Assembly: GCA_012730045.1 (NCBI GenBank)
Contig: JAAYBR010000002.1
Span: forward strand, 28,911 to 92,910
Length of the DNA: 64,000 nucleotides
Direction of reading: 5' to 3'
Origin: Candidatus Hydrogenedentota bacterium
Lineage (GTDB): Bacteria; Hydrogenedentota; Hydrogenedentia; Hydrogenedentales; CAITNO01
The notes beneath the pieces were generated by a model. That model did not search any database, had not been told where the DNA came from, and saw only the letters and a list, made by a program, of their open reading frames with translations. Below, piece by piece: positions 1 through 64,000 of this stretch. Every line of letters starts with the position of its first letter. Within the stretch, counting starts at the first letter, position 1. The position numbers and the translations under genes are program-made.

Positions 1-1
1 C

Positions 2-376
2 CGGGCGGCGCGGGAACGCGTAACCGCCTCGGGGGCCGCCGGCCTGCCCGTGGCGGTGAACGAGATGCAGGCCCCGTTCGTGAAATGGGCGGGGTTCAGG
101 ACCCCCGTGGTCTTTGGCCGCGGGGAGGAGCCGGGGGCGGCGGAACCGGCCGCCCTGGCGGGCGACGCGCGGAAGGCCGGGGTGCGGGCGGTGGTCAACA
201 ACCTGCAGAGCGGCAACCCAAAGGCGGCGGAGACACTGGCGGCGGAACTGGGCGTGCCGCTGGTGACGCTGTCCAATTTCCCGGGCGCGGACCCGGACGC
301 ATCCTCCTGGGAGGCGGCGCTGGATGCAAATCTGGACCGCCTGCTGGACGCGCTGAAGCCCGGCGGCACGGAATGA
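2..376 (+). CDS. C-terminal part of a metal (Zn/Mn) ABC transporter substrate-binding protein, ZnuA/TroA-like; 5' end lies outside the window
   Basis: ORF is open to the window edge. The tail (…VVNNLQSGNPKAAETLAAELGVPLVTLSNFPG…) resembles ZnuA C-termini. Its stop overlaps the ATG of the next ABC ATPase gene (ATGA). Confidence 0.55.
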   Translation, partial: RAARERVTASGAAGLPVAVNEMQAPFVKWAGFRTPVVFGRGEEPGAAEPAALAGDARKAGVRAVVNNLQSGNPKAAETLAAELGVPLVTLSNFPGADPDASSWEAALDANLDRLLDALKPGGTE

Positions 377-1116
377 GCGCGCCGGTCGTCGAGATACAGA
401 ACGCCGTGGTCGCCTACCGTTCGGGGGTGGCGCTGGACGGCGTGTCCCTCTGCGTGAACGCGGGGGAGGCGGTGGGCATTCTCGGCCCCAACGGCACGGG
501 AAAGAGCACCCTGCTGATGCTGGTCAACGGGCTGGTCCGCCCGCAGTCGGGGTCGGTGCGCGTGCTGGGCGGGGAGCCTTTCCGCGCGATGCGGGGTTAC
601 CGGCTCCGCCGCCGCATCGGCTACCTGGCCCAGACCCAGCGGATTGACCCGCGCCTGCCCGTGACGGTGCGCGAGACGGTGGCGGCGGGACGCTACGGCC
701 GCATCGGGCTGCTGCGCCGCATGGGCCGGGCCGACCGGCGCGCCGTGGCGGAGGCGATGGACCGCATGGGCGTGGCGCACCTGTCGGGGCGGCCGCTGGG
801 CCACCTGTCCGGCGGCGAGCTCCAGCGGACGGCGCTGGCGCGCGCGCTGGCCCAGGAGCCGGAAATCCTGCTGCTGGACGAGCCGACGGCGTCGGTGGAC
901 CCCGGCGCGCGCGGCGCGCTGCTGGCGCATGTGGACGCGCTGCCCGCGTTGACGGGCGCGGCGATGCTCTATGTCACCCACGAGACCGGCGCGGTTCCGG
1001 GCGTATGCGCGCGCCTGGCCCTGATGCGGGCGGGGCGCGTGTGGCGCGACGGACCGCGCGCGGAGATGCTGGCGGCGGACACCCTCCGCGCGCTCTACGG
1101 GGAGGAGGGTCTGTGA
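373..1116 (+). CDS. ABC transporter ATP-binding protein, metal-uptake type (ZnuC/TroB-like)
   Basis: Walker A GPNGTGKST, ABC signature LSGGELQR and Walker B ILLLDEP. The start ATG overlaps the upstream stop. Confidence 0.85.
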   Translation: MSAPVVEIQNAVVAYRSGVALDGVSLCVNAGEAVGILGPNGTGKSTLLMLVNGLVRPQSGSVRVLGGEPFRAMRGYRLRRRIGYLAQTQRIDPRLPVTVRETVAAGRYGRIGLLRRMGRADRRAVAEAMDRMGVAHLSGRPLGHLSGGELQRTALARALAQEPEILLLDEPTASVDPGARGALLAHVDALPALTGAAMLYVTHETGAVPGVCARLALMRAGRVWRDGPRAEMLAADTLRALYGEEGL

Positions 1117-1955
1117 GCGGCTGGGCGATTTTCCACTACGCCTACCTGCAGAACGCGGTGCTGGCGGGGCTGCTGGGCGGCGCCGCGTGCGCGGTCGTGG
1201 GGGTGTTTGTCGTGACGATGCACCTCTCCTTCCTGGGCGTGGGCATCGCGCATGCGGCCTTCGCCGGGGCGCTGTTCTCGCTGCTGGTGGGGGCGCCGCC
1301 CCTGTTCGGCGCGCTGCTCTTCGGCCTGGTGACCGCCGCCGCCGTGGGGCCCCTGGCCGACCGCGCGGAGTTCGGCCCGGACACCGCCACGGGCATCCTG
1401 TTCTCCCTCATGATGGGGCTGGCCTTCCTGTTCCTCGGGCTGACGCCGGGGGCCAAGACGGAGGCCCTGGGCCTGTTCTGGGGCAGCATCCTCACGCTCA
1501 CGCGGGGGGACGTGCTGGTGCTGGCGGGGGTGGCGGGCGTCCTCGCGGCCTTCCTCCTGCTGTTCTACAAGGAAATCCAGGCCGTGGTGTGCCACCGCCA
1601 GGTGGCGCGGGCCGTGGGCATCCCCGCGGCGGCCGTCACCTACGGCATCCTGCTCGTCACGGGGCTGGTCATCGCCGCCGCCCTGCCCGGCGTGGGGGGC
1701 CTGCTGGTGTACACCCTGGTCATCAACCCGGCCGCCGCCGCCCACCAGCTCACCTGGCGCTTCCGCAGCATGCTCCTGCTTGCGGCGGTGTTCGGCGTCC
1801 TGTCATGCTGGACCGGCCTCGCCCTGTCGTGGATGTTCAACCTCCCCGCGGGCGCGGTCATTGTGCTGGTGTCCACGGCGGTCTTCGCCGCGGCCGCCGT
1901 GTTTTCCCCGAAGAGAAAGGCCGCCCGATGGACCGAGAAGAACGCCGCCGCCTGA
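1113..1955 (+). CDS. ABC transporter permease (ZnuB/TroC-like, ABC-3 family)
   Basis: Polytopic hydrophobic protein in an operon with the ATPase. GTG start overlaps the upstream stop (GTGA). Confidence 0.8.
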   Translation: MSGWAIFHYAYLQNAVLAGLLGGAACAVVGVFVVTMHLSFLGVGIAHAAFAGALFSLLVGAPPLFGALLFGLVTAAAVGPLADRAEFGPDTATGILFSLMMGLAFLFLGLTPGAKTEALGLFWGSILTLTRGDVLVLAGVAGVLAAFLLLFYKEIQAVVCHRQVARAVGIPAAAVTYGILLVTGLVIAAALPGVGGLLVYTLVINPAAAAHQLTWRFRSMLLLAAVFGVLSCWTGLALSWMFNLPAGAVIVLVSTAVFAAAAVFSPKRKAARWTEKNAAA

Positions 1956-2539
1956 CCCGGAAAACGCGGGGCTTTTTCGACGCCCTCGCCCCCCGGTGGG
2001 AGGGCATCATCGCCGACGGGCACGCCGAACGGCTCCGGGCACTCCTGTCCCCCGTCCTGTTTGACGGCGCGCGGCGCGTGCTGGACGTGGGGGCCGGGTC
2101 CGGCGTGCTGTGGCCCATCCTGCGCGAGAGGCTGGATGCCACTGCCCTGCTGGCCGCCGTGGATTTGTCGGCTGCCATGCTTAAACAGGGTCCGGCGGCC
2201 GCCGCCGCCCCGCTGGTGGCCGACGGCGAGGAGCTGCCGTTCGGCGACGGCGCCTTCGACTGGGTCTTCTGCAACAGCTGTTTCCCCCACTTCACGGACC
2301 AGGGGGCCGCCCTGGCGGAAATGTGCCGCGTGCTGGGGCCGGGGGGCACCCTGGTGGTGTGCCACAGCGAGAGCCGGGCGGCCATCAACGAGATTCACCG
2401 CCAGACCGGGGGCCAGGTCGGCGGGCATGAACTGCCGGAGGATGGGGAGATGGTCCTGCTGGCGCGGGGGTCGGGGCTCACCCCCTCGCTGCTCCTGGAC
2501 GGCAAGAAGGGGTACCTCTTCCTGGCGCAACGTGCCTGA
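1928..2539 (+). CDS. class I SAM-dependent methyltransferase
   Basis: VLDVGAGSG (motif I) and an acidic loop …FDWVFC…, 203 aa. The long upstream extension of the ORF (1187..) runs antisense through the permease and is rejected. Confidence 0.7.
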   Translation: MDREERRRLTRKTRGFFDALAPRWEGIIADGHAERLRALLSPVLFDGARRVLDVGAGSGVLWPILRERLDATALLAAVDLSAAMLKQGPAAAAAPLVADGEELPFGDGAFDWVFCNSCFPHFTDQGAALAEMCRVLGPGGTLVVCHSESRAAINEIHRQTGGQVGGHELPEDGEMVLLARGSGLTPSLLLDGKKGYLFLAQRA

Positions 2540-2641
2540 CAGCGTCCTCCGCGCCCTTCCATTGTGTTATTCCCGCCCAAACGGCTATACTTTGGGCAGG
2601 CAGGCGAGGGGGCACACGATGAAACAGGAGACTACAGCCCG

Positions 2642-3658
2642 GTGATTATTGTAATGGCATCCTCCAAGAAGGAGGACGTGGCCCATGTGGTCCATAAAAT
2701 CGAGGAAATGGGCTACAAGGCCCATGTCATCGTGGGGGTCGAGCGCACGGTGGTGGCGGCGGTGGGCGATGAGCGGGGCAAGGAGCGCCTGATCTCGCTG
2801 GAGGCGCTGCCCCATGTGGAGAAGGTCTTCCCCATCCTGAAGCCGTTCAAACTGGCGGGACGGGAGGTGAAGAGCGACCCCTCCATTGTGTCGGCGGGAA
2901 AGGCCCGGTTCGGCGGGGGCTTCTTCTCGGTGGTCGCGGGGCCCTGCGCGGTGGAGTCGGAGGGGCAGATCAAGGAGAGCGCCCGGCTGGTGCGGGACGC
3001 CGGGGCGGCCATGCTGCGCGGGGGCGCCTACAAGCCGCGCACCTCGCCGTACAGCTTCCAGGGCATGGAGCTGGAGGGGCTCAAGCTGCTGTGGGCCGCC
3101 GGCCAGGAGACGGGGCTGCCGGTGGTGACCGAGGCGGTGACGCCGGACCAGGTCGCCGTGGTGGCCCAGTTCGCGGACATGATCCAGATCGGCGCGCGGA
3201 ACATGCAGAACTTCGCGCTGCTGCGGGCGGCGGGCAGGGCGGGCAGGCCGGTCATCCTCAAGCGGGGCATGATGTCCACCATCAACGAGTTTCTCATGTC
3301 GGCGGAGTACATCCTGTCCGAGGGGAACCCCGACGTGATCCTCTGCGAGCGGGGCATCCGCACCTTTGAGACCGAGACCCGCAACACGCTGGACATCCAG
3401 GCGGTGCCTGTGATCCGGCAGATCAGCCACCTGCCCATAATCATTGACCCCAGCCACGCCGCCGGGCGGTGGGAGCTGGTGACCCCGATGGCCTGCGCCG
3501 CCGTGGCCGCGGGGGCGGACGGCCTCCTGGTGGAGGTGCACCCCAACCCGGCGGAGGCGATGTCCGACGGACAGCAGTCGCTCAAGCCGGAGCGCTTCGT
3601 CCAGATGATGGACGCCGTCAGGCCCCTGCTCGCCGTGATGAAGAAGGAACTGTGCTAG
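2642..3658 (+). CDS. aroF: 3-deoxy-7-phosphoheptulonate (DAHP) synthase, type I-beta (Thermotoga-like, with N-terminal regulatory domain)
   Basis: Strong collinear similarity to Thermotoga-type DAHPS (…GPCAVES…LRGGAYKPRTSPYSFQG…IQIGARNMQNF…ILCERGIRTFE…DPSH…). A GTG start with an AGGAG SD 10 nt upstream gives 338 aa. Confidence 0.9.
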   Translation: MIIVMASSKKEDVAHVVHKIEEMGYKAHVIVGVERTVVAAVGDERGKERLISLEALPHVEKVFPILKPFKLAGREVKSDPSIVSAGKARFGGGFFSVVAGPCAVESEGQIKESARLVRDAGAAMLRGGAYKPRTSPYSFQGMELEGLKLLWAAGQETGLPVVTEAVTPDQVAVVAQFADMIQIGARNMQNFALLRAAGRAGRPVILKRGMMSTINEFLMSAEYILSEGNPDVILCERGIRTFETETRNTLDIQAVPVIRQISHLPIIIDPSHAAGRWELVTPMACAAVAAGADGLLVEVHPNPAEAMSDGQQSLKPERFVQMMDAVRPLLAVMKKELC

Positions 3659-3674
3659 GAACCGCGGGAATCCG

Positions 3675-4286
3675 TTGACCATGACCGAAGAAAACCCCGG
3701 ACAGGACGTCCCCGAGATCGAGGAGTCCGAACTGGAGCTCGAGCAGGTGGAGATGCTTAGCCGGGAGGAGACCCGGCAGGCGCTCTACGCCATGCTGTTC
3801 TCCAGCGACCGCCCCATGAGCGCCTCCCGCCTGGCGGAGGCCCTGGGAGACATAGACGCGGAGATCGTGTCGAACCTGCTCGCCGAACTGGCCCACCAGG
3901 TCAACGGCAACGCGCTGGTGCCCTATGTCCTCAAGGAAATCGCGGGCGGATACCAGCTGCTCACCAAGCCCCAGTACGCGCCGTTCATCCGCCGCCTGCT
4001 CCGGGTGAAGAAGAGCAACCGCATGTCCCGGTCGCTGCTGGAGACGCTGGCCATCATCGCCTACAAGCAGCCCGTGACGCGCGCGGAGGTCGAGGCCATC
4101 CGGGGGGTCAGCGTGTCCTACGCCTTTGACCAGCTCCAGGAAAAGCGGCTGGTCAAAGTGGCCGGCATATCGGACCTGCCCGGCCGCCCGAAACTGTACC
4201 GCACCACCGATGAGTTCCTCGTGACCTTCGGGCTGCGAAGCATCAAGGAGCTCCCCTCCCTGGACGAGCTGCGCGTGCATGACTGA
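3675..4286 (+). CDS. scpB: segregation and condensation protein B
   Basis: Two winged-helix ScpB motifs (…LETLAIIAYKQPVTRAEVEAIRGV…); TTG or ATG start. Confidence 0.85.
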   Translation: MTMTEENPGQDVPEIEESELELEQVEMLSREETRQALYAMLFSSDRPMSASRLAEALGDIDAEIVSNLLAELAHQVNGNALVPYVLKEIAGGYQLLTKPQYAPFIRRLLRVKKSNRMSRSLLETLAIIAYKQPVTRAEVEAIRGVSVSYAFDQLQEKRLVKVAGISDLPGRPKLYRTTDEFLVTFGLRSIKELPSLDELRVHD

Positions 4287-5031
4287 GAACGCCGTCAGAC
4301 TCCAGAAATTCCTCGCCGAGTGCGGCGTCGCCTCGCGGCGCGCCTCGGAGGAGCTGATCGCGGAGGGGCGCGTCGCCGTGAACGGCGTGACGGCGCGGAT
4401 CGGCCAGACGGTGACCCCCGGCGCGGACCGTGTGACGCTGGACGGCCGGGCCGTCGGGGAGACGGAGGAGAAGGTCTACCTGCTGCTGAACAAGCCGCGC
4501 AACTGCGTGACGACCGCCCGGGACACCCACGGCCGCAGGACGGTGCTGGAGTGCGTGCGCGGCCTGAACTCGCGGGTGTTCCCCGTGGGGCGGCTTGACT
4601 TCGACGTGGAGGGCGCGCTGCTCCTGACCAACGACGGCGAGCTGGCCTTCCGTCTGATGCACCCCCGTTTCGAGGTGGAGAAGGTCTATCTGGCCTGGGT
4701 GCTGGGCGCCGTGACGCCGGAGGCGGTCCGCCGGCTGGAAAGCGGCGTGCGGTTGGAGGACGGCATGACCTCCCCCGCGAAGGCGGCGGTCCTAAACGGC
4801 GGGCCGAAGACCTCGCTCATCCGCCTCACGATCCACGAGGGGCGCAAGCACGAGGTGAAGCGCATGTGCGCCGCCGTGGGCCACCCGGTCCACGCGCTGC
4901 GGCGGGTGGAGTTCGCCGGACTGCCCGTGGAGGGGCTCCGCCCGGGCGAGTGGCGCTGCCTGACGGCGGACGAGGTGGCGCGCCTGCGCGCCCTGGCCGA
5001 AGAAGGGTCCCCGCCCCCCCCTACTCCCTGA
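4279..5031 (+). CDS. rluB: RNA pseudouridine synthase, RsuA/RluB family (S4 domain plus catalytic domain)
   Basis: S4 RNA-binding N-terminus (…LQKFLAECGVASRRASEELI…) and the catalytic motif …PVGRLDFDVEGALLLTNDGE…. Confidence 0.85.
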   Translation: MTENAVRLQKFLAECGVASRRASEELIAEGRVAVNGVTARIGQTVTPGADRVTLDGRAVGETEEKVYLLLNKPRNCVTTARDTHGRRTVLECVRGLNSRVFPVGRLDFDVEGALLLTNDGELAFRLMHPRFEVEKVYLAWVLGAVTPEAVRRLESGVRLEDGMTSPAKAAVLNGGPKTSLIRLTIHEGRKHEVKRMCAAVGHPVHALRRVEFAGLPVEGLRPGEWRCLTADEVARLRALAEEGSPPPPTP

Positions 5032-5959
5032 GCAGCCCCGCGCGGCGCTTGCGCCAGGTGTCGTAGAAGACGAGCGTCACCAGCAGCGCCCCGATGAGCA
5101 CCTGCTGCCAGTCCACAGAGATGCCCTCCAGATTGCAGAAGTTGTAGAGAACACTCATGATGAGCGCTCCGGCAATCGCCGCCAGCGCGCCGCCCTCCCC
5201 CCCCGCCAGGCTCGCGCCGCCGATGACGCAGGCCGCAATCGCGTACAGTTCGTGCATTTCCGCCGCCGTGGGCGAGGCGACGCTGGAGCGCGCGGCGAGC
5301 ATCATGCCCCCCAGCCCCGCCATGGCACCGCTTACTGAATAGGCGATGACGCGCACCCGGTCAACCGGAATGCCGGAGAGGCGCGCCGCCTCGGCGTTGC
5401 CGCCGACGGCGTACAGGGCGCGGCCGAACTGGGTGTAGCGCAGGACCAGGGAGAACAGGACCGCCAGCGCCACCATCACGGCCACGGGCATCCACCACCC
5501 CCACGCGCCCGTGCCTCCGAGGATCATGAGCGGCGGCGGCACCGGCACAGGGCGCGCGCCGGACACCACCAGGGTCAGCCCGCGGGCCGCCATCATCATG
5601 CCCAGCGTGGTGATGAAGGGGGCGATGCGGCCCCGGGTGGTCAGGAGCCCGGTGAACAGGCCGCAGGCGAGCCCTGCGGCCACGCCGACCGGCAGGGCCG
5701 CCTGCCACGGCCAGCCATGCTGCACGGCGAGGCAGCCGATCATGCCCCCGAAGGCCGCCACACTGCCCACGGACAGGTCAATGCCCGCAGCCAGCACGAC
5801 CAGCAGCTCGCCCAGGGCGATGACGCCCACCACGGCGGTGCGCTGCGCCACGCTCTTGAGATTGGCGGTCCCCCGGAAGTCCGGGGAATAGACGGCCAGC
5901 ACCACGCAGAGCCCCGCCAGAATGAAGAGGGCTGAATGCCGGGCGAGAAAGCGCTTCAT
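5021..5959 (-). CDS. sugar ABC transporter permease (RbsC/AraH-like); no cognate ATPase or substrate-binding protein in the window
   Basis: About ten hydrophobic helices. Begins MKRFLARH… inside the longer ORF. Confidence 0.75.
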   Translation of the reverse strand: MKRFLARHSALFILAGLCVVLAVYSPDFRGTANLKSVAQRTAVVGVIALGELLVVLAAGIDLSVGSVAAFGGMIGCLAVQHGWPWQAALPVGVAAGLACGLFTGLLTTRGRIAPFITTLGMMMAARGLTLVVSGARPVPVPPPLMILGGTGAWGWWMPVAVMVALAVLFSLVLRYTQFGRALYAVGGNAEAARLSGIPVDRVRVIAYSVSGAMAGLGGMMLAARSSVASPTAAEMHELYAIAACVIGGASLAGGEGGALAAIAGALIMSVLYNFCNLEGISVDWQQVLIGALLVTLVFYDTWRKRRAGLLRE

Positions 5960-6124
5960 GAACGGAATCCTTTGGTCCGATTGGCTTGGGGCGGCGGAAA
6001 CGCGGCGGGGGCAGCCGCGCCCGGCTATTCTATCCGCCCCCCGGGCGCGGTGCAACCCGGAATACGCGAAGGGGCCCGGCCCGCCTCTCGGCGAACCGGG
6101 CCCCGGGTTCAAGATGTCAGCGTT

Positions 6125-9100
6125 TTACCCGCGGCGGCGCCGCAGTGCGGCGGTGCCCGCCAGGGCCAGCCCCGCAGCCGCAGCCGCCAGACCGCCCAGG
6201 CCGGCGACCGGCGTGCCATACGCCACCGTCAGCTCGCACTGGGCCGTCAGGGTGTCGGTGTAGCTGTCGAAGGCGGTCAGCACGTAGGTGCCCGCGTCTT
6301 CAAACGCCACGTTGGTGAGCTGCAGGTCCGAGCCGTTCGGCAGGGTCGCCGTCGGCGCGACGGGCACCCCGTTGAACTGCCATTCGAAGAACACCGGGTC
6401 ATGCCCGCCCGTGGTGCGGACGCGCAGCAGGTAGTCCTTGCCGAAGATCGCCGTGTCCTCCGCCGGAATCGTCTGCGTGAAGGCCAGACGCGCGGCCAAG
6501 GTGAGCGTGGCCTCGTTGGACGGATAGGCGCCGCGGTCGTCCGTCACAACGCACCAGTAGGTGCCCGCGTTGTTCACCGACAGGTTGTTCAGCGTGAGCA
6601 CGGGCGAATTCACGCCCACGTTGGTGACGACGCCCGCCCGCTGGCGCTTCCACTGGAAGGACCGCGTGCCCTTGCCACCGCCCACGACCACCTGGAAGAA
6701 CACGCTGTCATCGTAGTAGGCGCGGCGCGCCTGCGGGTGCTGGATGAACGTGATCAGCTGACCCGCGTAGAGGTTGCGTTCGGCGTAGTCCGAACCGGCC
6801 GTGTTTGTCACCGTGCAGCGGTACAGGCCCTCGTTTGCGGCCTGCACGTTGGTGAAAGAGAGCACCGGTTCCGTGATGCCCGTCACGTTGCCCTCCGCGA
6901 TGGGAGCGCCATCCTTCGTCCACAGGTAGGTGAACGGCGGGGTGCCGCCCGACACCTGGACCGTGAGCGTGGCGGGGCTGCCGAAGGGCGCGACCCCGTC
7001 GCTCGGGTTCGGGGTGATCCCGGAGACCTCGGGCGCCAGGTTCAGGGCGAGCGTGGCGGGGTTGGACACCACGATCCCGTCTGTCCCGTCCAGCTCGCAG
7101 GTGTACACGCCCACATCGGCCTGGGCCGCCGAGGCGATGTTGTATTCAATCACCAGCGGGGCCGCCGCGAGGGTGCCCGCCGCGCCGGGACCCGTGAGCG
7201 CCACACCGTTCAGCTTCCACTGGTAGCCGATCGGCAGTGTGCTGAGATCGCCCACCGTCACGGTGAACGTGACCGGCTCGCCCGGGTCAACGATCACGCT
7301 GGCGGGGTGGCCGACAATGTAGGGGTCGCTGATCCGCAGGTTGGCCATGGCGGAGTCCACGGCACCGTCCGCGCTGGTCACGCGGCAGAAGTAATCGCCC
7401 ACCTCCGCCTCGGTCACCGGGGAGACCACCAGGGTGTCCGTCGTGCTGAGCACCGTCGCGCCGCCATCCTTGAACCACTCATAGGACAGCGCGCTGCCCA
7501 CGGCGCCCACGCTGAACGTGGCCGACCCGTTAAGCGACGCAATCTGACTCTGCGGCTGCATGGTGATGGCCGGGTCGAGCACGTTCAGATCGGCCCGGTT
7601 GCTGAACACGGCGTTCGCGCCGGACTGGTAATCGTTGCTGATGCGGCAGCGGTACCCGCCCGCCGGCCAAGTAGGCGGCTCATCGGCGTTTTCCGCGGCC
7701 GTGATGGTCAGGGTGGACAGGGTGCCCTGGGTGTCCACCGACGCGCGCGGGTTCACTCCGGTCACCTCCTGGTCTTCCTCGTCCAGCCAGGTCATCTGCA
7801 GGCCCGGAAGGCTGCCCACAACGGAGCAGATCAGCGTGGCCGTGTCCCCGTACCTGACGGCGGAACTCACCGGATGCGCAACGACCAGAATCGGCTCGTA
7901 AACGGTGATCTGCGCCCAGTCGGAGTTGACCCAGTCGTTGTCGGGGTCGCCGGTGGTGTTAATGGCGCGGCTCGCCGAGTTGCGGATCTTCACGCGGTAC
8001 CTGCCCGCGTCGGACAGGAGCGCGCCGGTGCCCGAAAGGGGCAGCAGGATCGAGTTCGAGACCGCGGCCCCCGTTGTCAGGCGAAGCAGGATTTCCTCGC
8101 CGGGCTGGCCCTCCTTGACCCACATGTAGTCGAACACCGGCGTGCCGCCGGACAGGCCCACTTCGAGCGTGAAATTTCCGCCCACCGGCACGTTCTGGCT
8201 CAGGGGCATGGTGGCGATCACCGGCACGTTGTTGACCGTGAGCGTGGCCGGGTTGGAGCTCAGGTCGCCGTCGGGCCCCGTGAGCGTGCACACATAGACG
8301 CCCTCGTCCGCGTCACGAACGCCGGTGAGGACCAGCGTCTCCGCAGTGGATCCGGTGATCACCGTGCCCTCGGGCGTGGTGCCGTCCGCGAGGGGCGCGC
8401 CGTCCTTGAACCACTGGATGGCGTTGACGGTGCCCGCCGTGGTCACGGCGAATTCCACCACGGCCAGCGGATCCACGACCTGCGACACAGGCTGCGTCAG
8501 CAGCGCCGGGTCGGAGACGGTCAGCACGCCGCCGGAGAGAAGGAACGAGGCGCCGCCCGCGGAGGGATCGGTCACAAGGCACTCATAGAGGCCCTCGTCC
8601 GCGTTCACGCAGTCGGAGATGGTGAGGATGGCCGTCGCGGCGCCGGCATACTTGGCGCCGTCCGAGAGGTCAATCCCGTCGTGCCGCCACTGGTAGACCA
8701 GGCCGGGGAAGTCCCCGGCAAGCACGGAGAACTGCGCCGGGCCCTCAACGTTGGCCGTCAGGGTCTCAGGCTGCACCTGCGGGAGGCGCACCGCGAGGGC
8801 AAACACGCCCGCAGGCACCGTCGTGGTCCACACCCGGCCGGCGGGAAGCACGCCCGGCGCACCACCCGCGCCGTTGATCAGCACGGGGGGATTCGACCCG
8901 ACCACCACGGCCACATTGTCCATGGGCTGGAGGGAGGTGTTCTTCACCACGAGCTGGTCGTGGCCCTCGTACACGGAGTAGTTCGCCGCCGGGGGCTGTC
9001 GCAGCACGCAGGCGCGCATTTGGCCGTTGTCCGGAAGCAGCGCGTCCACCTGCACCTTGTTCCAGAAGGCGGCCTTGAGCCAGCCGGCCGCCGCGGGGCC

Positions 9101-10948
9101 GCCGTCCAGTTCGGGAATCTTCGGCGTGTCGGTCCCCGTGTAGGAGTTGGCGGCCGTGAGCAGCGCCGGATTCGCCGTGGTGCCCTGCACCACCGACGCG
9201 CCGCCCGTCGTGTCAAAGAGCGGCTTGTTGGCGCTGTGCGCCGTCACGTTCATGTTGGAAATCCAGGTGAACCGGCCATTGTGCTCCGGCGCGTTGTCGG
9301 CGACATTGAGCGCCTTCACCAGCCGGCCGCCCGCGAGCACCACCGACCCCATCACTTTGGCCATGCCGGGCGTGCCGTAGCCCGCCGCGCCGCCGTTGCC
9401 GCCGTTGCCGCCCTTGCCGCCCGCGCCGCCCAGGCCGCCCGCGCCGCCGGAACCGCCGTCACCGCCCCGGGTGCCGCCATTGGTCGCACCCGTGCCACCC
9501 GCACCACCGGCGTAGCCTGAACCGCCCGCACCGCCGGATTGTCCCGTGGCACCCGGGCCACCGTTCGTCTGTCGCGTCGCGGCGCTCACGTCAAACGTGC
9601 TGCCGCTGATGTTCAGCAGGCCCTGAGCGGCCAGCACAAACGCACCGCCGCCGCTGGCACCTGTTGCACCACCTGCGCCGGAGCCGCCGGTACCGCCGGA
9701 GCCGCCCGCGCCGCCCGGCCCGCCGGTACCGAAGGTGCCGCCATTGATGCCGGACCCGTTCGCGCCCCTTCGGGTGTCAGGACTTGGAATGACCGCATTG
9801 GCTCCGGCGAGGGCCGTGTTGCCGCCCATGGCAGGAGCACCCGAACCCTGGACCGCGCCGGAGGAACCCCCGCCGCCGCCCGCGCCGCCGCCGCCGCCCG
9901 CACCGCCGCCGGACGCGCCGCCTGCACCGCCACCACCACCACCGCCACCGCGCACAACAATAGCTGTTGAACCACCGCTTCCACCGCCGCCGCCACCGCC
10001 CGCGCCGCTGCCGCCGGATGCTCCGCCGCCGCCCGCGCCACCCGCACCACCACCACCACCGCCGCCGCCATGCCCGGCCGCCAATGTCAGATCATCTGCA
10101 GGCGCGGTGAATGCGGGCGTCCCGCCCCCACCGCCGACACCCCCGTCTCCACCCGGATTGCCAATGTTGCCTGTATACCCGGCGGCACCCGTACCGCCCG
10201 CCGACCCGTTGCCGCCAATAATCCCGCCACTGCTCCCGCCGCCACCGCCATTACCGCCCGCAACCGCGCCGCCACCGGTCCCCACGGAACCAACAACCCC
10301 ACTTCCACCGCCACTCCCGGCGGTTCCACGGGATGCATATCCCAACGAACCGCTATTGCCATTCAGTCCGGGCTGGCCAGCAAGTCCGCCCGCTCCGGCA
10401 GTGCCGTCAGCACCCTGCAAACCCGCCGACCCATCCGTTCCGCCAGCGTAGACCCCGCTGCCGCCCGCGCCGCCCGCACCGCCCGCGCCGCCCGCACCAC
10501 CCGAGCCGCCAACACCGCCGGCGCCGCCCGCGCCGCCCGTGCCGCCCGTGCCGCCGCCCAGCGTGCCTGCGGGAACAAACAGGTGGGGGCCCCACAAGAT
10601 GTCGCCGGTGGCGGTGATGGACAGAGGTCTCGACCCCGTCACGTTCACGGAAACGCTGGCGCCCACCGTCAAATTGGCGAAGGGAAAGACGGCGACGCCG
10701 TCAATCTCCACGCCGGTCTTGGACTGCGCGCCCCATTGCATGATGAGCGTGTCGGTGTTGATGTTGAGCGCGCCCGCAGTGACCGTCCAGTCGCCCAGCG
10801 ACCCGTCGCTGCCGTAGATGGCCTGGGCCTGCGCGGTGCCCGCCAGGACACACGCGGCGGCCACGAGGAGGACCGCCAGAGGCGCCAGTGAGGTCCGGGG
10901 CACACCCCTGACCTGTGAACGGAAGAAAGATACGATTACGCCTGACAT
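6125..10948 (-). CDS. large secreted surface protein (1607 aa): signal peptide, roughly 400-aa Gly-rich low-complexity region, at least 8 Ig-like (I-set-type) domains, C-terminal hydrophobic helix plus RRRRG anchor
   Basis: N-terminal signal (…LAVLLVAAACVLAGTAQA). Long (GGxGGxGGA)n tracts. Recurrent Ig-like motifs (…ADEGLYECLVTD…, …VGDYFCRVTSADG…, …AGTYWCVVTDDRG…). C-terminus …GLGGLAAAAAGLALAGTAALRRRRG. Confidence 0.8.
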   Translation of the reverse strand: MSGVIVSFFRSQVRGVPRTSLAPLAVLLVAAACVLAGTAQAQAIYGSDGSLGDWTVTAGALNINTDTLIMQWGAQSKTGVEIDGVAVFPFANLTVGASVSVNVTGSRPLSITATGDILWGPHLFVPAGTLGGGTGGTGGAGGAGGVGGSGGAGGAGGAGGAGGSGVYAGGTDGSAGLQGADGTAGAGGLAGQPGLNGNSGSLGYASRGTAGSGGGSGVVGSVGTGGGAVAGGNGGGGGSSGGIIGGNGSAGGTGAAGYTGNIGNPGGDGGVGGGGGTPAFTAPADDLTLAAGHGGGGGGGGAGGAGGGGASGGSGAGGGGGGGSGGSTAIVVRGGGGGGGGAGGASGGGAGGGGGAGGGGGSSGAVQGSGAPAMGGNTALAGANAVIPSPDTRRGANGSGINGGTFGTGGPGGAGGSGGTGGSGAGGATGASGGGAFVLAAQGLLNISGSTFDVSAATRQTNGGPGATGQSGGAGGSGYAGGAGGTGATNGGTRGGDGGSGGAGGLGGAGGKGGNGGNGGAAGYGTPGMAKVMGSVVLAGGRLVKALNVADNAPEHNGRFTWISNMNVTAHSANKPLFDTTGGASVVQGTTANPALLTAANSYTGTDTPKIPELDGGPAAAGWLKAAFWNKVQVDALLPDNGQMRACVLRQPPAANYSVYEGHDQLVVKNTSLQPMDNVAVVVGSNPPVLINGAGGAPGVLPAGRVWTTTVPAGVFALAVRLPQVQPETLTANVEGPAQFSVLAGDFPGLVYQWRHDGIDLSDGAKYAGAATAILTISDCVNADEGLYECLVTDPSAGGASFLLSGGVLTVSDPALLTQPVSQVVDPLAVVEFAVTTAGTVNAIQWFKDGAPLADGTTPEGTVITGSTAETLVLTGVRDADEGVYVCTLTGPDGDLSSNPATLTVNNVPVIATMPLSQNVPVGGNFTLEVGLSGGTPVFDYMWVKEGQPGEEILLRLTTGAAVSNSILLPLSGTGALLSDAGRYRVKIRNSASRAINTTGDPDNDWVNSDWAQITVYEPILVVAHPVSSAVRYGDTATLICSVVGSLPGLQMTWLDEEDQEVTGVNPRASVDTQGTLSTLTITAAENADEPPTWPAGGYRCRISNDYQSGANAVFSNRADLNVLDPAITMQPQSQIASLNGSATFSVGAVGSALSYEWFKDGGATVLSTTDTLVVSPVTEAEVGDYFCRVTSADGAVDSAMANLRISDPYIVGHPASVIVDPGEPVTFTVTVGDLSTLPIGYQWKLNGVALTGPGAAGTLAAAPLVIEYNIASAAQADVGVYTCELDGTDGIVVSNPATLALNLAPEVSGITPNPSDGVAPFGSPATLTVQVSGGTPPFTYLWTKDGAPIAEGNVTGITEPVLSFTNVQAANEGLYRCTVTNTAGSDYAERNLYAGQLITFIQHPQARRAYYDDSVFFQVVVGGGKGTRSFQWKRQRAGVVTNVGVNSPVLTLNNLSVNNAGTYWCVVTDDRGAYPSNEATLTLAARLAFTQTIPAEDTAIFGKDYLLRVRTTGGHDPVFFEWQFNGVPVAPTATLPNGSDLQLTNVAFEDAGTYVLTAFDSYTDTLTAQCELTVAYGTPVAGLGGLAAAAAGLALAGTAALRRRRG

Positions 10949-11146
10949 TGTTCACTCTCCCAAGAGTTGGTTAACCGTACTCCAAGTCTCGAACGCGCCA
11001 CCTCAGATTGCCCTCAAGAAGCCCGCGTCCTAGGGATACCTGTTAAATTGTAGATACAATCGTTTCCAAAGTCAAGGAAAATGCGGAATCTTTTATTTTC
11101 TCCTGTTGCATGGGAGAACAGGCGGAAGGCAGGATGGGGGCGTTTT

Positions 11147-13263
11147 CTACGGCCGGACGGCCTCAAGTTTTTCAGCCAGACGGGGAAAATCCGGGTTCAG
11201 AAGGCGCACCTTCTCAAAGTACTCGCGCGCGCGATCCCTCTGTCCCAGGGCCAGAAGCACCGTGCCCAGGTTGAAATTGGCCCCGAGATGGTCCGGATTC
11301 GCCGCCAGCGGGCGCTCGTAGTGGGCGAAGGCGTCATCCACACGGCCTGCGGCCACCAGTGCGTTCGCCGCCTCCACGCAGAGTTCCGGGTCGCCGGGCC
11401 GCTTTTCCAGCGCGCTGGCGAAGGCGGCCAGCGCGTCCTCCGGCCGGTTCAGGCGCAGCAGGGCGCGCCCCCGGTTCAGGTCGGCGGCAGGGTCGGTGGC
11501 ATGGATGGTGAGTGCCTTGTCAAAGCAGGCCAAGGCCTCGTCCGGTTTTCCCTCGTCCAGGGCAAGGGTGCCGAGGTTGTTGAGGGCGATGGGGAACTCG
11601 GGGATCAGGCGGAGGGCCTCCTGGAAACGCTTTTCCACCTCCTCCTGGCGGCCCTGCTCGGCGAGGAGCTTGCCGATCTTGTGGAGGACGTAGCCAAACT
11701 GCGGCGCGATGCGGAGGGCGGCCTCGTAGTGGCGCATGACCCCCTCCGACTCGCCGCGCCGGGCAAGGTCCGGCTGGTAGGGCACCCACTGCACGGAGAA
11801 GAACACCGCCAGCAGCGCGGGCAACGCGGTGGCCCGCAGGACGCGCCCGGTCTCGCGGGACCGCACGGCGTCCAGAATGCGCGCAAGAACCGGGCCGGCC
11901 ACCACCAGCATCAGGGGAATCGCGGGCACCCGCGCACGTCCGTTCACGAAGAAGGGGATGAAGGAGGCGAGGTACAGCCCGGTGAAAACCAGCAGGAGCA
12001 GGAGCACCTGCCCCGCCGTGGCGCCGCCGGTGTCGCGCCGGAGCCGCCCGCTCAGGGCGTCCGACAGCACGAGCGCCAGCCCGGCCCAGAAAAGCGCCGC
12101 CACCAGCGGGAAACGGGGGAGGAGGTTCAGGGGCGGATAGAAGGCCATCTCGCGCTGCACCACCTTGTTGCAGGTGATCTCCACGGGGCTCCAGATCAGC
12201 ACGGCCTTTTTCAGCATGCGCCGGAGGGTCAGGCCGGGGTTGGCCTTCATGAAGGCCTTCGCGCGGCCGGCGAAATACGATGACACCTCGGTGTGCGTCA
12301 TCTCCGGACGGCCCAATTCCTTCCGCACGCCCTTGACCACGTTGATGTAGTCCTGCGCCGTCCAGTTGCCCGTGCCCTCCAGTTCCTGGAGATAGGGCAG
12401 CCACGGCGTCACGCCGTCGGCGTCCGGGTCGTTGCCGATGAGCAGGTTCTCGCCGAAATAGGTGGCGATGGGCACGAACTCGCCGGAGGCGACGTAGTTG
12501 CGCACCGTCACGGGAATCACCACCAGCACGGTCGTCACGAGCAGAAGCAGCCACGACGCGGGGATCCGCGCCAGCCGGCCCCGCCGCCACGCCACCCAAA
12601 CCATCCAGCGGCGGCCAGCGGCCCCAGCCCGAGGATGTTCGGGCGCATCAGGGCGTAGGAGCCGAAGATCAGCCCCGCCAGAACTGCCCAGCCGGGGGAG
12701 CAGTTGCGCGACCACAGAAACAGCACGTAGACCAGCAGGGGAAACAGGAACACAAAGAGCGCGGGGTCGTTGACCTCGCCCTCCCAGTAGACGAAGATGC
12801 CGAGCACGGCGGCGCAGAACGCGCTGAAGAGCCCCGCCGCCGGGGAGAAGAGCGCGCGCCCCAGCAGAAACAGCACCACGATGGTGCCGAGCCCCAGGAA
12901 CAGGTTCATCAGGCGCGGCGCGAGATAGCTCCCGTCCGTCAGCCCGTAGACCGCCGTCAGCAGGTAGCCGTAGCCCGGCGGACGGAAGAACGGCGTGGTG
13001 CGCATCTCCGGGTCCGTCGTGCCGTCGGGCACCGACCAGTCGCCCGACAGGATCGCGCGGGCGAAATAGTCCTGCACCTGCGGATCCTGCTGGAGGGCGG
13101 CGAAATCCGGGGCCTGGGCCACCTGCGCGAGGTAGGCCACCCGCAGGATTAGCCCCAGCAGCAGGATGAGCGCCAGACGCCGCCATTCCCACGGCGCGAC
13201 GCGCCGTGGAACGCCGGAATCCGTGTCAGCGGGGACGGGGGACGCTGTTGACGGTGTGGTCAC
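11147..13263 (-). pseudogene. GT39/ArnT-like (PMT family) membrane glycosyltransferase with C-terminal TPR repeats; reading frame is disrupted near 12600-12640
   Basis: The N-terminal 242 aa (13263..12535) lie in one frame and have hydrophobic helices typical of GT-C enzymes. The remainder (about 12607..11147) is in a neighbouring frame and includes at least 4 TPR repeats at the C-terminus. The first roughly 195 aa of the 681-aa ORF are frame artefact. Confidence 0.5.
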
Positions 13264-13361
13264 GTAGGCTCCTCAGCAAGACAGGTGGGCGCGCGCCCGG
13301 ACAGCCGGCAGGCCAGGACCGAAGGCCGCGGGGGGTGCAGAAAAAGGGGGCCACGCACGCC

Positions 13362-13511
13362 CTAAAGCATGTACACAAACGGGGAAACCACCCCCGCACT
13401 GCCCGCAAACGCGAACAGGAAGGCGAGCAGCACCAGGGAGATAAGGATGGGCAGGAGCCAGAATTTCTTGCGCACCCGCATGAACGCCCAGAGTTCTTTC
13501 AATGTTTCCAT
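13362..13511 (-). CDS. small conserved-looking membrane protein (49 aa), absent from the ORF track because it is under 60 aa
   Basis: METLKELWAFMRVRKKFWLLPILISLVLLAFLFAFAGSAGVVSPFVYML: basic N-terminal half, one TM helix, PF(V/I)Y motif. Codon usage is typical of the genome. Confidence 0.4.
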   Translation of the reverse strand: METLKELWAFMRVRKKFWLLPILISLVLLAFLFAFAGSAGVVSPFVYML

Positions 13512-13654
13512 GGACACATCCTGTTTTTGGACAACGACTTCACGCAGGAATGGTACCGTCCCCCGCCCGGCAAGTCAACCTTTCGGCGACGCTGGGATTC
13601 CCGCAGGGGGAAGAACGCGCGGCGAGGGCGGCCTGCATCGGCGGCACAGCTCCG

Positions 13655-13727
13655 CAGTCCATACCGTCCATCCAGTCCATATCGTCCATCAAATGGACGG
13701 AATGGACTAAACGGACACTATGGACCT
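13655..13727. promoter_or_regulatory. array of 7 GTCCAT/ATGGAC hexamers with 9-bp periodicity, upstream of the Tat-secreted phosphodiesterase gene
   Basis: GTCCAT at 13657, 13666, 13675 and 13684. The inverted ATGGAC at 13692, 13701 and 13719. Confidence 0.4.
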
Positions 13728-13825
13728 GGCCCAATCCCGGAAAGAGAACCGGTGCCGGGGGTGTTTGCTAGAATGCTCTCTCCGGCGGGGTGTTGCGCCG
13801 GGCAACGGTTTACGGAGTGACTGTC

Positions 13826-15817
13826 ATGCAGATGAAGAAGAATGCCGGGCTTTCCCGGAGGGCGTTTCTGGGCGCGGTGGCGGCGGGGGGCGCGTTTGCC
13901 ATCGGGGCGGGCGGTCGCGCGGCGGCGCAGGCGGGAGGCCGGGTGGTCATGCTCGGGTTCGACGGCGCGGAGCCCCGGATTATCGAGGAGATGCTGGGCC
14001 GGGGCGAACTGCCCAACCTGGCAAAACTGCGGGACCAGGGCGGCTTCCACGACTTGGGCTCGACGGTGCCGCCGCAGTCGCCGGTGGCTTGGAACACCTT
14101 CGCGACGTGCAAGAACCCCGGCGGGCACAACATCTTCGACTTCATCCGCCGGAACCCGCAGGGGCCGACGGGCCCCTTCCCCGTGGTGGGCACGGGCAAG
14201 CTGGAGTCCGTCCGCCTGACGCCGCAGGGCATGGTGGAGGCACCGGCAAGCGGGGTCAACTACCGCCGGGGCACGCCGTTCTGGGCCGTGGCGGACGAGC
14301 AGGGCAAACGCGCGAAAATCCTGAACGTGCCGTTCATCTTCCCCGCGGACCCGATGAAGAACGGGCTGATGCTGTGCGCCCTGGGGGTGCCGGACGTGCG
14401 CGGCACGTCGAGCACCTATTTCTCCCTGTCGGACCGGTTCACGGACGGACAGCTCCGCGAGCCCCTCTCGGGCGGCCAGCGCATGAAGCTGGCCTTTGAC
14501 GGCACGGACACGGCGGAGGTCGCCCTGCCGGGGCCGCGCGACGGGCGGGTGAAGTTTGGCCAGCCGGGGGCGCACACCACGGTCCCCGTGCGCGTCCAGG
14601 TGGACCGCAAGGCGGGCAAAGGCTTCGCCGAATCGGACGGGAAACGCGTGGAGCTGGTGCGGGGCGAATGGTCCGAGTGGCTGGAGCTGCGCTTCAAGAT
14701 GTCGGACAGCTTCTCCGTGGAGGCGCTGACGCGTTTCTACCCCATGGAGATCGGGGAGGCCGTGCGCGTCTACGCGGGGTGCGTGCAGTTCCACCCACGC
14801 GCGCCCTACGCCCCCTTCACGCACCCGAGCGAGTATTCGGCGGAGCTGGCGGAGCGCTACGGGCTCTACAAGACCGTCGGCTGGGCCTATGACACCCACG
14901 CCCTGCGCCAGGGCGACCTGGACGAGGAGGCCTTCCTGAAGGACATTGACCAGACCATGGCATGGCGCGAGCGGCTGACGCTGGACGAGCTGGACCGGGG
15001 CGGCTTTGACATGCTGGTGAGCGCGTGGACCGCCACGGACCGGGTGGGCCACATGTTCTGGCGGTTCCGCGACCCGAAACACCCGCTCTACCAGCCGGAC
15101 GCCCCGGAGAAGTGGGCCAAGGCGCTGGAGGCGTCCTACCGCCGCGCGGACGAGGCCACGGGCCGCGTCATGGAACGCCTCACGCCGGAGGACACGCTGT
15201 TCGTCCTGTCGGACCACGGCTTCGGCACGTGGCGGACGGGCTTCGACGTGAACGCGTGGCTCAAGGAGCGGGGCTGGCTGGCCGTGGCCGATCCGGCGAA
15301 GGCCGGCGAGGGCTTCCTCCAGGGGATTGACTGGGCAAAGACGCGGGCCTACGCCGTGGGCCTCAGCTCGGTCTACCTGAACCTCCAGGGCCGCGAGACG
15401 CGCGGCGTCGTGGCGAAGGCGGACGCGGAGCGGCAGGTCCAGGAGCTGGCCGCCGCGCTGCTGGAGGTCAAGGACCCGGACACGGGCGCGAAGGTGTTCG
15501 ACAAGGTCCACCCGGGGTCGGCGTACCGGGGCGAGGCCATGGCCGACGCGCCGGACCTTGTGCTGGGCTACGCCGCGGCCTACCAGAACCACAAGACGGC
15601 GGCGAAGGGCGGCGTGGGCGAAAAGCTGTTCGAGCCGAACGCGGACAAGTGGAGCGGGGACCACGCCTCGACCGAGTGCTCGCTGTGCCCCGGCATGCTG
15701 TTCAGCAACCGCAAACTGGCGAAGACCGCGCCGAACATCCAGGACCTCGGCGTGACGGCGCTGCGCGCCCTGGGCGCGTCGGTGCCCGCGGACTATGAGG
15801 GCGACATGATCCTGTGA
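13826..15817 (+). CDS. alkaline-phosphatase-superfamily phosphodiesterase / nucleotide pyrophosphatase (type I phosphodiesterase family) with a Tat signal peptide
   Basis: Twin-arginine motif SRRAFLGAVAAGG…; metal-site region …VVMLGFDGAEP… …LSDHGFG…. Confidence 0.8.
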   Translation: MQMKKNAGLSRRAFLGAVAAGGAFAIGAGGRAAAQAGGRVVMLGFDGAEPRIIEEMLGRGELPNLAKLRDQGGFHDLGSTVPPQSPVAWNTFATCKNPGGHNIFDFIRRNPQGPTGPFPVVGTGKLESVRLTPQGMVEAPASGVNYRRGTPFWAVADEQGKRAKILNVPFIFPADPMKNGLMLCALGVPDVRGTSSTYFSLSDRFTDGQLREPLSGGQRMKLAFDGTDTAEVALPGPRDGRVKFGQPGAHTTVPVRVQVDRKAGKGFAESDGKRVELVRGEWSEWLELRFKMSDSFSVEALTRFYPMEIGEAVRVYAGCVQFHPRAPYAPFTHPSEYSAELAERYGLYKTVGWAYDTHALRQGDLDEEAFLKDIDQTMAWRERLTLDELDRGGFDMLVSAWTATDRVGHMFWRFRDPKHPLYQPDAPEKWAKALEASYRRADEATGRVMERLTPEDTLFVLSDHGFGTWRTGFDVNAWLKERGWLAVADPAKAGEGFLQGIDWAKTRAYAVGLSSVYLNLQGRETRGVVAKADAERQVQELAAALLEVKDPDTGAKVFDKVHPGSAYRGEAMADAPDLVLGYAAAYQNHKTAAKGGVGEKLFEPNADKWSGDHASTECSLCPGMLFSNRKLAKTAPNIQDLGVTALRALGASVPADYEGDMIL

Positions 15818-15826
15818 CCCGGCGGC

Positions 15827-17605
15827 TCAGGCCTGGTCGGGCGGGTACTTGACCACGAGGTGCAGCTCGTCAAGCTGGCGCTGCTCCACCGTGCCGGGCG
15901 CGCCCATGAGCAGGTCCTGCGCGCGCTGGTTGAGCGGGAACGCGATGACCTCGCGGATGTTCGGCTCGTCGGCCAGCAGCATGACGATGCGGTCGAGGCC
16001 CGGGGCGATGCCCCCGTGGGGGGGGGCACCGTAGTGGAAGGCCTTCCACAGGGCGGGGAACTTCGACTTCACGACGCTCTCGGGGTACCCGGCGATCTCG
16101 AAGGCCTTCAGCATGACCTCGGGCCGGTGGTTGCGGATGGCGCCGGACGACAGCTCGATGCCGTTGCACACGATGTCGTACTGGTAGGCCAGCACCTCCA
16201 GCGGGTCCTGGTTCAGCAGGGCGTCCATGCCGCCCTGGGGCATCGAGAAGGGGTTGTGGCAGAAGTCCACCTTGTTGAAGTCCTCGTTCCACTCGAACAT
16301 GGGGAAGTCCACGATCCAGCAGAACGCGGCGAGGGACGGGTCAATCAGGTCCAGCTTGCGGCCGAGATAGGCGCGCACCTTGCCCATGAGCCCGTTGGTC
16401 TCCGCCCGCTTGCCCGCGCCGAAGAAGAGGGCGTCGCCGTCCTCCGCGCCGGTCCGCGCGATGAGGCCGCGCTTCTCGTCCTCGCTGAGGAACTTCGCGA
16501 TGGGGCCCTTGAACTCGCCGCCGCGCAGGGCCAGCCAGGCGAGGCCCTTGGCCCCCTCGGACCGGGCGTGGCGCTCGGCGTCGTCGAAGAACTTTCGGGG
16601 CTGGTCGGCCGCGCCCTTGGCGTTGAGCACCTTCACCGCGCCGCCCGTCTCGACCTGGGCGCTGAACACCTTCAGCTCGCAGGCGCCGAACAGGTCGGTG
16701 CAGTCGGTCATCTTCATCTCGAAGCGCAGGTCCGGCTTGTCCGTGCCGTACAGCTCCACGGCGTCGCGGTAGGTCACGCGCGGGAACACGGGGTTCTGGA
16801 TGCGCTTGGACGACAGCTCGCTGAACACGCGGACCAGGAGCCTCTCCAGCTCCAGGAACAGGTCCTCCTGCGTGATGAAGGACATCTCGATGTCAATCTG
16901 GTAGAACTCGCCCGGGCTGCGGTCCGCGCGGGAGTCCTCGTCGCGGAAGCACGGGGCGATCTGGAAGTACTTGTCGAAGCCGGAGACCATGAGGAGCTGC
17001 TTGAACTGCTGGGGGGCCTGCGGCAGGGCGTAGAAGGCGCCCGCGTACAGGCGGCTGGGCACCAGGTAGTCGCGCGCGCCCTCGGGGGACGACGCCGTGA
17101 GGATGGGCGTGTGGAACTCCGTGAAGCCCCGCTCGACCAGGTGCTGGCGCACCAGCGCGGCGGTCTGCGAGCGCAGGAGGATGTTGCGGTGCATGTGGTC
17201 GCGGCGCAGGTCGAGGAAGCGGTGTTCGAGACGCGTCTCCTCGGGGCAGTCCAGTTCCTGGTTCACCGGGAAGGGCAGCGTCTCCGCCGTGGACTCCACG
17301 AGGAAGGCGTCGGCGACGACCTCGATGTCGCCGGTGGCCATGTTCGGGTTCACCGTCTCCGCCGCACGCGCCACCACCGCGCCCGTCACCGTCACGACAT
17401 ACTCGTTGCGCGCGCGCTCGGCCTCGGCAAAGCACGGGCTGCCGGGGTTCACCACCACCTGGGTCACGCCGTAATGGTCGCGCAGGTCAATGAAGACCAC
17501 CCCGCCGTGGTCCCGCTTGCGGTGGACCCAGCCGGAGAGCTTGACCGTCGTGCCCGCGTCCGTCTTGCTCAGGGCGCCGCAGGTATGGGTGCGAAAGGGG
17601 TGCAT
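15827..17605 (-). CDS. aspS: aspartate--tRNA ligase
   Basis: Full-length class II aaRS: OB anticodon-binding domain, …[18 protein letters not shown]…, GAD insertion, C-terminal …GLDRIVMLL…. Confidence 0.95.
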
Positions 17606-17810
17606 GGGGGGCCTCCAGAAGAAAAACGGGCCTTCCGGCCCTTATTCCAAGTGCGACAGGCGTTTCCGCGTCCACGCGGAACTTTCGGAATGGTAGCAAT
17701 CCCCGCGAAAAATGTCAAACCGCGCGGGACGGAAGGTGGCGCGGGGCTTCCCTGCGGGCTTATGATGGGGTGCCCTGCCCCGGCAGGCGGGCGGGCGGAG
17801 GGTTCCCGCC

Positions 17811-19121
17811 ATGCGCAGCGCGATATTTGTTGACTTCGACAATGTCTTCATCGGCCTGAACGCCCAGGACGAGGCGCTTGCGCGGTCTTTCGCGACGGCC
17901 CCGCTCAAGTGGCTGGAATGGTTTGAAAAATCACTGCCCCTCCACGAGGGCACGCCGGCCCTGGGCCAGCGGCGCATTCTGGTGCGCCGGTGCTACCTGA
18001 ACCCGAAGCAGTTCGGCGACTACCGCCCCTACTTCATCCGCGCCGGGTTTGAGACGGTGGACTGCCCCGTCCTCACGACGTACGGAAAGACCAGCGCGGA
18101 TGTCCACATGGTGCTGGACATTCTGGAACTGCTGAACTATGAGGTGCGGCCGGAGGAGGTCATCCTCCTGTCCGCAGACGCCGATTTCACGCCGGTTCTC
18201 CTGAAACTGCGCAAGTGGGACCTGCGCACCGTGGTGGTGGCCGTGGGCCCCTCGGCGGCGGCCTACCGCGCGGCGGCCGACATTGTCGTGGACCAGGACG
18301 TCTTTGTGGACCTGGCGCTCCAGGCGGTGGGGGAGCAGCGGCCCCGCCGCACCGCGCCCCCGCGCCCGAAGCCGCCCGCGCCGGAACCCCTGGGCGGGGA
18401 GACGGCCCCGCCGCCCGCCCGCAGGCCCGCCCCGCGTCCGGCGGCCCCCGCCGAGCCCGCCGCCAAACGGGAGAAGGACCCCTTCTCCGAGTACCTGCGG
18501 GTCCTCGTGGACGCGGCGTCGGAGCCCATCGCCATGGCGACGCTGGCCGCGTCCTTCCGGCATCAGTTCCCCGATCTGGGGGACACCTGGGGCGCCCACA
18601 GCACCTTCAAGCAGTTTCTCGCGGGACTGGACCTGACGGGCCTGGAAATCTCCAGCGCGTCCCCCGGGCACATCTATGACCCGGCGCGGCACGCGCCGCC
18701 CAAGGACGCCCTGCCCGAATACGAGGAGACGTTCCGGACGAAGCACCCCGACCTGGAGCCGCTGGCCCGAAAAATCAGCCAGCTCACGGACACCCCCTTC
18801 CTGATGCCGGAGGACTACGCCTTCGTCCTGCGCGCCATGGCGGAGGAGACGGGCCCCTCCTACGAGAGCCTGAGCGAGCTGGCCAAAAAGGTCCGGGACA
18901 AGTGCCGCGAGACGGGCATCCCCGTGGGGCGGCAGGCCGTGAACTTCATCGTGCGCGGCATCACCTTCGGCGGGCACCGCTTCGGCAAGACGCAGGACAC
19001 GGCGGCGAAACTCGCCGACCTCTTCATCCAGAACACCGCGACCCTCTGCAGCGGCGCGCAGTTCAACCTGAGCGACAAGGAGACGCGCCTGCTGAAGACC
19101 TGGATCAAGCAGTCCCTCTGA
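17811..19121 (+). CDS. NYN (LabA-like PIN-fold nuclease) domain protein with a Pro-rich linker and C-terminal OST-HTH/LOTUS-like region(s)
   Basis: N-terminus AIFVDFDNV… is typical NYN. The Pro/Ala-rich spacer is PRRTAPPRPKPPAPEP…, and the C-terminal segments resemble OST-HTH. Confidence 0.75.
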   Translation: MRSAIFVDFDNVFIGLNAQDEALARSFATAPLKWLEWFEKSLPLHEGTPALGQRRILVRRCYLNPKQFGDYRPYFIRAGFETVDCPVLTTYGKTSADVHMVLDILELLNYEVRPEEVILLSADADFTPVLLKLRKWDLRTVVVAVGPSAAAYRAAADIVVDQDVFVDLALQAVGEQRPRRTAPPRPKPPAPEPLGGETAPPPARRPAPRPAAPAEPAAKREKDPFSEYLRVLVDAASEPIAMATLAASFRHQFPDLGDTWGAHSTFKQFLAGLDLTGLEISSASPGHIYDPARHAPPKDALPEYEETFRTKHPDLEPLARKISQLTDTPFLMPEDYAFVLRAMAEETGPSYESLSELAKKVRDKCRETGIPVGRQAVNFIVRGITFGGHRFGKTQDTAAKLADLFIQNTATLCSGAQFNLSDKETRLLKTWIKQSL

Positions 19122-19130
19122 CCCGGCGGA

Positions 19131-19172
19131 GAAAAGAAAAACGCCGCGCGCGGCGTGAAACCGCGCGCGGCG
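19131..19172 (-). terminator. rho-independent terminator downstream of rplL; the palindrome may also terminate the convergent NYN gene
   Basis: 12-bp GC stem (CGCCGCGCGCGG…CCGCGCGCGGCG) followed on the minus strand by TTTTTCTTTT. Confidence 0.6.
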
Positions 19173-19193
19173 CAAGAGTCTGCGGGGCGGGGA

Positions 19194-19580
19194 TCAGACG
19201 TTGCCCTTGAGTTCGACGGTGGCGCCGGCCTCTTCGAGGGAGGTCTTGAACTTGTCGGCCTCTTCCTTCGTCAGGCCTTCCTTGATCGGCGTCGGGGCCT
19301 TCTCGACCAGGTCCTTGGCTTCCTTCAGACCGAAGCCGCCGAGGTCCTTCACGACCTTGATCACGCCGATCTTCTGGGCGCCGAAGTCCTTCAGGATCAC
19401 GTCGTAGGAGGAGGGCTCCTCGGGGGCCGCGGCGGCCTCGGCGGCCGGCATCGCGCCCATCATCATGGGGGCGGCGGCCGTCACGCCGAACTTGTCCTCA
19501 AGGGCCTTCACCAGCTCGCTCAGCTCAAGCACGGTCAGGTTGGCCACGCTCTCGATAATCGCATCAAGCTTCTCAGACAT
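19194..19580 (-). CDS. rplL: 50S ribosomal protein L7/L12
   Basis: [33 protein letters not shown]…ATVELK. Confidence 0.95.
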
Positions 19581-19643
19581 GGGTCACTTTTCCTCTTGTA
19601 TGGCCGCCCGGGGCGGCCGTGTTGTTTTCTGTCATCCGCCGTC

Positions 19644-20165
19644 TTAGGCGGCCTGTTCCTTCTGTTGACGAATCTGGTCGAGCACGTTGACCAGGTTGCG
19701 CGGCAGTGCGGCAAGCACGCCGACGGTGTTGCGGAGCGGCATCGCCATGGTCCCGACGACCTGGGCAATGAGCTGCTCGCGCGGCGGAAGACCGGCAAGC
19801 GCCTCGAGCTGGGCCGCCGTGACCGGCTTCCCCTCAAGCACGCCTCCGACCATGGACACAAAGGAAACCTCCTTGCCGAACTCCTTGAGGATCTTCGCCG
19901 GGGCGACGGGGTCCTTGCTGAACGCCCACGCCGTCGGGCCCTCCATGAAGTCCGCGGCGGCCTCCATCCCCTGCGAGCGCAGGGCGCGGCGGGCCAGCGT
20001 GTTCTTGTAGACCTTGAACTCGATGCCGGCGGCCCGGAGGCGGTTCCGCAGCTCGGAAGCCTGCGCCACATTGATCCCCACATACTTCGCGGCGACCGCA
20101 ATCTGGCAGCCTTCCAAACGCTGGGTCATCTCGGCGACCGCGTCAATTTTCTGCTGTGTTGGCAA
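19644..20165 (-). CDS. rplJ: 50S ribosomal protein L10
   Basis: TTG start preceded by AAAGGAGGTG. Sequence …PTQQKIDAVAEMTQRLEG… is typical L10. The longer ORF (to 20336) is an upstream artefact. Confidence 0.9.
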   Translation of the reverse strand: MPTQQKIDAVAEMTQRLEGCQIAVAAKYVGINVAQASELRNRLRAAGIEFKVYKNTLARRALRSQGMEAAADFMEGPTAWAFSKDPVAPAKILKEFGKEVSFVSMVGGVLEGKPVTAAQLEALAGLPPREQLIAQVVGTMAMPLRNTVGVLAALPRNLVNVLDQIRQQKEQAA

Positions 20166-20340
20166 AACGCATTCACCTCCTTTCAAGAGAACCGCGCTTT
20201 CGCGCGCGCGGCGCGGCAACGGCCGCGCCAGGTAAAAAAATCCCCGCGCCGTGGGTGACAGCGCGGGGACTTGGCATTCCAAACCTGCCGGGGCGTTTCC
20301 GCCCCGCCATGCCCTGCGGCATGGACTAGTCCGCATCTCG
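20166..20340 (-). promoter_or_regulatory. putative structured 5' leader of rplJL (L10-leader-like autoregulatory region)
   Basis: Several stable stem-loops sit immediately upstream of rplJ. The assignment is by position only. Confidence 0.3.
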
Positions 20341-20548
20341 GCTGGGTATTAAGGCCCTGCGGCCACCGGCTGTCTGCGACACGCGTCCCGCAAAACTTCG
20401 CGGGGACAGGGCTAAGAATACCAAAAACACGCCGTCCGATGCAAGACACGGACGGATGACAAACGACGCACCGCCCCTGATCCACGGACAAGACATCGTG
20501 AAAACCGGCGCCGAGGCGGGAACGAGGTTGCTTCAGGCGCTGCGCGCC

Positions 20549-20608
20549 TTCGCAATGACGCGTATTTCCGCAGTCATTGCGAGCGAAGCGCGGCAATCTC
20601 GTTCCCGC
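20549..20608. repeat. short palindromic dispersed repeat, family 2 (tcgcaatgac…gtcattgcgagcgaagcg…caatctcg), single copy
   Basis: Shares about 40 of 55 positions with the tandem copies at 62104..62244 and has an internal inverted repeat. Confidence 0.4.
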
Positions 20609-20697
20609 CAACGCCTCGACCTACGCTACGGGCCGCCACGAAAACCCTTCGTCGGAAAGCCCCGGGTCCGTCCGTGTCCGTCCGTGCGGTTTCCGGA

Positions 20698-21822
20698 CTA
20701 CCGCCAGCCCTTGTCCCGCTCAATCCTTCGGATCTCCTTCGCGATCCCCCGCCAACGGGTCTTCTCGATCTGGCGGGCGCTCTGTTCCTGGCGCAGCTCC
20801 TGGTACCGGATCTCCCGCCGCAGTTTTTCGTAGCTGCGGAAGCGGCCCCCATCCAGCGTGCCGCCCTCGAGCGCGGCGCGCACCGCGCACCCGGGCTCGT
20901 TCTCATGCGTGCAGTCGGCAAACCGGCACTGCGCCGCCAGGGCCTCCACGTCGGCGAAGGCCGTCTCCAGCCCGTCGTCGTCCGACCAGATCTGCAGCTC
21001 GCGCATGCCGGGCGTGTCCATGATCAGGCCGCCCCCGGGCAGCGGGATCAGCTCCCGCTGCGTCGTTGTGTGGCGGCCCCGGCTGTCGTCAGCGCGCACG
21101 GCCCGCACGGCCTGGCGCTCCCGGCCGAGCAGGGCGTTCACCAGCGACGACTTCCCGACACCCGACGACCCGAGAAGGGCCCCCGTGGCGCCCGGCGGCA
21201 GCAGCGCGCGCAGCGCGTCCACACCGCGTCCCGTCGCCGCGCTCAGCACGGCCACCGGCGCGCCGGGGGCCGCGGCCTCGGCCTCGGCCACGCGGGCGTC
21301 CACCTCCCCGCAGAGGTCCGCCTTGTTCAGCACGACCACCGGCCGCGCGCCGCTGTCCCACGCCACCGTCAGGTAGCGCTCCAGACGGCGGAGGTTGAAG
21401 TCGCCGTCCAGGCTCGTCACCAGAAACACGACATCCACGTTGGCCGCGACCACCTGCTCCTCCGTGCGGTCACCCGCCGCGGTGCGCGAAAAGCGGCTCC
21501 GCCTCGGAAGCACCGCGTGCACCGTCGCCGCGTCCTCCTCCTCGCGCGGCGACACCGCCACCCAGTCGCCCACGGCGGGCCACTCCGCCCGCGCCGGGTG
21601 CTCATGGCGGAACCGGCCGGAAAGCTCCGCCCAGAGGTCGCCCGACGCCCCGGCCGCCACATACGCCTCGCGGTGCTCGCACACCACCCGCGCGGGTTCC
21701 CACCCGCGCCCCAGATACGGTTCCATCTGCCCGGCCCACCGGGCGTCCCAGCCAAGGGCCGCCAGCGCCGGACACACGGGGACGGAATCGTCCCCGAAAG
21801 GCTCATCATGAGGGATGCTCAT
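20698..21822 (-). CDS. rsgA: ribosome small-subunit-dependent GTPase A
   Basis: Circularly permuted GTPase motifs (…VLNKADL… then …GSSGVGKSSLVNAL…DTPG…) and a C-terminal zinc-finger with Cys residues. Starts at MSIPHDE. Confidence 0.85.
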   Translation of the reverse strand: MSIPHDEPFGDDSVPVCPALAALGWDARWAGQMEPYLGRGWEPARVVCEHREAYVAAGASGDLWAELSGRFRHEHPARAEWPAVGDWVAVSPREEEDAATVHAVLPRRSRFSRTAAGDRTEEQVVAANVDVVFLVTSLDGDFNLRRLERYLTVAWDSGARPVVVLNKADLCGEVDARVAEAEAAAPGAPVAVLSAATGRGVDALRALLPPGATGALLGSSGVGKSSLVNALLGRERQAVRAVRADDSRGRHTTTQRELIPLPGGGLIMDTPGMRELQIWSDDDGLETAFADVEALAAQCRFADCTHENEPGCAVRAALEGGTLDGGRFRSYEKLRREIRYQELRQEQSARQIEKTRWRGIAKEIRRIERDKGWR

Positions 21823-22113
21823 TGCTGTTCTCCGTTGAAAAGGCACACTTCTCTCATCAGGGAAAGAACGGAAAACGTGCGACGGCGCGGGCTGAAGACA
21901 CACAGCCACCCCGGACGGGCGGCGAAAAGGCGGGAAAGGAAACTACCCCAGCCCTCAGCGGCCGGACCGGAAGCGCGGCATCGCACACTGCACGGCAATA
22001 TCCATAACGCCTCCATGGTTGGTTGGGCCCTCCAACAAGGGCGACCCCGGTTCATTCAACGGGGGATATTGTAGTGCATGCGGGGGCGCGGTGCAAACTG
22101 TAAGCGCAAGAAG

Positions 22114-22322
22114 GAAGAGGGCGCGGCAAGCGGCGCCCCTACATGCCCGTACCCTGGGCATGCGCGAAACACCGGGTCATCCTCCCGCAGGGGCGCTGCT
22201 TGCCGTGCCCTGTGCGCATGCCAAATACCCGGTCGCTCGCCCGTAGGGGCGCTGCTTGCCGCGCCCTGTGTGCATGACAAATACCCGGTCACTCGCCCGT
22301 AGGGGCGCTGCTTGCCGCGCCC
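22114..22322. repeat. REP/MITE-like palindromic element, family 1: one full copy plus two tandem 62-bp partial units
   Basis: Core AGAGGGCGCGGCAAGC(A/G)GCGCCCCTAC and its inverted partner flank a roughly 50-bp centre. The same element occurs at 27854..27952 and, inverted, at 63217..63318. Confidence 0.6.
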
Positions 22323-22440
22323 GGGCGCGGGCACGATAGCCGTCGCTTGTCCGGTGACTGGGGCGCCACGGTCCCACACGCCGCCCACGCCGCCGGTCTG
22401 GTAAAATGGCCCCCGCACAACGGCAGAAAGACGCCCCCGC

Positions 22441-23379
22441 ATGATCCTCACAGTCACCCCGAACCCCTGCGTGGACAAGACGGTCTTCATCGCGCGCCTG
22501 GAGCCCGGCGGGCGTTTCCGCAGCCCGAAATGCACCCACATCCCCGGCGGCAAGGGCACCAACGTGTCGCGTGCCGTGAAGGCCCTCGGCGGCGACACGG
22601 CGGCCCTGGTCATCGTGGGCGGGCACACGGGCCGCCACGTGGTGGACATGATCGAACAGCAGGACGGGGTGCGCTGCGTGCCCGTGTGGGTAGCCGGCAT
22701 GACCCGCGTCATCACCACGGTGCTGGAGACGGACGTCCACCGCCAGACCGCCCTCTTCGACCCCGGCTCCCCCGTGACCGCCGCAGAGGGGGACGCCGTG
22801 GCGGCCGCCTTCGGCCGCGAGGTGCGCGGCGCCGCCGTCGCCACGTTCAACGGCTCCGTGCCCGACCCCGCCCTCGTGGACCTCTATGTCCGGTGCATCC
22901 CCCTCGCGCGGGAGGCCGGCGCCTTCACCATCCTCGACTCCTACGGCGAGGAGTTCCGCCGCGGCATCGCCGCCGGGCCGGACATGGTCAAGCCGAACCG
23001 CGAGGAGGCGGAGCGCCTGCTCGGGCGGAAACTGGAGACCCGCGCCGACTGCTGGGCCGCCGTGGACGCCTTCCACGCCATGGGCGTGCCGCTCGTCGTC
23101 CTGTCCCTGGGCGCTGAAGGCGCGCTCGTCTCCCGGAAAGGCGGCACCCGCCTCGAAGTGACCCCGCCCCCCATCGAGGAGGTCAACCCCGTCGGCTCCG
23201 GCGACGCGCTCGTCGCCGGGTTCGCCGTCGGCATCGAGCGCGGTCTCCCCCTCGACGAAACCGCCCGCCTCGCCGTCGCCTGCGGCACCGCCAACGCCCT
23301 CTCCTGGGACATCGGCCACTTCACCGCCAAAGAGGTGGAGGAGCTCGCCGCCCGCGTGCGGGTGGCGGCGATAGTCTAA
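22441..23379 (+). CDS. PfkB-family sugar kinase (1-phosphofructokinase / tagatose-6-phosphate kinase-like)
   Basis: N-terminal …LTVTPNP(C/S)VDKT… and C-terminal …NPVGSGDALVAGF… motifs typical of FruK/LacC. Confidence 0.8.
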   Translation: MILTVTPNPCVDKTVFIARLEPGGRFRSPKCTHIPGGKGTNVSRAVKALGGDTAALVIVGGHTGRHVVDMIEQQDGVRCVPVWVAGMTRVITTVLETDVHRQTALFDPGSPVTAAEGDAVAAAFGREVRGAAVATFNGSVPDPALVDLYVRCIPLAREAGAFTILDSYGEEFRRGIAAGPDMVKPNREEAERLLGRKLETRADCWAAVDAFHAMGVPLVVLSLGAEGALVSRKGGTRLEVTPPPIEEVNPVGSGDALVAGFAVGIERGLPLDETARLAVACGTANALSWDIGHFTAKEVEELAARVRVAAIV

Positions 23380-23689
23380 GCCTCTTGGACGCAACACAGA
23401 GGTTGGTATAGACAGACCGCAACACTCTCATCACTGAACCGACTACAGGCCCATCGAATCCACAAGACGCCGTCTGTCCACAGGAACCCTTTTCCACCTC
23501 GAATCGCACGCTAGTGAGCGTTTCTTCGTGCTCGTAATCAGGCAAGGCCCACCAGGCAAGAGAGTACCCTGGACTTGTGTACGGTGTGCTCCTGATCGAC
23601 AGAGACCCACGCCCCGCGCGGGCATCTGACTACCTGCTTGCGCGCTATCGCTAGCCCTGCGTAAGGCCTGTATACAAGATGCGGTCCGG

Positions 23690-24523
23690 CTAGTTAATCC
23701 GGCTCATCAGCAGCAAAGCCACACGGGTGGCAACCTCAGTTGCTGAACCAAGCTTAACCTCCTCGGTGGTCGCCGAAGCCATGACCCGCCCATCGGAAAG
23801 GGAAATGGCCTTGGCAATGATCACGGGCACTTCAACCGCATAGTCTCCGGAGACTTTCCGCACCATGCTTTGGCCCTTCTTCACCCGGGCACTAACCACA
23901 ATGTCCGCATGTTCTTTTACAGACGCCACCTGCGCCTGTTGCGCCTGTGGCAGCTCCGGATTAGCGAAAACAGCGTCCACATCGATACCTGACAGGCCGA
24001 TCGCCACGCTCCGGTCAACCAGCACCGCGCCGCCATCCATGAAGGGGCGCTCCAGACTGTGCTGAATAGATTCAAGCTCGTCTTCCGTGAAGTCGTTTGC
24101 GCCGGGTCCCTTGGGAACATAGACTTCCTCCACCGACTCGCCACGGGCCTTAAAGGTTCCTTCTTGGCTTGACTCCGCAGTGACCGATGCCGCTCCCGTC
24201 ACCTTCAGCACCTTCTGCATCGTCCGATCATCGTTATCCTGCATGTCACGGTTCACCAAGACTATGACTCGTGGGGCTTTTTTCCCTGAAAATGCCGTCC
24301 TGAATGCCTCTATTCCGTCCCTCGCCTCTTCCGACATGGTCGGGGTTCGCCTGTCAATTTGCTGCGCAAGTGGGGGGCGGTCAGGTGAAGGCACCACATG
24401 CGGCCTCTGGGGTAGTTCTGCTGAAGGAGCAACCACCGTGTTGGAAGACTGCGTCATGGCCACGCCCTGGAAGGCGCAAACCGACACGACCATGAAAGCC
24501 AGCATCCTTATATGTACCACCAT
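23690..24523 (-). CDS. hypothetical secreted/lipoprotein (277 aa), last gene of the low-GC lipoprotein operon
   Basis: Signal peptide, AGGAGG SD, about 52-55% GC. No family is confidently recognised. Confidence 0.55.
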   Translation of the reverse strand: MVVHIRMLAFMVVSVCAFQGVAMTQSSNTVVAPSAELPQRPHVVPSPDRPPLAQQIDRRTPTMSEEARDGIEAFRTAFSGKKAPRVIVLVNRDMQDNDDRTMQKVLKVTGAASVTAESSQEGTFKARGESVEEVYVPKGPGANDFTEDELESIQHSLERPFMDGGAVLVDRSVAIGLSGIDVDAVFANPELPQAQQAQVASVKEHADIVVSARVKKGQSMVRKVSGDYAVEVPVIIAKAISLSDGRVMASATTEEVKLGSATEVATRVALLLMSRIN

Positions 24524-24534
24524 GACCGAACCTC

Positions 24535-24957
24535 CTATCGCTCCATTCTGATGCGAATGGAGTATTGTTGTGATCTTTCGTTCAGAGCGACCGCCTTGTA
24601 AGTGGACTGGCCGTTAGGCGGGAGAATGAGTGTCACCCAGGCCGTCTCATCACCAGAAGAAAATCCAGCATCGTCCTTGAAGACTGTCTGCGCTTGGACG
24701 TTCACCGCATTGTCGGAATTGTTTCTGAGAATTGCCTCGGCGATAATCCGACCTTCAGTAGTGTAGCTGGCACGTTGGGCGTCTACGCTGATGAGTTTCT
24801 GCAGGGGCTTGTCAAGCAGAACCAGAGACTCTGTTCCTTCTAGGCTTGTCCCACGTTTAAGGGGTGCGTAGGGACCTTGCGTTTGACATCCCACTCCAAC
24901 CAGCAGGAATGCAATTAGAATGAGAGTCATCACCGCATATTGAACGTTAGTTTTCAT
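24535..24957 (-). CDS. small lipoprotein, YcfL/DUF1425-like
   Basis: Signal plus lipobox-like LLVGVGC; AAGGAG SD; size and pattern resemble E. coli YcfL. Confidence 0.55.
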   Translation of the reverse strand: MKTNVQYAVMTLILIAFLLVGVGCQTQGPYAPLKRGTSLEGTESLVLLDKPLQKLISVDAQRASYTTEGRIIAEAILRNNSDNAVNVQAQTVFKDDAGFSSGDETAWVTLILPPNGQSTYKAVALNERSQQYSIRIRMER

Positions 24958-24986
24958 AGTAATTCTCCTTGATGTGTTCACGTTGT

Positions 24987-26729
24987 TCATGTTTTTTCTC
25001 GCGACTTTTTGGAAGACGACTTCGGAGTGCTCTCGTCGTTCTTCCCAACAGATTTAGATATCTTGTACTTTCCGATTTCGGACATTCCTGATGCACTTAC
25101 AAAGTATGCTGTCCCCGTGGAGGCTGTGGAACTCTTCGATGTCTTTCCTGTCAACAGCAGATGCATGGACTTGTCAGGGGTGCAGTGATATTCAATTCGC
25201 ATGGCTTTTTTATCAATTGCACCCGAACAGGGAAACACTCCTTCAGGCCACCCCCCACCTGTTGTCTTGACGTAACCAGCGAAGGTCTCGTCCTGCCTAG
25301 AAATGACTGCCAGTTCAATGTTAACCTGCTCTTTCTTCTTTCCCCAACCGCCTGTCCATCTTTCAGACGCGTTACCAATCAGAGATGCGCCCTCTTCGGT
25401 GTATTTGGCGAAGCGCACATTGTTGACCTGGACGCCAAAACTTGGATCCCATGCAGTTAAGACATCAAATGGCTGGTCGCTTCGTGTAATCTGACCATCA
25501 GTGACCGTCCCCGTTTCCGTGCATTTTATCTGTATAGTGTGGGTGCCTGGGGAGAGGTTCAGTGGTATGATGTAGATATCATCTGGAACAGACAACATTC
25601 GAATATCGGCCGCAGGATTGGCTGCGGCGGATATTCCCTTGGAAATCAGACCTAGCACCATTAACCCCGCTCCCACCCCCGGCGCTGAGTCGCTGTCCCC
25701 AACGCCGGCGGCCAAAGCCCCGGAAACGATAGCAAGGTCGCCCGCCACGCTGGCCCCCTTCTTGAACTGGGCCTTTCCCTTGAGAATGGCATCAACAGCC
25801 CTCCCCCCCCGCGTCATGGCCTGAAAAGACATGTTGTCCAGCGGACCGTCCATGGTTGCAACGGAAGTTCCATTAATCAGGACATCGAGTGGACCAGACG
25901 CGCCACTTCCCGAATTGAAACGCAGAAACTGGGCATATTCTCCTGTCGCGTATTTTTTTGGACCGACACCAAGACCAATAACCAAAAGGGAATTAACGCC
26001 ATCAGGAATCGGCAACACGGCGTTTTCACTTCTCGCATGCTCCCGAGACACTTTTAGGCACTCATCGGAACGGTCCTGCAAGCCGAGCATCGTGTTGCAT
26101 ACCGCCTCGCAATAGTCCATCTCAGCAAGATCATCGTGATACTCCTCATCCTTTTTGGCATCTTCAGAGGAGCGATCAACAAGAGCACCCGACCTAAACA
26201 TAGCGCGGGCATTCTCATAATCACCTGCGCACATGTATAGAAGCCCTCGCTGGAGGTAGATCATGGCCTGCTCATATGGTTCACCGCGGAAGTTCTTCTC
26301 ATCCTCGCCTTTGAAAGTGGAGCGGGCTTTCTTGGCACTTTCATCGCCAGCACTGGAGCCCCCTATTCGTGTCAGAATCAGATCAAGAACGCGAGTCGCC
26401 TCTTCCATGTTTTTCGCGGCGAGTTGCTGATGGTAGATATGCCAGAGAACTAGCACAGCGCCGCGGTTTCCGACTTCCTCAAGAGATTTATATTCCGCTT
26501 GGAGTTCTGGCGGCATCTCCGAAAGATTAGGCGGCATGCAGTCCTGCACTTGCTCTATAGCTGCCTTTTGCTCGTCTTTCTTCTTTTGCTTATTTCTTTT
26601 CATATAGTCGTCCGCAGAATCGGCAATTGCTGAAACCGAAAAAAGAGCGATCGAAATAATGAAAAACAGTATTGACTTCAATGCTGAAGTGGAACCCATT
26701 TCTAATCTCCTTTTTGTGATGAATCGCAC
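24987..26729 (-). CDS. hypothetical secreted protein (about 570-580 aa) with signal peptide, Lys/Glu-rich N-terminal segment and Ser/Lys-rich C-terminus
   Basis: Signal …ILFFIISIALFSVSA; low GC; stop overlaps the next gene. No family recognised. Confidence 0.6.
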   Translation of the reverse strand: MRFITKRRLEMGSTSALKSILFFIISIALFSVSAIADSADDYMKRNKQKKKDEQKAAIEQVQDCMPPNLSEMPPELQAEYKSLEEVGNRGAVLVLWHIYHQQLAAKNMEEATRVLDLILTRIGGSSAGDESAKKARSTFKGEDEKNFRGEPYEQAMIYLQRGLLYMCAGDYENARAMFRSGALVDRSSEDAKKDEEYHDDLAEMDYCEAVCNTMLGLQDRSDECLKVSREHARSENAVLPIPDGVNSLLVIGLGVGPKKYATGEYAQFLRFNSGSGASGPLDVLINGTSVATMDGPLDNMSFQAMTRGGRAVDAILKGKAQFKKGASVAGDLAIVSGALAAGVGDSDSAPGVGAGLMVLGLISKGISAAANPAADIRMLSVPDDIYIIPLNLSPGTHTIQIKCTETGTVTDGQITRSDQPFDVLTAWDPSFGVQVNNVRFAKYTEEGASLIGNASERWTGGWGKKKEQVNIELAVISRQDETFAGYVKTTGGGWPEGVFPCSGAIDKKAMRIEYHCTPDKSMHLLLTGKTSKSSTASTGTAYFVSASGMSEIGKYKISKSVGKNDESTPKSSSKKSREKT

Positions 26730-26749
26730 AAATATTTATGAGGGGGCCG

Positions 26750-27361
26750 TTACCTATAGGCTGCGTCCTCAACACCTTCCTTTTTTATTTCAGAGAACTC
26801 TTCCCACTCCTCTATCCCCGTTTCCGCATTAATCAGCCTAAATGTATAGAGAATGTAGTCAGATTGACCTGTGGAAGAAGCTTGCGAAAGCCCCGTAAGC
26901 TCTCCCGTAAGAAAGTAATCGACTCCCGCCATAATACCTTCACCCGAAGACCCGACCATGCCCTCGCGCTTCATCTCTCGCTCTCTCTCCACCGCCTCTA
27001 TCCGGTCACGTGCGACAAACTGAACCGCCCCCCTGCATTGGGTGTTAAGTAAGGCTTTTATACGTTTATTGAATATGTCCTTGTTGATTGGAAATCGCGT
27101 GTCGTTCACCACCGGAAGCAATCCTATAACCGGAGGAGTTTGGGCGTTGGCAATCGCGGGGGTTGAAAGAACAGACCTAGCCATCTTGTCGCTCACTTCC
27201 TGAAGATCCTGTGATCCCACCCCAGTGCCCTCACCCTTACTCGGCTGGCTCGGATCAACCCTGCGCGGACCTATGCCTCCGGGGTTGTCGACCCCTGATG
27301 TGGCGCAACCGCATATCATCGCAACAACCAGACACAACGCCAACGCGACCAAATTTCTCAT
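26750..27361 (-). CDS. LpoB-like lipoprotein (COG3417; PBP1B activator family)
   Basis: Signal and lipobox; collinear motif pattern with E. coli LpoB (…LLPVVNDTR… / …VDYFLTGEL… / …YILYTFRLINAETGIEEWE…). Confidence 0.6.
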   Translation of the reverse strand: MRNLVALALCLVVAMICGCATSGVDNPGGIGPRRVDPSQPSKGEGTGVGSQDLQEVSDKMARSVLSTPAIANAQTPPVIGLLPVVNDTRFPINKDIFNKRIKALLNTQCRGAVQFVARDRIEAVEREREMKREGMVGSSGEGIMAGVDYFLTGELTGLSQASSTGQSDYILYTFRLINAETGIEEWEEFSEIKKEGVEDAAYR

Positions 27362-27853
27362 GACCTTATTCACTCCTCTAAAACAGTTGGGACTCCCTGC
27401 AACACATGGCGACATTCACCATGAGATTCGCTCGCTTCTGCTGTTCTGCGTCTGGAAGGGTGCTCTCCCGATTCGCCCCTTCCGCCAAGGGGGAAAGAAC
27501 GGGCATGTCTCCAGAGAGGCTCTCCCCCAAAAGCCTCGGCCTCCCAGAAGGAGCCGCCAGCGACCCGTCTGACCGCTCCCCCGCGCACCGGCAGTCCCCG
27601 GGAAAGAAATGCGAACCGATATATCCGCTGTGAGTGGCACACAGCCCCACGGGGACGGCTACTTTTTCCAAGAACCTCACCATACGCGCCAATTTAGCAG
27701 AATATATCCGCAATGTCAATAGGGAACGCCCATCCCTCCCGCCGGATACGGCGGGGAACGGAATCAGGCGCGTTGTGTTAACGCGCAGAGGAATTCATGC
27801 TGGCGAGAAAGGGATGCCCCTCACCCGCCAGGTAGGACGATCCTGCCGGGAAA

Positions 27854-27952
27854 GAAGAGGGCGCGGCAAGCGGTGGCCCTTACCTGCCTATGCCTCGGCA
27901 CACACGAAAACGCCGGGCAACCCGCTTGCAGGGGAGCCACTTGTTGCGCCCT
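27854..27952. repeat. REP/MITE-like palindromic element, family 1 (diverged copy)
   Basis: AAGAGGGCGCGGCAAGCGGTGGCCCTTAC … GCAGGGGAGCCACTTGTTGCGCCCT with terminal inverted repeats. Confidence 0.5.
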
Positions 27953-28119
27953 GGAGCGAACACATAGGCCATCGCTTATCCGACGATCCTGGACCCATCC
28001 GATTTGCCGCTCTTGCAATCGGCGGGCGCATGCGCCAGAATAGGGGGTGCAAGGGACCGGGCATCCGGTGGCCATTTCCGGCGGGGGTTTCCGCCGGACA
28101 ACCCAAGGAGACACAGGAC

Positions 28120-29445
28120 ATGGAGATTTCCCGCAGGCATTTTCTTAACTCGTCGGCGGCGGTGCTGGCGGCGGGCGTCATGGCGCACGGGCGCGTCTGG
28201 GGCGCCAACGAGAAGATCGGGGTGTGCGTCGTGGGCGTGAACGGCCGCGGCGGCTCGCACATTGAGGGGTTCAGCAAGAGCCCGGATTCGGAGGTGGTGG
28301 CGCTGTGCGACGTGGACGCGCGGGTGCTGGAGCGCGTGGCGAAGCAGGTGGAGAAGGAGACCGGGAAGAAGCCGAAGACCTACCGCGACATGCGGGAGGC
28401 CTTCGCGGACCCGGATGTGGACGCGGTGGGCATCGCCACGCCGAACCACTGGCACACGCTGGCGGCGGTCTGGGCGGCGCAGGCGGGCAAGCATGTCTAT
28501 GTGGAGAAGCCGGCGACGCACAACATCTACGAGGGCCAGCAGCTGGTGGCGGCGGCGGAGAAGTACAATGTGGTGATCCAGCACGGCACGCAGTCGCGCT
28601 CGGACAGGCAGTGGCTGCGCGACATCGCGCTGCTCCAGTCGGGGGAGATCATCGGGCCGCTGTACATGGCCCGCGGCCTCGGCTACAAGAACGGGAACCG
28701 CGGCGCCATCGGCAACGAGCCGGACTCGGACGCGCCCGAGACGCTCGACTGGGACCTCTGGCAGGGGCCGGCGTCGCGCAAGCCGTTCAACAAGATGTAC
28801 CACCCCTACAACTGGCACTGGTTCTGGCACTGGGGCAACGGCGAGATCGGCAACCAGGGCATCCACCAGCTGGACATCGCGGCGTGGGGCATGAACCGGG
28901 GCCTGCCGGTGCGGGTGGACAGCGTGGGCGGCCGTTACACCTACGAGGACGCGGGCGAGACGCCGAACACGAACGTGGCCACGTTCATCTACGAGGACGG
29001 CACCATGCTGGTCTTCGAGGTGCGCAACCGCTGGACCAACGACGAGGGCGGCCGCATGCTCGGCGACAAGTTCGCGGGCGGCGTCGGCGTGGGCAACCTA
29101 TTCTACGGCGACGGCGGCTACTATGTGGAGGACCAGGGCTTCTTCGACAAAAAGAACGAGCCGATCCCGGTGGACAACGCGAAATACCCGTTCCCGGAGT
29201 CGAAAGGCTGCTGGCAGAACTTCCTGGAGGCGGTGAAGGCGAACGACAAGACGAAGGTGTACGGCGACATGAAGGCGGCGCACGTCTCCTCCGGCATGGC
29301 GCACCTGGCGGGCATCTCCTACCGCCTGGGCACCTCGCTGAAGTTCGACCCGAAGACCGAGACCTTCACCGGCGCGCCGTCCGAGGCGAACGCGATGCTC
29401 ACGCGCGAGTACGCGAAGGGCTTCGAGGTCCCGAAACTCGCCTGA
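28120..29445 (+). CDS. Gfo/Idh/MocA-family NAD(P)-dependent oxidoreductase with Tat signal
   Basis: MEISRRHFLNSSAAVLAAG twin-arginine signal; Rossmann motif GVCVVGVNGRGGSH; AAGGAG SD 9 nt upstream. Confidence 0.85.
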   Translation: MEISRRHFLNSSAAVLAAGVMAHGRVWGANEKIGVCVVGVNGRGGSHIEGFSKSPDSEVVALCDVDARVLERVAKQVEKETGKKPKTYRDMREAFADPDVDAVGIATPNHWHTLAAVWAAQAGKHVYVEKPATHNIYEGQQLVAAAEKYNVVIQHGTQSRSDRQWLRDIALLQSGEIIGPLYMARGLGYKNGNRGAIGNEPDSDAPETLDWDLWQGPASRKPFNKMYHPYNWHWFWHWGNGEIGNQGIHQLDIAAWGMNRGLPVRVDSVGGRYTYEDAGETPNTNVATFIYEDGTMLVFEVRNRWTNDEGGRMLGDKFAGGVGVGNLFYGDGGYYVEDQGFFDKKNEPIPVDNAKYPFPESKGCWQNFLEAVKANDKTKVYGDMKAAHVSSGMAHLAGISYRLGTSLKFDPKTETFTGAPSEANAMLTREYAKGFEVPKLA

Positions 29446-29600
29446 TCCCCTGCGGGGCCTGACGTCGGCGGGGCCTCCTGAGGTGGCATGGGCATCTTGA
29501 CCATGTTCTTGAGCGTGCGCAAGCGCCCCGACCACGGGCTGGAAGCCCGTGCCACCTCAAGGGCGGCTTCGCGTGGGGAACCGGTCTGTGGTGCTTTGAA

Positions 29601-29650
29601 AAAACAGCGCCGGGCGCGGCTGCAGGGGCCGCGCCCGGCGTTCTTTCTAA
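29601..29650. terminator. bidirectional rho-independent terminator between convergent genes
   Basis: A-tract, 13-bp GC stem (CGCCGGGCGCGGC/GCCGCGCCCGGCG), then TTCTTTCT. Confidence 0.55.
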
Positions 29651-29659
29651 TCCGTCCGC

Positions 29660-30778
29660 TCAGTGGTGGGAGAAACAGCGCTCCAGGGTGAAGAGCATGG
29701 CCGCGCCGGCCTCGTTGCAGGCCTCGATGGCCTCGTAGTCGTTCATGCTGCCGCCGGGCTGCACGATGGCCGTGATCCCCGCGCCCGTGGCGGCATCCAC
29801 CGCGTCGCGGAATGGGAAGAAGCCGTCGGACGCCATGACGGCGCCCTCCAGGGACTCGGCCCCCTTGTACTTCGCCTTGGCCTTGGCGATGGCCTGCTGC
29901 ACCGCGCCCACGCGGTCCTGCTCGCCCGTGCCGACGGCGAGGGTCTGGCCGTTGCGCGCGATGACCACGCCGTTCGACCGCACGTGGATGTTCACATACC
30001 ACGCGAAGAGCAGGTCGTCGAGCTCCTGCGGCGTCGCCACGCGGGCGATGTCCATGCGGCCCTTCTTCGGGTGGTCGTTGTAGGCGGGCACGAGGTCGGC
30101 CGTGGAGCGCACGCGCGACAGGTAGGGCTTCGCCAGCACGATGCTGCCGTCGTCGAACACCTTCATCTCCCACGCGCGCGGCGTGTCGTCCACGTATTTC
30201 GGCAGCGCGTCGAATCCGGGCGTCTGGATGATGCGGATGTCGCGGTTCCTCTTGAAGCGGTCGGCGTCCTGGAACGCCTCCAGGGCCCCGGGTGCGAAGG
30301 CCGGCGCCACCACGCACTCCACGATGGTCTGCATGATCTCCGCCGCCGTGTCGCCGTCCACCTCGCGGTTGAACGCGCACACGCTGCCGAAGGCCGCCTG
30401 CGCGTCCGCGTCGCGCGCGCGCTGGTACACCTCCACAAGCGGCTGGCCGCCGTTCTGCAGCGCCACGCCGGAGGGGTTGCAGTGCTTCATGACGGCGCAA
30501 GCCGGGCGCGGCATGAACTTAAGGATGCCGAGGGCGTGCTGCATGTCCTCGAGGTTGGTCTGCGACAGGCCGGCCTTGCCGGTCTTGAGCATCCTGTAGG
30601 CGCCGAGCACGAGCCCCTCGCCGTCCGCCGGACGGTAATACGCCGCCGGCTGGTGCGGGTTCGTGCCGTAGCGCAGGTCCTCCACCTTCACATAGGCGCG
30701 CCCGATCACGTCTATCGTCTCCGGGAAGTCCCCCTCGGTCCGGGTGCGGTACATTTTCTTGAGGTCCTGGTCGGCCAT
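29660..30778 (-). CDS. stand-alone AICAR transformylase domain protein (PurH C-terminal AICARFT domain; no MGS/IMP-cyclohydrolase domain)
   Basis: 372 aa with …ASDGFFPFRDAVDAA… and …AIVQPGGSMNDYEAIEACNEAG… typical of the PurH formyltransferase half. Confidence 0.8.
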   Translation of the reverse strand: MADQDLKKMYRTRTEGDFPETIDVIGRAYVKVEDLRYGTNPHQPAAYYRPADGEGLVLGAYRMLKTGKAGLSQTNLEDMQHALGILKFMPRPACAVMKHCNPSGVALQNGGQPLVEVYQRARDADAQAAFGSVCAFNREVDGDTAAEIMQTIVECVVAPAFAPGALEAFQDADRFKRNRDIRIIQTPGFDALPKYVDDTPRAWEMKVFDDGSIVLAKPYLSRVRSTADLVPAYNDHPKKGRMDIARVATPQELDDLLFAWYVNIHVRSNGVVIARNGQTLAVGTGEQDRVGAVQQAIAKAKAKYKGAESLEGAVMASDGFFPFRDAVDAATGAGITAIVQPGGSMNDYEAIEACNEAGAAMLFTLERCFSHH

Positions 30779-31288
30779 GGCGTGCGTCTCCTGGGTGGGG
30801 TTGCGGTTTGACGCCGCCTATTGTGCCACAGCGGCCCGCGCCGGGGCATCCCGCAGGGCAATCGCACTAAAATCTGGCCACCCTTTCTGACAAAGAGTTC
30901 TTTCGCCCCCTGCTCCGTGTTCTTTTCAACGCTGAAAGCGTTGCCGAATATAGCCCAGGCCAGGCCGCCGCCCGAAGGGCCAGGCCTGCCCTGGGTTGCC
31001 CGGACAGAAAGAATCATGCCCCAACGGGGCAGCCGAAATTGCGGCGGGGAGTGCCGTGCCGGCCTTGGGGGAAACGCGCGGTAACGGGTCGTCTTTTGTG
31101 TGCCCCCGCGCGGGCAAGCCCACGCGAAGAAAGGCGGCAGCAAGCTACCGCACTCCAAGGCGCTGCGCGCTGTGCGGACCCGGGGCTGCGGTAATGGGCG
31201 GCGGGCGTTGACAACACGGAGATAACCGGCTATAATTCTTTCCAGTTAGTGGCCTAACTGGAACAATTTCTTACCGGATGAGTGATCC

Positions 31289-32602
31289 ATGCTGGAGACC
31301 GTCAAATCACTCCTGCTCGATTTTCAGGAAATGCGCCTGGACACCGGCGTGCCCCGCCGTCTGCAGATGGAGACGGTCCGGAACAAGGCCGCCGTGTGCA
31401 TTGGCGTGCGGCGGAGTGGAAAGTCCACCTTTCTCTTCCAGTCCATAGAACGCCTCGTCGGCGGGGGAGTTCCCCGGGAGAACATCCTTTATCTGAACTT
31501 CTTCGATGACCGTCTTCATGGTCTCCGGCAGGACAATATCGGCCTCGTTATGGAGGCCTATTACTCCCTGTATCCCGAGAAGAAGGGCCGTGAGACAATC
31601 CATTGTTTCTTCGATGAAATCCAGGCGGTGCGGGGATGGGAGTCCTTTGTGGACCGGCTGATACGGACAGAGAAGTGCGTTGTCCACCTGACGGGCTCCT
31701 CGGCGGGCATGCTTTCCAAGGAAGTGGCCACACAGATGCGCGGACGGGCGCTTTCCTGGGAGATGTTCCCCTTTTCCTTCCGGGAGTTCCTTGACTTCAA
31801 GAAAATTGACGCGGCGACGCCCCTTTCAACACGAAAACGGCTGCTGGTCAAGAAAGCTTTTTCCGAATACTGGGAAACGGGGGGATTTCCGGAAGTCGCC
31901 GGCCTGCCCGGCCATCTGCGGGTGAAAATCCATCAGGAGTACTTCCAAACGATCCTCTTCAGGGATCTTGTGGACCGGCACGACGTCCAGCATCCCCGGG
32001 CGGTGCGTGATCTCGCGCACCGGCTGGTGGACAACCCGGCCTCCCTATACACGATCAACCGCCTTACCGCTTATCTGAAGTCGCTGGGACACAAGGTGCC
32101 GAAATCCTCCGTCTCGGACTACCTGGCGTGGTTTGAGGACGCCTATTTCCTTTTCACTGTCCGCGTGTTCGACGCGTCGTCTGCGCGCCGGGAGACCAAC
32201 CCAAAACGCGTGTACTGCGTGGACCACGCGCTGGTGTCCTCGGTCTCATCGGGCATCCTGGTGAATGCCGGGCACCTCTTGGAGAATCTGGTCTTCGTCG
32301 CCCTGCGGCGCCTGCATCCGACGCTCCACTATTACAAGACCAAGACAGGCCGGGAGGTTGATTTTGTCGTTCCGGGACGTGGCGGCGCACGGGCACTGGT
32401 TCAGGTGTGCGAATCACTGGCGGAGGAGGAGACACGAAAACGGGAGGTGACGGCTCTGGAGGAGGCGATGTCCGAGCTGGGCCTCGAGGAGGGCACCATT
32501 GTGACCCGCAGTGAGGAGGAAGGCATCCGGGGCGGGGCGGGACGAATCCGGGTGGTTCCCGCGTGGCATTTTCTTCTGGAGCTTCCGGACATGCCCGACT
32601 AG
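31289..32602 (+). CDS. AAA+ ATPase (AAA_14 plus DUF4143 family, COG1373)
   Basis: Walker A GVRRSGKST and a C-terminal DUF4143-like region. Local GC about 58-60%. Confidence 0.75.
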   Translation: MLETVKSLLLDFQEMRLDTGVPRRLQMETVRNKAAVCIGVRRSGKSTFLFQSIERLVGGGVPRENILYLNFFDDRLHGLRQDNIGLVMEAYYSLYPEKKGRETIHCFFDEIQAVRGWESFVDRLIRTEKCVVHLTGSSAGMLSKEVATQMRGRALSWEMFPFSFREFLDFKKIDAATPLSTRKRLLVKKAFSEYWETGGFPEVAGLPGHLRVKIHQEYFQTILFRDLVDRHDVQHPRAVRDLAHRLVDNPASLYTINRLTAYLKSLGHKVPKSSVSDYLAWFEDAYFLFTVRVFDASSARRETNPKRVYCVDHALVSSVSSGILVNAGHLLENLVFVALRRLHPTLHYYKTKTGREVDFVVPGRGGARALVQVCESLAEEETRKREVTALEEAMSELGLEEGTIVTRSEEEGIRGGAGRIRVVPAWHFLLELPDMPD

Positions 32603-32708
32603 GCAGCCCGGCATGCGGCGGGCGAATCCGTTGCATTTCGGCGGGGTCCGCGATATGATGGGGGCGGCCCGCGGAGGCGGGGACAACGCGCGCGGCGCAG
32701 GAGGTGTC

Positions 32709-33071
32709 ATGCACAGCGACCCCATGGAAAGACGGCGGTATCCGCGAAGCCGCAGGAGCGTCTCGCTCATCCACGACGACGAGGGGCCCGGCGTGCTCAA
32801 CCATGTGGACAACATCAGCGCATCGGGGGTGCTCTGCCACACGGTGAAGCCGGTGCCGCTGATGATGAAAATCGGCATGGCGCTGGAGATGCCGAAGCCG
32901 TGCGCGCGCCGGATTGACGCCGAGGGCGTGGTGGTGCGCTGCGAGCAGGACGAGATGGGGGACGACCGCTTCCAGGTGGCGATCCTCTTCACGCACATCG
33001 CCCCGGAGGACCAGCAGGCGCTCGAGGCCTTCGTGGAAAACGACCTGCAGTGCCCGGACGCGGAAGACTGA
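32709..33071 (+). CDS. PilZ-domain protein (c-di-GMP-binding candidate)
   Basis: RRYPRSRR … DNISASG matches the RxxxR / DxSxxG PilZ signature. Confidence 0.55.
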   Translation: MHSDPMERRRYPRSRRSVSLIHDDEGPGVLNHVDNISASGVLCHTVKPVPLMMKIGMALEMPKPCARRIDAEGVVVRCEQDEMGDDRFQVAILFTHIAPEDQQALEAFVENDLQCPDAED

Positions 33072-35062
33072 CCCGGTTCGCGGCCCAACCAAGGAGACGG
33101 ACCGTGCTGGTGACGACCTGCCTTTCGATTTTCTGCGCCCTTTCGGCGCCGGGGGCCCCGGAGGACGCGCGCGCCGCGGAGGCGCGGCACACGGACACGG
33201 TGTTTGAGATGACGGAATTTGCGGACAGGGCGGCCTGGGAGGCCTTTGCGGACCGCCTGCGGAAGCGCATCCTGCTGTCCTCGGGCCTGGTGCCCATGCC
33301 GCCGGAGACCCCGCTGAACGCGAAGATCACCGGCCGGGTGGAGCGGGACGAATACACCGTGGAGAAGGTGTGCTTCGAGGTGCGGCCCGGCTTCTTTGCC
33401 ACGGGAAACCTCTACCGCCCGAAGGGGGGCGGCCCCTTCCCCGCCGTGGTCAACCCCCACGGCCACTGGGAAAAGGGGCGCCTGGAGGATTCTGAGCGGG
33501 GTTCCGTGCCCGCGCGCTGCATCACCCTGGCGCGCATGGGCGCGGTGGCGTTCGCCTACGACATGATCGGCTATGTGGACAGCCGGCAGTTCGTCCACAA
33601 CTGGGGCCGCGACCAGGAGAAACTCTGGGGCGTCCACCCCTTCGCCCTCCAGCTGCTCACGAGCCTGCGCGCGGTGGACTTCGTGCTGTCCCTGCCGGAG
33701 GTGGACCCCGGCCGCATCGGCTGCACGGGCGCCTCGGGCGGCGGCACGCAGACCTTCGCGCTGACGGCCGTTGACCCGCGCGTGAAGGCGGCGGCCCCGG
33801 TCAATATGATCTCGTCCATCATGCAGGGCGGATGCCTCTGCGAGAACGCCCCGCTCATCCGCCTGGAAAACTCGAACATGGAGGTCGGCGCGCTGGCCGC
33901 GCCCCGGCCCCTCATGATGGTCTCCGCCACCGGCGACTGGACCAAGAACACGCCGCAGGTGGAGTTCCCCGCCATCCGAAGTGTCTACGCCCTGTACGGC
34001 GCGGAGGACAAGGTGGAGAACGTCCATCTCGACTTCGAACACAACTACAACCGGCCAAGCCGCGAGGCGGTGTACCGGTTCTTAGGGAAGCACCTCATCG
34101 GCGGGCGCGACTGGTCGGATTTCACCGAACCCCCGTATCAGAAGGAACCCGACGAGGCGCTGCGCGTGTTCCCGGGCGAGGGACCGCTGCCGGACGCGAA
34201 GCAGCGGGCGGAAATCATTGAAGACCTCGTCGCCATGCAGAAGGAGAAGTGGGCGGCGGTACTCCCGAAGGACACGGCGGGCGTGGACGCCTTCCGGCGG
34301 GACTACGGCTTCGTGCTTCCCGGCGTGACGGGCGCCGAAGCGCCCGCGCCTGAAGGCCTGCGCTGTGAGAAGACGGCCACGGAAACCCTCGGCGGCTTCA
34401 CCGCCGAGCGGTGGGTGCTGGGCCGCGCGGGAAAGGGCGACGCGGTGAGCGCGGTGCTCTTCCTCCCGCAGAACGCGGGGACCGCCGAGGCGGTGCTGCT
34501 GGCGCACGGAAGCGGCAAGGCCGCCCTGCTTGACCCCAAGACCGGCGGGCCGGGAGAACTGGCCGCCGCGCTCCTCAAGCGCGGGGCCGCGGTGCTGTGC
34601 GCCGACCTTTTCCTGCAGGGCGACGGCGCGCCGAAGGAGCGCGGGGAGTCCGGCAAGTTCCCGGACACCTTCAAGCCGACGGACACGGCGGAGCGGGTGC
34701 AGGACATTCTGACCGCCGCGGCCTTCCTGCGGGGGCCCGCGGGGCTCGATGTGGCCGCCGCGGCCGGCCTGGAGGACGCGGGCCTGTGGTGCCTGCTGGC
34801 GGCCGCGATGGACCCCGCAGTCGGGCGCGTGTTCGCCGACCTGAACGGGTTCGCCCTGGACGATGACGACGCCTGGGCGGCGCGCCACTACATCCCGTGC
34901 ATCCGCAGCGTGGGCGATGTCCGCACGGCCCTGGCCCTGGTCGCGCCGCGCCCGTGCCTGCTGGCCGGCGTCAACACGGCGGAGGCGCCCGCCCTGACCT
35001 GGCTGGGCGCGGAGACGGCCGGGGACACCGGAGCCGGCACCCTGGCGAAATGGCTGAGATAA
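33050..35062 (+). CDS. secreted alpha/beta-hydrolase (acetyl-xylan-esterase/dienelactone-hydrolase-like N-terminal domain) with a roughly 300-aa C-terminal extension; start codon uncertain
   Basis: Signal-like …VLVTTCLSIFCALSAPGAPEDARA; nucleophile elbow GCTGASGGG. The start could be the GTG at about 33104. Confidence 0.65.
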   Translation: MPGRGRLTRFAAQPRRRTVLVTTCLSIFCALSAPGAPEDARAAEARHTDTVFEMTEFADRAAWEAFADRLRKRILLSSGLVPMPPETPLNAKITGRVERDEYTVEKVCFEVRPGFFATGNLYRPKGGGPFPAVVNPHGHWEKGRLEDSERGSVPARCITLARMGAVAFAYDMIGYVDSRQFVHNWGRDQEKLWGVHPFALQLLTSLRAVDFVLSLPEVDPGRIGCTGASGGGTQTFALTAVDPRVKAAAPVNMISSIMQGGCLCENAPLIRLENSNMEVGALAAPRPLMMVSATGDWTKNTPQVEFPAIRSVYALYGAEDKVENVHLDFEHNYNRPSREAVYRFLGKHLIGGRDWSDFTEPPYQKEPDEALRVFPGEGPLPDAKQRAEIIEDLVAMQKEKWAAVLPKDTAGVDAFRRDYGFVLPGVTGAEAPAPEGLRCEKTATETLGGFTAERWVLGRAGKGDAVSAVLFLPQNAGTAEAVLLAHGSGKAALLDPKTGGPGELAAALLKRGAAVLCADLFLQGDGAPKERGESGKFPDTFKPTDTAERVQDILTAAAFLRGPAGLDVAAAAGLEDAGLWCLLAAAMDPAVGRVFADLNGFALDDDDAWAARHYIPCIRSVGDVRTALALVAPRPCLLAGVNTAEAPALTWLGAETAGDTGAGTLAKWLR

Positions 35063-35946
35063 TGACCCCGGAGGACGCGTCCGGCGACCGGGTGGTCCAC
35101 GCCACGGATCCGCATTTCTGGCGCGTGACCCTGAACCCCGCCCGGCTCGCGGGGAAGCGCGCCCTGGGCATGGCCAATCTGGTCCTGCGGCGGCGCCGGC
35201 ACCTCCGGACGGACCTGGCGGAGATCTTCGCGCGGGAGATCGCGGCAACGGGCGCCGGGACGGTCATCATCAGCGGTGACCTCACAACGACCTCGCTGGA
35301 GGCGGAGTTCGCCGCGGCGCGGGCGTTTCTGGACAGGCTGGCCTCCCTGGGACCGCGAATCCTCGTCATTCCCGGAAACCATGACGTGTACACCTTCTCC
35401 TCGGCCCGACGCCGCCTCTTTGAGCGTTTCCTGGGAGACTACCTGCCCGCACCGGAGCTGCCCGCGCGGGTCCTCCTGCCCCGGGGAGCGCCGGTGGTCT
35501 TCTATCCGGGAACAGGGCCCAACGTCATCACGTCGCGCGGCCGCATGGACCGTGCGGTCATCGAGCGGACGGCGGCGCTGGTCGCGGACGCGCCCGCCGG
35601 CCGCCCCGTGCTGCTGGTGGGGCACTATCCCCTGCTCCCGCAGACGGAGGCCTACCGGGAGGCATGGTCCCACCGGCTGCCCCGCGCCCGGGAACTCCGG
35701 GCGGCCCTGGCCGCCACGGGACGGACCCTCCTGTGCGCCGCGGGACATGTGCACCGGTTCTCGCTGGTCAGGGATCCGGAGCACCCCGTCCTCTTCCATC
35801 TCACGACGCAACCGCTTTTCATGCGCAGCGCGGCGCACGCGGGCGCGTTCTCTGTCCTCCGCTGCTCCCCTGCCGGGTTCGAGGTGAGCCGCTGCACCCG
35901 CCGGGACGATGCCTGGCACGAGTCCCCCCTCCCCGCCTTCCCCTGA
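35050..35946 (+). CDS. calcineurin-like metallophosphoesterase
   Basis: …VIISGDLT… …VIPGNHD… …GHYPL… …GHVHR… metal-ligand motifs; overlaps the upstream stop by 13 nt. Confidence 0.75.
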   Translation: MAEIMTPEDASGDRVVHATDPHFWRVTLNPARLAGKRALGMANLVLRRRRHLRTDLAEIFAREIAATGAGTVIISGDLTTTSLEAEFAAARAFLDRLASLGPRILVIPGNHDVYTFSSARRRLFERFLGDYLPAPELPARVLLPRGAPVVFYPGTGPNVITSRGRMDRAVIERTAALVADAPAGRPVLLVGHYPLLPQTEAYREAWSHRLPRARELRAALAATGRTLLCAAGHVHRFSLVRDPEHPVLFHLTTQPLFMRSAAHAGAFSVLRCSPAGFEVSRCTRRDDAWHESPLPAFP

Positions 35947-36021
35947 CCTCCCCACCCCCTTCACCGAATCGGAACAAAAAAAAGCCCTCCGGCGGTGTCG
36001 CCGAAGGGCTGGAAGGTTTTT

Positions 36022-36580
36022 AGTGAGATGCCGGCAGGGGGCGGCCGGCATCTCCGGTAAGGTGCGTTGCCCCGCCGGGGAGGCGGGGCGTCACAGAGGA
36101 GAACGGATAAGACCAGTGGAGATGCCGGCAGGGGGCGGCCGGCATCCCCGGTGAGGTGCGTTGCCCCGCCGGGGAGGCGGGGCGTCACAGAGGAGAACGG
36201 ATAAGACCAGTGGGAATGCCGGCAGGGGGCGGCCGGCATCCCCGGTGAGGTGCGTTGCCCCGCCGGGGAGGCGGGGCGTCACAGAGGAGAACGGATAAGA
36301 CCAGTGGGAATGCCGACAGGGGGCGGCCGACATCCCCGGTGAGGTGCGTTGCTCCGCCGGGGAGGCGGAGCGTCACAGAGGAGAACGGATAAGACCAGTG
36401 GAGATGTCGGCAGGGGGCGGCCGACATCCCCGGTGAGGTGCGTTGCCCCGCCGGGGAGGCGGGGCGTCACAGAGGAGAACGGATAAGACCAGTGGAGATG
36501 CCGGCAGGGGGCGGCCGGCATCCCCGGTGAGGTGCGTTGCTCCGCCGGGGAGGCGGAGCATCACAGAGGAGAACGGATAA
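36022..36580. repeat. tandem array of a 94-bp repeat (5.9 near-identical copies) with a further diverged partial copy at about 36672-36770
   Basis: Period of 94 bp read directly from the sequence. Each unit carries two GC-rich hairpins (GATGCCGGC-AGGGGGCG-GCCGGCATC and CCCCGCC-GGGGAG-GGCGGGG). Units 4 and 6 carry a paired C>T / G>A change that keeps the second stem intact. Confidence 0.9.
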
Positions 36581-36786
36581 ACCGTCCAAGCCGGAACCGG
36601 GCTCCGGCCTTCCGCGCGGCACCCATCCCCGCCAATCGGCAGGGGAACACGCGGAGATACATGTGAATGAATTCGGGAGATGCCGGCAGGGGGCGGCCGG
36701 CATCTCGGGGTGAGGTGCGTGCCCTGACTGGCGTCAGGGCGGGTAGAGGACTTGCGTCCTCTGTCTTGGGGGCAAAACTCTTTCTC

Positions 36787-37863
36787 TCACCTAAAGAGGC
36801 GAAAACGCAACACCAGAAGAAGCGCCGCACCCGCCACCAGCACGCCTGCTATCAGGCCGCCGCGCATCCCGCGGGAGGGTGTCCCGCGGCCCGTGGCCGG
36901 TGTCCCGGCTTCTCCGGAGAATGTATGTGTGACCGTGTCTCCGTTAGCACGTCGTTCAATTGTCAAAGAGCGCGGCGCGTCTTCCACGCGCCCCATATCC
37001 AAGTCTTCCCGCGCCGCAGTGTCTCCCGCGGCAACCGTCGGACCGGTTTCGGGAACGCCTTCGCCCGCGAGGCGGCTTTCGCCCGCCTGCTCTCTTAGAG
37101 CGGCAACGGCGTCCCGCATTTCTGCGCCTGATGTGGGAACGGGTCCGGCGTCCGGGCCGTCGGCGGCCTTCTCGGGGACCTCCCGCCCTTCTGAGGGCGC
37201 AACCGGCACTGCCGCCACGCCTTCCCCGGCCAGGGTGGTCAGCCGCCCCGGTTGGACTCCGTTGGACGGTTTGTCTTCCGGGTCGGCGGGAACGGGCGGC
37301 TCCTCGGGCGTTTCACCCTCCGGAGTGTCCTCCCCTTCTTCGGTGTCTTCCCGTTCTGGCAGGGACACTGCAACCGCCCCCCCCTCAGAGGGGAGCGCCT
37401 TGCCGTCCCACGAGGCCAGTGTGGGCTGCTGCACCGCGACCGTGGTCACCCCCCCGTCCTGTCCTCCAATTCGCCGCAACAGCACCACGGCAACCAGACC
37501 ATCTTCCAACGCTGTCTGGTTGAGGCCGAGGACCACCACAATGAACCTGCCCGGCTCTGCGGCGTTGGCGGTGACCACCTTGCCCGCCTGCAGGGCGGCC
37601 GGTCCCGGTTCTGCGGCGACCGGCTCAAACACGGCCGGATCGAAGACAAGATGGAAATCCAAGGCCGCCACCTGGTTCTCACTTCCGGAAAGAAGAAGGG
37701 GTACCTGACATTCCCACTCTTCAACTGTAACCGCACCCGGCTGGACACTGCCTGCCCACCCTCCGGATGCCACAGCGATAATCAGGACAAACCCGAAAAC
37801 CACTGACTCACCCACACCTCGGCTGCCCCGCTGTTTCGGGGCCACGTCCCTAGTGTATCGCAT
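36787..37863 (-). CDS. secreted cohesin-domain-like protein with acidic Pro/Glu-rich linker and C-terminal hydrophobic helix plus basic tail anchor
   Basis: Signal, cohesin-like beta-sandwich motifs (…ALDFHLVFDPAVFEPV…TANAAEPGRFIVVVLG…) and C-terminus …RGGLIAGVLVAGAALLLVLRFRLFR. Confidence 0.6.
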   Translation of the reverse strand: MRYTRDVAPKQRGSRGVGESVVFGFVLIIAVASGGWAGSVQPGAVTVEEWECQVPLLLSGSENQVAALDFHLVFDPAVFEPVAAEPGPAALQAGKVVTANAAEPGRFIVVVLGLNQTALEDGLVAVVLLRRIGGQDGGVTTVAVQQPTLASWDGKALPSEGGAVAVSLPEREDTEEGEDTPEGETPEEPPVPADPEDKPSNGVQPGRLTTLAGEGVAAVPVAPSEGREVPEKAADGPDAGPVPTSGAEMRDAVAALREQAGESRLAGEGVPETGPTVAAGDTAAREDLDMGRVEDAPRSLTIERRANGDTVTHTFSGEAGTPATGRGTPSRGMRGGLIAGVLVAGAALLLVLRFRLFR

Positions 37864-38064
37864 ATGCCTTGGGAACGCAATGGATTGAGGCCGGGTTAAC
37901 CGATGGACTAGAGACGCCATAAGTCTTTTCTCTACAAGTGGATGCATGGATGCAGAGGCGAAAAACGACCCATTGTCTCCGGGCGGGCATGACACCTTCT
38001 ACGGATGCCCGTGCGCCTTATTTGTAATCTGGATTACACAAATGAATCCCGGCACGAAGGCCGG

Positions 38065-38676
38065 CTAGTGCCCTTCATCGGCGGAAGAATCCCCCCCTTT
38101 TCTGGAAATCATCGCCTCGTTGGTTTCGGATTTCGCGTCCCCAGCGGGCGCGCCGCGCCGTCCCCCGGAGAGAAACGTGGGCATCCGCCGAAACACCTCC
38201 GCGTTGCCGCCGAGATAGTAGCGGAGAAGCAGGAAGGCCAGATAGAGCCAGAGAATGCCCTTGGACGCCAGTGTGCCCATAATTAACCAGCGGAGCACGG
38301 GCGAGGCGATCAGCACCAGATCCCGCTGCTCCTCCAGGGGGAAGGGCATGAATGCGATGAGCCCGAGCAGCCCCGCCTGCACCCCCTTGTCCCCCGCCTC
38401 CGGCCCGGAGTCCCCCCCCTCCCTGCATCGGAAGGCCACGAAGACTCCCAAGAAGGCGGACAGGGCGAGGGTGACCAGCCAGGCATTGTTGATGAGGGCA
38501 TTGATGGTGGAGACCCGGCCCGCCTCCCGCAGAAGGTCGAAGGCCGCGTCCGGCGCAAGGCCGGCGGCGAACAGGGGGATCCACGCGGCCAGCGCGGGCG
38601 CGCGCCACCAGTCGGGCGATTGCGGGTGTGTGTCCAATGCAGGCGGACTCCTTGGCCCCCGGGCGGGCCCCGTCAT
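38065..38676 (-). CDS. hypothetical integral membrane protein (about 5 TM helices; Yip1-like topology). Start uncertain
   Basis: Hydrophobicity pattern only. Confidence 0.45.
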   Translation of the reverse strand: MTGPARGPRSPPALDTHPQSPDWWRAPALAAWIPLFAAGLAPDAAFDLLREAGRVSTINALINNAWLVTLALSAFLGVFVAFRCREGGDSGPEAGDKGVQAGLLGLIAFMPFPLEEQRDLVLIASPVLRWLIMGTLASKGILWLYLAFLLLRYYLGGNAEVFRRMPTFLSGGRRGAPAGDAKSETNEAMISRKGGDSSADEGH

Positions 38677-38738
38677 TGGAACAGACCGGCGGCGCGCAAG
38701 TCAAACGGGTTCGCCGCGCGCGGGGCCGTTCGGGTAAA

Positions 38739-40136
38739 ATGCGCGCCATGGCCCCCCGTGACGACAAACCGCTTTCCGTGACCGAACTGACCCGCAGGAT
38801 CAAGCTGCTCCTGGAGCGGGAGGTCGGGGCGGTGTGGGTGGCGGGGGAAATCTCCAACTGGCGGGTGGCCGCGTCGGGCCACGCCTATTTCACCCTCAAG
38901 GACGCGCAGGCGCAGATAGACGCCGTGATGTGGAAGGGGACGCTGTCGCGGGCGCGGTTCGAGCCGGAGAACGGGCTGGAAGTGCTGGCGCAGGGCCAGG
39001 TCACGGTGTACGAGCGGCAGGGCCGCCACCAGCTGGTGGTGTCCGACATGCAGCCGCGGGGACTGGGGGCGCTCCAGCTCCAGTTTGAGCGCCTGAAAGC
39101 GAGACTGCAGGCCGAGGGCATTTTCGACCCCGCCCTCAAGAAGCCCCTGCCCCTCCTGCCGCGCACCATCGGCATTGTGACATCGCCCACGGGCGCGGCG
39201 ATCCGCGACATGCTCAACGTGATCGGGCGCCGTTTCGCCAGCGTGCGCATCGTGCTGGCCCCCGCGCGGGTGCAGGGGGACGGCGCGGCGGCGGAGATCG
39301 CCGAGGGCATCCGGCGGCTGGACGCCTTCGGCGTGGACGTGATGATCGTGGGCCGCGGCGGCGGCTCGCTGGAGGATCTGTGGCCGTTCAACGAGGAGGC
39401 GGTGGTGCGGGCGGTGCACGGGGCGCGCACGCCGGTCATCTCCGCCGTGGGCCATGAGACGGATTTCACCCTGTGCGACTTCGCGGCGGACCTGCGCGCG
39501 CCGACGCCCTCCGCGGCGGCCGAGCTGGTGGTGCGGGAGCAGGCGGCGCTGCTGGAGCGGGTGACCGGGGCGCGCCAGCGCGCCCTGCGCGCCGTCCGGC
39601 GGGGGGCGGACGGGGCACGGATGCGGCTGGACCGCGCGGCGCGCCATTATCTTCTCCAGCGGCCCGATGAGCTGCTGCGCCAGGCGCGGCAGGAGGCCGA
39701 CAGCCTCCGGGAACGGCTCGAGGGGGCAATGGCGGGGCGGGTGGCGCTGCTCGCGCAGCGCCGCGAACGGGCGGCCCACGGCCTCGCGCTGCAGTCGCCG
39801 GCGCAGCGGCTGGCCCGGATGCGGGAACGCGGAACGGCCGCGGCGGCCCTGCTTTTCCGAAGAGGCGAGGCGCTGACAGCCGCGCCCCGCCGGGATCTGG
39901 GCGCGGCGGCGGGCCGCCTGAACGCGCTGAGCCCGCTGGGCATTCTGGAGCGGGGCTACGCCCTCGCCTGGCGGCTGCCGGAACGCGAACTCGTGCGCGA
40001 GGCCGCGGCGCTTTCCGTTTCGGACCGTTTGGAGCTGCGTTTTGGAACGGGCACCGCGGAGGTGTCGGTGGAAGAAGTCCGCCCCGCCCCGAAAGGAACG
40101 GAACACTCCGGGCCCTCCGGCCCGGGGCAAGACTAA
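38739..40136 (+). CDS. xseA: exodeoxyribonuclease VII large subunit
   Basis: OB-fold N-terminus (…VWVAGEISNW…HAYFTLKD…) and catalytic core (…IGIVTSPTGAAIRD…RGGGSLEDLW…); long coiled-coil C-terminus. Confidence 0.9.
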   Translation: MRAMAPRDDKPLSVTELTRRIKLLLEREVGAVWVAGEISNWRVAASGHAYFTLKDAQAQIDAVMWKGTLSRARFEPENGLEVLAQGQVTVYERQGRHQLVVSDMQPRGLGALQLQFERLKARLQAEGIFDPALKKPLPLLPRTIGIVTSPTGAAIRDMLNVIGRRFASVRIVLAPARVQGDGAAAEIAEGIRRLDAFGVDVMIVGRGGGSLEDLWPFNEEAVVRAVHGARTPVISAVGHETDFTLCDFAADLRAPTPSAAAELVVREQAALLERVTGARQRALRAVRRGADGARMRLDRAARHYLLQRPDELLRQARQEADSLRERLEGAMAGRVALLAQRRERAAHGLALQSPAQRLARMRERGTAAAALLFRRGEALTAAPRRDLGAAAGRLNALSPLGILERGYALAWRLPERELVREAAALSVSDRLELRFGTGTAEVSVEEVRPAPKGTEHSGPSGPGQD

Positions 40137-40150
40137 AGGAGACTGGTGTC

Positions 40151-40489
40151 ATGGCGAAGGGAAAGCGTGCGGAAGACTCGTTTGAAAAGGACCTGGAGCG
40201 GCTTGAGTCCATCGTGGCCGCGCTGGAGGAGGGGGGTGTGCCCCTGGAGGAGTCGCTCCGGCAGTTCGAGGAGGGGGTCCGGCTCGCGCGGAAGTGCGAT
40301 GAGGTGCTGAAGTCCGCCGAAAAACGGATTGAACTCCTCCTTAAGAACCGCGAGGGGGAACTGGAGACCGTCCCCTTCGCCGGGGACGACGCGCCCCCGC
40401 CCGCGGACACCGCGTCCGGGGAGGATGACGCCCCCTGGGATGAAGAAGGGGGGGACGGCGACGACGAGGAGAAGGAGCTCCTGTTTTGA
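40151..40489 (+). CDS. xseB: exodeoxyribonuclease VII small subunit
   Basis: …FEKDLERLESIVAALEEGGVPLEESLRQFEEGVRLARKC…; follows xseA; acidic C-terminal tail. Confidence 0.85.
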   Translation: MAKGKRAEDSFEKDLERLESIVAALEEGGVPLEESLRQFEEGVRLARKCDEVLKSAEKRIELLLKNREGELETVPFAGDDAPPPADTASGEDDAPWDEEGGDGDDEEKELLF

Positions 40490-41352
40490 GTGCGGCGGAG
40501 GATTTTCTGCGGGCGAAGTCGCTGCGGACCGATGAGGCGCTGCGGGGGGTGGTCGCCGGATGGCGGGGCGCGCCGCCGCGCCTGGTGGAGGCCGTGAGCC
40601 ACAGTCTCTTCGCCGGCGGGAAACGACTGCGCCCGGCGCTGGCCCTGGGCGCGTGCGAGCTGGTGTGCGGCGCGGACGTCCCCGCCCTGCCCGCCGCGTG
40701 CGCCCTGGAGATGATCCACACCTACAGCCTGATCCACGACGACCTGCCCGCCATGGACGACGACGACCTGCGGCGCGGGCGGCCCACCTGCCACAAGGTG
40801 TACGGGGAGGCCACGGCCATCCTCGCGGGGGACGCCCTGCTGACCATGGCCTTTGACACGGCCTCGGAAACGGAAAGCGTGGAGGTGGTCCGGGAACTGG
40901 CCCGGGCCGCCGGCATCTGCGGCATGGCGGGGGGCCAGCAGCTGGACATGGACGCCGAGGGGGAGGCCCTGACGCTGGACGAGCTGCGCCGGGTCCACGC
41001 GCTGAAAACGGGCGCGCTGATCCGGGCCGCCGCGCGCTGCGGGGCGCTCTGCGGGGGGGCGGACGCGGCGGGGACGGCGGCGCTGGCGGAGTATGGGGCG
41101 CGGCTGGGGCTCGCGTTTCAGATCACGGACGACATCCTGGACGTGACGGGGGACGCGGCGGCGCTGGGGAAGCGCACCGGGGCGGACGCGGCGCACACGA
41201 AGGCCACCTACCCGGCGCTGGCGGGACTGGAGGCCTCACGGCGTCTGGCGGAGGAGGCCGTGGCGGGGGCCGTGGCGGCGCTGGACGGGTTCGGGCCGGG
41301 GGCCGCCGCCCTGCGGGAGCTCGCCCTGTTCGTGCTGGGGCGCGACCGCTGA
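40486..41352 (+). CDS. ispA: polyprenyl diphosphate synthase (farnesyl/geranylgeranyl diphosphate synthase)
   Basis: FARM …LIHDDLPAMDDDDLRRG… and SARM …FQITDDILD…; TTG start overlaps the xseB stop; classic xseB-ispA linkage. Confidence 0.85.
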   Translation: MSAAEDFLRAKSLRTDEALRGVVAGWRGAPPRLVEAVSHSLFAGGKRLRPALALGACELVCGADVPALPAACALEMIHTYSLIHDDLPAMDDDDLRRGRPTCHKVYGEATAILAGDALLTMAFDTASETESVEVVRELARAAGICGMAGGQQLDMDAEGEALTLDELRRVHALKTGALIRAAARCGALCGGADAAGTAALAEYGARLGLAFQITDDILDVTGDAAALGKRTGADAAHTKATYPALAGLEASRRLAEEAVAGAVAALDGFGPGAAALRELALFVLGRDR

Positions 41353-41368
41353 GCGCGCCGGACGCGCG

Positions 41369-42547
41369 TCAGCCGAACACCTGGCGCATGCGGTCGCAGT
41401 AGTACCGCACGTTGTCGTATTCCGCGTCGGGGGCGATGCGGTGGTCCGGACAGGGGATGTAGCCGCCCAGGTCCACCAGGGGGCGCAGGCGTTCGATCTC
41501 GGCGTCCACGGCGGCGCGGTCGTGGCTGAAGACCACCTTGTTCATGCCGCCTACCCCGCGCAGTTCGCTTCCGTACTGTTTGCGCCACGGGGCGATGCTG
41601 GCGTTCCAGGTACCCACCTCGACGGGGAACATGGTGTTGACCCCGTTGTTGATCCACGTCGGCACGAGGGCGTCTATGCACCCGTCGCAGTCGAGGGAGA
41701 TGACGGAGACGCCGTGGTCCCGCAGCAGCCCCGTGACCCGCCGGTAGTGCGGCCCGACCAGGTCCTCGAACAGGGACGGAATGATGAGGGGGCCGTTCTT
41801 GAAGCAGATGTCCTCCCAGAAATGCCCGAAGTCGAAGAGCGCCCCCTGCTCCAGCGCAAACCTGGTGTTCTGGTAGGACAGCTCGGCGATGGTGTCTATG
41901 ATCTCCACGAAGAGGTCCATGTCCTCGGCGAAAAGGGTGCTCTGCGCGCCGATGATGTCGCGCACGTATCCGTAGAGGCTGCCGCAGAAAAGGCCGTAGG
42001 CGTATTCACGCCCGGGCCGGCGCAGCCAGTCGAGCCCGCCCGCGTCGAAGCGGACACGCTCCCCCGCGTCCGTGGTGACCCAGGACTTCAGCACGCGGTC
42101 CGGGTGCCACTGGAACCGGTGGCGGTAGTGTTCCTCCCAGTCGGCGCGGGTCTTCAGGGTGTGGTCGAATTCCATCGGGATGGAGCGGGTTCCCGGCTTC
42201 TCCAGGATGACCACCCCCTGCGGATTGAGGGCTTTGCGCGACCCGTCCGGGAACTCCTCCAGAATGCGCGGCTCGAATTCCGGCATCAGGTTGGCATTGG
42301 GGGAAAAGTGGGAGGCCCAGTTGAAGTCGAACCCTAGAATGCCGCAGAGCCGCCGGTCCGCGGCGTTCCCGTCGGCATGGCCCTCCGCGTCCGCCGCGGT
42401 GAGGCGGCCCTCGTCCACCCATTTCTGGAGGGTTTCCCCCCAGAAGCCGAAATGGACGACGGGCATACGGTCATGGGGCTGATAATTCAGCACCGCCAGG
42501 GCGCGCTCTCGGTGGTTCATGGGGGGCAACTCCGGATTCAGGGACAT
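41369..42547 (-). CDS. uroporphyrinogen-decarboxylase (URO-D) family protein (MtaA/CmuA-like fold; function unassigned)
   Basis: Size and TIM-barrel URO-D-like pattern; assigned at family level only. Confidence 0.65.
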   Translation of the reverse strand: MSLNPELPPMNHRERALAVLNYQPHDRMPVVHFGFWGETLQKWVDEGRLTAADAEGHADGNAADRRLCGILGFDFNWASHFSPNANLMPEFEPRILEEFPDGSRKALNPQGVVILEKPGTRSIPMEFDHTLKTRADWEEHYRHRFQWHPDRVLKSWVTTDAGERVRFDAGGLDWLRRPGREYAYGLFCGSLYGYVRDIIGAQSTLFAEDMDLFVEIIDTIAELSYQNTRFALEQGALFDFGHFWEDICFKNGPLIIPSLFEDLVGPHYRRVTGLLRDHGVSVISLDCDGCIDALVPTWINNGVNTMFPVEVGTWNASIAPWRKQYGSELRGVGGMNKVVFSHDRAAVDAEIERLRPLVDLGGYIPCPDHRIAPDAEYDNVRYYCDRMRQVFG

Positions 42548-42617
42548 CCCTTGAAACGCAGGCCCCTCCGGCGGTCACCGAAGGGGCCTGGCTTGTCATG
42601 CGATGTTGGGACGGGGC

Positions 42618-45113
42618 TCACTTGCCGGCGGAGGCGCGCTGCCCTTCCCTGACCAGCTTTCGGACAGCCGTCAGGTACTGCTCCAGGGGCACTGCGGTGG
42701 GCACCAGACCGGCGTCGGGCGCCGCGTCCGCGTCGGCGGCCTTCGCCGGGGCAGAGATGTCCAGCGCGGCTTTCAGGAACGGGTCCGTCACCTGGACAAC
42801 CTTCGCGTCCGCCGACTTCTTCTCGGATTTCTCTTCCGCCGCCTCTTCCTCTTCCTCCTCCGCCGGCGCCGGCGCGGGGGTGATCACCTGCTTTCCCCGG
42901 TCGCCGCCGTAAAGGACCAGGCCCCGGTCGCGGCGGACCATGTAGAAGACGGCCTCCTCACCGGCGGTGAACTTGGGGATCCCGCTGGCGGACATGACGA
43001 ACCCGTCCATCTGGCCGCCAATGACGGAGAAGGAGACCTGGGAACCCACATTGATGTCGCCCTTCTCCACCCGGCTCACCTCCACGACAACATCGGTGAA
43101 GATGCGCGTGCTGGGCGGGGCGCTGGTGGGGGGGTACCAGCGGGCCTGGGTGGAGAGAACCTTGCCGACGAAGATGTCCGAGACGTTCGCCGTGAAGTCG
43201 GCGGCGGAGATGGGAAGCATCTGCGCCCCCGCGCCGAAACCGAACAGGAGCACGGCACCCGCAAGCGCCAGCGCGGCCGCTTTCCGGGCCTTCAGCAGAC
43301 GGACGCGGGACCACGCAGCCCCCGCAAGAGCCAGCCCCGCCAGGAGCATCCAGTGCGCCATAACCCACTCCGTTGCCGCCGCGGTCCGGCGGAAGGCCTC
43401 CAGTGCCGACGGGTTGCGGACGAGCATCCGCGCCACGGCCGGCGCCGCCGTGTAATACAGGTCCACGAGCGCGGTGCCCGCGGCCGACTTCATCAGGAAC
43501 CCGTCGCGGAAGGCGCGCAGGCGCTTGGAGGACAGCACGGTGGTCACGTCAATGTTGCCCGTGTCAATGCCGCCGGTGCCGCCGATGCCGTCCAGAACGT
43601 TCATGGGGCAGACATCGTTCGGATCGCCGAACATGGGCCGGTTGAGCGGCAGCATGGAGGGAAGCGTCTTCCCGGATATCTGGCTCACCACCTTGTTCTT
43701 CCTGAAGTCCCACACGAGGGGCGTGCCCGCGGCGTTGTTCTCAATGCCGTAGATGTTGCCGTCCTCGTTGAAGACCTCCGAGGGGTAGTTGCTGGCGAAC
43801 TCCGTCTCAGCGCGGACGTTGGTCGTGAAACTGACGGGAAGACTTCCCTGAAGGGTGTCACAGGAGCCGGCGGTCATGCCCGCGGGGGCCTGCCGCTCGA
43901 CCCCGCCACCGGTCAGGGGATTCATGGTCATCACATAGGTCGGCTCGAACATGGCGCCGGCGCCGGAGGGGATCTCCAGCTGCTTCCACATGCCCGGCAG
44001 GTAAAACTTCCCGACGAGGTTGGTGTTGGTGTAGAGCGTGTAGAGGCCGCTCATGGTGCTGAACAGCGGAATCCGCTGCCCGTTGCCGCCGTTGCTGACA
44101 TCGGCCCAGGCCACGATGTGCGCCCCGGAAACGGGGGAGGACGGGATGCCCGTGCCCCGGCGCGTGTGGGTCCGCGCCTCCTGCGACACCAGGAAGAAGT
44201 TCTCCTGTCCATCCTCCCGCGGGTAGAGCCAGGAAACGCCGGAGATGTCGTCCGGGGCGAGGTCCTTGGATCCGAAGGTCTGCGTGCCCGACAGATCCTC
44301 GGTCAGGAAAAGCATGGAGAACATGCTGGGCGTCGCGCCGACCATGCGGGCAACGCCGTCGGGACCGGTGAACTGAAGCACGGGCGACTCAGTGGGGATT
44401 CCCAGGGCGTCCGCATCAACGGGGCCCACGTTGTTAAGGGGGGTCAGACCCAGGCCGAGCATGAGGCCGGAGGCGGTGACGATGGAGGCGGTCAGATCAA
44501 GGGCGCCAATGCTGGACAGCGCGCTCGCCGACCGGTGCACGGACGCGTTCACGATGATGTCCGAGTCCAGGATGTTCCCGGCGGGCACAGTGACAACGGA
44601 CCCGCCGCTGGTGATGGGCACGTCGGTGATGGCGTAGAGCGTGAGCACCAGTCCGGCCAGGGCCTCCACCTCCGGGAGGATAAAACCGACATCGTCCGGC
44701 TCAATGTTGCTGGACCCGTCGGGAACGCTGGTCACCTGCATGAACACCGTGGGCAGATAGTCGGGGGTGGTGTATCCGGGGACGATCGGGTCCTCAATGG
44801 GGCCGACGAAACGGAAGGAGGCATAGCTGCTGGGCACGTCGGCCCACACCTGGAACCCCGCCTTCATCCGTTCGACCTCGTCGGCGGTGAAGCCCCGGGG
44901 GCCTCCCTCGTAGCGGATCTCCAGGCCCTCGCCCGGCTCGATCACGCCGTTGTTGTTCGTGTCGAAGTCCTGGGCGGGCCACACGGCATACCGGACCTGC
45001 CCGAACTGGTTAAACCCGCCGACCGGAAAGAAGGCCGCCGCGTTTGGCGCGACCGCCAGCGCGGCCAGCGCGCAACACCCCGCCAGGAGGGCTATCTGTC
45101 TGCCTTTGCTCAC
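42618..45113 (-). CDS. hypothetical secreted protein (about 831 aa) with an internal hydrophobic helix plus basic stretch separating two extracytoplasmic-looking halves
   Basis: GTG start followed by signal …IALLAGCCALAALAVAPNAAA. Mid-protein …HWMLLAGLALAGAAWSRVRLLKARK is immediately followed by a second signal-like AAALALAGAVLLFGFGAGAQM. The C-terminal part contains an (E)6-rich linker. Confidence 0.55.
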   Translation of the reverse strand: MSKGRQIALLAGCCALAALAVAPNAAAFFPVGGFNQFGQVRYAVWPAQDFDTNNNGVIEPGEGLEIRYEGGPRGFTADEVERMKAGFQVWADVPSSYASFRFVGPIEDPIVPGYTTPDYLPTVFMQVTSVPDGSSNIEPDDVGFILPEVEALAGLVLTLYAITDVPITSGGSVVTVPAGNILDSDIIVNASVHRSASALSSIGALDLTASIVTASGLMLGLGLTPLNNVGPVDADALGIPTESPVLQFTGPDGVARMVGATPSMFSMLFLTEDLSGTQTFGSKDLAPDDISGVSWLYPREDGQENFFLVSQEARTHTRRGTGIPSSPVSGAHIVAWADVSNGGNGQRIPLFSTMSGLYTLYTNTNLVGKFYLPGMWKQLEIPSGAGAMFEPTYVMTMNPLTGGGVERQAPAGMTAGSCDTLQGSLPVSFTTNVRAETEFASNYPSEVFNEDGNIYGIENNAAGTPLVWDFRKNKVVSQISGKTLPSMLPLNRPMFGDPNDVCPMNVLDGIGGTGGIDTGNIDVTTVLSSKRLRAFRDGFLMKSAAGTALVDLYYTAAPAVARMLVRNPSALEAFRRTAAATEWVMAHWMLLAGLALAGAAWSRVRLLKARKAAALALAGAVLLFGFGAGAQMLPISAADFTANVSDIFVGKVLSTQARWYPPTSAPPSTRIFTDVVVEVSRVEKGDINVGSQVSFSVIGGQMDGFVMSASGIPKFTAGEEAVFYMVRRDRGLVLYGGDRGKQVITPAPAPAEEEEEEAAEEKSEKKSADAKVVQVTDPFLKAALDISAPAKAADADAAPDAGLVPTAVPLEQYLTAVRKLVREGQRASAGK

Positions 45114-45190
45114 CGTACCTGTTCCTTTCCATTTTCCGGGCGGCGCGCCGCGCCGGAAGCCACAACCTCTCGCAAGACGTCCCCGGCGCG

Positions 45191-48100
45191 TCACCCGCGG
45201 CCCGCGGCCCGGCGCCGCCGGCCCGCCAGTGCGAGCAGACCGGCCGCGGCCAGCATCACCGCCGCATCGGCCCAGGACGTCCCCGAAGCCGTTCCGGGGG
45301 CGCATCCGATATAGCCGAGGAACTTGTTTCTGTTGTCGTCGTTGACGTACTCAAAGCCGTCCACAAGGATGTCCTCCTTGTTCTTGGCGGCGTTGCCCAC
45401 CTTGACATCCATTTTTCCGGTCTGGGCCATGCCGCCGACGGGGAACCCGACCACGAGGCGGGTGCCGTCGGGCGATCCGCCGATGACGGGCATGAGCGTC
45501 TTCCCGAAGTAGACCTGCGCCGACTGCACATCGCCAAGGTCCTCGCCGTACAGGGTGACGGGGAACTTCTTGCGCGAGGCGCGCTTCGGGTCAACGCGCA
45601 GCACCTTCGGGCTGCGCTCGGGCGTTCCGGGCGACAGCGAGAAGAGGTCCGAACGGCTGACCTCCTGCCCAGTGGCCGTGTTCCGGACGAGGAGCACGAT
45701 GGGCTCCACGGGCGGATCGTCGGACCGCGAGCTGACGGACAGGCTGATGGTGGTGTTCGTGGCGCCGGTCACGACGACGTCGTAGCCGCTCATGACCACC
45801 ACGGGCCGCGTGCCGAAGTTCTGGCCGTAGATCACGAAGCGGAACGGCTCGCCGGGCAGCGTCTGCGAGGGCAGCTCGGCCTGCGACACCGAGTCAATGG
45901 CGATGGTGGTCGGGCCCACCACGCGCGCCCGCGCCTCGAGCACGCCGGAAAGCTGCTTCTTCATCGTGTGGGACCGGATCCAGTTGAAGCCGCTGCTGTC
46001 CGGGCGGACCCCCGCCTTGGCGCCGTCCATCCAGTAATAGGCGGGCGGCGTGCGGAAGAAGGTCACGAACCCGAGGCCGCGCTGCGCCCACTGGAACTCG
46101 CGGAACTTGCGGAAGTCGTTGCGGTCCTCGCCGGGGAGGTTGGCCCACGTGTCGGGATCGGGCTCTGTCGGGGTGTTCGGACCCCACGAGACGATGCCGG
46201 CGCGGAAGCTGTCGCCCTCCTGCATGCCCTGGGCCGCGCGGACCACGACGAAGAAATCAGGGCCGTAGTCCAGGTCGTTGATGGAGACGCCGAAGGTCGG
46301 CTGAATCCACTGGCGGTTCCGCGACTGCTGCTCGCGCGGCAGCGGCTGGTCATCCGTGCCCGGGGTCGAGAAGACGAACCGGACCTGGATGTCGTCGGCG
46401 GTCTGCCCGGTGAAACGCGGCGGCCCGTCGAGCTGGATCGGGATGTCAATGCCGGGGTCGAAGTACCCGTTGCGGTTCTCGGGATGGTTGTCGTTGTCCC
46501 GGTAGAGGGCCACGCCGCTGATCCGCTGGTCCCTGCTCAGGGGAAGCAGGTCGGTCAGCGGGTTGAAGATGGCGTTGGCGCCGTTCTGGTACAGCTCGAC
46601 GGTCAGCTCCTCGAGGAACGACGGATCGCGCACGACGCGCCAGGCGCCGTTGCGCGGCGTCCCCGCGCGCAGCGTCAGCTCGTTCGCGGAGTTTCCGAGA
46701 ATCTCGTAGGTCTCGTACCCCGAGTCCACCAGCCAGTCGCCGGCAAGGGCGCCCGGCACCCACGCCGCCGAGGGCACGCGGTACCCGGACACGAGACCGA
46801 TGCCGCCGTTGCCCGCAGCAAGGATGTCGCCAGGGCGGTTCGTGGCCAGGTCGAGCCCGAGCACGGGAACGGCCTCGCCGCCGATGTTCAGCTTGGCGTT
46901 GCGGTTGGTAAGGTCCACCATGCGGACCGGGACGTTGACTTCCAGCATGTCATGCCCGTAGAAGTCCTGGACCGGGTCCTCGTCGGGGCTCGACTTGACG
47001 AAGGCCGTGCCGCTGGTGTTGACCGAGGGGAAGAACTGGATGCCGCCGCGGCGCTGGTTGTCGGGCCGCGTGGGCAGGTTGGCGGGGATGACGGCGCGAA
47101 TCTTCGAGAAGCGCGCCACGCTGTCCGAGGTGCTGATCGAGATGAACAGGTCGTCGCCGGGCTGGAGCACCTCGGGATCGAGGGCCTTCGCGCCGGGGGC
47201 CGCCTGCTGCACCCCGTTCACCTGGAGCGCGGTGGAGACGGGGCCCGCCCCCGCCGCCTTGTTGTCGTTGGGAATCTCGAAGTCGAACTCGTACCCGTCC
47301 AGGCGCGGCACCGTCCAGTTGCTCCTGGGATACAGCGTGAGCACCCAGGCCCGGTCGGCGTCGTCCACGATGCCGTTGCCGTCCATGTCGTCCGCACGGC
47401 CGTCCCCGTCGAGGTCCACCAGTTCGGGCTGGGACGCCCACTTGACGTTGGTCACGGGGACAATCCTGTCAAGCAGGGGAAGCGCGGCGCCGCTGCCGGC
47501 GTAGTTGTTCAAGTCCTGCGTGTTGAGGAAGATGCCGTTCTGGTCGGCGTCCTCCCACAACAGCACGCCGGAATCCAAGCTCTGGTTGTCGTTGGTGTCC
47601 GGGTCAAGCGTCCGGAGCATCGCCGGGGTAAAGTCCGGTCCCCAGAAGGCAACCGTGATCTGGCTGACGGCCACCGGCTCGCCGGTCGAGGTGACAATCG
47701 GGTCGGAGGATGCGACCAGGTTCATACCCAGCATGGGCATATGCGCGCTGTTGCCGTCCACTTTCTGGGCGAGCAGACGCGCGCCCGCGTTGGCGGACCG
47801 CCACTGGCTGGCCCGCGGATACTCGCCGGGGAGCAGCTCGGCGCTCCAGGTGCTGTAGCGGGGCAGCGCGGGCTGCTGCGGCGGCACGGGGTATGCCGAG
47901 GAACGCGGCCCGACAGGCGGCGCGTCACCAAGGGTGGACAGCGGACTGAAGAACGGCACCGTCTCGTAGGCGAACTGCCCCCAGCGTCCGGTGTCATCGT
48001 AGAGGAAGTTGACCTGGAAGAGGCCGAAGTCCACCACGCGCGCGCCAAAGAGACGCCAGTCGCGCACGTCCACCGTGTGGCCGTTCTCGAACTTGATCTG

Positions 48101-51100
48101 CTCCAGACCGAAGGGGTCGAGCCACTGGTCGAAGCCGCTGAGCATGCCCACACCGATGTCCGTGTAGCCGCCCAGGGTCACGTTGTCCAGGTCCACGTTG
48201 CCCGGGTTGTACACGTCCACGCTCGGGATGTAGAAGAGGTCCGTCTGGTTGCGGTAGGGCGAGTCGGACTCGTAGGTGATGACCAGGTCATGCACGTCCA
48301 CGCCCACGCGGATAGGCTTGGCCGTTGCCTGGTTGAAGGTGCGCTGCGGCCACCAGGGCTCATATTCGCCCCAGCGCGGGTCATTCTGCCACGGGTAGAG
48401 CGCCGTCGCGCCGAGCTTGACCCCCTGCGCGGGGATCATGCTGTCCACAAACACACCGCCCTCCCAGTTGCCGGACTCGGGGTTGAAGCGCCGCGGCTCG
48501 ATGAAGGCCCGGAAATCCGCGCCGTAGGTGATGCCCTGGCCGTCCCCCGGGGCGAGGGAAATGTCGCGGAAGCCGCTGTCGGTACGCACCACCACAAAGT
48601 AGTCCGGGGACGCCTCGGCGCCGAAATTGCCCATGGGGCCTTCGGCGTAGTTGTCCGGGGTCTTCTCGAGAAATCCCTCTGTAAATCCCTTGTCATAGGC
48701 GCCGTAGTTGCCGAGCTTGCGGGTGCCGCCCCACAGGCGCAGGGAAATCTTCCACCACGGGTCTCCGCCTCCCGGCGGCAGCGGGATGTACTCCCAAGTC
48801 GGCATGAGCTCCACGCTGGAGGAGGCGTTCGCGAGCATCGGGTAATCGCCGGCGAACGTGAGCCCGCCGATGGCATTCGGCGTGGGCGCGTCAAAGACAC
48901 CGTTGTTGTTGGTGTCGTGCCACACCCAGGTGCCGTTGTAGGTCAGCTCGCGGCCGAACACCTCCTCGTTGTAGAGCGGAAGCCCCCAAAGCTGTTCGGT
49001 GATGTCCTCCAGACCCGTCCGCGGGTCGAAGCCGCCGTTGCCGGGCGCACCGTAGGGGTCGCCGCCGATGTCGGTCAGGATGACGTTGACCTCGCGGAGC
49101 TGCGCCGCGTTTTTCTCGGAAATGTCGCGTGTAATCTCCGTGTCGGCGAAATGCACCGAGTTGGTGGAGTGAGCGTTGATCCCGAGGACGGACGACCAGG
49201 AGTCCACGCCCAGGAGCTTGCGCATCTGGAGAAACTCGCCCGCCACCACGTCAAGAAGCTGGTCCGGCTTGTTCCAACGCGGACGGGAATACTCCGCCAT
49301 GGGGGTGTACAGGAAATTCGGGTGACTCCAGGCGTCATGGAAAATGGGGGCCTGCCGCCCGGAGGGGGAACCCACATAGTCGTAGACCGTGAAGGAAGAG
49401 CTGTAAAACTGCTTGTCCTCCAGAATCTCGCCATCCCAGAAGTTCGGGGAGTAACTGTCGGTGGGCAGCCCCTCCTCGTCCACCGGGTAGGTTCCCGTGC
49501 GCGGGTCAACCATCACCGCGTCCAGCACCTCGACGCCCATGGTGAGCTGGCTGCGCCAGGTGGCGGAGGAGCGCACGGCCACGATGTACGAGTTGCCGTC
49601 CGGCCGGAAGTCCTCGTTTACCTCGCCTGCAGGCACGTCAAACTGCGGACGCGCCGCCGTTCCGTTGCCGATAAAGTCGAGCTCGTAGACGATGCCGGAG
49701 TACTGCTGGAGCCCGGTGATTTCGCCCACGGGGGCGCCCAGATTGTCCCAGGTGAACATCAGCTCGTCGTATTGGGAGTCAAGGATGCCGTTGAGCGGAC
49801 CAAGCACCTCCTCGGCCTCCTCACCGGCCTTGTTCTCGATGAACAGGCCGAACTCGAGCAGGTCCGTGAAATAGGGCGCGCCCATGTTGAGGTAATTCAG
49901 GTCGTCGTTGTTCCGGCTGTCCGGGCGAACCCAGTACGTCAGGGACTTCAGCTTGCGCGGCGCGAAGTTGTCGTTCTCCTCCTCGCTTTCCCCGTAGCTC
50001 ATGGTGAACCGGAAGAGGGGCACCCAGTCGGAGAGGGGCAGCACGGACTCCCGGTCCGCGACCAGGGTGGAGAAGGAGATGTCGGCCGTCGGCTCGTCCG
50101 TCTGGCCCTCACCCTCGCCCTCGCCCTCCCCCTCGCCTTCCCCTTCACCCTCGCCCTCAGTGCCGCACCCGATGCACTCGAGCACCTCGATGTAGTTCTC
50201 CCGGGTGAACTGGCGGGTGACCAGCGCGCCGCCGTTGCAGTTGTCACGGTAAGTCACCGTCAGAACCACGTCGTAGATGCCGGGCGCGGTGTAGCGGTGC
50301 ACGGGGTTGCGCTCGGTGGACGACTGGCCGTCGCCGAAGTTCCAGTACCAGCCCACGGGCGCGAAACAGCTGTCGCCCACGGAGAGGTCCGTGAAGGTCA
50401 CCGCCAGGGCGGGCACGGGGTTCGCGGGCGTGATGTTGCCGCGCGTCGGCGTCGCCGAGAAGTCCACATACGGCGTGGCCAGTATCTCGATGTACTCGGT
50501 CTTGGTGACCGTGGTCGTCACGCCGTACTGGTTGGTCACCGCGACCGACACGGTGTAGAAGCCCGTCGCGGTGTAGATGTGGACGGGGTTGATCTCGTTC
50601 GAGGCCTGCCCGTCGCCGAAGCTCCACGCCACGCTGGCGGCCTGGTTTGCCCCGATCAGCGTGAAGGCCACGCTGCCGTTGACGATCTGCCGGCGCGGGG
50701 TGCCGGTGAAGTCCAGGGTTGCCGGCGTGGTCGCCGTGACCGTCTGGGTGAGGTTGGCCACCGGGGTGTTGGTGCGGATCCAGTTGCGCAGGGCGGCGAA
50801 GTCGGGGCCGTCCTGGCTGCGGTCCACATCGGTCCGCGGAATCACGCTCATCTTGTCCTTGTCGAAGCCCCAGTAGCGCACGGGCCGCGGCCGCTGGAAG
50901 AGGGTGATGTACCCGACGGCGCGGCTTCCCCAGGGGAACTCGGAGAAGAGGTCAAACTCATCGGCGTTCTGCCCGGGAAGGGGCGGCGAGGCCAGGCTGA
51001 CCGTGAAGTTGTCCGGGTCGGGCTCGGTGGGGGTGTTCGGGCCCCAGGACACGATGGCGGCCTGGAACTGGTCGCCCTGGTTCATGGCCGTGGCGGCGCG

Positions 51101-54100
51101 CACCACGACGAAGAAGTCGGGGCCGAAGTCCGCGTCTGTGGGCGCGGCGCCGGGGGTCATGGGCACCCACTGGCGGTTGCGCGGCTGCGAGACGTAGGGG
51201 GTCGCGTCGCGGCCGATGAAGCTGTCCGTGCCGGGGGAGGCGAAGGTCATCTTGACCTGGTACTCGGGCTCGCCGCCGACCGCGCCGATCAGCACGGGCG
51301 GGTTGTCGAGGCGGACCGGAAGGTCAATGTACTCCGTGACATTCCCCTGGGCGTCGCGGACCGGCGGGTCATACACGCCGTTGCGGTTGCCGGGGTGGAA
51401 GTCGTTGTCGCGGTAAACCGAAACGCCGCTGAAGAGCCCGTTGATCGGGTCCTCATGGTCCAGGGGCACGAGGTCGCTCACCAGGTTGAAGGCGCCGGTG
51501 CGCGCGACGTCGTAGAACTCGACCACAAGCTGCTCGAGGAAGCTCGGGTCCTTGACAACGTACCAGGCCCCGTCGGTGCGCGGGGCGCCGGCGCGCAGCG
51601 TGAGGGTGCGCCCGCCGACCGCGGTGATCTCATAGGCCTCGACGCGCGGGTGGCTCCCCTGCGAAAGGCCGATAAGGTACAGCCCGACCGCGTTGGCGGT
51701 CCAGGCCCCGGAGGCGTAATAGGACGCGTTGGCGCCGGTGATGTCGGCCTCCGTCGGGATGAAGCTGGAGGCGGTGGTCTGCGCGCCCGTACCCTGGCCG
51801 CGCGCCACGATGTTCTCCGGCCGGTTCACCGAGCAGTCCAGGCCGAGCACGGCCGACTCCGCGCCGCCGGGCTGGATGGAGCCCGTGGACGTGTCAAAGA
51901 CCAGCGTGCGCACGTTGACGGGCAGCATGTCGTGCCCGTAATAGTCCTGCAGCGGGCTTTCCTCGATGTTGTGCTTGGTCATGGTGTCCACCACGTCGTA
52001 GGCGCGCGGCATCATCTGCAGCCCCGCGAGCTTGCGGGCGTCGGGCGTGCGCGTGGGCAGGTTGGCCGGCACCACGGCGCGGAACTCCATGAAGGCCTTG
52101 GCCTGCTGGCTGGTCCGCACGACCACGAACAGGTCGGCGCCCGGGCTGCCCGCGGCGATATTGAGGGCCTTCTCGTCGGCGGCCTTCAACGCCAAGTCCA
52201 CGAAGGAGGGGGCGTCAAGCCAGTAGTCCGGCCAGTCCGCAGCATCCTTGGCGCGGTCCCCGGCGGACTTGTAGAGGCTCACTCCGGTCTCGGTGTCCTT
52301 GTAGGGGACATCCCACTTTGTGCGCGGGATCAGCGTGAGCACCCAGGCGCGGTCGGACAGGCCGTCCCACGCCGCAAGCTCCGCCGCGCTGAGCCGCGCG
52401 ACGTCGGCGGGCACCAGCGGATCGCCGTCAAACACGACACCGTCGCCGCTGAGGTCGTCCGGCAGGTAGTCGTCGTCGAGGTCTATGACCTCCGGGGCCT
52501 GCGCCCACGACAGGCTGCCCTCCGCCAGCGGCACGATCCGGTCGGTGAACGACGGGGAGGTCACCCCGCTCGTGAGGAAGGGGCCGTCGAAGACACCGTT
52601 GTTGTTGCTGTCCTCGTAGAGCAGGACGCCGGAGGTGAAGAGGGCGCCGTCCACGTCCAGGCCGGAGAGCTGGCCGGGCGTGAAGTCGGGGCCCCAGAAC
52701 GCGACCGTGGCGTTGCTGAGGCTGATGGGGCTGTAGGCGTTGACTGCGGGGTCGTCGGTGCCGGCCAGGTTGAACCCGAGCATGGCCGTGGGCAGGGTGT
52801 CCACGCCGATGTACTGCTTGAGCAGGCGGGCCGCCCACGCGTTGGAGGCGTTCAGCAGCCGCTCGGGCCGCCAGTCCTCCAGCCGCGGATACACGCTCCG
52901 GGGAAGGGTGTCCTCCACGATCATCCAGCGACCGCGTGAAACGGCGTTGCCGATGCCCACGCCGACACCGTAGGGGTAGTCCGGAACACTCAGATCGACG
53001 GGGGCCTGCGAGCGGTCAAGATAAGCGCCGTGGCCCTCGCGCAGGGTGAGCGAGTTTCCGCTGTTGCTGAGGATGTAGTACCGGCCGCCGTAGTTGTCCA
53101 CCAGCCATTTTCCCGCGAGGTCCCCCGCGAGGGGGCCGAGGTGCGGGCCGTTCACGACGAACACATAGACGTCGTCGGCGTAGGTGGCCTCCGCCCCGCT
53201 GGCGCCGGTGAGGTTGTACGGCACGTTGGCCTGGGCGCCCTCGCTGGCCAGGTAACAGAGGCTGGTGTCGCCCCAATTAATGATCGTCTGGCCGCCCTGG
53301 TACCCGGCCCAGGTGGAGTAGCGCGGAAGCGTGGGCTGGGACGGCGGATCGGGCCAGAAGGTGGACCGCGGCTCGGCCAGCTCCTCATCCAGACCGTCCC
53401 CCTCCAGCTTGAAGGGCACCGTCTCAAAGGCGTAGTGGGTCATGAGCCACTCGCCCGCGCCCCGGAAGGAGTCGAAATAGTCGGGGAACATGAACGGGTT
53501 GTGCCGGTGGAAGAAACGCAGCTCGCCCATTCCGTAGAAATCGACGAGGTCCTTCGCCTGGAAAGCGTCCCAGATGTACCGGGGGGGGCCCGACGGATAG
53601 TATTCATAACCGGGGACGTCAATGTCGTCGGTGTTAAAGAACGCCGGATCGGTCCACAGGGAGATGGCGGTGCGGCCGTTCCATTCGGCATCCAAAAAAA
53701 TTTGACGCGCTAACCCGGTGACCGGGTCAATATAACCGAAAAAGTCGAACGCGTCCAGGGACTGGCCCGCCATGGCGGGGGTCACCTTGGCCCAGCGGTT
53801 GTCCGTGGCGTAGGTCAGCACGAGATCGTGCACCTCGGCGCCGCAGCGCACCGCCTTGACCGTGTCCCGGTTGTGGCTGCGCTCGGTCCACCACCCGTAC
53901 TCGCGCTTGATCACGTAGGAGCACGGGAAGTCGGAGGGATCGCAGACGAGGTCGTTCGCGGCGGCGTTCTGCCACAACACGCCAAACGTCTCGCCGACCG
54001 TGAGCTTCTCCCGGGCCTTGTCCGGCCACGGATTAATTGGCGTGCCGTTAATCGTGATGCCGGCCAGGTATTCGGCCATCACCTTGTACTGGATGTTGAA

Positions 54101-56398
54101 GAGAATGCCGCCGTCCCAGGAGCCCCCCTCGGTGCCCTTGGGGTTCCACCGGCGTGGCTGCACGAAACAGCGGGTGTCGGCGCCCAGTTTCATCCCGACG
54201 CCGTCGCCCTCCACGCCCGACACGTCGCGGAAACCGCTGTCGGCGCGCATCACCACGAAGTAATCCATTTTGGGCGGATAGTTCATGAGGAGGTTGTAGT
54301 TCGCAATGGCGTCCGGCGTCCCCTCCATGGCGCCCGTGGGCGTGTCGCCGGGGTTGCGCCGGCGGCCGCCGGAGAATCCGAGCCCGATGGTCCACCACGG
54401 GTCGCCGCCGCCCGGCGGGAAGGGCTCGTAGCCCCACTGCTGCATGCCGGGAAGTATGGGCTGGGTCTCGCCAAACGTGCCCGGAAGATACGGATACATG
54501 GGGTAGTCGGTGAACTGGATGCCGAGCGTGCCGCGGGGCGCCGGGGGGTCAAACTGGCCGTTGCCGTTGGTGTCGTGCCACAGCCAGAGGCCGTTGTACG
54601 CGAAGTCCTCGCCGGTGGCGTTCTCCGCGTCCACCCTGCCCACGGTCGTGAATTTTTCCAGCCTCTCGCTCGGGTCGCCGAGGCCGCCGTTGCCGGGGGG
54701 GCCGAAGGGGTCGCCGCCCACGTCCGTGATGGCCATGTGCAGCGACGTGGGCTGGGGGATTCCGCCGACGCCCGGCAGGCCGTGGGCGTCTATGCCCAGC
54801 AGGGGCACCCAGGACTCCACGGAGAAGAGCTGGCGCATGTCCACCGCCTCGCCGATGAGGGCCTGCAGGGAGGCCGTGGCCAGGTCCCAGCGCGGGCGCA
54901 CAAACTGCTCCAGGGGGGTGTAGAGCGAAGGCTGGTCGTTCCAGCTGTTGTAGCGCATGGGAAGGACGCCGCCGCGCACGTCGAACACGCCGAAACTCGA
55001 CGAGTACGCCTCCTCGGGCGCCAGGGTTTCCCCCTTGAAGAAGTCCGGGGAGAAGGTGTCCATCGGAACCCCTTCATCGTCCAGGGGCATCGTCTGCATC
55101 CGCACCTCGCCCGTGGTGAGGTCAACGTAATACGGCTGCATGCAAACGTTGGTCAACTCCATGCTGAGGGAGGTGCCGGTCTGCCAGGCGGACGACAGCC
55201 GCACGGCCACGACATAGTTGTTGCCCGTCGGCGAGGTCGTGATCCACTCGCCCTCGGGGCGGAAGGGGCCGGGCGCCGTGGACCCGAAAATTTCGCTGCC
55301 CGGATTGTTGACGGCCACCGGGAAGTCCGGGTCCGTGCTGTCGTAAATGAAGCTGAGGTTGTAGACGTTGTCGTTGATGTTGTACTTGAGCCCGTTGGGG
55401 GCGACGGTGTTTCCGCTAAAGGCCGGCATGTCGTACGGCCAGCCGTGGCTGTCCCATTCATACAGGGGTTCGGAATAGGCCACCACCTCGGGAATGTCCG
55501 GCAAACCCACCTGCACGTTGTCCCCGGAAGGCAGGCCGTCGCCGTCCAGGTTGAAGACCTGATGGACGGAGAAAATCAGATAGTCGCTCTCCTGGGGGGA
55601 GATGTTGTTGATGTAGCCGCGGTCTGTCATGGAGACCGGGTCTCTCTTCAGGCGGAAACTCAGGCGTGTCAGGGCGCGGGGCGCGGGCTCATTCTCGTTG
55701 CTCCACTTGAGGGTGAATCCGAAAAGGGGCACCCAGTCGTTCAGCGGAACCAGGCCGGCGGCGTCGGTGATGTACTCCTCCGCGGTGAAGTCCGCCGTGG
55801 CGACCTCCGCGACGGTGATGGCCTCCACGAGGTCCACGCGGCATATCTGGGTCGTGCTGTCGGGCATGATGATGACCGCCTCAACGATCACATCGTAGTC
55901 GCCGCCGTTGGCGATGCTCCCCGTCACGGTGGGCAGGTCGGCGACGGTGCCTGCGGGGGTCTGGTTCACGGCGTTGGCGTTGGGGTTGGGCTTGGGCTCG
56001 GTCCGGTCGGCAAACCAGGCGCGGTAGAGGTCCACGTCCTCCTTGACATACCAGTAGCGCGCGCGCTCAATGCGGACGGGGATGCGGCTGGGCAGTGAGA
56101 ACGCCCGGGCGAGCAGCTGAAAACTGCCGCCGGGTGTCACGGGGTTCGGCGACACGCTCAGCTCAACGCTCACCTGGTAGGGCGGGAGGAGGCAGTCAAT
56201 CTGGCCGGGCGCGAGGCTGGCCGAGACCAGGCCCGCCAGAGCCGCGTCGCTCCCCGCAAAGGCGACCCGCATGGGTTCCGCCCGCCGGGCGTCCTGGGAT
56301 AGAACGCCCGGTGCGCGTGCCACCAGGAACCCCGCCAGTCCCACAAGCACAAGACCCCACAGGGCCACTCTGATTGTCGCGCGAAGTCGTGTGTTCAC
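45191..56398 (-). CDS. giant secreted surface protein (about 3735 aa): two roughly 1.3-1.8-kaa tandem modules separated by a PKD-domain pair and (GE)9 linker, C-terminal IPT/TIG-like domains, Cys plus hydrophobic helix plus RRRR anchor
   Basis: GTG start with signal peptide VNTRLRATIRVALWGLVLVGLAGFLVARAPG. PKD motifs WSFGDGQ…NPVHIY…GFYTV and WNFGDGQ…NPVHRY…GIYDV. C-terminus …GCAPGTASGTSWADAAVMLAAAGLLALAGRRRRAAGRG. The internal duplication is visible at DNA level. Confidence 0.8.
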   Translation of the reverse strand: MNTRLRATIRVALWGLVLVGLAGFLVARAPGVLSQDARRAEPMRVAFAGSDAALAGLVSASLAPGQIDCLLPPYQVSVELSVSPNPVTPGGSFQLLARAFSLPSRIPVRIERARYWYVKEDVDLYRAWFADRTEPKPNPNANAVNQTPAGTVADLPTVTGSIANGGDYDVIVEAVIIMPDSTTQICRVDLVEAITVAEVATADFTAEEYITDAAGLVPLNDWVPLFGFTLKWSNENEPAPRALTRLSFRLKRDPVSMTDRGYINNISPQESDYLIFSVHQVFNLDGDGLPSGDNVQVGLPDIPEVVAYSEPLYEWDSHGWPYDMPAFSGNTVAPNGLKYNINDNVYNLSFIYDSTDPDFPVAVNNPGSEIFGSTAPGPFRPEGEWITTSPTGNNYVVAVRLSSAWQTGTSLSMELTNVCMQPYYVDLTTGEVRMQTMPLDDEGVPMDTFSPDFFKGETLAPEEAYSSSFGVFDVRGGVLPMRYNSWNDQPSLYTPLEQFVRPRWDLATASLQALIGEAVDMRQLFSVESWVPLLGIDAHGLPGVGGIPQPTSLHMAITDVGGDPFGPPGNGGLGDPSERLEKFTTVGRVDAENATGEDFAYNGLWLWHDTNGNGQFDPPAPRGTLGIQFTDYPMYPYLPGTFGETQPILPGMQQWGYEPFPPGGGDPWWTIGLGFSGGRRRNPGDTPTGAMEGTPDAIANYNLLMNYPPKMDYFVVMRADSGFRDVSGVEGDGVGMKLGADTRCFVQPRRWNPKGTEGGSWDGGILFNIQYKVMAEYLAGITINGTPINPWPDKAREKLTVGETFGVLWQNAAANDLVCDPSDFPCSYVIKREYGWWTERSHNRDTVKAVRCGAEVHDLVLTYATDNRWAKVTPAMAGQSLDAFDFFGYIDPVTGLARQIFLDAEWNGRTAISLWTDPAFFNTDDIDVPGYEYYPSGPPRYIWDAFQAKDLVDFYGMGELRFFHRHNPFMFPDYFDSFRGAGEWLMTHYAFETVPFKLEGDGLDEELAEPRSTFWPDPPSQPTLPRYSTWAGYQGGQTIINWGDTSLCYLASEGAQANVPYNLTGASGAEATYADDVYVFVVNGPHLGPLAGDLAGKWLVDNYGGRYYILSNSGNSLTLREGHGAYLDRSQAPVDLSVPDYPYGVGVGIGNAVSRGRWMIVEDTLPRSVYPRLEDWRPERLLNASNAWAARLLKQYIGVDTLPTAMLGFNLAGTDDPAVNAYSPISLSNATVAFWGPDFTPGQLSGLDVDGALFTSGVLLYEDSNNNGVFDGPFLTSGVTSPSFTDRIVPLAEGSLSWAQAPEVIDLDDDYLPDDLSGDGVVFDGDPLVPADVARLSAAELAAWDGLSDRAWVLTLIPRTKWDVPYKDTETGVSLYKSAGDRAKDAADWPDYWLDAPSFVDLALKAADEKALNIAAGSPGADLFVVVRTSQQAKAFMEFRAVVPANLPTRTPDARKLAGLQMMPRAYDVVDTMTKHNIEESPLQDYYGHDMLPVNVRTLVFDTSTGSIQPGGAESAVLGLDCSVNRPENIVARGQGTGAQTTASSFIPTEADITGANASYYASGAWTANAVGLYLIGLSQGSHPRVEAYEITAVGGRTLTLRAGAPRTDGAWYVVKDPSFLEQLVVEFYDVARTGAFNLVSDLVPLDHEDPINGLFSGVSVYRDNDFHPGNRNGVYDPPVRDAQGNVTEYIDLPVRLDNPPVLIGAVGGEPEYQVKMTFASPGTDSFIGRDATPYVSQPRNRQWVPMTPGAAPTDADFGPDFFVVVRAATAMNQGDQFQAAIVSWGPNTPTEPDPDNFTVSLASPPLPGQNADEFDLFSEFPWGSRAVGYITLFQRPRPVRYWGFDKDKMSVIPRTDVDRSQDGPDFAALRNWIRTNTPVANLTQTVTATTPATLDFTGTPRRQIVNGSVAFTLIGANQAASVAWSFGDGQASNEINPVHIYTATGFYTVSVAVTNQYGVTTTVTKTEYIEILATPYVDFSATPTRGNITPANPVPALAVTFTDLSVGDSCFAPVGWYWNFGDGQSSTERNPVHRYTAPGIYDVVLTVTYRDNCNGGALVTRQFTRENYIEVLECIGCGTEGEGEGEGEGEGEGEGEGQTDEPTADISFSTLVADRESVLPLSDWVPLFRFTMSYGESEEENDNFAPRKLKSLTYWVRPDSRNNDDLNYLNMGAPYFTDLLEFGLFIENKAGEEAEEVLGPLNGILDSQYDELMFTWDNLGAPVGEITGLQQYSGIVYELDFIGNGTAARPQFDVPAGEVNEDFRPDGNSYIVAVRSSATWRSQLTMGVEVLDAVMVDPRTGTYPVDEEGLPTDSYSPNFWDGEILEDKQFYSSSFTVYDYVGSPSGRQAPIFHDAWSHPNFLYTPMAEYSRPRWNKPDQLLDVVAGEFLQMRKLLGVDSWSSVLGINAHSTNSVHFADTEITRDISEKNAAQLREVNVILTDIGGDPYGAPGNGGFDPRTGLEDITEQLWGLPLYNEEVFGRELTYNGTWVWHDTNNNGVFDAPTPNAIGGLTFAGDYPMLANASSSVELMPTWEYIPLPPGGGDPWWKISLRLWGGTRKLGNYGAYDKGFTEGFLEKTPDNYAEGPMGNFGAEASPDYFVVVRTDSGFRDISLAPGDGQGITYGADFRAFIEPRRFNPESGNWEGGVFVDSMIPAQGVKLGATALYPWQNDPRWGEYEPWWPQRTFNQATAKPIRVGVDVHDLVITYESDSPYRNQTDLFYIPSVDVYNPGNVDLDNVTLGGYTDIGVGMLSGFDQWLDPFGLEQIKFENGHTVDVRDWRLFGARVVDFGLFQVNFLYDDTGRWGQFAYETVPFFSPLSTLGDAPPVGPRSSAYPVPPQQPALPRYSTWSAELLPGEYPRASQWRSANAGARLLAQKVDGNSAHMPMLGMNLVASSDPIVTSTGEPVAVSQITVAFWGPDFTPAMLRTLDPDTNDNQSLDSGVLLWEDADQNGIFLNTQDLNNYAGSGAALPLLDRIVPVTNVKWASQPELVDLDGDGRADDMDGNGIVDDADRAWVLTLYPRSNWTVPRLDGYEFDFEIPNDNKAAGAGPVSTALQVNGVQQAAPGAKALDPEVLQPGDDLFISISTSDSVARFSKIRAVIPANLPTRPDNQRRGGIQFFPSVNTSGTAFVKSSPDEDPVQDFYGHDMLEVNVPVRMVDLTNRNAKLNIGGEAVPVLGLDLATNRPGDILAAGNGGIGLVSGYRVPSAAWVPGALAGDWLVDSGYETYEILGNSANELTLRAGTPRNGAWRVVRDPSFLEELTVELYQNGANAIFNPLTDLLPLSRDQRISGVALYRDNDNHPENRNGYFDPGIDIPIQLDGPPRFTGQTADDIQVRFVFSTPGTDDQPLPREQQSRNRQWIQPTFGVSINDLDYGPDFFVVVRAAQGMQEGDSFRAGIVSWGPNTPTEPDPDTWANLPGEDRNDFRKFREFQWAQRGLGFVTFFRTPPAYYWMDGAKAGVRPDSSGFNWIRSHTMKKQLSGVLEARARVVGPTTIAIDSVSQAELPSQTLPGEPFRFVIYGQNFGTRPVVVMSGYDVVVTGATNTTISLSVSSRSDDPPVEPIVLLVRNTATGQEVSRSDLFSLSPGTPERSPKVLRVDPKRASRKKFPVTLYGEDLGDVQSAQVYFGKTLMPVIGGSPDGTRLVVGFPVGGMAQTGKMDVKVGNAAKNKEDILVDGFEYVNDDNRNKFLGYIGCAPGTASGTSWADAAVMLAAAGLLALAGRRRRAAGRG

Positions 56399-56793
56399 CA
56401 CGCCACTCTCCCAGAAAGGCGTTCCCGCGCGCCGCCGCACCTGCGGTGCGCGCCGGGGGCCGCCAATGCTTCGTAACACCCTGCCGGCACCCGCCGCCGC
56501 CGAAAAACCCGGCTGCACGGCGGCGCGCACGCGCCCGGAACACAAATCCCGGACACGTCCGCTGGCATCCTTTCGTCTGCCGACCGACCTGTCATGGCAC
56601 ATTTTTCCCGTTGTCCACTCCGTTTTTATATCACAGCCGGGCCAAAGTGTCAATAGAGAAGTTGCCTGCAATTCCAAATGATGCTTGAATTTAGGTTGCC
56701 GAATGCCACGGAGCATATCGGCAGATTTCGCATTTCAGTGTAAAGTAATTCCTGTCCGCCGCGCAAAACTTCGCGCGCCCTCGCCGTAACCGC

Positions 56794-58638
56794 CTACGAT
56801 GAGGGCACTTCCTCCAACCCCTCAAGGGCGTCCCGCAGGGCGTCCACCGCGTCCTGACTCACCCGAAACACCCCCGCCTTGCCCTCCAGGGTCGCAAACC
56901 GCTCCCGGGAATTTTCCGGCGAGACGCCGCCGATGCGCAGGGGACCGATGCGCTCGCCCGCCGCGGGCGGCGCCACGGGGGCCATGCGGACATAGAGGGT
57001 GAAGACGGGCTTGTCCAGCCCGTAGACGGACAGGTCGCGCGGCGCCTCCGGGGCCGCGAGCCCCGTGATGCGCAGGGGGCTGACCGCCGCGAGCAGGGCC
57101 TCGGCGTCCGACTGGTTCTTCAGTCGGAGGGTCTCGGGCCGCGTCACGACCCACTGGCCGTGGCGCCTCTCCAGAACCGCGCCCAGGTTCTCGAACTGGA
57201 ACTCCAGCACCTCCGCATCCGGCCGGTTGAAGCGCAGCAGCTCCATGGAGCGGAATTTGTCCGCTGTCAGCAGCAGCGCGTCCACGGCCACGCCGCGCAG
57301 CGCGACCACGCCGCCGCTGTCCTGGGTGGCGTACCACAGAGACGCGTTGTCCGGGCTGGGCCAGAGGGAGAGCGACGCGGTTGCGCCGTCGTCGTGGGAC
57401 AGGGTGATGGAGACCTGCGGGGCGACGCCGCCGGGCAGGGTCTCTGGGGCAACGTCGAGCGGCTCGCCCCGGCTCTCCTTGAGCACGGCGAGGAACCCGG
57501 ACACGGCGAACTGGTTGACCTCCGGCAGGGCCGGCGCCGTGAGGCTCCAGGCCCCGTCCGCGCCGCGTTCGAGCACAAGCGTCTCCTCCCCCCGCCGGTA
57601 CTCGACCTTTTTGAGCTCGCTCAGGCGGCGGGTGATCAGGCGCGTCTCGCGCCAGGCATCGGGCTTGCGCGGCAGGAGCATCATGATCTGTGCGTCCATC
57701 TGGAAGACGGCGCGCTGGCCCGCCACCTGGGCCCACACGCCCCCCTTCTCGCCGTCCACGGCGCCGAGAAGAATGTTCTGCGCGCGGCCGCTTTTGCCGT
57801 CCACCACCGTGATCCGCGCGGCCGCCGGGCTGAGGCCGTAGTCCGACAGGTTCTCCGGCGCGTCCACAAACTCGCGCCCGACGGCGAACTGCACCTCTTT
57901 GACCACCTCGTCAACCTTCTCCTGGTCGGCCATGGCGTCCAGCGGCGCTTCGAGGCGCCAGGGCTCGCCGGCGGCGGCGCGCCGCACGACGACCTCGGTG
58001 GACTCCTCGCCGACGGCGGGCTGGTCCTCCGGGGGGGCCGCGTCGGTGCCGGTCCAGATCCAGGCGAACCGGAATTCCAGAATGTCCGCCTCGCGGTCCT
58101 CGACCAGGAAGCGGTGGCGCAGCTCCTCCAGGGATCGGTTGACCTCGAAGAACTCGCGCGTGTCCGCGAGGAGGAGCGGCCCGCCGTTAAGGCGCGCGTA
58201 CCGGTGGCGCTGGGTGGGTTCCACATCGCCGAAGACCACGGTGGCGGGCGCCGCGTCCCCGGCCTCCACCGTGACCGTGAGGGCGGGCACGTCAAGGCCG
58301 TACTCCGCGGGGTCCGCCGGCGTCTCCGCCACGGTGCGCTGGCTGCGCAGGGTGGAGAGGTTGTCCGCCACGCGGTCCCACAGCATCTGCAGCGGGGGGA
58401 TGGTGTCGTTGGGCGCGGTGATGCGCCACGCGCCGTCCGCGCCGCGCTCGCCGGTCACGGCGGGCTGGCCGACCTGGGCCAGGGTCAGGCGGCGCACATC
58501 CTTCCCCTGAAAGTCGAAGAGCCGCGCGGCCTCGGCCGCCCGCTCCGCCGTGCGGCGGCCGCGTTGGCGCATGCCCCAGTAGACGCCGCTGAGCAGGGCC
58601 AGCGCGAGCAGGAGCAGGAGCGTGGAGCGGAACTTCAT
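56794..58638 (-). CDS. DUF4340-domain protein (GldG-associated periplasmic protein)
   Basis: Signal/TM MKFRSTLLLLLALALLSGVYWG. Repeated DUF4340-like modules (…W.L..P…D…V……L..L……). Start overlaps the gldG-like stop (ATGA). Confidence 0.65.
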   Translation of the reverse strand: MKFRSTLLLLLALALLSGVYWGMRQRGRRTAERAAEAARLFDFQGKDVRRLTLAQVGQPAVTGERGADGAWRITAPNDTIPPLQMLWDRVADNLSTLRSQRTVAETPADPAEYGLDVPALTVTVEAGDAAPATVVFGDVEPTQRHRYARLNGGPLLLADTREFFEVNRSLEELRHRFLVEDREADILEFRFAWIWTGTDAAPPEDQPAVGEESTEVVVRRAAAGEPWRLEAPLDAMADQEKVDEVVKEVQFAVGREFVDAPENLSDYGLSPAAARITVVDGKSGRAQNILLGAVDGEKGGVWAQVAGQRAVFQMDAQIMMLLPRKPDAWRETRLITRRLSELKKVEYRRGEETLVLERGADGAWSLTAPALPEVNQFAVSGFLAVLKESRGEPLDVAPETLPGGVAPQVSITLSHDDGATASLSLWPSPDNASLWYATQDSGGVVALRGVAVDALLLTADKFRSMELLRFNRPDAEVLEFQFENLGAVLERRHGQWVVTRPETLRLKNQSDAEALLAAVSPLRITGLAAPEAPRDLSVYGLDKPVFTLYVRMAPVAPPAAGERIGPLRIGGVSPENSRERFATLEGKAGVFRVSQDAVDALRDALEGLEEVPSS

Positions 58639-60305
58639 TGGTGCCTCCCGCGCAGGGCGCGCGCCAGCAGGCCCGCCGCGGCCACGGCCTGCACGAGGCA
58701 CATGACGGCGACCCAGGCCGCGGCCCGGCGCTGCGTGTCCGTGAGGATCAGGGGGGCGGCCTCGGCCCCCGTCGGGCGGATGGCGATCAGCTCCTCGCTC
58801 TCGTTCATCCACGCAAAGGTGTTCATGAGGAAGTTCAGGTGGCCGGGCACGGTGACCTGCCCGTTCGTGGCGAAGTCCGCGTCGCCCACCACGACCACGC
58901 GGGCGTCCCCCCTGCCCTTCGGGCTCTTCTCCTGGTCCACCCGCACCTGGACGGCCGCGGCCACGGGGATCGGACCCTTCGCGTCCGCCTCGTCCCGCTT
59001 GGCCTGGCCCGTCTCCAGCAGTTTCGCCGTGTCGGTCTCGGCCCAGAAATCCGGCGTGGTCCGCAGCAGCTCCACGCCCGACACGCCCGCGGGGGGCTTT
59101 TCCGCCAGCCGCACGCTGCGCAGCGCCTGCAGGAGCATGGTCTGGTCGAAGCCCCGGGTGACGGGATGGTCCTTGTGGTAGCAGCCCTGGTATTCCATGA
59201 ACCCGGCGTCCACGCCCTCGAACGGCTTCCCGTCATAGGAGAGCTCGGCCTGCCACTTGTTCGAGGAGGCGTCGGTGATGACCAGGTCGCCGCCGACGGT
59301 GATCCCGAAGCGGCGCGCCAGCCAGGGCCGCAGCTGCTCCCCGGACACCGCGCCCTGCGGGGCGGCGCGCCACGGGTCCATCAGCACCAGCAGGCGGCCG
59401 CCGGCGTCCACAAAGGCGTCCAACGCCTCGATCTCCAGGGGGTGCAGGTCCGTCTGCGGATTGGCAATCACCAGCACGTCCACGTCCTTGGGAATCTCCG
59501 GCTGGGCGAGCTTGATGTTCAGGCGGTCCAGGGCGAAGGACTCCCCCGTAAGAAGCTGCACCAGCCCCGACAGGCCGCGCTCGTCCTGCCCCGCCGGGTC
59601 GCGCTCCTCGTGCCCCCCAAGGAAGGAGACCTTCGGCTCCGTGTCGCGCAGGACGTTGATGAGGGCGTTGGTGAATTCGCGCTCCTCGAGGCGCGGGCTG
59701 CCGCCCGAGAGGGTGATCACCCGCTGGCGGTCGCCCGCGCGCACGACCACGGTGCCCTGCGTGGACGCGTGGGTGATCTTCAGCTCCTCCACCCGCCCGC
59801 GCTCCACCGTCGGGTCGAGCACCTCCACCTGGATCTGGTCGGTGAGTTTCCGGCACTGTTCCAGAAAGCGCAGCGTCTTGTCGCGCGCGATGACCACCAG
59901 CTCGTCGTCCACGTCGAGGAAGAAACAGATGACCTCGACGGGCTGCGTGATGTTGCGCAGCACCTGCGCGGTGAGCGGCGACAGGTCGCGCCGCCCCTCC
60001 TTCGTCAGGTCCCATTTCGCGTCCCAGGACTGCACAAAGAGGTAGGCCACCACGCAGATGCCCAGAAAGGCAGCCGTGGACACGGCGGCGTTGAGGCCGC
60101 CGAGCGAGCGCTCCTCCGCCGCCCCGCGCACAAAGTAGGAGAACAGGGTGAGCCCGGCCCACGCCAGCCCGAGCGCCGCGGACAGCCCCAGCGGGGCTGT
60201 CACGGGGAGGGAGAACGGGTCGGACACCCAGAAGACCGCGTTGAGCGCCGCCACCGCGCACAGGATGGAGAACACGCCCGCCAGCTGCCGCGCCCGCCGC
60301 ATCAT
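58635..60305 (-). CDS. GldG-like ABC-transporter auxiliary protein (ABC_transp_aux family), N- and C-terminal TM anchors
   Basis: Start MMRRARQLAGVFSILCAVAAL…; large periplasmic region; C-terminal TM …AAWVAVMCLVQAVAAAGLLA. Overlaps the permease stop (ATGA). Confidence 0.7.
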   Translation of the reverse strand: MMRRARQLAGVFSILCAVAALNAVFWVSDPFSLPVTAPLGLSAALGLAWAGLTLFSYFVRGAAEERSLGGLNAAVSTAAFLGICVVAYLFVQSWDAKWDLTKEGRRDLSPLTAQVLRNITQPVEVICFFLDVDDELVVIARDKTLRFLEQCRKLTDQIQVEVLDPTVERGRVEELKITHASTQGTVVVRAGDRQRVITLSGGSPRLEEREFTNALINVLRDTEPKVSFLGGHEERDPAGQDERGLSGLVQLLTGESFALDRLNIKLAQPEIPKDVDVLVIANPQTDLHPLEIEALDAFVDAGGRLLVLMDPWRAAPQGAVSGEQLRPWLARRFGITVGGDLVITDASSNKWQAELSYDGKPFEGVDAGFMEYQGCYHKDHPVTRGFDQTMLLQALRSVRLAEKPPAGVSGVELLRTTPDFWAETDTAKLLETGQAKRDEADAKGPIPVAAAVQVRVDQEKSPKGRGDARVVVVGDADFATNGQVTVPGHLNFLMNTFAWMNESEELIAIRPTGAEAAPLILTDTQRRAAAWVAVMCLVQAVAAAGLLARALRGRHQ

Positions 60306-61135
60306 TTGCCCCTCCAGTGGCGGCTTTCCAGCGCGCGGAAAGTCAGGAAAAGGAAGAACGCCGAAACCAGCAGATAGTACGCGATGTCCGGGGGCGACAC
60401 GACGCCCAGGGCCATGTCCCGCGCGTGGTTGTCCAGCGCAAGCTCCATCACCAGCCCGCGGAACAGGGCGTAGCCGCCGCCGAAAGCCGTGCGCACCGTC
60501 TCGGGCCACGCCGCGGGCGCCGGGTTGGCCGCGGGCAGCTTCTCGCCCACGTTGCCCAGGATGTACAGCAGGAGGAACCCGCCGAAGGTGACAATGCCCG
60601 CCGTGATCTGGCTGCGCGCCAGGGCGGACACGAACAGGCCGATGGCGAGGAAGGCCATGCCCATGAGCCACACGGTGCACACGCCGAAGATGATCACCGC
60701 GGGCTCCAGCGCGACAAACCGGGACACGACCAGCAGGTGCACCGAGACAATGAGCATGAGCACGAGCAGGATGCCCAGCGACGCGAGGTATTTTCCGAAG
60801 ATGATCTCCCGGTCGCGCAGGGGCCAGGTCAGCAGCAGCTCCATGGTGCCCCGGTGCCGCTCCTCGGCCAGCAGCCGCATGGTGATCAGCGGCGACAGGA
60901 ACATGATCCAGATTCCCGTGAACACCAGATAGGGGCTCAGGAAGGTCTCCGCGAAGTCCGGCACGGTGGAGTAGCCGTAGGAGGTCGGGTCCACGGACAT
61001 CTTGGCGTAGGTGAACAGGGACAGCGCGAAGGCCAGCCCGGAAATGAGGGCGAACACCCCCGTCACGATGTACCCGACGGGCGTCAGGAAAAAGGCGGAA
61101 AACTCGCGGCGGCAGACGGCCCAGGTGTTTCTCAT
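60302..61135 (-). CDS. ABC-2 family permease (GldF-like)
   Basis: Six-TM ABC-2 pattern, …RELLAEERHRGTMELLLT… motif. Confidence 0.8.
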   Translation of the reverse strand: MRNTWAVCRREFSAFFLTPVGYIVTGVFALISGLAFALSLFTYAKMSVDPTSYGYSTVPDFAETFLSPYLVFTGIWIMFLSPLITMRLLAEERHRGTMELLLTWPLRDREIIFGKYLASLGILLVLMLIVSVHLLVVSRFVALEPAVIIFGVCTVWLMGMAFLAIGLFVSALARSQITAGIVTFGGFLLLYILGNVGEKLPAANPAPAAWPETVRTAFGGGYALFRGLVMELALDNHARDMALGVVSPPDIAYYLLVSAFFLFLTFRALESRHWRGK

Positions 61136-61890
61136 GCCGCGCCCCCCCCGGACGCGCCGCGCTCCTCCGACGCGATCACCCGCATGAAGACCTCCTCCAG
61201 GGGCCGCTTCCCCTCACCGGTCAGGTTGGCCAGGCTGTCCTGCACCACCACGCGCCCCCGGTGGATGATGATCACCCGGGAGCAGGTCATGGTCACCTCG
61301 GGGAGGATGTGCGTGCTGAGGAGGATCGTGTGCTCGCGCCCCAGTTCCTTGATCATGTTGCGTATCTCGACGATCTGGCCCGGGTCCAGCCCCACCGTCG
61401 GCTCGTCGAAAACGAGCACCGGCGGGCTCCCCACCAGCGCCTGCGCCAGCCCCACGCGCTGACGGTAGCCCTTCGACAGGTTCCCCGTCAGCCGCTTCGC
61501 CATGTGCGTCAGGCCGCAGCGCTCCATCACCCGGTCCGCCTCCGCCCGCCGCGCCGAACGCGGCACCCCCTTCACCACCGCCACATGGCGCAGGAACGAC
61601 TCCACCACCATCTCCTCGTACAGCGGCACGCTCTCCGGCAGGTAGCCCACCCGCCGCTTCACCTCCAGCGGCTGGTCGTGCACCTCGAACCCCGCCACCC
61701 GCGCGCGCCCCCGCGTCGCCGGGGTGAACCCCGTCAGGATGCGCATGGAGGTGCTTTTCCCCGCGCCGTTGGGCCCGAGAAACCCCACGATCTCCCCCTT
61801 GCCCACCTGGAAGGAGACGTCCTCCACGGCGGGAATCGCGCCGTAATACTTGGTCAGGCCCTCAGCCTCAATCATGATTTCCTGGCTCAT
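61132..61890 (-). CDS. ABC transporter ATP-binding protein (GldA-like)
   Basis: Walker A GPNGAGKST, signature LSKGYRQR, Walker B LVFDEP. Starts at MSQEIMIEAEGL. Confidence 0.85.
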   Translation of the reverse strand: MSQEIMIEAEGLTKYYGAIPAVEDVSFQVGKGEIVGFLGPNGAGKSTSMRILTGFTPATRGRARVAGFEVHDQPLEVKRRVGYLPESVPLYEEMVVESFLRHVAVVKGVPRSARRAEADRVMERCGLTHMAKRLTGNLSKGYRQRVGLAQALVGSPPVLVFDEPTVGLDPGQIVEIRNMIKELGREHTILLSTHILPEVTMTCSRVIIIHRGRVVVQDSLANLTGEGKRPLEEVFMRVIASEERGASGGGAA

Positions 61891-62103
61891 GCGGCCATTA
61901 TCCCTCTCAGGCGGTTTATGCCGGAGCCACCCCAAATACCGGCGGCGGCATACGACATATTGAACGCGTCTTGACCGGAACACATCATATTGTGCGCCGA
62001 ACCGCACCCCAAACGCAACCTGTGGGGCGGGTCCGTTACCAAGAAAATGCGCCCGGCCGGAGTCCTTCCGACAAGAGATTGCCGCGCCGGCCGGGGCGAC
62101 CGG

Positions 62104-62244
62104 CTCGCAACGACGCGGAGATTTCCGTCATGGCGAGCAAAGCGACGCCATCTCGTTCTCGCGCAGGCCAGGGCAGCCGTCTCGCAACAACGCGGAGATT
62201 TCCGTCATGGCGAGCGAAGCGACGCCATCTCGCTCCCGCGCCGG
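62104..62244. repeat. two tandem about 76-bp units of palindromic repeat family 2 (…ctcgcaacgacgcggagatttccgtcatggcgagcgaagcgacgccatctcg…)
   Basis: Direct tandem duplication read from the sequence; related copy at 20549..20608. Confidence 0.5.
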
Positions 62245-62299
62245 CCTAAAAAAGGAAACCGCCCGGACGTGAACACGCCGGGCGGCAGAATGATGATAA

Positions 62300-63085
62300 T
62301 CAGTCCCGGTCCTCCGGGGCCAGGCCGGAAACCTCCTCCAACCCCGCCGGATCGGAGGAATCCAACACCTCCATCTCGGGTCCCTTCTTCTCCTCGGCCG
62401 CCGGGGCGGGCCGCTCCACCACCACGGTGTCGTCCAGCGTGAGGGCGGACAGCGGGGGGCGCGCCAGCGCCACGGCCATGCGGTTGGTCAGGGAGCCCTT
62501 GTCGGACTCCACCTCGTCGCGGATCTTCTGGGCCGTGCTGTTGGCGTCCACATGCACGCCCACCACGTTCAGCTTCACCTCGACCATGTCCTCCAGGCCG
62601 AAGGCCGTGCTCACGGTGTGGGCGATGCAGTCGGACACCACGGCCGACGTGCGGCGCAGGCCGGCGTCGGCGCAGTTCTGGAGCACCACCGCGGCGTGCA
62701 CATTAATCTTGCGGGCCGTCCGGTCCGGCGCGACGCGCACCTTGATGCGGCGGACCTCCGGCAGCGCGCCGATGACCTTGGCCAGGGTCTGCTGGATGGG
62801 GCGCAGCTCGATGGAGACATTGCCCCGCTCGGTGCGGAAAGTGATCGCCGCGCCCGCTCGGCGCTCCGGCAGCAGCCCTATCAGACCCAGCAGCACCAGC
62901 ACCCCGCCGATGGCCCCCACCCACGCGGCCACGGGCACCCCGGCCACCGCGCCCGTGTCCGTGATCCGGTTCAGCAGTTCCACCGACCGCATGACCCAGT
63001 CGCCCGGGTCGGCGGCCACCACAATGACGCCCGCCCCGGCCACGACCACCACAAAGCTCAGCAGTTTGAACAGCAGGGTCTTCAT
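62300..63085 (-). CDS. Asp23/Gls24-family (alkaline shock protein 23-like) envelope-associated protein with N-terminal membrane anchor
   Basis: Asp23 domain pattern (…VHVDANSTAQKIRDEV…), N-terminal TM segments, acidic C-terminus. Confidence 0.65.
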   Translation of the reverse strand: MKTLLFKLLSFVVVVAGAGVIVVAADPGDWVMRSVELLNRITDTGAVAGVPVAAWVGAIGGVLVLLGLIGLLPERRAGAAITFRTERGNVSIELRPIQQTLAKVIGALPEVRRIKVRVAPDRTARKINVHAAVVLQNCADAGLRRTSAVVSDCIAHTVSTAFGLEDMVEVKLNVVGVHVDANSTAQKIRDEVESDKGSLTNRMAVALARPPLSALTLDDTVVVERPAPAAEEKKGPEMEVLDSSDPAGLEEVSGLAPEDRD

Positions 63086-63216
63086 CTCGCGTCCTCCGGC
63101 AGGTTGAACTTCCCACGGCGCGCCCGGGCGGCCACTCCGCCCATTGTAGCAGGGACGCGGCGGTTTTGAAAAGCGCGGTTTTCACCCCGGCGGACAAGAC
63201 GGTCCTGCCGCGAAAA

Positions 63217-63318
63217 AAGAGGGCGCGGCAAGCAGCGCCCCTACGGGAGGATGACCCGGCGTTTATCGCGCATGCCCAGAGTGCTGGCATGTAGGGGCGC
63301 TGCTTGCCGCGCCCTCTT
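63217..63318. repeat. REP/MITE-like palindromic element, family 1 (clean copy with perfect 27-bp terminal inverted repeats)
   Basis: AAGAGGGCGCGGCAAGCAGCGCCCCTAC … GTAGGGGCGCTGCTTGCCGCGCCCTCTT. The centre is the reverse complement of the centre of the 22114 copy. Confidence 0.6.
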
Positions 63319-63349
63319 GATTCATAAATTGACCGTCTCCCGGCGGGCC

Positions 63350-63838
63350 TCAGCGTTTGGCGGTCATGCGTGCCAGGAGCCTTTCCATGCGGGCGCGGTT
63401 GTGGCGCTGGGTGATGATGGGGGGGGCGTTGGCGAGGGCGGCGTAGAGGAACATGCCGACGCCGAGGTGCCAGGGGTTCCAGAGGAAGAAGAGTCCGGCG
63501 CACCAGAAGGCCGCCCAGTGGACCCATTCGCCGCGGCAGGTCTCGCGGACAAACCGGGCGAGGTATTCGGGGTCGCGGGAGAGGAGGCTCTTCTTGGGAA
63601 ACCCCCTTTTAAAAAGTGCGGCGCCATCGGGCAGGCGGTCCTTCCACGCGGAGACGCGGAAGAGCCGCTCGTAGACGCGGCCGCCGTCCTCCCAGGGCCG
63701 GATGCGGCAGACGAAGCCGTCCGGGCGGAAGAGGCGGTCGGGGAGCTGGGTGCCGGCCCAGGCGACGGCCATGTGGATGACGAACCACGCCGCGAAGTCG
63801 GTGACCACGAGCATCAGGGGGGAAAGTTCAACGAGCAT
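63350..63838 (-). CDS. small membrane acyltransferase of the glycosyl-4,4'-diaponeurosporenoate acyltransferase (CrtO-like) family
   Basis: Conserved pattern W.GT.LPD…W…LPDG…HW…AN.P.II.QR.NR.R shared with staphylococcal CrtO. Confidence 0.6.
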   Translation of the reverse strand: MLVELSPLMLVVTDFAAWFVIHMAVAWAGTQLPDRLFRPDGFVCRIRPWEDGGRVYERLFRVSAWKDRLPDGAALFKRGFPKKSLLSRDPEYLARFVRETCRGEWVHWAAFWCAGLFFLWNPWHLGVGMFLYAALANAPPIITQRHNRARMERLLARMTAKR

Positions 63839-64000
63839 GGCCGTCCCCCCCCGCCGCGCCGCCGACGGTGCGGCCCTTCCACACCACGCCGCCGCCCTTC
63901 GCGGCGCGCACGGACCGGGTGAACACGGCCAGGTAGAAGACCAGCGGCACGGGATAGAGCAGCGCCGCCCACGGGGAAAAGGCGCCGATGCGCCGCAGCA
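63828..64000 (-). CDS. 3' end of a gene that continues beyond the window (possibly a membrane glycosyltransferase of the same carotenoid-modification cluster)
   Basis: Open frame to the window edge, hydrophobic C-terminus. Its stop overlaps the CrtO-like start. Confidence 0.3.
   Translation of the reverse strand, partial: LRRIGAFSPWAALLYPVPLVFYLAVFTRSVRAAKGGGVVWKGRTVGGAAGGDGHAR

Follow-up and report, generated by a model that had tools for sequence, protein, structure and literature searches.

What fills the gap between two convergent genes of a Candidatus Hydrogenedentota genome with near-identical, palindromic 94-bp units? The gap lies in the window, a 64,000-nucleotide stretch of contig JAAYBR010000002.1 (assembly GCA_012730045.1). 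An initial annotation of its sequence had offered a tandem family of small structured RNAs, a cruciform or protein-binding DNA array, or an unusual REP cluster.

The repeat array and its borders

Tandem Repeats Finder placed a tandem array at 36025-36580 (period 94, 5.9 copies, 95% matches, no indels, score 1007). Six 94-bp body units (36025-36588) and a diverged head unit (36677-36763) together fill the convergent gap, which has the following borders.

Left border: ORF ending at 35946, plus strand; Metallophos domain (Pfam, E = 5.6e-10)
Right border: ORF ending at 36787, minus strand; weak Cohesin match (22.1 bits against a cutoff of 24.1)

These are the metallophosphoesterase and cohesin-like genes between which the annotation had placed the gap. 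A search for the hairpin-1 core GATGCCGGCAGGGGGCGGCCGGCATC with up to three mismatches returned seven copies in the window (36027, 36121, 36215, 36309, 36403, 36497, and 36679) and none in 100 shuffles, so that the roughly six tandem units described initially are real and, phase aside, correctly positioned. Each unit contains two perfect inverted repeats, matching the two stem-loops proposed per unit. Core-sequence and covariance-model searches detected one array locus in the 64-kb window.

The annotation had also pointed to paired changes within the array (units numbered along the plus strand). Units 4 and 6 do carry the substitution in hairpin 2 (arms GCTCCGCC/GGCGGAGC), but taken alone it is weak evidence of compensation: across the family, U-A is the most frequent state (UA 26, CG 13), and the two units probably share it by descent. 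The paired change in hairpin 1 of unit 5 (GATGTCGGC/GCCGACATC) was seen as described. Units 3 and 4 have uncompensated hairpin-1 changes that are A·C mismatches on the plus strand and G·U wobbles on the minus strand; these changes, and a minus-strand terminator at 35983-36010, had been missed.

Several readings could be set aside, as the annotation had held. The array is not a CRISPR array, the whole 94-bp unit being repeated head to tail at 95% identity with no variable spacer. No tRNA or tmRNA was found and no Rfam family reached its gathering score in the whole window, in line with the stated lack of likeness to a tRNA or riboswitch. A coding reading was ruled out on the period, which is indivisible by 3, and on unit spacing, which is 93-167 nt in relatives; the 80-aa minus-strand ORFs are overlapping frame-shifted copies and not coding, as the initial description of spurious repetitive ORFs implied.

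Strand and limits of the transcription unit

The functional (sense) strand is the window's minus strand and not the plus strand on which the RNA had initially been written. Among the non-Watson–Crick stem cells of the family, 53 are G·U when read on the minus strand and only 6 when read on the plus strand; variation in hairpin 1 is mostly G·U on the minus strand. The fold of a single unit has z = -5.6 on the minus strand versus -3.2 on the plus strand. Terminators and one clear promoter agree with this direction.

35973..36010, minus strand: intrinsic terminator AGCCCUUCGGCG-ACAC-CGCCGGAGGGCU then UUUUUUUGUU; 12 pairs, 9 of them GC; fold z = -4.5

A terminator scan placed this terminator at 35983-36010 on the minus strand. 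Most related loci (designated by L numbers) that keep their downstream flank have a minus-sense terminator with a T-run past the array, and equivalents were identified 3' of the array in L017, L046, L054, L009/L060, L040/L050/L073, L053, L044, and L086. In the two-unit arrays L044 and L086, the final hairpin 1 runs straight into U8-U10 and is therefore itself the terminator hairpin. At L053, a TTGACA-17-TATTAT promoter (11/12) lies directly upstream of the array on the same strand, and no homologue of the cohesin-like gene was detected in the ~1 kb of contig that precedes that array. A promoter scan of 35500-38500 in the window found no sigma-70-like sites, per-unit promoters included, and no U-tract follows the internal hairpins of the window array; the anatomy is therefore that of one read-through transcript. 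No plus-strand terminator was found after the array.

Anatomy of the units

The elements of the array, in RNA order, are as follows.

36677..36777, minus strand: head unit, first in RNA order (R1 covariance-model match, 67.4 bits; fold z = -8.0)
36768-36777, minus strand: 5' element of the head unit, UUUUGCCCCC
36745-36762, minus strand: hairpin hpX of the head unit, AGAGGAC-GCAA-GUCCUCU (inverted repeats I6 and I16 support the head unit)
36721-36740, minus strand: hairpin 2' of the head unit, GCCCUGAC-GCCA-GUCAGGGC
36707-36720, minus strand: linker of the head unit, ACGCACCUCACCCC
36677-36706, minus strand: hairpin 1 of the head unit, GAGAUGCCGGC-CGCCCCCU-GCCGGCAUCUC
36589..36676, minus strand: unique spacer from head unit to body units, no significant structure (fold z = -1.2)
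36495-36588, 36401-36494, 36307-36400, minus strand: first three body units in RNA order, 94 nt each
36213-36306, 36119-36212, 36025-36118, minus strand: last three body units in RNA order, 94 nt each
First half of a body unit, minus strand: leader CUUAUCCGUUCUCCUCUGUGAC, then hairpin 2, GCCCCGCC-UCCCC-GGCGGGGC
Second half of a body unit, minus strand: linker AACGCACCUCACCGGG, then hairpin 1, GAUGCCGGC-CGCCCCCU-GCCGGCAUC
36163..36183, minus strand: hairpin 2 of a representative unit, a covarying helix recurring every 94 nt (8-bp stem, C-rich loop UCCCC)
36150..36162, minus strand: linker of a representative unit, AACG-CACCUCACC, nearly invariant and unpaired in the fold
36118..36149, minus strand: hairpin 1 of a representative unit (11-12 bp stem of almost fixed sequence, loop CGCCCCCU)

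The body units matched the R1 model at 100-108 bits. The diverged seventh copy of the initial annotation corresponds to the head unit, which keeps hairpin 1 and the linker; its hairpin 2 differs and it has an extra hairpin. Such a three-hairpin head is the first unit in 8 arrays. The spacer behind it is kept in close relatives only, and folding revealed no significant structure in the spacers between units. The 816-nt minus-strand RNA folds into independent modules (z = -13), and in the whole-transcript fold (MFE and centroid) the linker is unpaired in every unit. The linker shares CACCUC with the 16S rRNA 3' tail. A 4-bp lower stem, UGUG/CGCA, is 86-89% paired without double changes and may sequester the first linker bases; hpX likewise has compatible pairing with little or no covariation. 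An A/U-rich patch is present in each unit leader.

Conservation and covariation of the family

In Candidatus Hydrogenedentota MAGs and metagenome contigs, the R1 covariance model matched 66 units, 43 of them distinct, which stand in tandem arrays of 2-8. Across the distinct units, 97.7% of 768 stem cells were paired, compared with 34-51% in slid-alignment controls. Double changes occurred at 11 of the 18 modelled pairs, including all seven of hairpin 2, and none of 500 shuffles reached any of the observed measures. An independent MAFFT/RNAalifold alignment agreed on the two helices, with 7 compensatory pairs. The AU, UA, and GC pairs of hairpin 1 almost never vary in the 43 units; its stem is thus conserved far beyond the needs of pairing, suggesting recognition by a sequence-specific partner, possibly a protein.

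The units form a two-hairpin RNA structure that is both conserved and covarying. Two outcomes against which the initial annotation had staked its reading, a unit confined to this genome and paired changes explained by unit copying, are not what we found: the unit is conserved in relatives, and hairpin 2 covaries at every pair beyond the shuffles. Conservation and independent covariation therefore support the first of its options, a tandem family of small structured RNAs.

A scan of a genome collection, run with a pattern that already favours part of the covariance model, gave 40 loci; 36 were single chance matches in unrelated taxa, and the four Hydrogenedentota loci were confirmed by the model search. 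There was one array locus per MAG among the pattern matches and no match in viral contigs. L061/L072, which scored 34.7 bits for a lone unit that lies within overlapping ORFs and lacks a significant fold, was not accepted, nor were L075, L088, and other weak model matches.

Units of the L040 lineage are 51-84% alike within an array and 81-90% identical to positional orthologues elsewhere, a pattern that suggests selection on individual units. Copy number differs between near-identical genomes, with 7+1 units in L046 and 6+1 in the window. Anaerobic-digester or sludge samples are the source of L054 (Ga0209722_1023951) and L046 (Ga0209612_1029772), contigs identical or near-identical to the window, and of the closely related L060 (Ga0116149_1003830). 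The contigs of L006, L009, and L017 end at the array, which breaks short-read assemblies of these MAGs.

The upstream gene and its coupling to the array

The gene directly upstream of the array in RNA order encodes a cohesin-like protein.

36787..37995, minus strand: ORF of the cohesin-like protein gene (Pfam Cohesin, 22.1 bits, just below cutoff)
36787..36813, minus strand: its last 8 codons and stop, GTG TTG CGT TTT CGC CTC TTT AGG TGA (alignments A5 and A6)

The true start is likely the ATG at 37863. The protein carries a hydrophobic segment at its N terminus and, at its C terminus, a TM helix with a basic tail (...LLLVLRFRLFR*). It has only 11 homologues, one of which (P0011) has a precomputed PF00963 match. 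No NCBIfam match was obtained for the gene, and Pfam gave the weak Cohesin match only and no DUF1127.

The array starts 24 nt past the stop codon of this gene with no terminator between, and in most arrays that retain their 5' end the distance is at most ~40 nt (16-30 nt where measured), again without a terminator in it. Gene and array are syntenic in the window, L006, L040/L050, L046, L054, L060, L078, and L086, and also in L099 and L101-L104; the pairing is kept down to 33-41% protein identity. When loci were retrieved independently by protein similarity, all five with enough downstream sequence had an array on the strand of the gene.

The nucleotides of the last codons are invariant even in a ~40%-identical homologue, including at six-fold degenerate Leu and Arg codons. 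Within them, TTGCGT (36805-36810) lines up with the -35 box of the promoter that stands alone in L053; the window sequence at the corresponding -10 position is GAGAAA, a poor match. Judging from this conservation, the last codons may hold an embedded promoter or an RNA signal. The expected 5' end from such a putative promoter would lie near UUUGCCCC.

Exposed C-rich sites and candidate targets

Three single-stranded C-rich sites are conserved in each unit: the loop of hairpin 2, the CCUCACC linker, and the CCCCCU loop of hairpin 1. Among 42 distinct units, the hairpin-2 loop has CCC in 32, the linker has CCU[CU]AC in 40 (exactly CACCUCACC in 30), and the hairpin-1 loop has CCCC in 39. Unpaired segments are 59% C and 11% G.

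Outside the array, the exact linker complement GGUGAGGUG is absent from the window, and its 1-mismatch matches there (20 versus 20.75 expected) are at chance level. The initiation region of the upstream gene itself has no obvious complementarity. An anti-Shine-Dalgarno reading is not specific, because C-rich unpaired regions in a 65-70% GC genome match Shine-Dalgarno motifs almost by default. Canonical Shine-Dalgarno sequences (AGGAGG, AAGGAGA, AGAGGAG) precede several window genes; at this high GC the survey is noisy and these are examples only.

Comparison with known systems

Every sub-threshold Rfam match in the region and in three diverged arrays lay on the minus strand and was to an sRNA with C-rich loops (ar14, anti-hemB, mmgR). 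The best was ar14 (RF02344, which includes NfeR1) at 25.7 bits against a gathering score of 58.8, on the minus strand, covering hairpin 2, hairpin 1, and the terminator.

In 6C RNA of Actinobacteria and RsaE/RoxS of Firmicutes, C runs in hairpin loops pair with G-rich ribosome-binding regions; these are single-copy genes and not tandem arrays. The array resembles their anatomy in its C-rich loops and matched neither in Rfam at E<=10. CsrB/RsmZ sponges consist of many repeated hairpin modules with GGA loops on the transcribed strand, valency being the functional variable, whereas GGA-type loops in the array occur on the non-transcribed plus strand only. REP/BIME elements act at the level of DNA or mRNA ends and have many dispersed copies without strand-specific wobble, unlike this array, with its strong asymmetry and with one locus in the window and one per MAG among the pattern matches. 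The downstream endoribonuclease gene of ToxIN-like type III toxin-antitoxin systems is present neither in the window nor in L040.

A close anatomical parallel from Alphaproteobacteria is the CcsR/cuckoo type, with clustered sibling modules whose adjacent hairpins show C-rich anti-Shine-Dalgarno-like sequence, a gene directly upstream, and co-transcription from the 3'UTR of that gene up to a single terminator-like hairpin (PMC4615179, PMC8034643). RNase E releases CcsR1-4 from the ccaF1 3'UTR, and a terminator follows the cluster (PMC8034643, PMC4615179). The 24-nt gap, single end terminator, and A/U-rich leaders of the array, known here from sequence, are an anatomy compatible with such maturation. 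Cuckoo RNAs have two to four adjacent hairpins without a multiloop and CCUCCUCCC in every loop (PMC4615179); in the array each body unit has two hairpins and the head has three, and the window loops are UCCCC and CGCCCCCU. CCUCCUCCC occurs in 3 of 42 distinct hairpin-1 loops (L040, L050, and L073 variants) and in no hairpin-2 loop. The neighbour is a cohesin-like anchored protein instead of the DUF1127 protein of cuckoo/CcsR CIN1, and the best-conserved motif is in the inter-hairpin linker, not in a loop. The host belongs to Hydrogenedentota rather than Alphaproteobacteria, and arrays reach 8 units, which in the window lineage are near-identical.

The lhrC copies are described as having individual promoters and terminators, unlike the internal units of the array, which have neither. 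LhrC1-5 of Listeria monocytogenes have two stem-loops with a redundant C-rich motif in loop A, in the stretch between the stems, and in the loop of the terminator; all three can bind the Shine-Dalgarno region of lapB, a cell-wall-anchored adhesin gene (PMC4132741). The array likewise displays a C-rich motif at the three equivalent sites (32/42, 40/42, and 39/42), which is a likeness of anatomy and not of descent, as no LhrC-family match appeared in Rfam scans even at E<=10. Its motif is CCUCACC/CCCCCU rather than UCCC, and its host is a high-GC member of an unrelated phylum. By analogy, the best reading is that the array is an RNA family new to Rfam but of a familiar regulatory type, resembling CcsR/cuckoo and LhrC and a member of neither.

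Proposed function and alternative explanations

We lean, somewhat beyond even odds, towards the view that the gap holds a minus-strand cluster of seven sibling base-pairing sRNA modules targeting G-rich Shine-Dalgarno regions. The array would be transcribed either together with the upstream gene or from a promoter lying within its 3' end, and the transcript would end at the single intrinsic terminator beyond the array. By analogy, cleavage at the A/U-rich leader may yield sRNAs of ~94 nt, the redundant C-rich sites of each module would pair with G-rich Shine-Dalgarno regions and block translation initiation, and dosage would depend on how many units an array has (2 to 8 among relatives). Anti-Shine-Dalgarno pairing that blocks translation initiation has been experimentally demonstrated for CcsR/NfeR1-type and LhrC sRNAs.

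We consider it possible, at roughly one chance in a handful, that the minus-strand RNA remains unprocessed and acts through its multivalency, either as a ~0.8-kb RNA or as the 3'UTR of a ~2-kb mRNA, titrating a protein or serving as a sponge for G-rich RNA. The absence of internal terminators or promoters agrees with this, as does sequence conservation of the hairpin-1 stem and loop and the linker well past pairing needs, and the six to seven homogenised units of variable copy number in the window lineage would be expected if valency matters. In its fullest form, no better than tentative, some 21-27 exposed CACCUC-like C-rich sites and seven invariant hairpins would make a global Shine-Dalgarno sponge or a scaffold for a putative hairpin-1-binding protein, with valency tuned by rapid unit gain and loss and production tied to the surface-protein gene via a promoter in its last codons. 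No candidate protein partner is encoded beside the array, however, the adjoining conserved gene being that of a membrane-anchored surface protein, and the two-unit arrays with their own terminator hairpin (L044, L086) resemble ordinary sRNAs. The units of the L040 lineage are mutually diverged yet individually conserved, which favours distinct target specificities over a uniform sponge. CsrB and RsmZ, established sponges that bind protein at multiple sites, provide a precedent.

An explanation confined to the mRNA itself appears rather improbable: the array would be a cis-acting 3'UTR element of the anchored-protein mRNA whose hairpins guard against 3' exonucleases or tune termination or localisation, with no function in trans. 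The short, terminator-free distance from the stop codon and the deep conservation of the gene-array pairing would fit, but the L053 array stands alone behind a consensus promoter, with no homologue of the gene detected over the ~1 kb of contig before it, and the conserved -35-like box in the last codons suggests that the array can have its own promoter. Stabiliser hairpins moreover need no invariant unpaired sequence, yet conservation is highest in the linker and loops.

A DNA-level element (a REP/BIME-like cluster, a cruciform or protein-binding array, or a centromere- or iteron-like array) is very unlikely. The array is tandem, GC-rich, and palindromic, varies in copy number between near-identical genomes (L046 and the window), and interrupts short-read assemblies, all of which such an element could show. 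It leaves the G·U/A·C strand asymmetry unexplained, though, and covariation is seen in the stems but invariance in the unpaired linker, with promoter and terminator bracketing the array as a transcription unit. The array is not dispersed as REPs are, since there is one locus in 64 kb and one per MAG match. The 53:6 asymmetry and this single locus per window and MAG thus disfavour the DNA alternatives of the initial annotation.

We give scarcely more than nominal credence to a plus-strand RNA, such as a CsrB/RsmZ-like sponge sequestering a CsrA-type protein through GGA/GGGGA loop motifs. The hairpins are sufficiently palindromic to fold on either strand, and the plus-strand loops would read GGGGA, GGAGGAA, and AGGGGGCG, with the linker GGUGAGGUG. 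But 53 stem cells would become A·C mismatches versus 6 the other way, the terminators are on the minus strand, the only clear promoter (L053) has the opposite direction, and the plus-strand fold is the weaker one.

A ToxI-like antitoxin RNA or a degenerate CRISPR array is effectively refuted: tandem RNA repeats followed by a terminator, and in the L040 lineage a same-strand gene after it, recall the ToxI layout, but the next gene in the window is the convergent metallophosphoesterase, that of L040 encodes a zinc-ribbon protein with a long acidic tail under its own promoter and not a ToxN/AbiQ-like endoribonuclease, and no unique spacers separate the repeats.

Significance

Candidatus Hydrogenedentota is an almost uncultured phylum. 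Rfam 15 and a loose literature query returned no regulatory RNA described in it, and the array would be its first well-supported sRNA family, with a covariance model ready. Compared with CcsR and LhrC, it looks like an independent, convergent invention of a C-rich-loop sibling-sRNA cluster on an mRNA 3' end, and such convergence would strengthen the view of this design as a general solution. The family displays two evolutionary modes side by side, since in one lineage the units are old and conserved one by one and in another they were amplified recently and are polymorphic in copy number, and is therefore a natural system for the birth and divergence of sibling sRNAs.

Organization of the array

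Tandem Repeats Finder recovered the 94-bp repeats described in the initial annotation as a single array at 36025–36580 (period 94, 5.9 copies, 95% matches, no indels, score 1007), by a wide margin the strongest repeat in the window. The 26-nt core of hairpin 1 recurred at the annotated positions, with seven occurrences at ≤3 mismatches versus none in 100 shuffles, and an alignment of the seven copies reproduced the listed substitutions. A covariance model search revealed no further units in the rest of the 64-kb window. The tRNA search at the array gave no match and the Rfam scan no family at the gathering score, in agreement with the earlier view that the repeat resembles neither a tRNA nor a known riboswitch. 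The features of the locus are as follows.

Features of the array and its borders, in minus-strand order
Ends 36787, minus strand: ORF with a weak Cohesin match, one border of the array gap
Directly after its stop codon (36789–36787), minus strand: conserved 5' element, UUUUGCCCCC
36677–36762, minus strand: head unit following the 5' element, with three hairpins (the extra hairpin hpX, hairpin 2' and hairpin 1)
Between head and body units, minus strand: unstructured 88-nt spacer (fold z=-1.2)
After the spacer, minus strand: six 94-nt body units, then a terminator
Body unit, minus strand: leader, ...CUUAUCCGUUCUCCUCUGUGAC
Body unit, minus strand: hairpin 2, GCCCCGCC-UCCCC-GGCGGGGC (loop UCCCC)
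Body unit, minus strand: linker, AACGCACCUCACCGGG
Body unit, minus strand: hairpin 1, GAUGCCGGC-CGCCCCCU-GCCGGCAUC
Ends 35946, plus strand: Metallophos gene, the other border

The product of the ORF ending at 36787 has a hydrophobic segment near its N terminus and carries a TM helix with a basic tail at its C terminus. The fold predicted for the 816-nt transcript (z=-13) is modular, each module folding independently of the rest in a linear chain, and every unit leaves its CCUCACC unpaired. A 4-bp lower stem (UGUG/CGCA) beneath hairpin 2 was 86–89% paired and compatible, without double changes. Since U-tracts are absent from internal units and the scan of 35500–38500 gave no sigma-70-like site, the anatomy fits a single read-through transcript, on which the units are presumably co-transcribed.

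The convergent Metallophos gene (34897–35946, plus strand) weakly matched the NCBIfam anti-phage phosphoesterase DS9_1; at 42 bits versus a cutoff of 420, membership was rejected. Its synteny with the array is confined to the window lineage. A second tandem repeat (22184–22322; 56 bp, 2.5 copies, 93%) carries a GGGGCGC...GCGCCCC-type hairpin in each unit, with a related inverted piece at about 22120–22145; it gave no model match and is unrelated to the 94-bp unit. A third (62082–62246; 77 bp, 2.1 copies, 87%) contains a GGAGAT...GCCATCTC hairpin and is followed at about 62249–62290 by an A-run and GC hairpin resembling a minus-strand terminator. Two very long minus-strand ORFs (45191–56716, 3841 aa; 6125–10948, 1607 aa) have short-period internal repeats (9–27 bp, CCG-rich) and overlap opposite-strand ORFs of equal length, as is typical of high-GC sequence.

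Functional strand

The initial annotation had written the unit as the plus strand, but four lines of evidence place the RNA on the minus strand. The hairpin-1 substitutions in units 3 and 4 give G.U wobbles on the minus strand and A.C mismatches on the plus strand. Across 43 distinct units from many genomes, G.U stem cells numbered 53 on the minus-sense strand versus 6 on the other, an asymmetry retained in a MAFFT alignment fitted to no model (about 21 versus 4, counted from the pair table). A strong intrinsic terminator (36010–35983, minus strand; 12 pairs, 9 GC, then U7-GUU) directly follows the last unit; a terminator with T-run occupies the equivalent place in most related loci retaining the downstream flank, and the two-unit arrays of loci L044 and L086 have T8–T10 directly after the last hairpin 1. 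At locus L053, TTGACA-17-TATTAT (11 of 12 consensus positions) precedes the array on the same strand. The unit also folded with z=-5.6 on the minus and z=-3.2 on the plus strand, and all sub-threshold Rfam matches were on the minus strand.

Within 35976–36022, the terminator hairpin has A8 next to it on one side and T5 at a distance of 8 nt on the other; its plus-strand fold had z=-2.9, and it may double, weakly, as terminator of the convergent plus-strand gene.

Covariation

Standard pairs accounted for 97.7% of 768 cells across the 43 distinct units. Double changes occurred at 11 of 18 pairs, and hairpin 2 covaried at 7/7 (for example CG 13/UA 26 and UA 23/CG 17). None of 500 shuffles reached any of the covariation measures, and sliding the partners by 1–3 columns reduced pairing to 34–51%. 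Hairpin 1 was almost invariant in sequence, varying mainly by G.U. Units 4 and 6 do carry the compensatory change noted earlier; within the window alone it is not independent evidence, because U-A is the more frequent state across the family and a related locus (L006) has a U.G intermediate. The cross-genome covariation is independent of unit-to-unit copying. The array is thus very probably a structured RNA.

Distribution and copy number

When one genome per species was scanned with the unit pattern, genuine units turned up only in four contigs, all from Candidatus Hydrogenedentota MAGs; the other 36 matches were discarded as single chance matches. Two of the four, L006 and L017, are the ends of one array in a single MAG, with flanking proteins 78–94% identical to those of the window, an identity that assigns the window to the same phylum. 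In L040, whose MAG is lower in GC, the same position is occupied by a six-unit array that has diverged. Together, a metagenome scan and a covariance model seeded with 16 units yielded 66 units (E<1e-5) from 18 sources, all of them in tandem arrays with between 2 and 8 units; viral contigs contained no copy. The unit is therefore conserved in related genomes, in MAGs and metagenome contigs alike.

The arrays evolve in two modes. In the L040 lineage (L040, L050, L078, L081 and L090), units are 51–84% alike within an array and 81–90% identical to positional orthologues in other genomes; each unit has thus been kept individually for long. In the window lineage, internal units are 96–100% alike and copy number varies among close relatives: body plus head units number 6+1 in the window and L054, 7+1 in L046, 4+1 in L102, 3+1 in L103 and 2+1 in L101. 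Copy number is polymorphic even between near-identical contigs.

Compared with 36025–36588 of the window, L046 (Ga0209612_1029772, 336–1168) carries seven body units in place of six, one having been duplicated, between flanks of 100% identity; L054 matches the window exactly. In the lower-GC lineage (L040, about 5269–5745, minus strand; also L050, L073, L081 and L090), a conserved promoter-like GTATATAATTGCG follows the array terminator. Beyond it lie a gene for a zinc-ribbon protein (AGKYYCPKCH...CPSKRC) whose acidic tail is very long, a downstream neighbour different from the window's, and then a PilM-like gene. A single weak model match (34.7 bits) in L061 (1105–1195) and L072 (4935–5025) lies within overlapping ORFs, in surroundings unlike those of the array; it consists of GCACCUCACCC followed by a GAUGCCGGCC...GGCCGGCAUC hairpin, without C-rich loops, and is probably a search-pattern artefact, though it could be a distant solitary relative.

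Upstream gene and possible promoter

Where the contig includes the 5' end of the array, no more than about 40 nt (16–30 nt where measured) separate it, in most cases, from the stop codon of an anchored-protein homologue, with identities down to 33%; the upstream protein of L044 likewise ends in a TM-plus-RRR tail. The exception is L053, in which the array is solitary and preceded by a promoter of its own. Independently of the DNA pattern, we retrieved protein homologues, only 11 in 5.8 billion sequences, and fetched their contigs; the array lay on the gene's strand in 5/5 loci whose contig extends 150 nt or more downstream.

The gene closes with eight codons (VLRFRLFR; 36787–36813, minus strand) whose protein sequence is invariant, as is their DNA, six-fold degenerate codons included, in a homologue of ~40% identity; they may hold a promoter or RNA signal inside coding sequence. 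Given their alignment with the -35 box and spacer in the promoter of L053 (TTGCGT versus TTGACA), and TATACT at the -10 position of locus L099, an embedded promoter is plausible in some lineages. In the window, where the -10 is poor (GAGAAA), transcription would have to rely on read-through from the gene or on another sigma factor or an activator.

Exposed C-rich sites and proposed function

Conserved unpaired segments were 59% C and 11% G. The linker carried CCU[CU]AC in 40/42 units and CACCUCACC exactly in 30/42; CCCC occurred in the hairpin-1 loop of 39/42 and CCC in the hairpin-2 loop of 32/42. The CACCUC of the linker is also found in the 16S rRNA 3' tail. LhrC has three experimentally shown, redundant target-binding sites that block the SD region of lapB, in the first loop, the inter-stem stretch and the last loop (PMC4132741), as are the C-rich sites here. 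CcsR1–4, cut by RNase E out of ccaF1 mRNA, form a cluster on a 3'UTR with one terminator (PMC8034643), the same layout as the array. Based on these likenesses, the units, once processed, would act as sibling base-pairing sRNAs repressing translation at G-rich ribosome-binding sites, and an anti-SD sRNA cluster is a moderately favoured reading. The exact linker complement was absent elsewhere in the window and near-matches were at chance level, so no target can be named.

The main alternative is a multivalent protein or RNA sponge, since hairpin 1 and linker sequences are conserved beyond structural need. Against a purely cis-acting 3'UTR stabiliser argue the stand-alone, promoter-driven L053 array and the invariance of the unpaired motifs. 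DNA-level repeats leave the G.U asymmetry unexplained, and a plus-strand CsrB-like RNA, a type III toxin-antitoxin and a CRISPR array are excluded by strand, gene content and, as the initial annotation had recognised, absence of spacers, respectively.

Membership in ar14 (RF02344), the Rfam family of cuckoo/CcsR sRNAs (defined in PMC4615179), was rejected: the array scores 25.7 bits versus a gathering score of 58.8, its loops lack CCUCCUCCC, it has no DUF1127 neighbour, and it is in another phylum. Rfam scans gave no similarity to LhrC, 6C or RsaE. We propose that the array would work like ar14/cuckoo, LhrC, 6C and RsaE; it belongs to none of them, and we rate its RNA as a new RNA family.

Follow-up and report, generated by a model that had tools for sequence, protein, structure and literature searches.

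The giant gene described here is located on the minus strand of the window, as the whole 64-kb stretch of DNA analysed is called, and encodes a protein of 3735 aa in which two large units are joined head to tail through an ancient duplication or gene fusion. On balance, the protein is probably a non-enzymatic surface protein, exported by the Sec pathway and a type II secretion system (T2SS), anchored by its C-terminus and sorted in a way that resembles MYXO-CTERM. Its basic unit is a ~1300-aa module that is modelled as all-beta, with several beta-sandwich domains and conserved acidic DxDxDG-type loops, and members of the family contain one, two or three such modules. The module is without Pfam, NCBIfam or PDB relative and the family is almost confined to the uncultured phylum Hydrogenedentota.

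Reading frame and N-terminus

The gene occupies positions 45191..56398, with its stop codon at 45191-45193. It lies on the minus strand, as do all other features given below, a point on which the initial annotation was silent. The frame stays open from 56716 to 45191 and GC3 is 0.90 over the full length of the gene. The start is the GTG at 56398 (or the neighbouring GTG at 56401), which is preceded by a Shine-Dalgarno-like site, GGGAGAG, and opens a typical signal peptide, MNTRLRATIRVALWGLVLVGLAGFLVARAPG. From this GTG, the product of 3735 aa is read without a single internal stop. The uninterrupted frame and the uniform GC3 confirm the large open reading frame first proposed, and the four peptides that had been quoted from it are all present in the translation. 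A longer version starting at ATG 56716 (3841 aa) was considered and set aside, the 106 added residues being basic, of low complexity and devoid of a signal peptide; GTG 56398 was preferred because both the Shine-Dalgarno-like site and the signal peptide are found there.

The N-terminal signal peptide, or signal anchor, is predicted from the sequence to span aa 1-~33 (56300..56398), where a basic n-region is followed by the hydrophobic stretch VALWGLVLVGLAGFLVA. The next region, aa ~36-245 (55664..56293), lies outside the duplicated unit, and a Pfam search at E <= 1 returned no family match for it.

The C-terminal tail

The protein terminates in a tripartite tail (45194..45319) that reads GYIGCAPG...AAVMLAAAGLLALAG RRRR, in which GYIGCAPG with its conserved cysteine is followed by a polar spacer, a transmembrane (TM) helix and the arginine cluster RRRR. 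The C-terminal anchor proposed earlier can thus be recognised in the sequence as a hydrophobic helix followed by RRRR. The cysteine-containing sorting-signal character of the tail, which had gone unmentioned, is an additional observation. This combination of a cysteine, a TM helix and a C-terminal arginine cluster corresponds to the architecture of a MYXO-CTERM-like tripartite signal. Among relatives of at least 1200 aa, the short cysteine tail is common to about 28, and it is replaced by a CFI-box-CTERM in 45. When both tail types are aligned together, the cysteine column is kept in at least 90% of the rows.

No sorting-signal model matched the tail: the last 62 aa gave zero families in NCBIfam at E <= 10, including MYXO-CTERM (TIGR03901) and the JDVT-, Synerg- and CGP-CTERM models, and CFI-box-CTERM (NF041770) was matched neither by the whole protein nor by the isolated tail. 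With the CFI-box-CTERM model (cut-off 40), 84 bits were obtained for the homologue P0019 and 76 for P0044. No paper on the CFI-box was found in the literature. As for sorting enzymes, neither the window nor the flanking DNA that was read yielded a CPBP/myxosortase, rhombosortase or exosortase, and PF02517 (CPBP) had 0 matches among the ORFs scanned in the window.

Gene neighbourhood and proposed export route

Directly upstream of the giant gene, a same-strand operon of four genes was identified with Pfam (56794..62127, starts approximate). It comprises an ABC ATPase (61132-62127), an ABC-2 permease (60302-61213), a GldG-like ABC_transp_aux gene (58635-60680) and a DUF4340 gene (56794-58812). 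A gldA/F/G-like operon had been proposed at this place; the ABC operon is real and on the same strand, but the GldG assignment is to be relaxed, the gene scoring 101 bits with PF09822 (ABC_transp_aux) and 46.1 bits with the GldG equivalog TIGR03521, below its cut-off of 389.85.

On the downstream side, the relatives revealed a linkage to type II secretion, to which no attention had been drawn before. The order giant gene, ~800-aa metzincin-derived partner, gspC-D-E-F-G was found in six of the eight related loci examined: it runs on one strand in L002, L048, L049, L050 and L051, and L006 keeps it as far as gspC. In the window, the partner is kept and a uroporphyrinogen decarboxylase (URO-D)-like gene comes next, so that the T2SS linkage is one of the relatives only; no T2SS gene was detected downstream or elsewhere among the ORFs scanned, which cover the 64 kb except for a few short inter-ORF stretches. 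An Rfam scan of the window found nothing, and its low-GC stretch is therefore not an rRNA operon.

For the giant protein, we infer an export route, a processing at the cysteine, a surface location and a role as follows. The protein would be exported by Sec through its N-terminal signal peptide and held back transiently in the inner membrane through the C-terminal cysteine, TM helix and arginine tail. A putative sorting enzyme would then cut at or near the conserved cysteine, which, by analogy with MYXO-CTERM, might also be lipidated. Anchored by its C-terminus, the protein would hold the conserved C module close to the cell and expose the faster-evolving N module at the distal end. It may form a structural coat or an adhesive layer, the reach of which would be set by the number of modules, 1, 2 or 3 according to the lineage.

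Gene adjacency to the T2SS is no proof of a cargo relationship, and tethering in the inner membrane has to be weighed. The giant protein would then not be exported by the T2SS but remain in the cell envelope, its C-terminal helix fixed in the inner membrane, as a scaffold across or throughout the periplasm, perhaps in cooperation with the upstream ABC/GldG-like/DUF4340 transporter. The genes of this transporter lie directly upstream not only in the window but also in L048, where all four precede the two-module gene; DUF4340 was confirmed with Pfam at the same place in L006, and L005 has ORFs there that match the GldG-like and DUF4340 genes by size. Beside single-module relatives, however, the ABC operon is absent; its linkage does not extend beyond the two-module clade, while linkage to the T2SS is widespread. 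In the same way, the tail could be taken for a plain TM helix with an arginine cluster, given that sorting-signal models do not recognise it, but a simple anchor would have no need for a pre-helix cysteine conserved across two tail types. The lack of adjacent T2SS genes in the window also agrees with a tether, while the size of the family members (1800-4400 aa) and their richness in PKD and IPT domains fit an extracellular protein better, as proteins of this kind are more typically extracellular. Altogether, a tethered scaffold appears unlikely.

Fold of the module and the question of catalysis

The two halves of the C module were modelled by AF2 with pLDDT 86.4 and pTM 0.86 for one and pLDDT 79.7 and pTM 0.84 for the other, and both models consist almost entirely of beta-strands. 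Only weak matches to single beta-sandwich domains came out of fold searches. The beta-propeller or beta-helix first guessed for this region is not supported. Within the module, subdomains D3 and D4 are clearly related (hhalign probability 97%, E 7e-11), and at least two of its beta-sandwich domains are homologous to each other. The comparisons of D2 with D4 (71%) and D1 with D4 (46%) are suggestive; a four-fold repeat of one beta domain per module was considered and not retained, D3 and D4 being the only solid pair. Judging from their sequence, the acidic loops may bind Ca. No match to HemolysinCabind or related RTX families was found by Pfam in the giant protein.

The absence of a recognised catalytic motif, noted from the start, was upheld. 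Pfam and NCBIfam found PKD and TIG in the giant protein and no catalytic domain, a search of PDB sequences with the family profile had TIG as its sole match, and in the module alignment neither His nor Cys is invariant, the invariant residues being for the most part G, P, W, D and R. A module that hides an unrecognised enzyme, for instance a glycan-degrading or glycan-binding one displayed at the surface as a hydrolase like PulA, is given a low probability. No SLH or other recognised S-layer anchoring domain was matched in the giant protein by Pfam or NCBIfam, and an S-layer-like role may be compatible with the absence of an SLH match.

The partner gene

The conserved partner, which was absent from the initial annotation, lies at 42618..45113 and encodes a metzincin-derived protein of 831 aa that matches the gene following the giant gene in L002 (29% identity, E 2e-79). 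A start at ATG 45305, overlapping the giant gene, was rejected in favour of GTG 45113 because the latter agrees with the identical 831-aa protein P0190 and with the N-termini of the homologues. The zinc motif of the partner is degenerate (TASGLMLGLGL). Its internal helical region is CFI-box-like and is followed by two TM helices with a basic loop between them, and the CFI_box_CTERM score is 39.2 bits in the window and 42.5 in L006. The partner family counts 95 clusters, 11 of which have an organism name, nearly all Hydrogenedentes. The HExxHxxGxxH motif is kept in 37 of the 95 and lost in the remaining 58, a loss that suggests a non-catalytic role for the partner.

This loss, together with the first two places that the giant gene and the partner hold in the T2SS cluster of most relatives, would also suit accessory or structural parts of the T2SS, such as an outer-membrane or surface assembly platform, instead of cargo. 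Nevertheless, we know of no T2SS component of such size or kind, the variable number of modules (1-3) and the fast-evolving distal module fit an exposed product better, and in the window both genes are separated from T2SS genes. A role as T2SS parts is thus very unlikely.

Two modules in tandem

Self-BLASTP of the giant protein aligned aa 246-1031 with aa 2153-2852 (32% identity, E 7e-92) and aa 1170-1889 with aa 2860-3489 (39.5% identity, E 1.5e-123), and HMMs of the two parts, A and B, each match the protein twice. The N module (aa 246-1889; 50732..55663) is the divergent, faster-evolving copy, and the C module (aa 2153-3489; 45932..49942) is the canonical one. The collinear paralogues of the initial annotation are therefore confirmed as a tandem duplication, but the aligned unit is larger than the one delimited there: it begins at ~aa 246 and ~aa 2153, not at 630 and 2265, and measures ~1.3-1.6 kaa. 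An insertion at aa ~1031-1170 of the N module (52889..53308), revealed by a gap in the alignment of the two copies and by a 31-aa match, carries an extra copy of a small beta subdomain, 'LxDxxYExYEIxGN...LTLxxG...WxIV', of which aa 1092-1122 are 61% identical to aa 3216-3246 over 31 aa.

At the DNA level, the earlier claim has to be corrected, the similarity being patchy and not continuous. The best patch reaches 65% over 597 nt (window positions 51010-51604 versus 46150-46678), and the few others extend over 30-150 nt at 70-94%. The duplication is ancient, and both copies are under purifying selection, dN/dS relative to L005 being 0.27 (N module) and 0.135 (C module). The N module has 31-37% identity to almost every full-length homologue, and fragments of other two-module proteins reach 49%; the C module is 34-55% identical to single-module homologues. 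In a rough neighbour-joining distance tree, a single clade on a long branch unites the N modules from the window, L005, L006, P0057 and P0061, and the C modules form a separate clade nested among the single-module proteins that share their tail type.

The copies are separated, as first described, by two PKD domains and an acidic linker. The PKD domains (aa ~1890-2075; 50174..50731) were found by PF18911 (E 7.9e-25) and PF00801 (E 2.3e-15), with two stretches for each model, and at aa ~1907-2056 both families exceed their gathering thresholds (87.2 bits against 27 for the former and 56.8 against 23.5 for the latter). The junction (aa ~2074-2100; 50099..50179) consists of LECIGCG and an (EG)9 run at aa 2081-2098, and its motif is conserved in orthologues: ...ITVRPC[VI]GC..(GE)n is kept at this place in most two-module proteins. 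In the single-module protein P0015 and the distant relative P0120, a (GE)n stretch is likewise present, behind the signal peptide.

Behind the C module, IPT/TIG-like domains had been anticipated, and one domain passes the Pfam threshold. It spans aa ~3597-3669 (45392..45610) and was matched by PF01833 (25.0 bits, cut-off 20.9) when the tail was scanned alone; in the whole-protein scan the TIG match is absent even at E <= 0.1. A second, candidate domain of ~95 aa at aa ~3495-3590 (45629..45916) had no match in a Pfam scan of the giant-protein sequence and is proposed from its alignment with the first of the two IPT/CoaZ-like domains of the homologues. In PDB, the domains matched by the family profile are COE TIG domains.

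The profile search used a single 1200-aa query. The module family is rare: of 1.84 billion representative proteins, it accounts for 142 clusters. All named members belong to Hydrogenedentota (Hydrogenedentes) or Abyssubacteria, a restriction that had not been remarked upon, and a literature search on Hydrogenedentota surface proteins and type II secretion found no paper on the family. Three modules are present in P0093 and P0189. Full-length two-module proteins include P0071-P0076, and the two-module ORF also occurs in L005, L006 and L048, the collinear orthologue being 84% identical in L005 and 44% in L006; the L004 orthologue is frameshifted, its fragments being nonetheless collinear.

The suspicion that the duplication is an assembly artefact, or that two neighbouring genes were wrongly joined, can be dismissed, since nothing speaks for it other than the risk that repeats generally pose in metagenome assemblies: the frame is continuous, copies that are 32-40% identical with short DNA patches leave nothing to collapse or expand, and the same two-module gene is found in at least nine other assemblies.

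Significance

A further-reaching proposal, which is put forward tentatively, is that the giant family is a dedicated cargo encoded in the same operon as the T2SS, sorted by paired cysteine signals and building a coat with the help of the partner. If true, the two related signals would be an as yet undescribed pair, CFI-box-CTERM and its short derivative 'GC...GD-TM-RRR'; the partner would often be catalytically dead and the coat specific to the phylum. Module copy number would then set the thickness or reach of the coat, with the distal module diversifying fastest, and the module would present a novel beta architecture of several domains, without solved relative.

To our knowledge, Hydrogenedentota has no well-studied cultured representative, and the giant family, with its partner and T2SS link, can be put forward concretely as a candidate for the phylum's main surface structure. 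How C-terminal cysteine sorting signals couple to type II secretion can also be studied here in a new case, beyond Myxococcota and Vibrio. In addition, the series of one, two and three modules with its conserved junction relic is a natural experiment on how giant surface proteins are enlarged when whole units fuse. A structure of the module would bring in a new architecture, as the module lacks any Pfam, NCBIfam or PDB relative. Even if the protein were merely another adhesin, ~140 clusters that currently carry hypothetical, PKD or IPT/TIG labels would gain a better annotation.

Comparison with known systems

In MYXO-CTERM and GlyGly-CTERM proteins, a tripartite C-terminal signal is processed before the protein reaches the surface via the T2SS (PMC11980579; bioRxiv 10.1101/2023.06.07.544157), and surface display by the T2SS is cited in PMC11980579. 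Like the MYXO-CTERM protein TraA of Myxococcota, which is sorted by the myxosortase MrtX and the T2SS, the giant protein has a signal peptide and a large, presumably extracellular region predicted to be beta-rich, and its family shares the tripartite Cys/TM/Arg signal and the T2SS association (PMC11980579). The relic-like internal cysteine motif of the giant protein, at a probable fusion point, has a parallel in MXAN_5598, described in PMC11980579. Unlike MYXO-CTERM, the giant-protein tail has neither the GCGC consensus nor a TIGR03901 match and belongs to another phylum, the T2SS link is one of gene order alone, and most family members bear the much longer CFI-box-CTERM.

CFI-box-CTERM (NF041770) is the bona fide end of most single-module relatives and of the three-module ones, at 76-84 bits. 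Its cysteine aligns with that of the giant-protein tail, and the partner has a CFI-box-like region as well. On the contrary, the helical FRD...YY...SP part is missing from the giant-protein tail, which is reduced to cysteine, spacer, TM helix and RRRR.

The PulA gene of Klebsiella adjoins the pul secreton genes. PulA and VesB (GlyGly-CTERM, Vibrio cholerae) are surface-attached T2SS cargo, as is proposed for the giant protein. Nevertheless, they are enzymes of ordinary size with catalytic domains, whereas none is recognised in the 3735 aa of the giant protein, and the anchor of PulA is a lipid at its N-terminus while the putative anchor of the giant protein is C-terminal. With GldA/GldF/GldG of Bacteroidota, the upstream operon shares an ABC ATPase, an ABC-2 permease and a GldG-like protein; unlike the Gld transporter, it contains an extra DUF4340 gene, and other gliding genes were not seen in the window.

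Finally, the T1SS adhesins LapA, SiiE, MpIBP and SwmB-like proteins resemble the giant protein in being thousands of residues long, all-beta and probably Ca-binding. These adhesins are assembled from numerous Ig-like repeats that are short (~100 aa) and near-identical, carry RTX/T1SS signals at the end and have no Sec signal peptide. The giant protein, in contrast, has no RTX match in Pfam; it combines a Sec-type N-terminus with two compact multi-domain modules of ~1300-1600 aa that are 32-40% identical, in a family that is highly conserved across its phylum.

Organization of the giant gene

The giant gene lies on the minus strand of the window (45191-56398) and encodes a protein of 3735 aa. 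Its frame is devoid of stops from 56716 to 45191, and its GC3 is 0.90 throughout, as in the other genes of this window of about 68% GC. A GTG start at 56398, next to a second in-frame GTG at 56401, is located behind a GGGAGAG site, and a classical signal sequence read from the sequence, MNTRLRATIRVALWGLVLVGLAGFLVARAPG, begins there. The 3735-aa gene delimited in the initial annotation was therefore accepted. The longer frame from 56716 adds 106 codons of a basic, low-complexity stretch, and the start at GTG 56398 was preferred.

The protein comprises an N module (aa 246-1889) and a C module (aa 2153-3489). As had been proposed, two PKD domains found by Pfam separate them, and the expected (GE)9 linker is present as an (EG)9 run at aa 2081-2098. 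A Pfam scan of the isolated tail gave a single IPT/TIG domain above threshold, and the protein ends with ...GYIGCAPGTASGTSWADAAVMLAAAGLLALAGRRRRAAGRG.

Two other features of the window were observed. A 1608-aa ORF (6125-10951, minus strand) strongly matches eukaryote-type immunoglobulin models (Ig_3, E 5.9e-71 over seven stretches; I-set, E 5.7e-55), which is unusual for a bacterial protein. Besides, a low-GC island at about 23700-27400 (GC 0.53 as compared with about 0.68 elsewhere) carries four minus-strand genes, namely a 277-aa ORF, a DUF1425 protein, a 580-aa ORF and an LpoB-like lipoprotein. It may have been horizontally acquired; an Rfam scan found no rRNA or other match in it.

Internal duplication and origin of the two-module gene

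BLASTP of the N-terminal half of the protein against its C-terminal half gave two long and collinear alignments, aa 246-1031 with 2153-2852 (32% identity, E 7e-92) and aa 1170-1889 with 2860-3489 (39.5% identity, E 1.5e-123). An insertion of about 140 aa in the N copy holds an extra small subdomain, seen as a 31-aa match. The two collinear paralogous copies noticed earlier are thus present, and these three matches make the duplicated unit larger than first delimited. The duplication had also been described as visible at the DNA level; there, nothing beyond patches survives, the best match being 65% over 597 nt, with a few others of 30-150 nt at 70-94%.

The duplication is real and old. When the 801-residue junction region (N-module end, both PKD domains and C-module start) was searched against GTDB species representatives, all 801 residues were covered at two loci, L005 from a Candidatus Hydrogenedentota MAG (90% identity) and L006 from a MAG labelled Nitrospirales (49%). 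Their ORFs, 3848 aa from the first possible start in L005 and 4391 aa in L006, are collinear with the whole giant protein at 84% and 44% identity, respectively. At a third locus, L004, the gene is present but split by frameshifts. In addition, an exhaustive HMMER search retrieved the full-length two-module proteins P0071-P0076 (3470-4344 aa). Both copies are moreover kept by selection. Between the window and L005, the N module has a dN/dS of 0.27 and the C module one of 0.135, non-synonymous evolution being about twice as fast in the N-terminal, presumably distal, copy. The assembly artefact feared in the initial annotation is excluded: the two-module gene recurs in independent assemblies, and its copies share only 32-40% identity.

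The same exhaustive search found P0093 (4408 aa) and P0189 (4516 aa), a divergent branch of the family in which three modules stand in tandem before a CFI-box tail. Module multiplication therefore happened more than once, and the giant gene is one case of a recurrent pattern of one, two or three modules. In a distance tree built on the better-conserved half of the module only, the N modules, taken from five proteins, group together and the C modules make up a separate clade, nested among single-module proteins with the same tail type. The C module shares 34-55% identity with its single-module homologues, and the N module 31-37% with nearly all full-length homologues.

The junction gives a clue to this history. 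Most two-module proteins carry ...ITVRPC[VI]GC[GPS] followed by (GE)n exactly at the position of IEVLECIGCG-(EG)9 in the window protein; the Cys pair is absent from two orthologues, P0076 and P0077. The C-terminal tails of the two-module clade begin with a similar G-C-[GAS]-[PAG] signature, and (GE)n directly follows the signal peptide in the single-module P0015 and the distant relative P0120. From this likeness on both sides, we infer that two paralogous genes lying in tandem were fused into the two-module gene. In this event, the sorting-signal Cys motif of the upstream gene and the acidic post-signal-peptide linker of the downstream one would have been retained, and the signal peptide of the downstream gene would have been dropped together with the TM helix and Arg cluster of the upstream one.

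The upstream ABC operon

The same-strand gldA/F/G-like operon reported upstream does exist (56794-62127, minus strand) and encodes an ABC ATPase, an ABC-2 permease, a GldG-like ABC_transp_aux protein and a DUF4340 protein. The GldG-like gene is nevertheless not GldG proper, because it scores 46 bits against an equivalog cut-off of 390. L048 (4183-9568) has all four genes ahead of its two-module gene, L006 (948-2792) has DUF4340 there, and L005 has ORFs sized like the GldG-like and DUF4340 genes directly upstream. That the giant protein is an inner-membrane-tethered periplasmic scaffold working with this system appears unlikely: only the two-module clade has the operon beside the giant gene, and no such genes were found upstream of single-module relatives at the loci examined.

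The module and its distribution

Beyond PKD and TIG, nothing was found for the giant protein in Pfam and NCBIfam, or for the family profile among all PDB sequences. Structures were predicted for the two C-module halves, each aligned with 55 homologues (aa 2855-3500, pLDDT 86.4, pTM 0.86; aa 2120-2860, pLDDT 79.7, pTM 0.84), and both are nearly all beta-strand. Because pTM is high for 650-740 residues, these models suggest domains packed compactly and in a defined manner rather than as beads on a string. When module slices were compared profile to profile, aa ~2907-3104 proved homologous to aa ~3258-3402 (97% probability, E 7e-11), and two more segments resemble this pair less strongly (71% and 46%). 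Common to the similar domains are a strand, then the acidic loop D-x-[DN]-x-N-G-x-F-D and, further on, the strand D-[FY]-F-V-V-V-R-x-S. Another stretch, DLDGDGxADDxNGDGxVD, is nearly invariant and resembles two paired Ca-binding loops, which makes calcium binding plausible.

Across 56-57 sequences, N copy included, G, P, W, D and R dominate the invariant residues and no His or Cys is invariant. Neither these residues nor the Pfam, NCBIfam and PDB profile searches gave any sign of an enzyme, in agreement with the earlier failure to recognize a catalytic motif, and a cryptic enzyme is quite improbable.

A word-indexed search found 70 family clusters, whose source names are all Candidatus Hydrogenedentes/Hydrogenedentota bar one 'Nitrospiraceae' label, and the exhaustive HMMER search only 142 (E <= 1e-3) among 1.84 billion representatives. 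The weakest full-length members, including a Candidatus Abyssubacteria SURF_5 protein, match both module halves weakly. From these labels and counts it follows that the family is an innovation specific to the lineage of Hydrogenedentota and relatives; a literature search found no paper on it. L006 (CAYYRW010000007.1, 'uncultured Nitrospirales') bears a full Hydrogenedentota-type giant gene, partner and T2SS cluster, and a 'Nitrospiraceae' label of the same kind is attached to P0068 and P0284. Binning or taxonomy errors probably account for these labels.

The C-terminal tail

Of the family proteins 1200 aa or longer, 45 terminate in CFI-box-CTERM (for instance 84 bits in P0019 and 76 in P0044; cut-off 40). 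About 28 others have a shorter tail, including nearly all two-module proteins and the window protein (45194-45319, minus strand); it occurs in P0002-P0013, P0071-P0075 and others. It consists of [G]-C-[GAS]-[PAG], a spacer of 10-18 residues that are small or polar and often include G-D, a TM helix and an Arg cluster. Its Cys aligns with that of the CFI-box in a column conserved in at least 90% of rows, and no NCBIfam model matches it even at E <= 10. The short tail seems to be related to CFI-box-CTERM by truncation, and it is a candidate new Cys-type sorting signal. In Vibrio, GlyGly-CTERM proteins behave like MYXO-CTERM proteins, being surface-bound via the T2SS after processing of their tripartite signal (PMC11980579).

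The partner gene and the type II secretion system

Directly downstream lies the 831-aa partner gene (42618-45113, minus strand), which adjoins the giant gene at every examined locus reaching far enough, except L001. Its family counts 95 clusters; an organism is named for 11, and almost all of these are Hydrogenedentes. The partner is metzincin-derived: some members reach the matrixin model, and HExxHxxGxxH is intact in 37 of the 95 clusters and degenerate in 58, as in the window (TASGLMLGLGL). Behind an internal, invariant Cys with a CFI-box-like helical region lie one TM helix, a basic loop, another TM helix resembling a signal peptide and, at the C-terminus, a domain of about 190 aa, as if two secreted proteins had been fused.

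Six of the eight related loci that were inspected have the giant gene and its partner leading a T2SS gene cluster. In the single-module loci L002, L049, L050 and L051 as well as in the two-module L048, the same-strand genes after the partner are gspC, secretin gspD, gspE, gspF and gspG; in L006, also two-module, gspC follows and the locus is readable no further. In L001, T2SS genes are nearby on the opposite strand. The window is an exception: a URO-D-like gene directly follows the partner, no T2SS gene was found among the window ORFs scanned, and the adjacency has been lost. That the giant protein is an accessory part of the T2SS, next to whose genes it is so often encoded, is very improbable.

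Proposed role and comparison with known systems

The anatomy of the giant protein, its conservation, the selection on it and the synteny are demonstrated by the analyses above. Our reading is that it is a surface protein of giant size, sorted through its C-terminus and made of a previously undescribed module. As we infer it, the signal peptide would direct Sec export, the C-terminal helix would hold the protein in the inner membrane, a putative enzyme would modify and cleave it at the conserved Cys, and the T2SS would move it to the cell surface with the C-terminus as attachment. This would place the conserved C module proximally and the N module, which evolves faster, distally; the protein's role would be structural or adhesive. 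Among the by-products of the analysis, the linkage to the T2SS operon and the short Cys tail stand out.

In this proposed working, MYXO-CTERM and GlyGly-CTERM surface proteins would be the closest analogues, although the giant protein is not a member by sequence. A similar likeness may be drawn with PulA, a T2SS cargo whose gene adjoins its secretion genes, and whose signal family the giant protein likewise falls outside by sequence. T1SS giant adhesins differ, since the giant protein has a Sec-type N-terminus, no RTX repeats and large compact modules, and is conserved phylum-wide.

Follow-up and report, generated by a model that had tools for sequence, protein, structure and literature searches.

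The locus described here raises the question of whether an ABC transporter operon resembling the gliding genes gldA, gldF and gldG serves the giant surface protein that is encoded next to it. The original prediction was that the operon and the giant gene form a functional module for export, anchoring or surface movement of the giant protein in a non-Bacteroidetes, high-GC organism. The host is indeed outside Bacteroidota: it is an uncultured member of Candidatus Hydrogenedentota, represented by a MAG, with a GC content of ~68%. The whole 64-kb stretch of DNA that was analysed is referred to below as the window.

Gene layout and protein families of the ABC operon

Four minus-strand genes (61890-56794) make up the operon. 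Their identities and positions, as originally assigned, were confirmed by the ORFs and by Pfam matches far above the gathering scores. The features of this part of the window are as follows:

62248..62283, minus strand: terminator-like hairpin GCCCGGCGT..ACGTCCGGGC, then GGTTTCCTTTTTT (read from the sequence)
61132..61890, minus strand: ABC ATPase, GldA-like, 252 aa (Pfam ABC_tran)
60302..61135, minus strand: ABC-2 permease, GldF/NosY-like, 277 aa, six predicted TM helices (Pfam, hydropathy)
58635..60305, minus strand: GldG-like auxiliary protein (ABC_transp_aux), 556 aa (Pfam ABC_transp_aux, hydropathy)
56794..58638, minus strand: DUF4340 protein, 614 aa (Pfam DUF4340)

The ATGA-type overlaps reported for these genes are present as 4-nt overlaps at all three gene boundaries (...CATGAG, ...AATGAT and ...AATGAA). 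The ATG of the permease gene overlaps the stop codon of the ATPase gene, and the same holds for the GldG-like gene with the permease gene and for the DUF4340 gene with the GldG-like gene. Public gene calls for identical metagenome contigs gave the same four ORF lengths. The hairpin at 62248..62283, located after the upstream AmaP-like gene, delimits the ABC transcription unit on its 5′ side. It was missed by the terminator scan because it does not satisfy the T-run rule of the scan.

The ATPase contains intact Walker A (GPNGAGKST), signature (LSKGYRQR), Walker B (VLVFDEP) and H-loop (STH) motifs and matched Pfam ABC_tran with 106.1 bits (gathering score 25). The nr protein NLV39714.1 (247 aa) belongs to the same 90% cluster, and no accession for the exact 252-aa sequence was present among the NCBI entries listed. 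The permease matched ABC2_membrane_2 with 68.5 bits (gathering score 27.2), and its matches in the Pfam scan were confined to ABC2_membrane families. In the GldG-like protein, three N-terminal and one C-terminal predicted TM helices anchor both ends in the inner membrane and surround a ~435-aa periplasmic ABC_transp_aux/DUF4350 domain (residues ~92-528); the protein matched ABC_transp_aux with 102 bits (gathering score 34.7), as well as DUF4350 and DUF7088. The DUF4340 protein (164.7 bits against Pfam DUF4340, gathering score 25) has an N-terminal membrane-anchor helix and, after it, a tandem array of four alpha/beta modules of ~140 aa each, predicted to be periplasmic. A search of the PDB by sequence returned no relative of the permease, the GldG-like protein or the DUF4340 protein. 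NCBI already names proteins of this operon as 'GldG family' (NLV39712.1, 'GldG family protein') and 'DUF4340'.

The DUF4340 family is large, with 28,673 cluster representatives at E<=1e-3. The order ABC-permease-GldG-DUF4340 is retained in Hydrogenedentota orthologues and also, well outside this phylum, in at least 12 distant metagenome loci, at 21-32% DUF4340 identity. No giant homologue was detected in these distant loci, several of which have short or missing downstream sequence. In SAR11, DUF4340 is conserved beside ABC genes, a complex has been predicted, and the DUF4340 protein (OG1814) is predicted to be a transporter subunit (bioRxiv preprint 10.64898/2025.12.11.693642). One DUF4340 protein of Verrucomicrobium spinosum is essential (PMC12283558). 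The widespread module, exemplified by SAR11 OG1814 and its ABC neighbours, has the same Pfam composition (PF09822, PF14238) and gene order as the window operon, which clearly belongs to this ABC ATPase/ABC-2/ABC_transp_aux/DUF4340 module. Two differences were observed. The window DUF4340 protein is ~614 aa long and contains four modules; in other members of the family, as many as nine matched stretches occur in ~1400 aa. Of the loci examined, moreover, only those of this Hydrogenedentota clade have the giant gene after the module.

Comparison with Gld and other ABC systems

The operon had been assigned the GldA/F/G architecture. This stood at the level of family likeness, as the GldA, GldF and GldG models were the best NCBIfam matches, but all three equivalog cut-offs were missed widely: 275.2 bits against 402.6 for the ATPase (TIGR03522), 103.2 against 288.5 for the permease (TIGR03518) and 47.6 against 389.85 for the GldG-like protein (TIGR03521). 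The plan shared with F. johnsoniae GldA/GldF/GldG consists of an LSKGYRQR ATPase, a six-helix ABC-2 permease and an ABC_transp_aux accessory protein. In both systems, the permease and accessory genes are adjacent, and the accessory protein is anchored at both ends and carries a large periplasmic domain. The 3+1 predicted TM helices of the window protein are a difference from F. johnsoniae GldG. Unlike in F. johnsoniae, the ATPase gene lies in the same operon, and a fourth, translationally coupled gene, DUF4340, is present; DUF4340 is absent from the gld/spr gliding gene lists given in the reviews consulted.

True orthologues of GldA, GldF and GldG powering an SprB-like giant adhesin would be in keeping with the best matches, with the signature LSKGYRQR, which is the same as that quoted for F. 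johnsoniae GldA, and with the giant repetitive surface protein adjoining the operon. We consider such a Bacteroidota-type gliding system very improbable. In addition to the missed cut-offs and the absence of DUF4340 from the gliding gene lists, no other gld, spr, por or T9SS gene was found among the scanned ORFs of the window, the giant protein is devoid of a T9SS C-terminal sorting domain, and in relatives the giant gene adjoins a type II, not a type IX, secretion cluster. The gliding reading does not survive this evidence.

The solved structures nearest to the ATPase are ABCA7/A1/A4 (E~1e-60), followed by NosF (1e-45) and LptB (1e-33); ABCA3 was also found. The ABCA lipid exporters and NosFY (type V ABC/ABC-2 fold), its closest solved relatives, are likewise built from a membrane domain of the ABC-2 type together with extracytoplasmic domains or partners of large size. 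Unlike NosFY, the window operon has no NosD/NosL or copper-enzyme context. That the window transporter shares a mechanism with ABCA and NosFY is something that we only infer.

Our preferred explanation, held with somewhat better than even confidence, is that the operon encodes an ABC machine of the envelope that works autonomously on a substrate other than protein, is separate from the secretion and transcription of the giant protein and is linked to it at most indirectly. Translation of the four genes is coupled via the ATGA overlaps, and they would yield one self-contained machine made stoichiometrically. An ATPase dimer would power a permease dimer, and on the periplasmic side the GldG-like and DUF4340 proteins may take up the substrate or guide it. 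This substrate would be a non-protein component of the envelope, for instance a lipid, a glycolipid or a glycan-linked molecule, because the architecture is of the ABC-2 type and the solved relatives of the ATPase are ABCA lipid exporters, NosF and LptB. Any link to the giant protein would be indirect and lineage-specific; for example, the surface protein may depend on a component of the envelope that the machine supplies.

The giant protein and its 831-aa partner

Two further genes follow the operon on the same strand, as originally described:

45191..56398, minus strand: giant surface protein, 3735 aa, GTG start (translation, Pfam PKD)
42618..45113, minus strand: 831-aa partner protein (homologues 3′ of giant gene)

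The giant gene is separated from the operon by 395 nt, and the partner gene starts 78 nt past its end. The giant protein (PKD/TIG) is composed of two tandem ~1700-aa units, 32-38% identical, with a pair of PKD domains and a (GE)n linker between them. Its N-terminus contains a hydrophobic signal/anchor helix, as judged from hydropathy, and its C-terminus has the form ..IGCAPG..TM..RRRR. The protein is thus predicted to be a precursor of the Sec type whose C-terminus forms a membrane-anchor/sorting tail. It matched neither a T9SS model nor any other known model of a sorting domain (NCBIfam, E<=0.01; last 149 aa, E<=10), nor did it match the CFI-box model NF041770. The family contains 38 homologues, and the named ones are nearly all from Hydrogenedentota. 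Single-unit homologues end in a CFI-box motif. All ABC-linked giants are of the duplicated, two-unit form, and the ..GC..TM..RRR tail was seen in both of those with complete C-termini (window and P0002).

The N-terminus of the partner protein (NLV39709.1 in nr, 'hypothetical protein') resembles a lipobox (LLAGC); farther along the chain come a CFI-box motif, a TM helix and an acidic tail. Against NF041770 (CFI_box_CTERM, cut-off 40), it scored 41 bits as a fragment and 39.2 bits as the whole 895-aa ORF; its CFI-box is internal and followed by the TM helix and a ~200-aa tail, whereas the model calls for a C-terminal position. A ~800-aa CFI-box protein of this kind is a constant companion of the giant, lying directly 3′ of it in 8/8 loci (window, L004, L006, L008, L009, L058, L059 and L060). 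In five of these eight, it is followed by a cluster of type II secretion genes (C, D, E, F, G); no T2SS gene was found within the window.

The GlyGly-CTERM/rhombosortase cargo of Vibrio comprises surface proteins that are secreted by the type II route and also bear a tripartite sorting signal at the C-terminus. The giant protein resembles it in its Sec-type N-terminus and in the order of C-terminal motif, TM helix and basic tail, and in relatives its gene adjoins a T2SS cluster. Such cargo appears to be the closest analogue of the giant protein itself. Unlike GlyGly-CTERM, the tails (..GC.. here, CFI-box in single-unit relatives) fit no characterised sortase system, and no sorting enzyme for the giant tail was identified.

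The sole support for the ABC transporter being the secretion route of the giant, in the manner of type I secretion of giant RTX adhesins, is that it adjoins a giant repetitive protein. This route is contradicted by the domain architecture and is hardly credible, even less so than the gliding system. The permease is a 277-aa ABC-2 protein and not an ABC_membrane/C39 fusion, no T1SS-type domain is present in the operon, and no membrane-fusion or TolC-like gene was found in the operon or among the ORFs of the window. The giant combines an N-terminal signal/anchor with a C-terminal TM helix and Arg tail, and has no T1SS C-terminal signal. The T2SS cluster beside it in relatives also speaks against this route.

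Transcription and linkage of the giant gene

The AT-rich promoter-like sequence that had been noticed between the operon and the giant gene is present. The gap contains the following features:

56725..56750, minus strand: conserved upstream element, AATTACTTTACACTGAAATGCGAAAT in the window and ..TTGACAAATAATGCGAAA.. in relatives (by eye)
56625..56653, minus strand: predicted giant promoter, TTGACA, 17-nt spacer, TATAAA (motif search)
56399..56624, minus strand: giant 5′ leader, GC-rich, ~225 nt, ending in GGGAGA-N7-GTG (SD and start)

The promoter has an extended -10 TG and is preceded by CTTCTCTA and AATTGCAGG. It was the sole match in the window at <=2 mismatches, with 0 expected by chance. 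Of the 20 locus records with a giant, 19 contained the motif TATTGACA-N14-TGnTATAA (<=1 mismatch) once each, on the strand of the giant and ~190-620 nt upstream of its predicted or called start, with or without an ABC operon upstream; the L060 giant locus carries it at two mismatches only. No copy was found elsewhere in the 60 loci. The upstream element, picked out by eye between the genes at ABC-linked loci, is located just past the DUF4340 stop codon, ~100 nt upstream of the promoter, and similar strings were seen by eye 5′ of the giants in L006 and L009, both without the ABC operon. Leader length and SD/GTG context are alike in eight related loci. RNAalifold pointed to possible hairpins and to base-pairing of the SD with a U-rich segment, though covariation was weak. 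These features indicate that the giant gene is transcribed as a unit of its own, from a strong promoter and with a long leader. An independent promoter and a terminator in this gap had been named as evidence against the module; the promoter was found (56653-56625) and the terminator was not. As none was found between the DUF4340 gene and the giant regulatory region, read-through co-transcription may occur.

Conservation of the gene order, proposed as a check, was found within one Hydrogenedentota clade and is not general. The loci with the giant gene 3′ of the DUF4340 gene are the window group, L057, L003/12/13/15, L014/L022 and L008. Adjacency on the same strand, with a constant spacer of ~310-400 nt, was seen in about nine lineages covering 38-90% DUF4340 identity. 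The operon occurs without the giant in four related lineages (L021, L055, L056, L017), and the giant without a nearby ABC operon in six (L004, L006, L009, L058, L059, L060). Upstream of the giant-linked operons, three unrelated flanks were observed (AmaP-like gene, Vsr, 428-aa gene). Since the junction was kept while the upstream neighbour changed at least three times, its retention seems to exceed what neutral synteny easily gives, a hint that linkage is under selection. An NJ tree of permease, GldG and DUF4340 placed the giant-free L056+L021 pair as the sister group of the giant-linked core clade (bootstrap 100%) and the giant-linked L008 outside both. The adjacency thus appears to have arisen in one Hydrogenedentota lineage, with one loss or more since then; the alternative is two gains. 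As the association reflects one ancestral event, or two at most, it amounts to about one independent observation.

A dedicated coupling, in which the ABC/GldG-like/DUF4340 machine was recruited in this clade to serve the giant in a role other than export, is the strongest competitor, although we regard it as rather unlikely. The machine might supply or remodel an envelope molecule to which the C-terminal tail of the giant attaches, or ATP might be used to position or move the giant in the envelope; either would parallel the need of the Bacteroidota adhesin machinery for GldAFG. The constant spacer, the downstream junction unchanged across three flanks, the two-unit form and tail of the ABC-linked giants, the failure to find a terminator between the units and the requirement of GldJ and GldK for GldAFG all favour coupling. 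Against it stand the few events behind the association, the sister lineage L056+L021, which lost the junction and retained the operon, and the single-unit giants and L060, the latter with the same GC-type tail, which have no adjacent operon. Moreover, the giant promoter is present in every genomic context, and the module is ubiquitous also among organisms that lack giants of this kind.

With respect to the autonomous machine that we favour, the conserved promoter of the giant and its other constant partners make a working link to the operon only possible. The functional-module interpretation is therefore partly supported. Export of the giant by the operon is unlikely, given the giant's own promoter and other neighbours, the non-general linkage, the missed Gld cut-offs, the absence of T1SS parts from an ABC-2 system and the Sec-type N-terminus. 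Anchoring or surface movement would be a conceivable role. An indirect effect of an ABC machine on a surface protein has a precedent: in Bacteroidota, GldAFG stabilises GldJ and GldK, which are proteins of the gliding/T9SS system, and acts in this indirect way on the machinery of giant adhesins (PMC9127263, PMC10202324).

Composition and affiliation of the ABC module

The original prediction placed a four-gene ABC module on the minus strand, followed on that strand by a giant surface protein gene and a gene for an 831-aa protein. ORF and Pfam analysis recovered this arrangement, with the module at 61890-56794, the giant after a 395-nt gap, and then the 831-aa gene.

Features of the module and of the genes that follow it
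61132-61890, minus strand: ABC ATPase, 252 aa (ORF and Pfam)
60302-61135, minus strand: ABC-2 permease, 277 aa (ORF and Pfam)
58635-60305, minus strand: GldG-like protein, 556 aa (ORF and Pfam)
56794-58638, minus strand: DUF4340 protein, 614 aa (ORF and Pfam)
56653-56625, minus strand: giant promoter, TTGACA-17 nt-TATAAA with extended -10 TG (pattern search)
45191-56398, minus strand: giant, 3735 aa, with N-terminal hydrophobic helix, two PKD domains, C-terminal TM helix and RRRR tail
42618-45113, minus strand: partner, 831 aa, with LLAGC lipobox-like N-terminus, internal CFI-box, TM helix and acidic tail

The predicted boundaries and ATGA start/stop overlaps were borne out: the overlaps are genuine at every junction between the four module genes, and a purine-rich Shine-Dalgarno sequence lies 5' of each start codon. 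ENA gene calls on identical metagenome contigs gave the same lengths for the four ORFs. Pfam assignment was unambiguous for all four proteins, and the Walker A, signature, Walker B and H-loop motifs of the ATPase are intact. In this GC-rich window (~68%), the 5' boundary of the module is formed by a hairpin with a T-run after the upstream AmaP-like gene, plus a 409-nt spacer. The spacer contains a 77-nt tandem repeat (62082-62246; 2.1 copies, 87% matches), each copy with an inverted repeat ATGGCG..CGCCAT; no further copy was found elsewhere in the window.

For both the DUF4340 protein and the giant, close relatives are encoded in Candidatus Hydrogenedentota MAGs. In NCBI nr, the permease ('ABC transporter permease subunit'), GldG-like ('GldG family protein'), DUF4340 ('DUF4340 domain-containing protein') and 831-aa ('hypothetical protein') proteins are present on a 112-kb contig of such a MAG. 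The ATPase is represented by a 247-aa member of the same 90% cluster, named 'ATP-binding cassette domain-containing protein'. The gene identities are therefore already in databases.

The DUF4340 family is very large. A profile built from Hydrogenedentota orthologues of the DUF4340 protein matched 28,673 representatives of 50%-identity clusters at E<=1e-3 and 4,883 at E<=1e-30. A metagenome scan showed that the order ATPase-permease-GldG-like-DUF4340 recurs in many distant loci whose DUF4340 identity is 21-32%; none of these loci, several of which have little or no downstream sequence, yielded a giant homologue. In SAR11, DUF4340 genes are conserved beside ABC components and a four-protein complex has been predicted (preprint 10.64898/2025.12.11.693642), and one DUF4340 protein of Verrucomicrobium spinosum is essential (PMC12283558). 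The nearest solved relatives of the ATPase are ABCA lipid exporters (E~1e-60), followed by NosF and LptB; for the DUF4340 profile, the GldG-like protein and the permease, searching PDB sequences yielded nothing usable. From this we infer that the module is a putative exporter or mechanotransducer of the ABC-2 type, acting on a non-protein envelope component and having the two accessory proteins (GldG-like and DUF4340) on the periplasmic side. In the literature search, no functional study of DUF4340, PF09822/COG3225/'GldG-like' or CFI-box-CTERM emerged from outside Bacteroidota. Many members of the DUF4340 family are ~1000-1700 aa long with four to nine matched stretches (P0141, P0170 and P0177-P0216 among the representative-library matches); the number of DUF4340 modules thus varies widely, and presumably so does the length of the periplasmic part.

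The module had also been likened to GldA/F/G of Bacteroidetes gliding motility. The NCBIfam equivalog models for GldA, GldF and GldG were indeed the best matches to the ATPase, permease and GldG-like protein, the architecture is common to both systems, and the ABC signature quoted for F. johnsoniae GldA, LSKGYRQR, is identical to that of the window ATPase. However, the scores lay far below the curated cut-offs (275 vs 403 bits for GldA, 103 vs 289 for GldF and 48 vs 390 for GldG). Judged by these scores, the three proteins are family-level relatives of GldA/F/G, not orthologues. In Bacteroidota, GldAFG is described as having 'no clear function'; it is required for gliding, and indirectly to keep GldJ and GldK stable (PMC9127263, PMC10202324). 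A gliding system in the window is effectively excluded, given the missed cut-offs, the lack of other gliding or T9SS apparatus genes in the 64 kb, and the absence of a T9SS C-terminal domain from the giant.

Export of the giant by the ABC machine, another part of the original prediction, is unlikely on architecture: the permease is a small ABC-2 protein, the N-terminus of the giant is of Sec type and its C-terminus carries a motif followed by a TM helix and basic tail, and the window showed neither a membrane domain of T1SS type nor a fusion protein or an outer-membrane factor. T1SS-like export can be practically dismissed.

Linkage of the module and the giant in related loci

Gene order was compared in related metagenome and MAG loci. 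In five groups the giant lies directly 3' of the DUF4340 gene on the same strand, with a spacing of ~310-400 nt.

Loci with the ABC module (DUF4340 identity in brackets) and the gene that follows it
L001, L002, L010, L020 (window group): giant
L057 (59%): giant
L003, L012, L013, L015 (51-53%): giant
L014, L022 (49%): giant
L008 (38%): giant
L021 (42%): unrelated gene
L055 (42%): SASA
L056 (43%): unrelated gene
L017 (38%): convergent gene

The upstream flank of the operon varies between the giant-linked groups and comprises an AmaP-like gene, Vsr or an unrelated 428-aa gene. Since the upstream neighbours differ, the downstream junction has outlived rearrangement on the other side, which is the best evidence for the proposed linkage. 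A flank shared by L003 and L057 would weaken this argument; it was ruled out, as a test found no homology between their upstream neighbours.

A neighbour-joining tree of the permease, GldG-like and DUF4340 proteins (1414 columns) united the giant-linked core clade with 100% bootstrap. The giant-free pair L056 and L021 was its sister (100%), and the giant-linked L008 fell outside both (83%). According to this topology the junction is either ancestral and was lost once, or was gained twice. It thus represents about one independent evolutionary event and is dispensable. Moreover, in six loci with single-unit or variant giants (L004, L006, L009, L058, L059 and L060) no ABC operon was present within 10 kb upstream. 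Conservation of gene order, the check proposed with the prediction, holds within one Hydrogenedentota clade, at 38-59% DUF4340 identity beyond the window group, but four operons lack the giant and six giants lack the operon.

The flank upstream of the ABC operon (window 62300-63085 and 63350-63838, minus strand; L001 1222-4278) is specific to the window's species group. Its AmaP-like membrane-anchor protein scored 47.6 bits against a cut-off of 55, and beyond it lie carotenoid-type genes for a CrtO acyltransferase, a GT2 glycosyltransferase and an amine-oxidase/desaturase.

Promoter and leader of the giant gene

The promoter pattern of the giant matched once in the window, where chance would give none. 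Of the 20 locus records with a giant, 19 contain a single occurrence of the motif TATTGACA-N14-TGnTATAA (<=1 mismatch), each time on the strand of the giant and ~190-620 nt upstream of its start as predicted or called; in L060 the motif was matched only at 2 mismatches. It is kept whatever adjoins upstream (DUF4340, an SLT-TPR gene, a two-component system or other genes) and has no further match across the ~0.8 Mb of retrieved loci. A generic promoter/terminator scan, which demands T at position 6 of the -10 element, reported no promoter in the window because the site reads TATAAA. Its terminator-like matches lay solely inside coding sequence, and the 100 nt after the DUF4340 stop codon folded no more stably than shuffled sequence (z = +1.1), with no sign of an intrinsic terminator.

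Relatives share the leader of ~225 nt and the start context GGGAGA-N7-GTG, which settles the start of the giant at 56398 and not at the ATG 56272 of public gene calls. With its own conserved promoter and leader, the giant is an autonomous, probably strongly expressed transcription unit. A strong terminator together with an independent promoter at 56.4-56.8 kb had been named as evidence against the linkage; the promoter was found and the terminator was not, so read-through from the ABC operon is possible.

The leader (56399-56624, minus strand) was aligned with those of L010, L057, L003, L012, L013, L015 and L014; its length and partly its sequence are kept. RNAalifold predicted several hairpins, and also a U-rich segment (GYCGKTTTT) that pairs with the GGGAGA Shine-Dalgarno sequence. 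Double changes were present at 15 of 47 pairs, and the covariation term was small (-2.0 kcal/mol). The pairing could be a translational control element.

The giant protein, its neighbours and the meaning of the linkage

The giant contains an internally duplicated unit of ~1700 aa; its halves are 32-38% identical, and the two PKD domains plus a (GE)n linker join them. Single-unit relatives have ~1650-2000 aa. We detected 38 homologues, and the named ones are nearly all from Hydrogenedentota. Single-unit giants end in a CFI-box motif, and those of this clade in ..(F/I)GC(A/N)..TM..RRR (..IGCAPG..TM..RRRR in the window). The tail matched no NCBIfam sorting-domain model at E<=10, and the partner contains no Pfam domain.

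A homologue of the partner (~800 aa) lies directly downstream of the giant in all eight loci in which that side is visible (the window, L004, L006, L008, L009, L058, L059 and L060). It is followed in five of them (L006, L009, L058, L059 and L008, the last showing only a GspC-like gene at the contig end) by a type II secretion cluster (GspC-like, secretin, GspE, GspF, GspG). The partner and the T2SS cluster are thus more constant neighbours of the giant than the ABC operon. The giant, its CFI-box partner and the usual T2SS cluster look like a Hydrogenedentota-specific surface system. The tripartite C-terminal signal and the T2SS neighbourhood recall GlyGly-CTERM/rhombosortase cargo and may serve as a lead.

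On balance we favour, with some reservation, two separable systems, in which an annotated ABC module stands beside an independently promoted surface-protein cassette. A dedicated functional link between the module and the giant would agree with their adjacency, which is conserved in one lineage, and seems rather unlikely. Quite improbable, in our view, is a clade-specific recruitment of the ancient ABC-2/GldG-like/DUF4340 machine to service a duplicated, strongly expressed, T2SS-associated giant. For example, the machine might export an envelope lipid or glycan to which the ..GC..TM..RRR tail attaches. Such recruitment, if true, would parallel the GldAFG-adhesin relationship outside Bacteroidota and provide the first genetic handle on the function of DUF4340/GldG-like transporters.

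The finding is real but largely ordinary: it concerns a well-populated, already annotated ABC module. GldG-like/DUF4340 modules are very common, with cluster representatives numbering in the tens of thousands. A neighbourhood that is conserved and includes a defined cargo-like protein would offer a rare clue to their role. Here the clue is weak because it is a single lineage-specific juxtaposition of otherwise independent, separately promoted modules. The Hydrogenedentota-specific giant/partner/T2SS cassette, with its strikingly conserved promoter and leader, is a more solid by-product and a better entry than the ABC linkage to the cell surface of these uncultured bacteria.

Rfam and tRNA scans of the whole window found nothing. 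The stretch 24001-28000 has ~53% GC against a background of ~68% and may be a horizontally acquired island; the ORFs 23690-24523 and 24987-26729 have no Pfam matches and 26750-27415 is LpoB-like. A second large surface-type protein (6125-10948, minus strand; 1607 aa), unrelated to the giant, contains many immunoglobulin-like domains (Ig_3, I-set).
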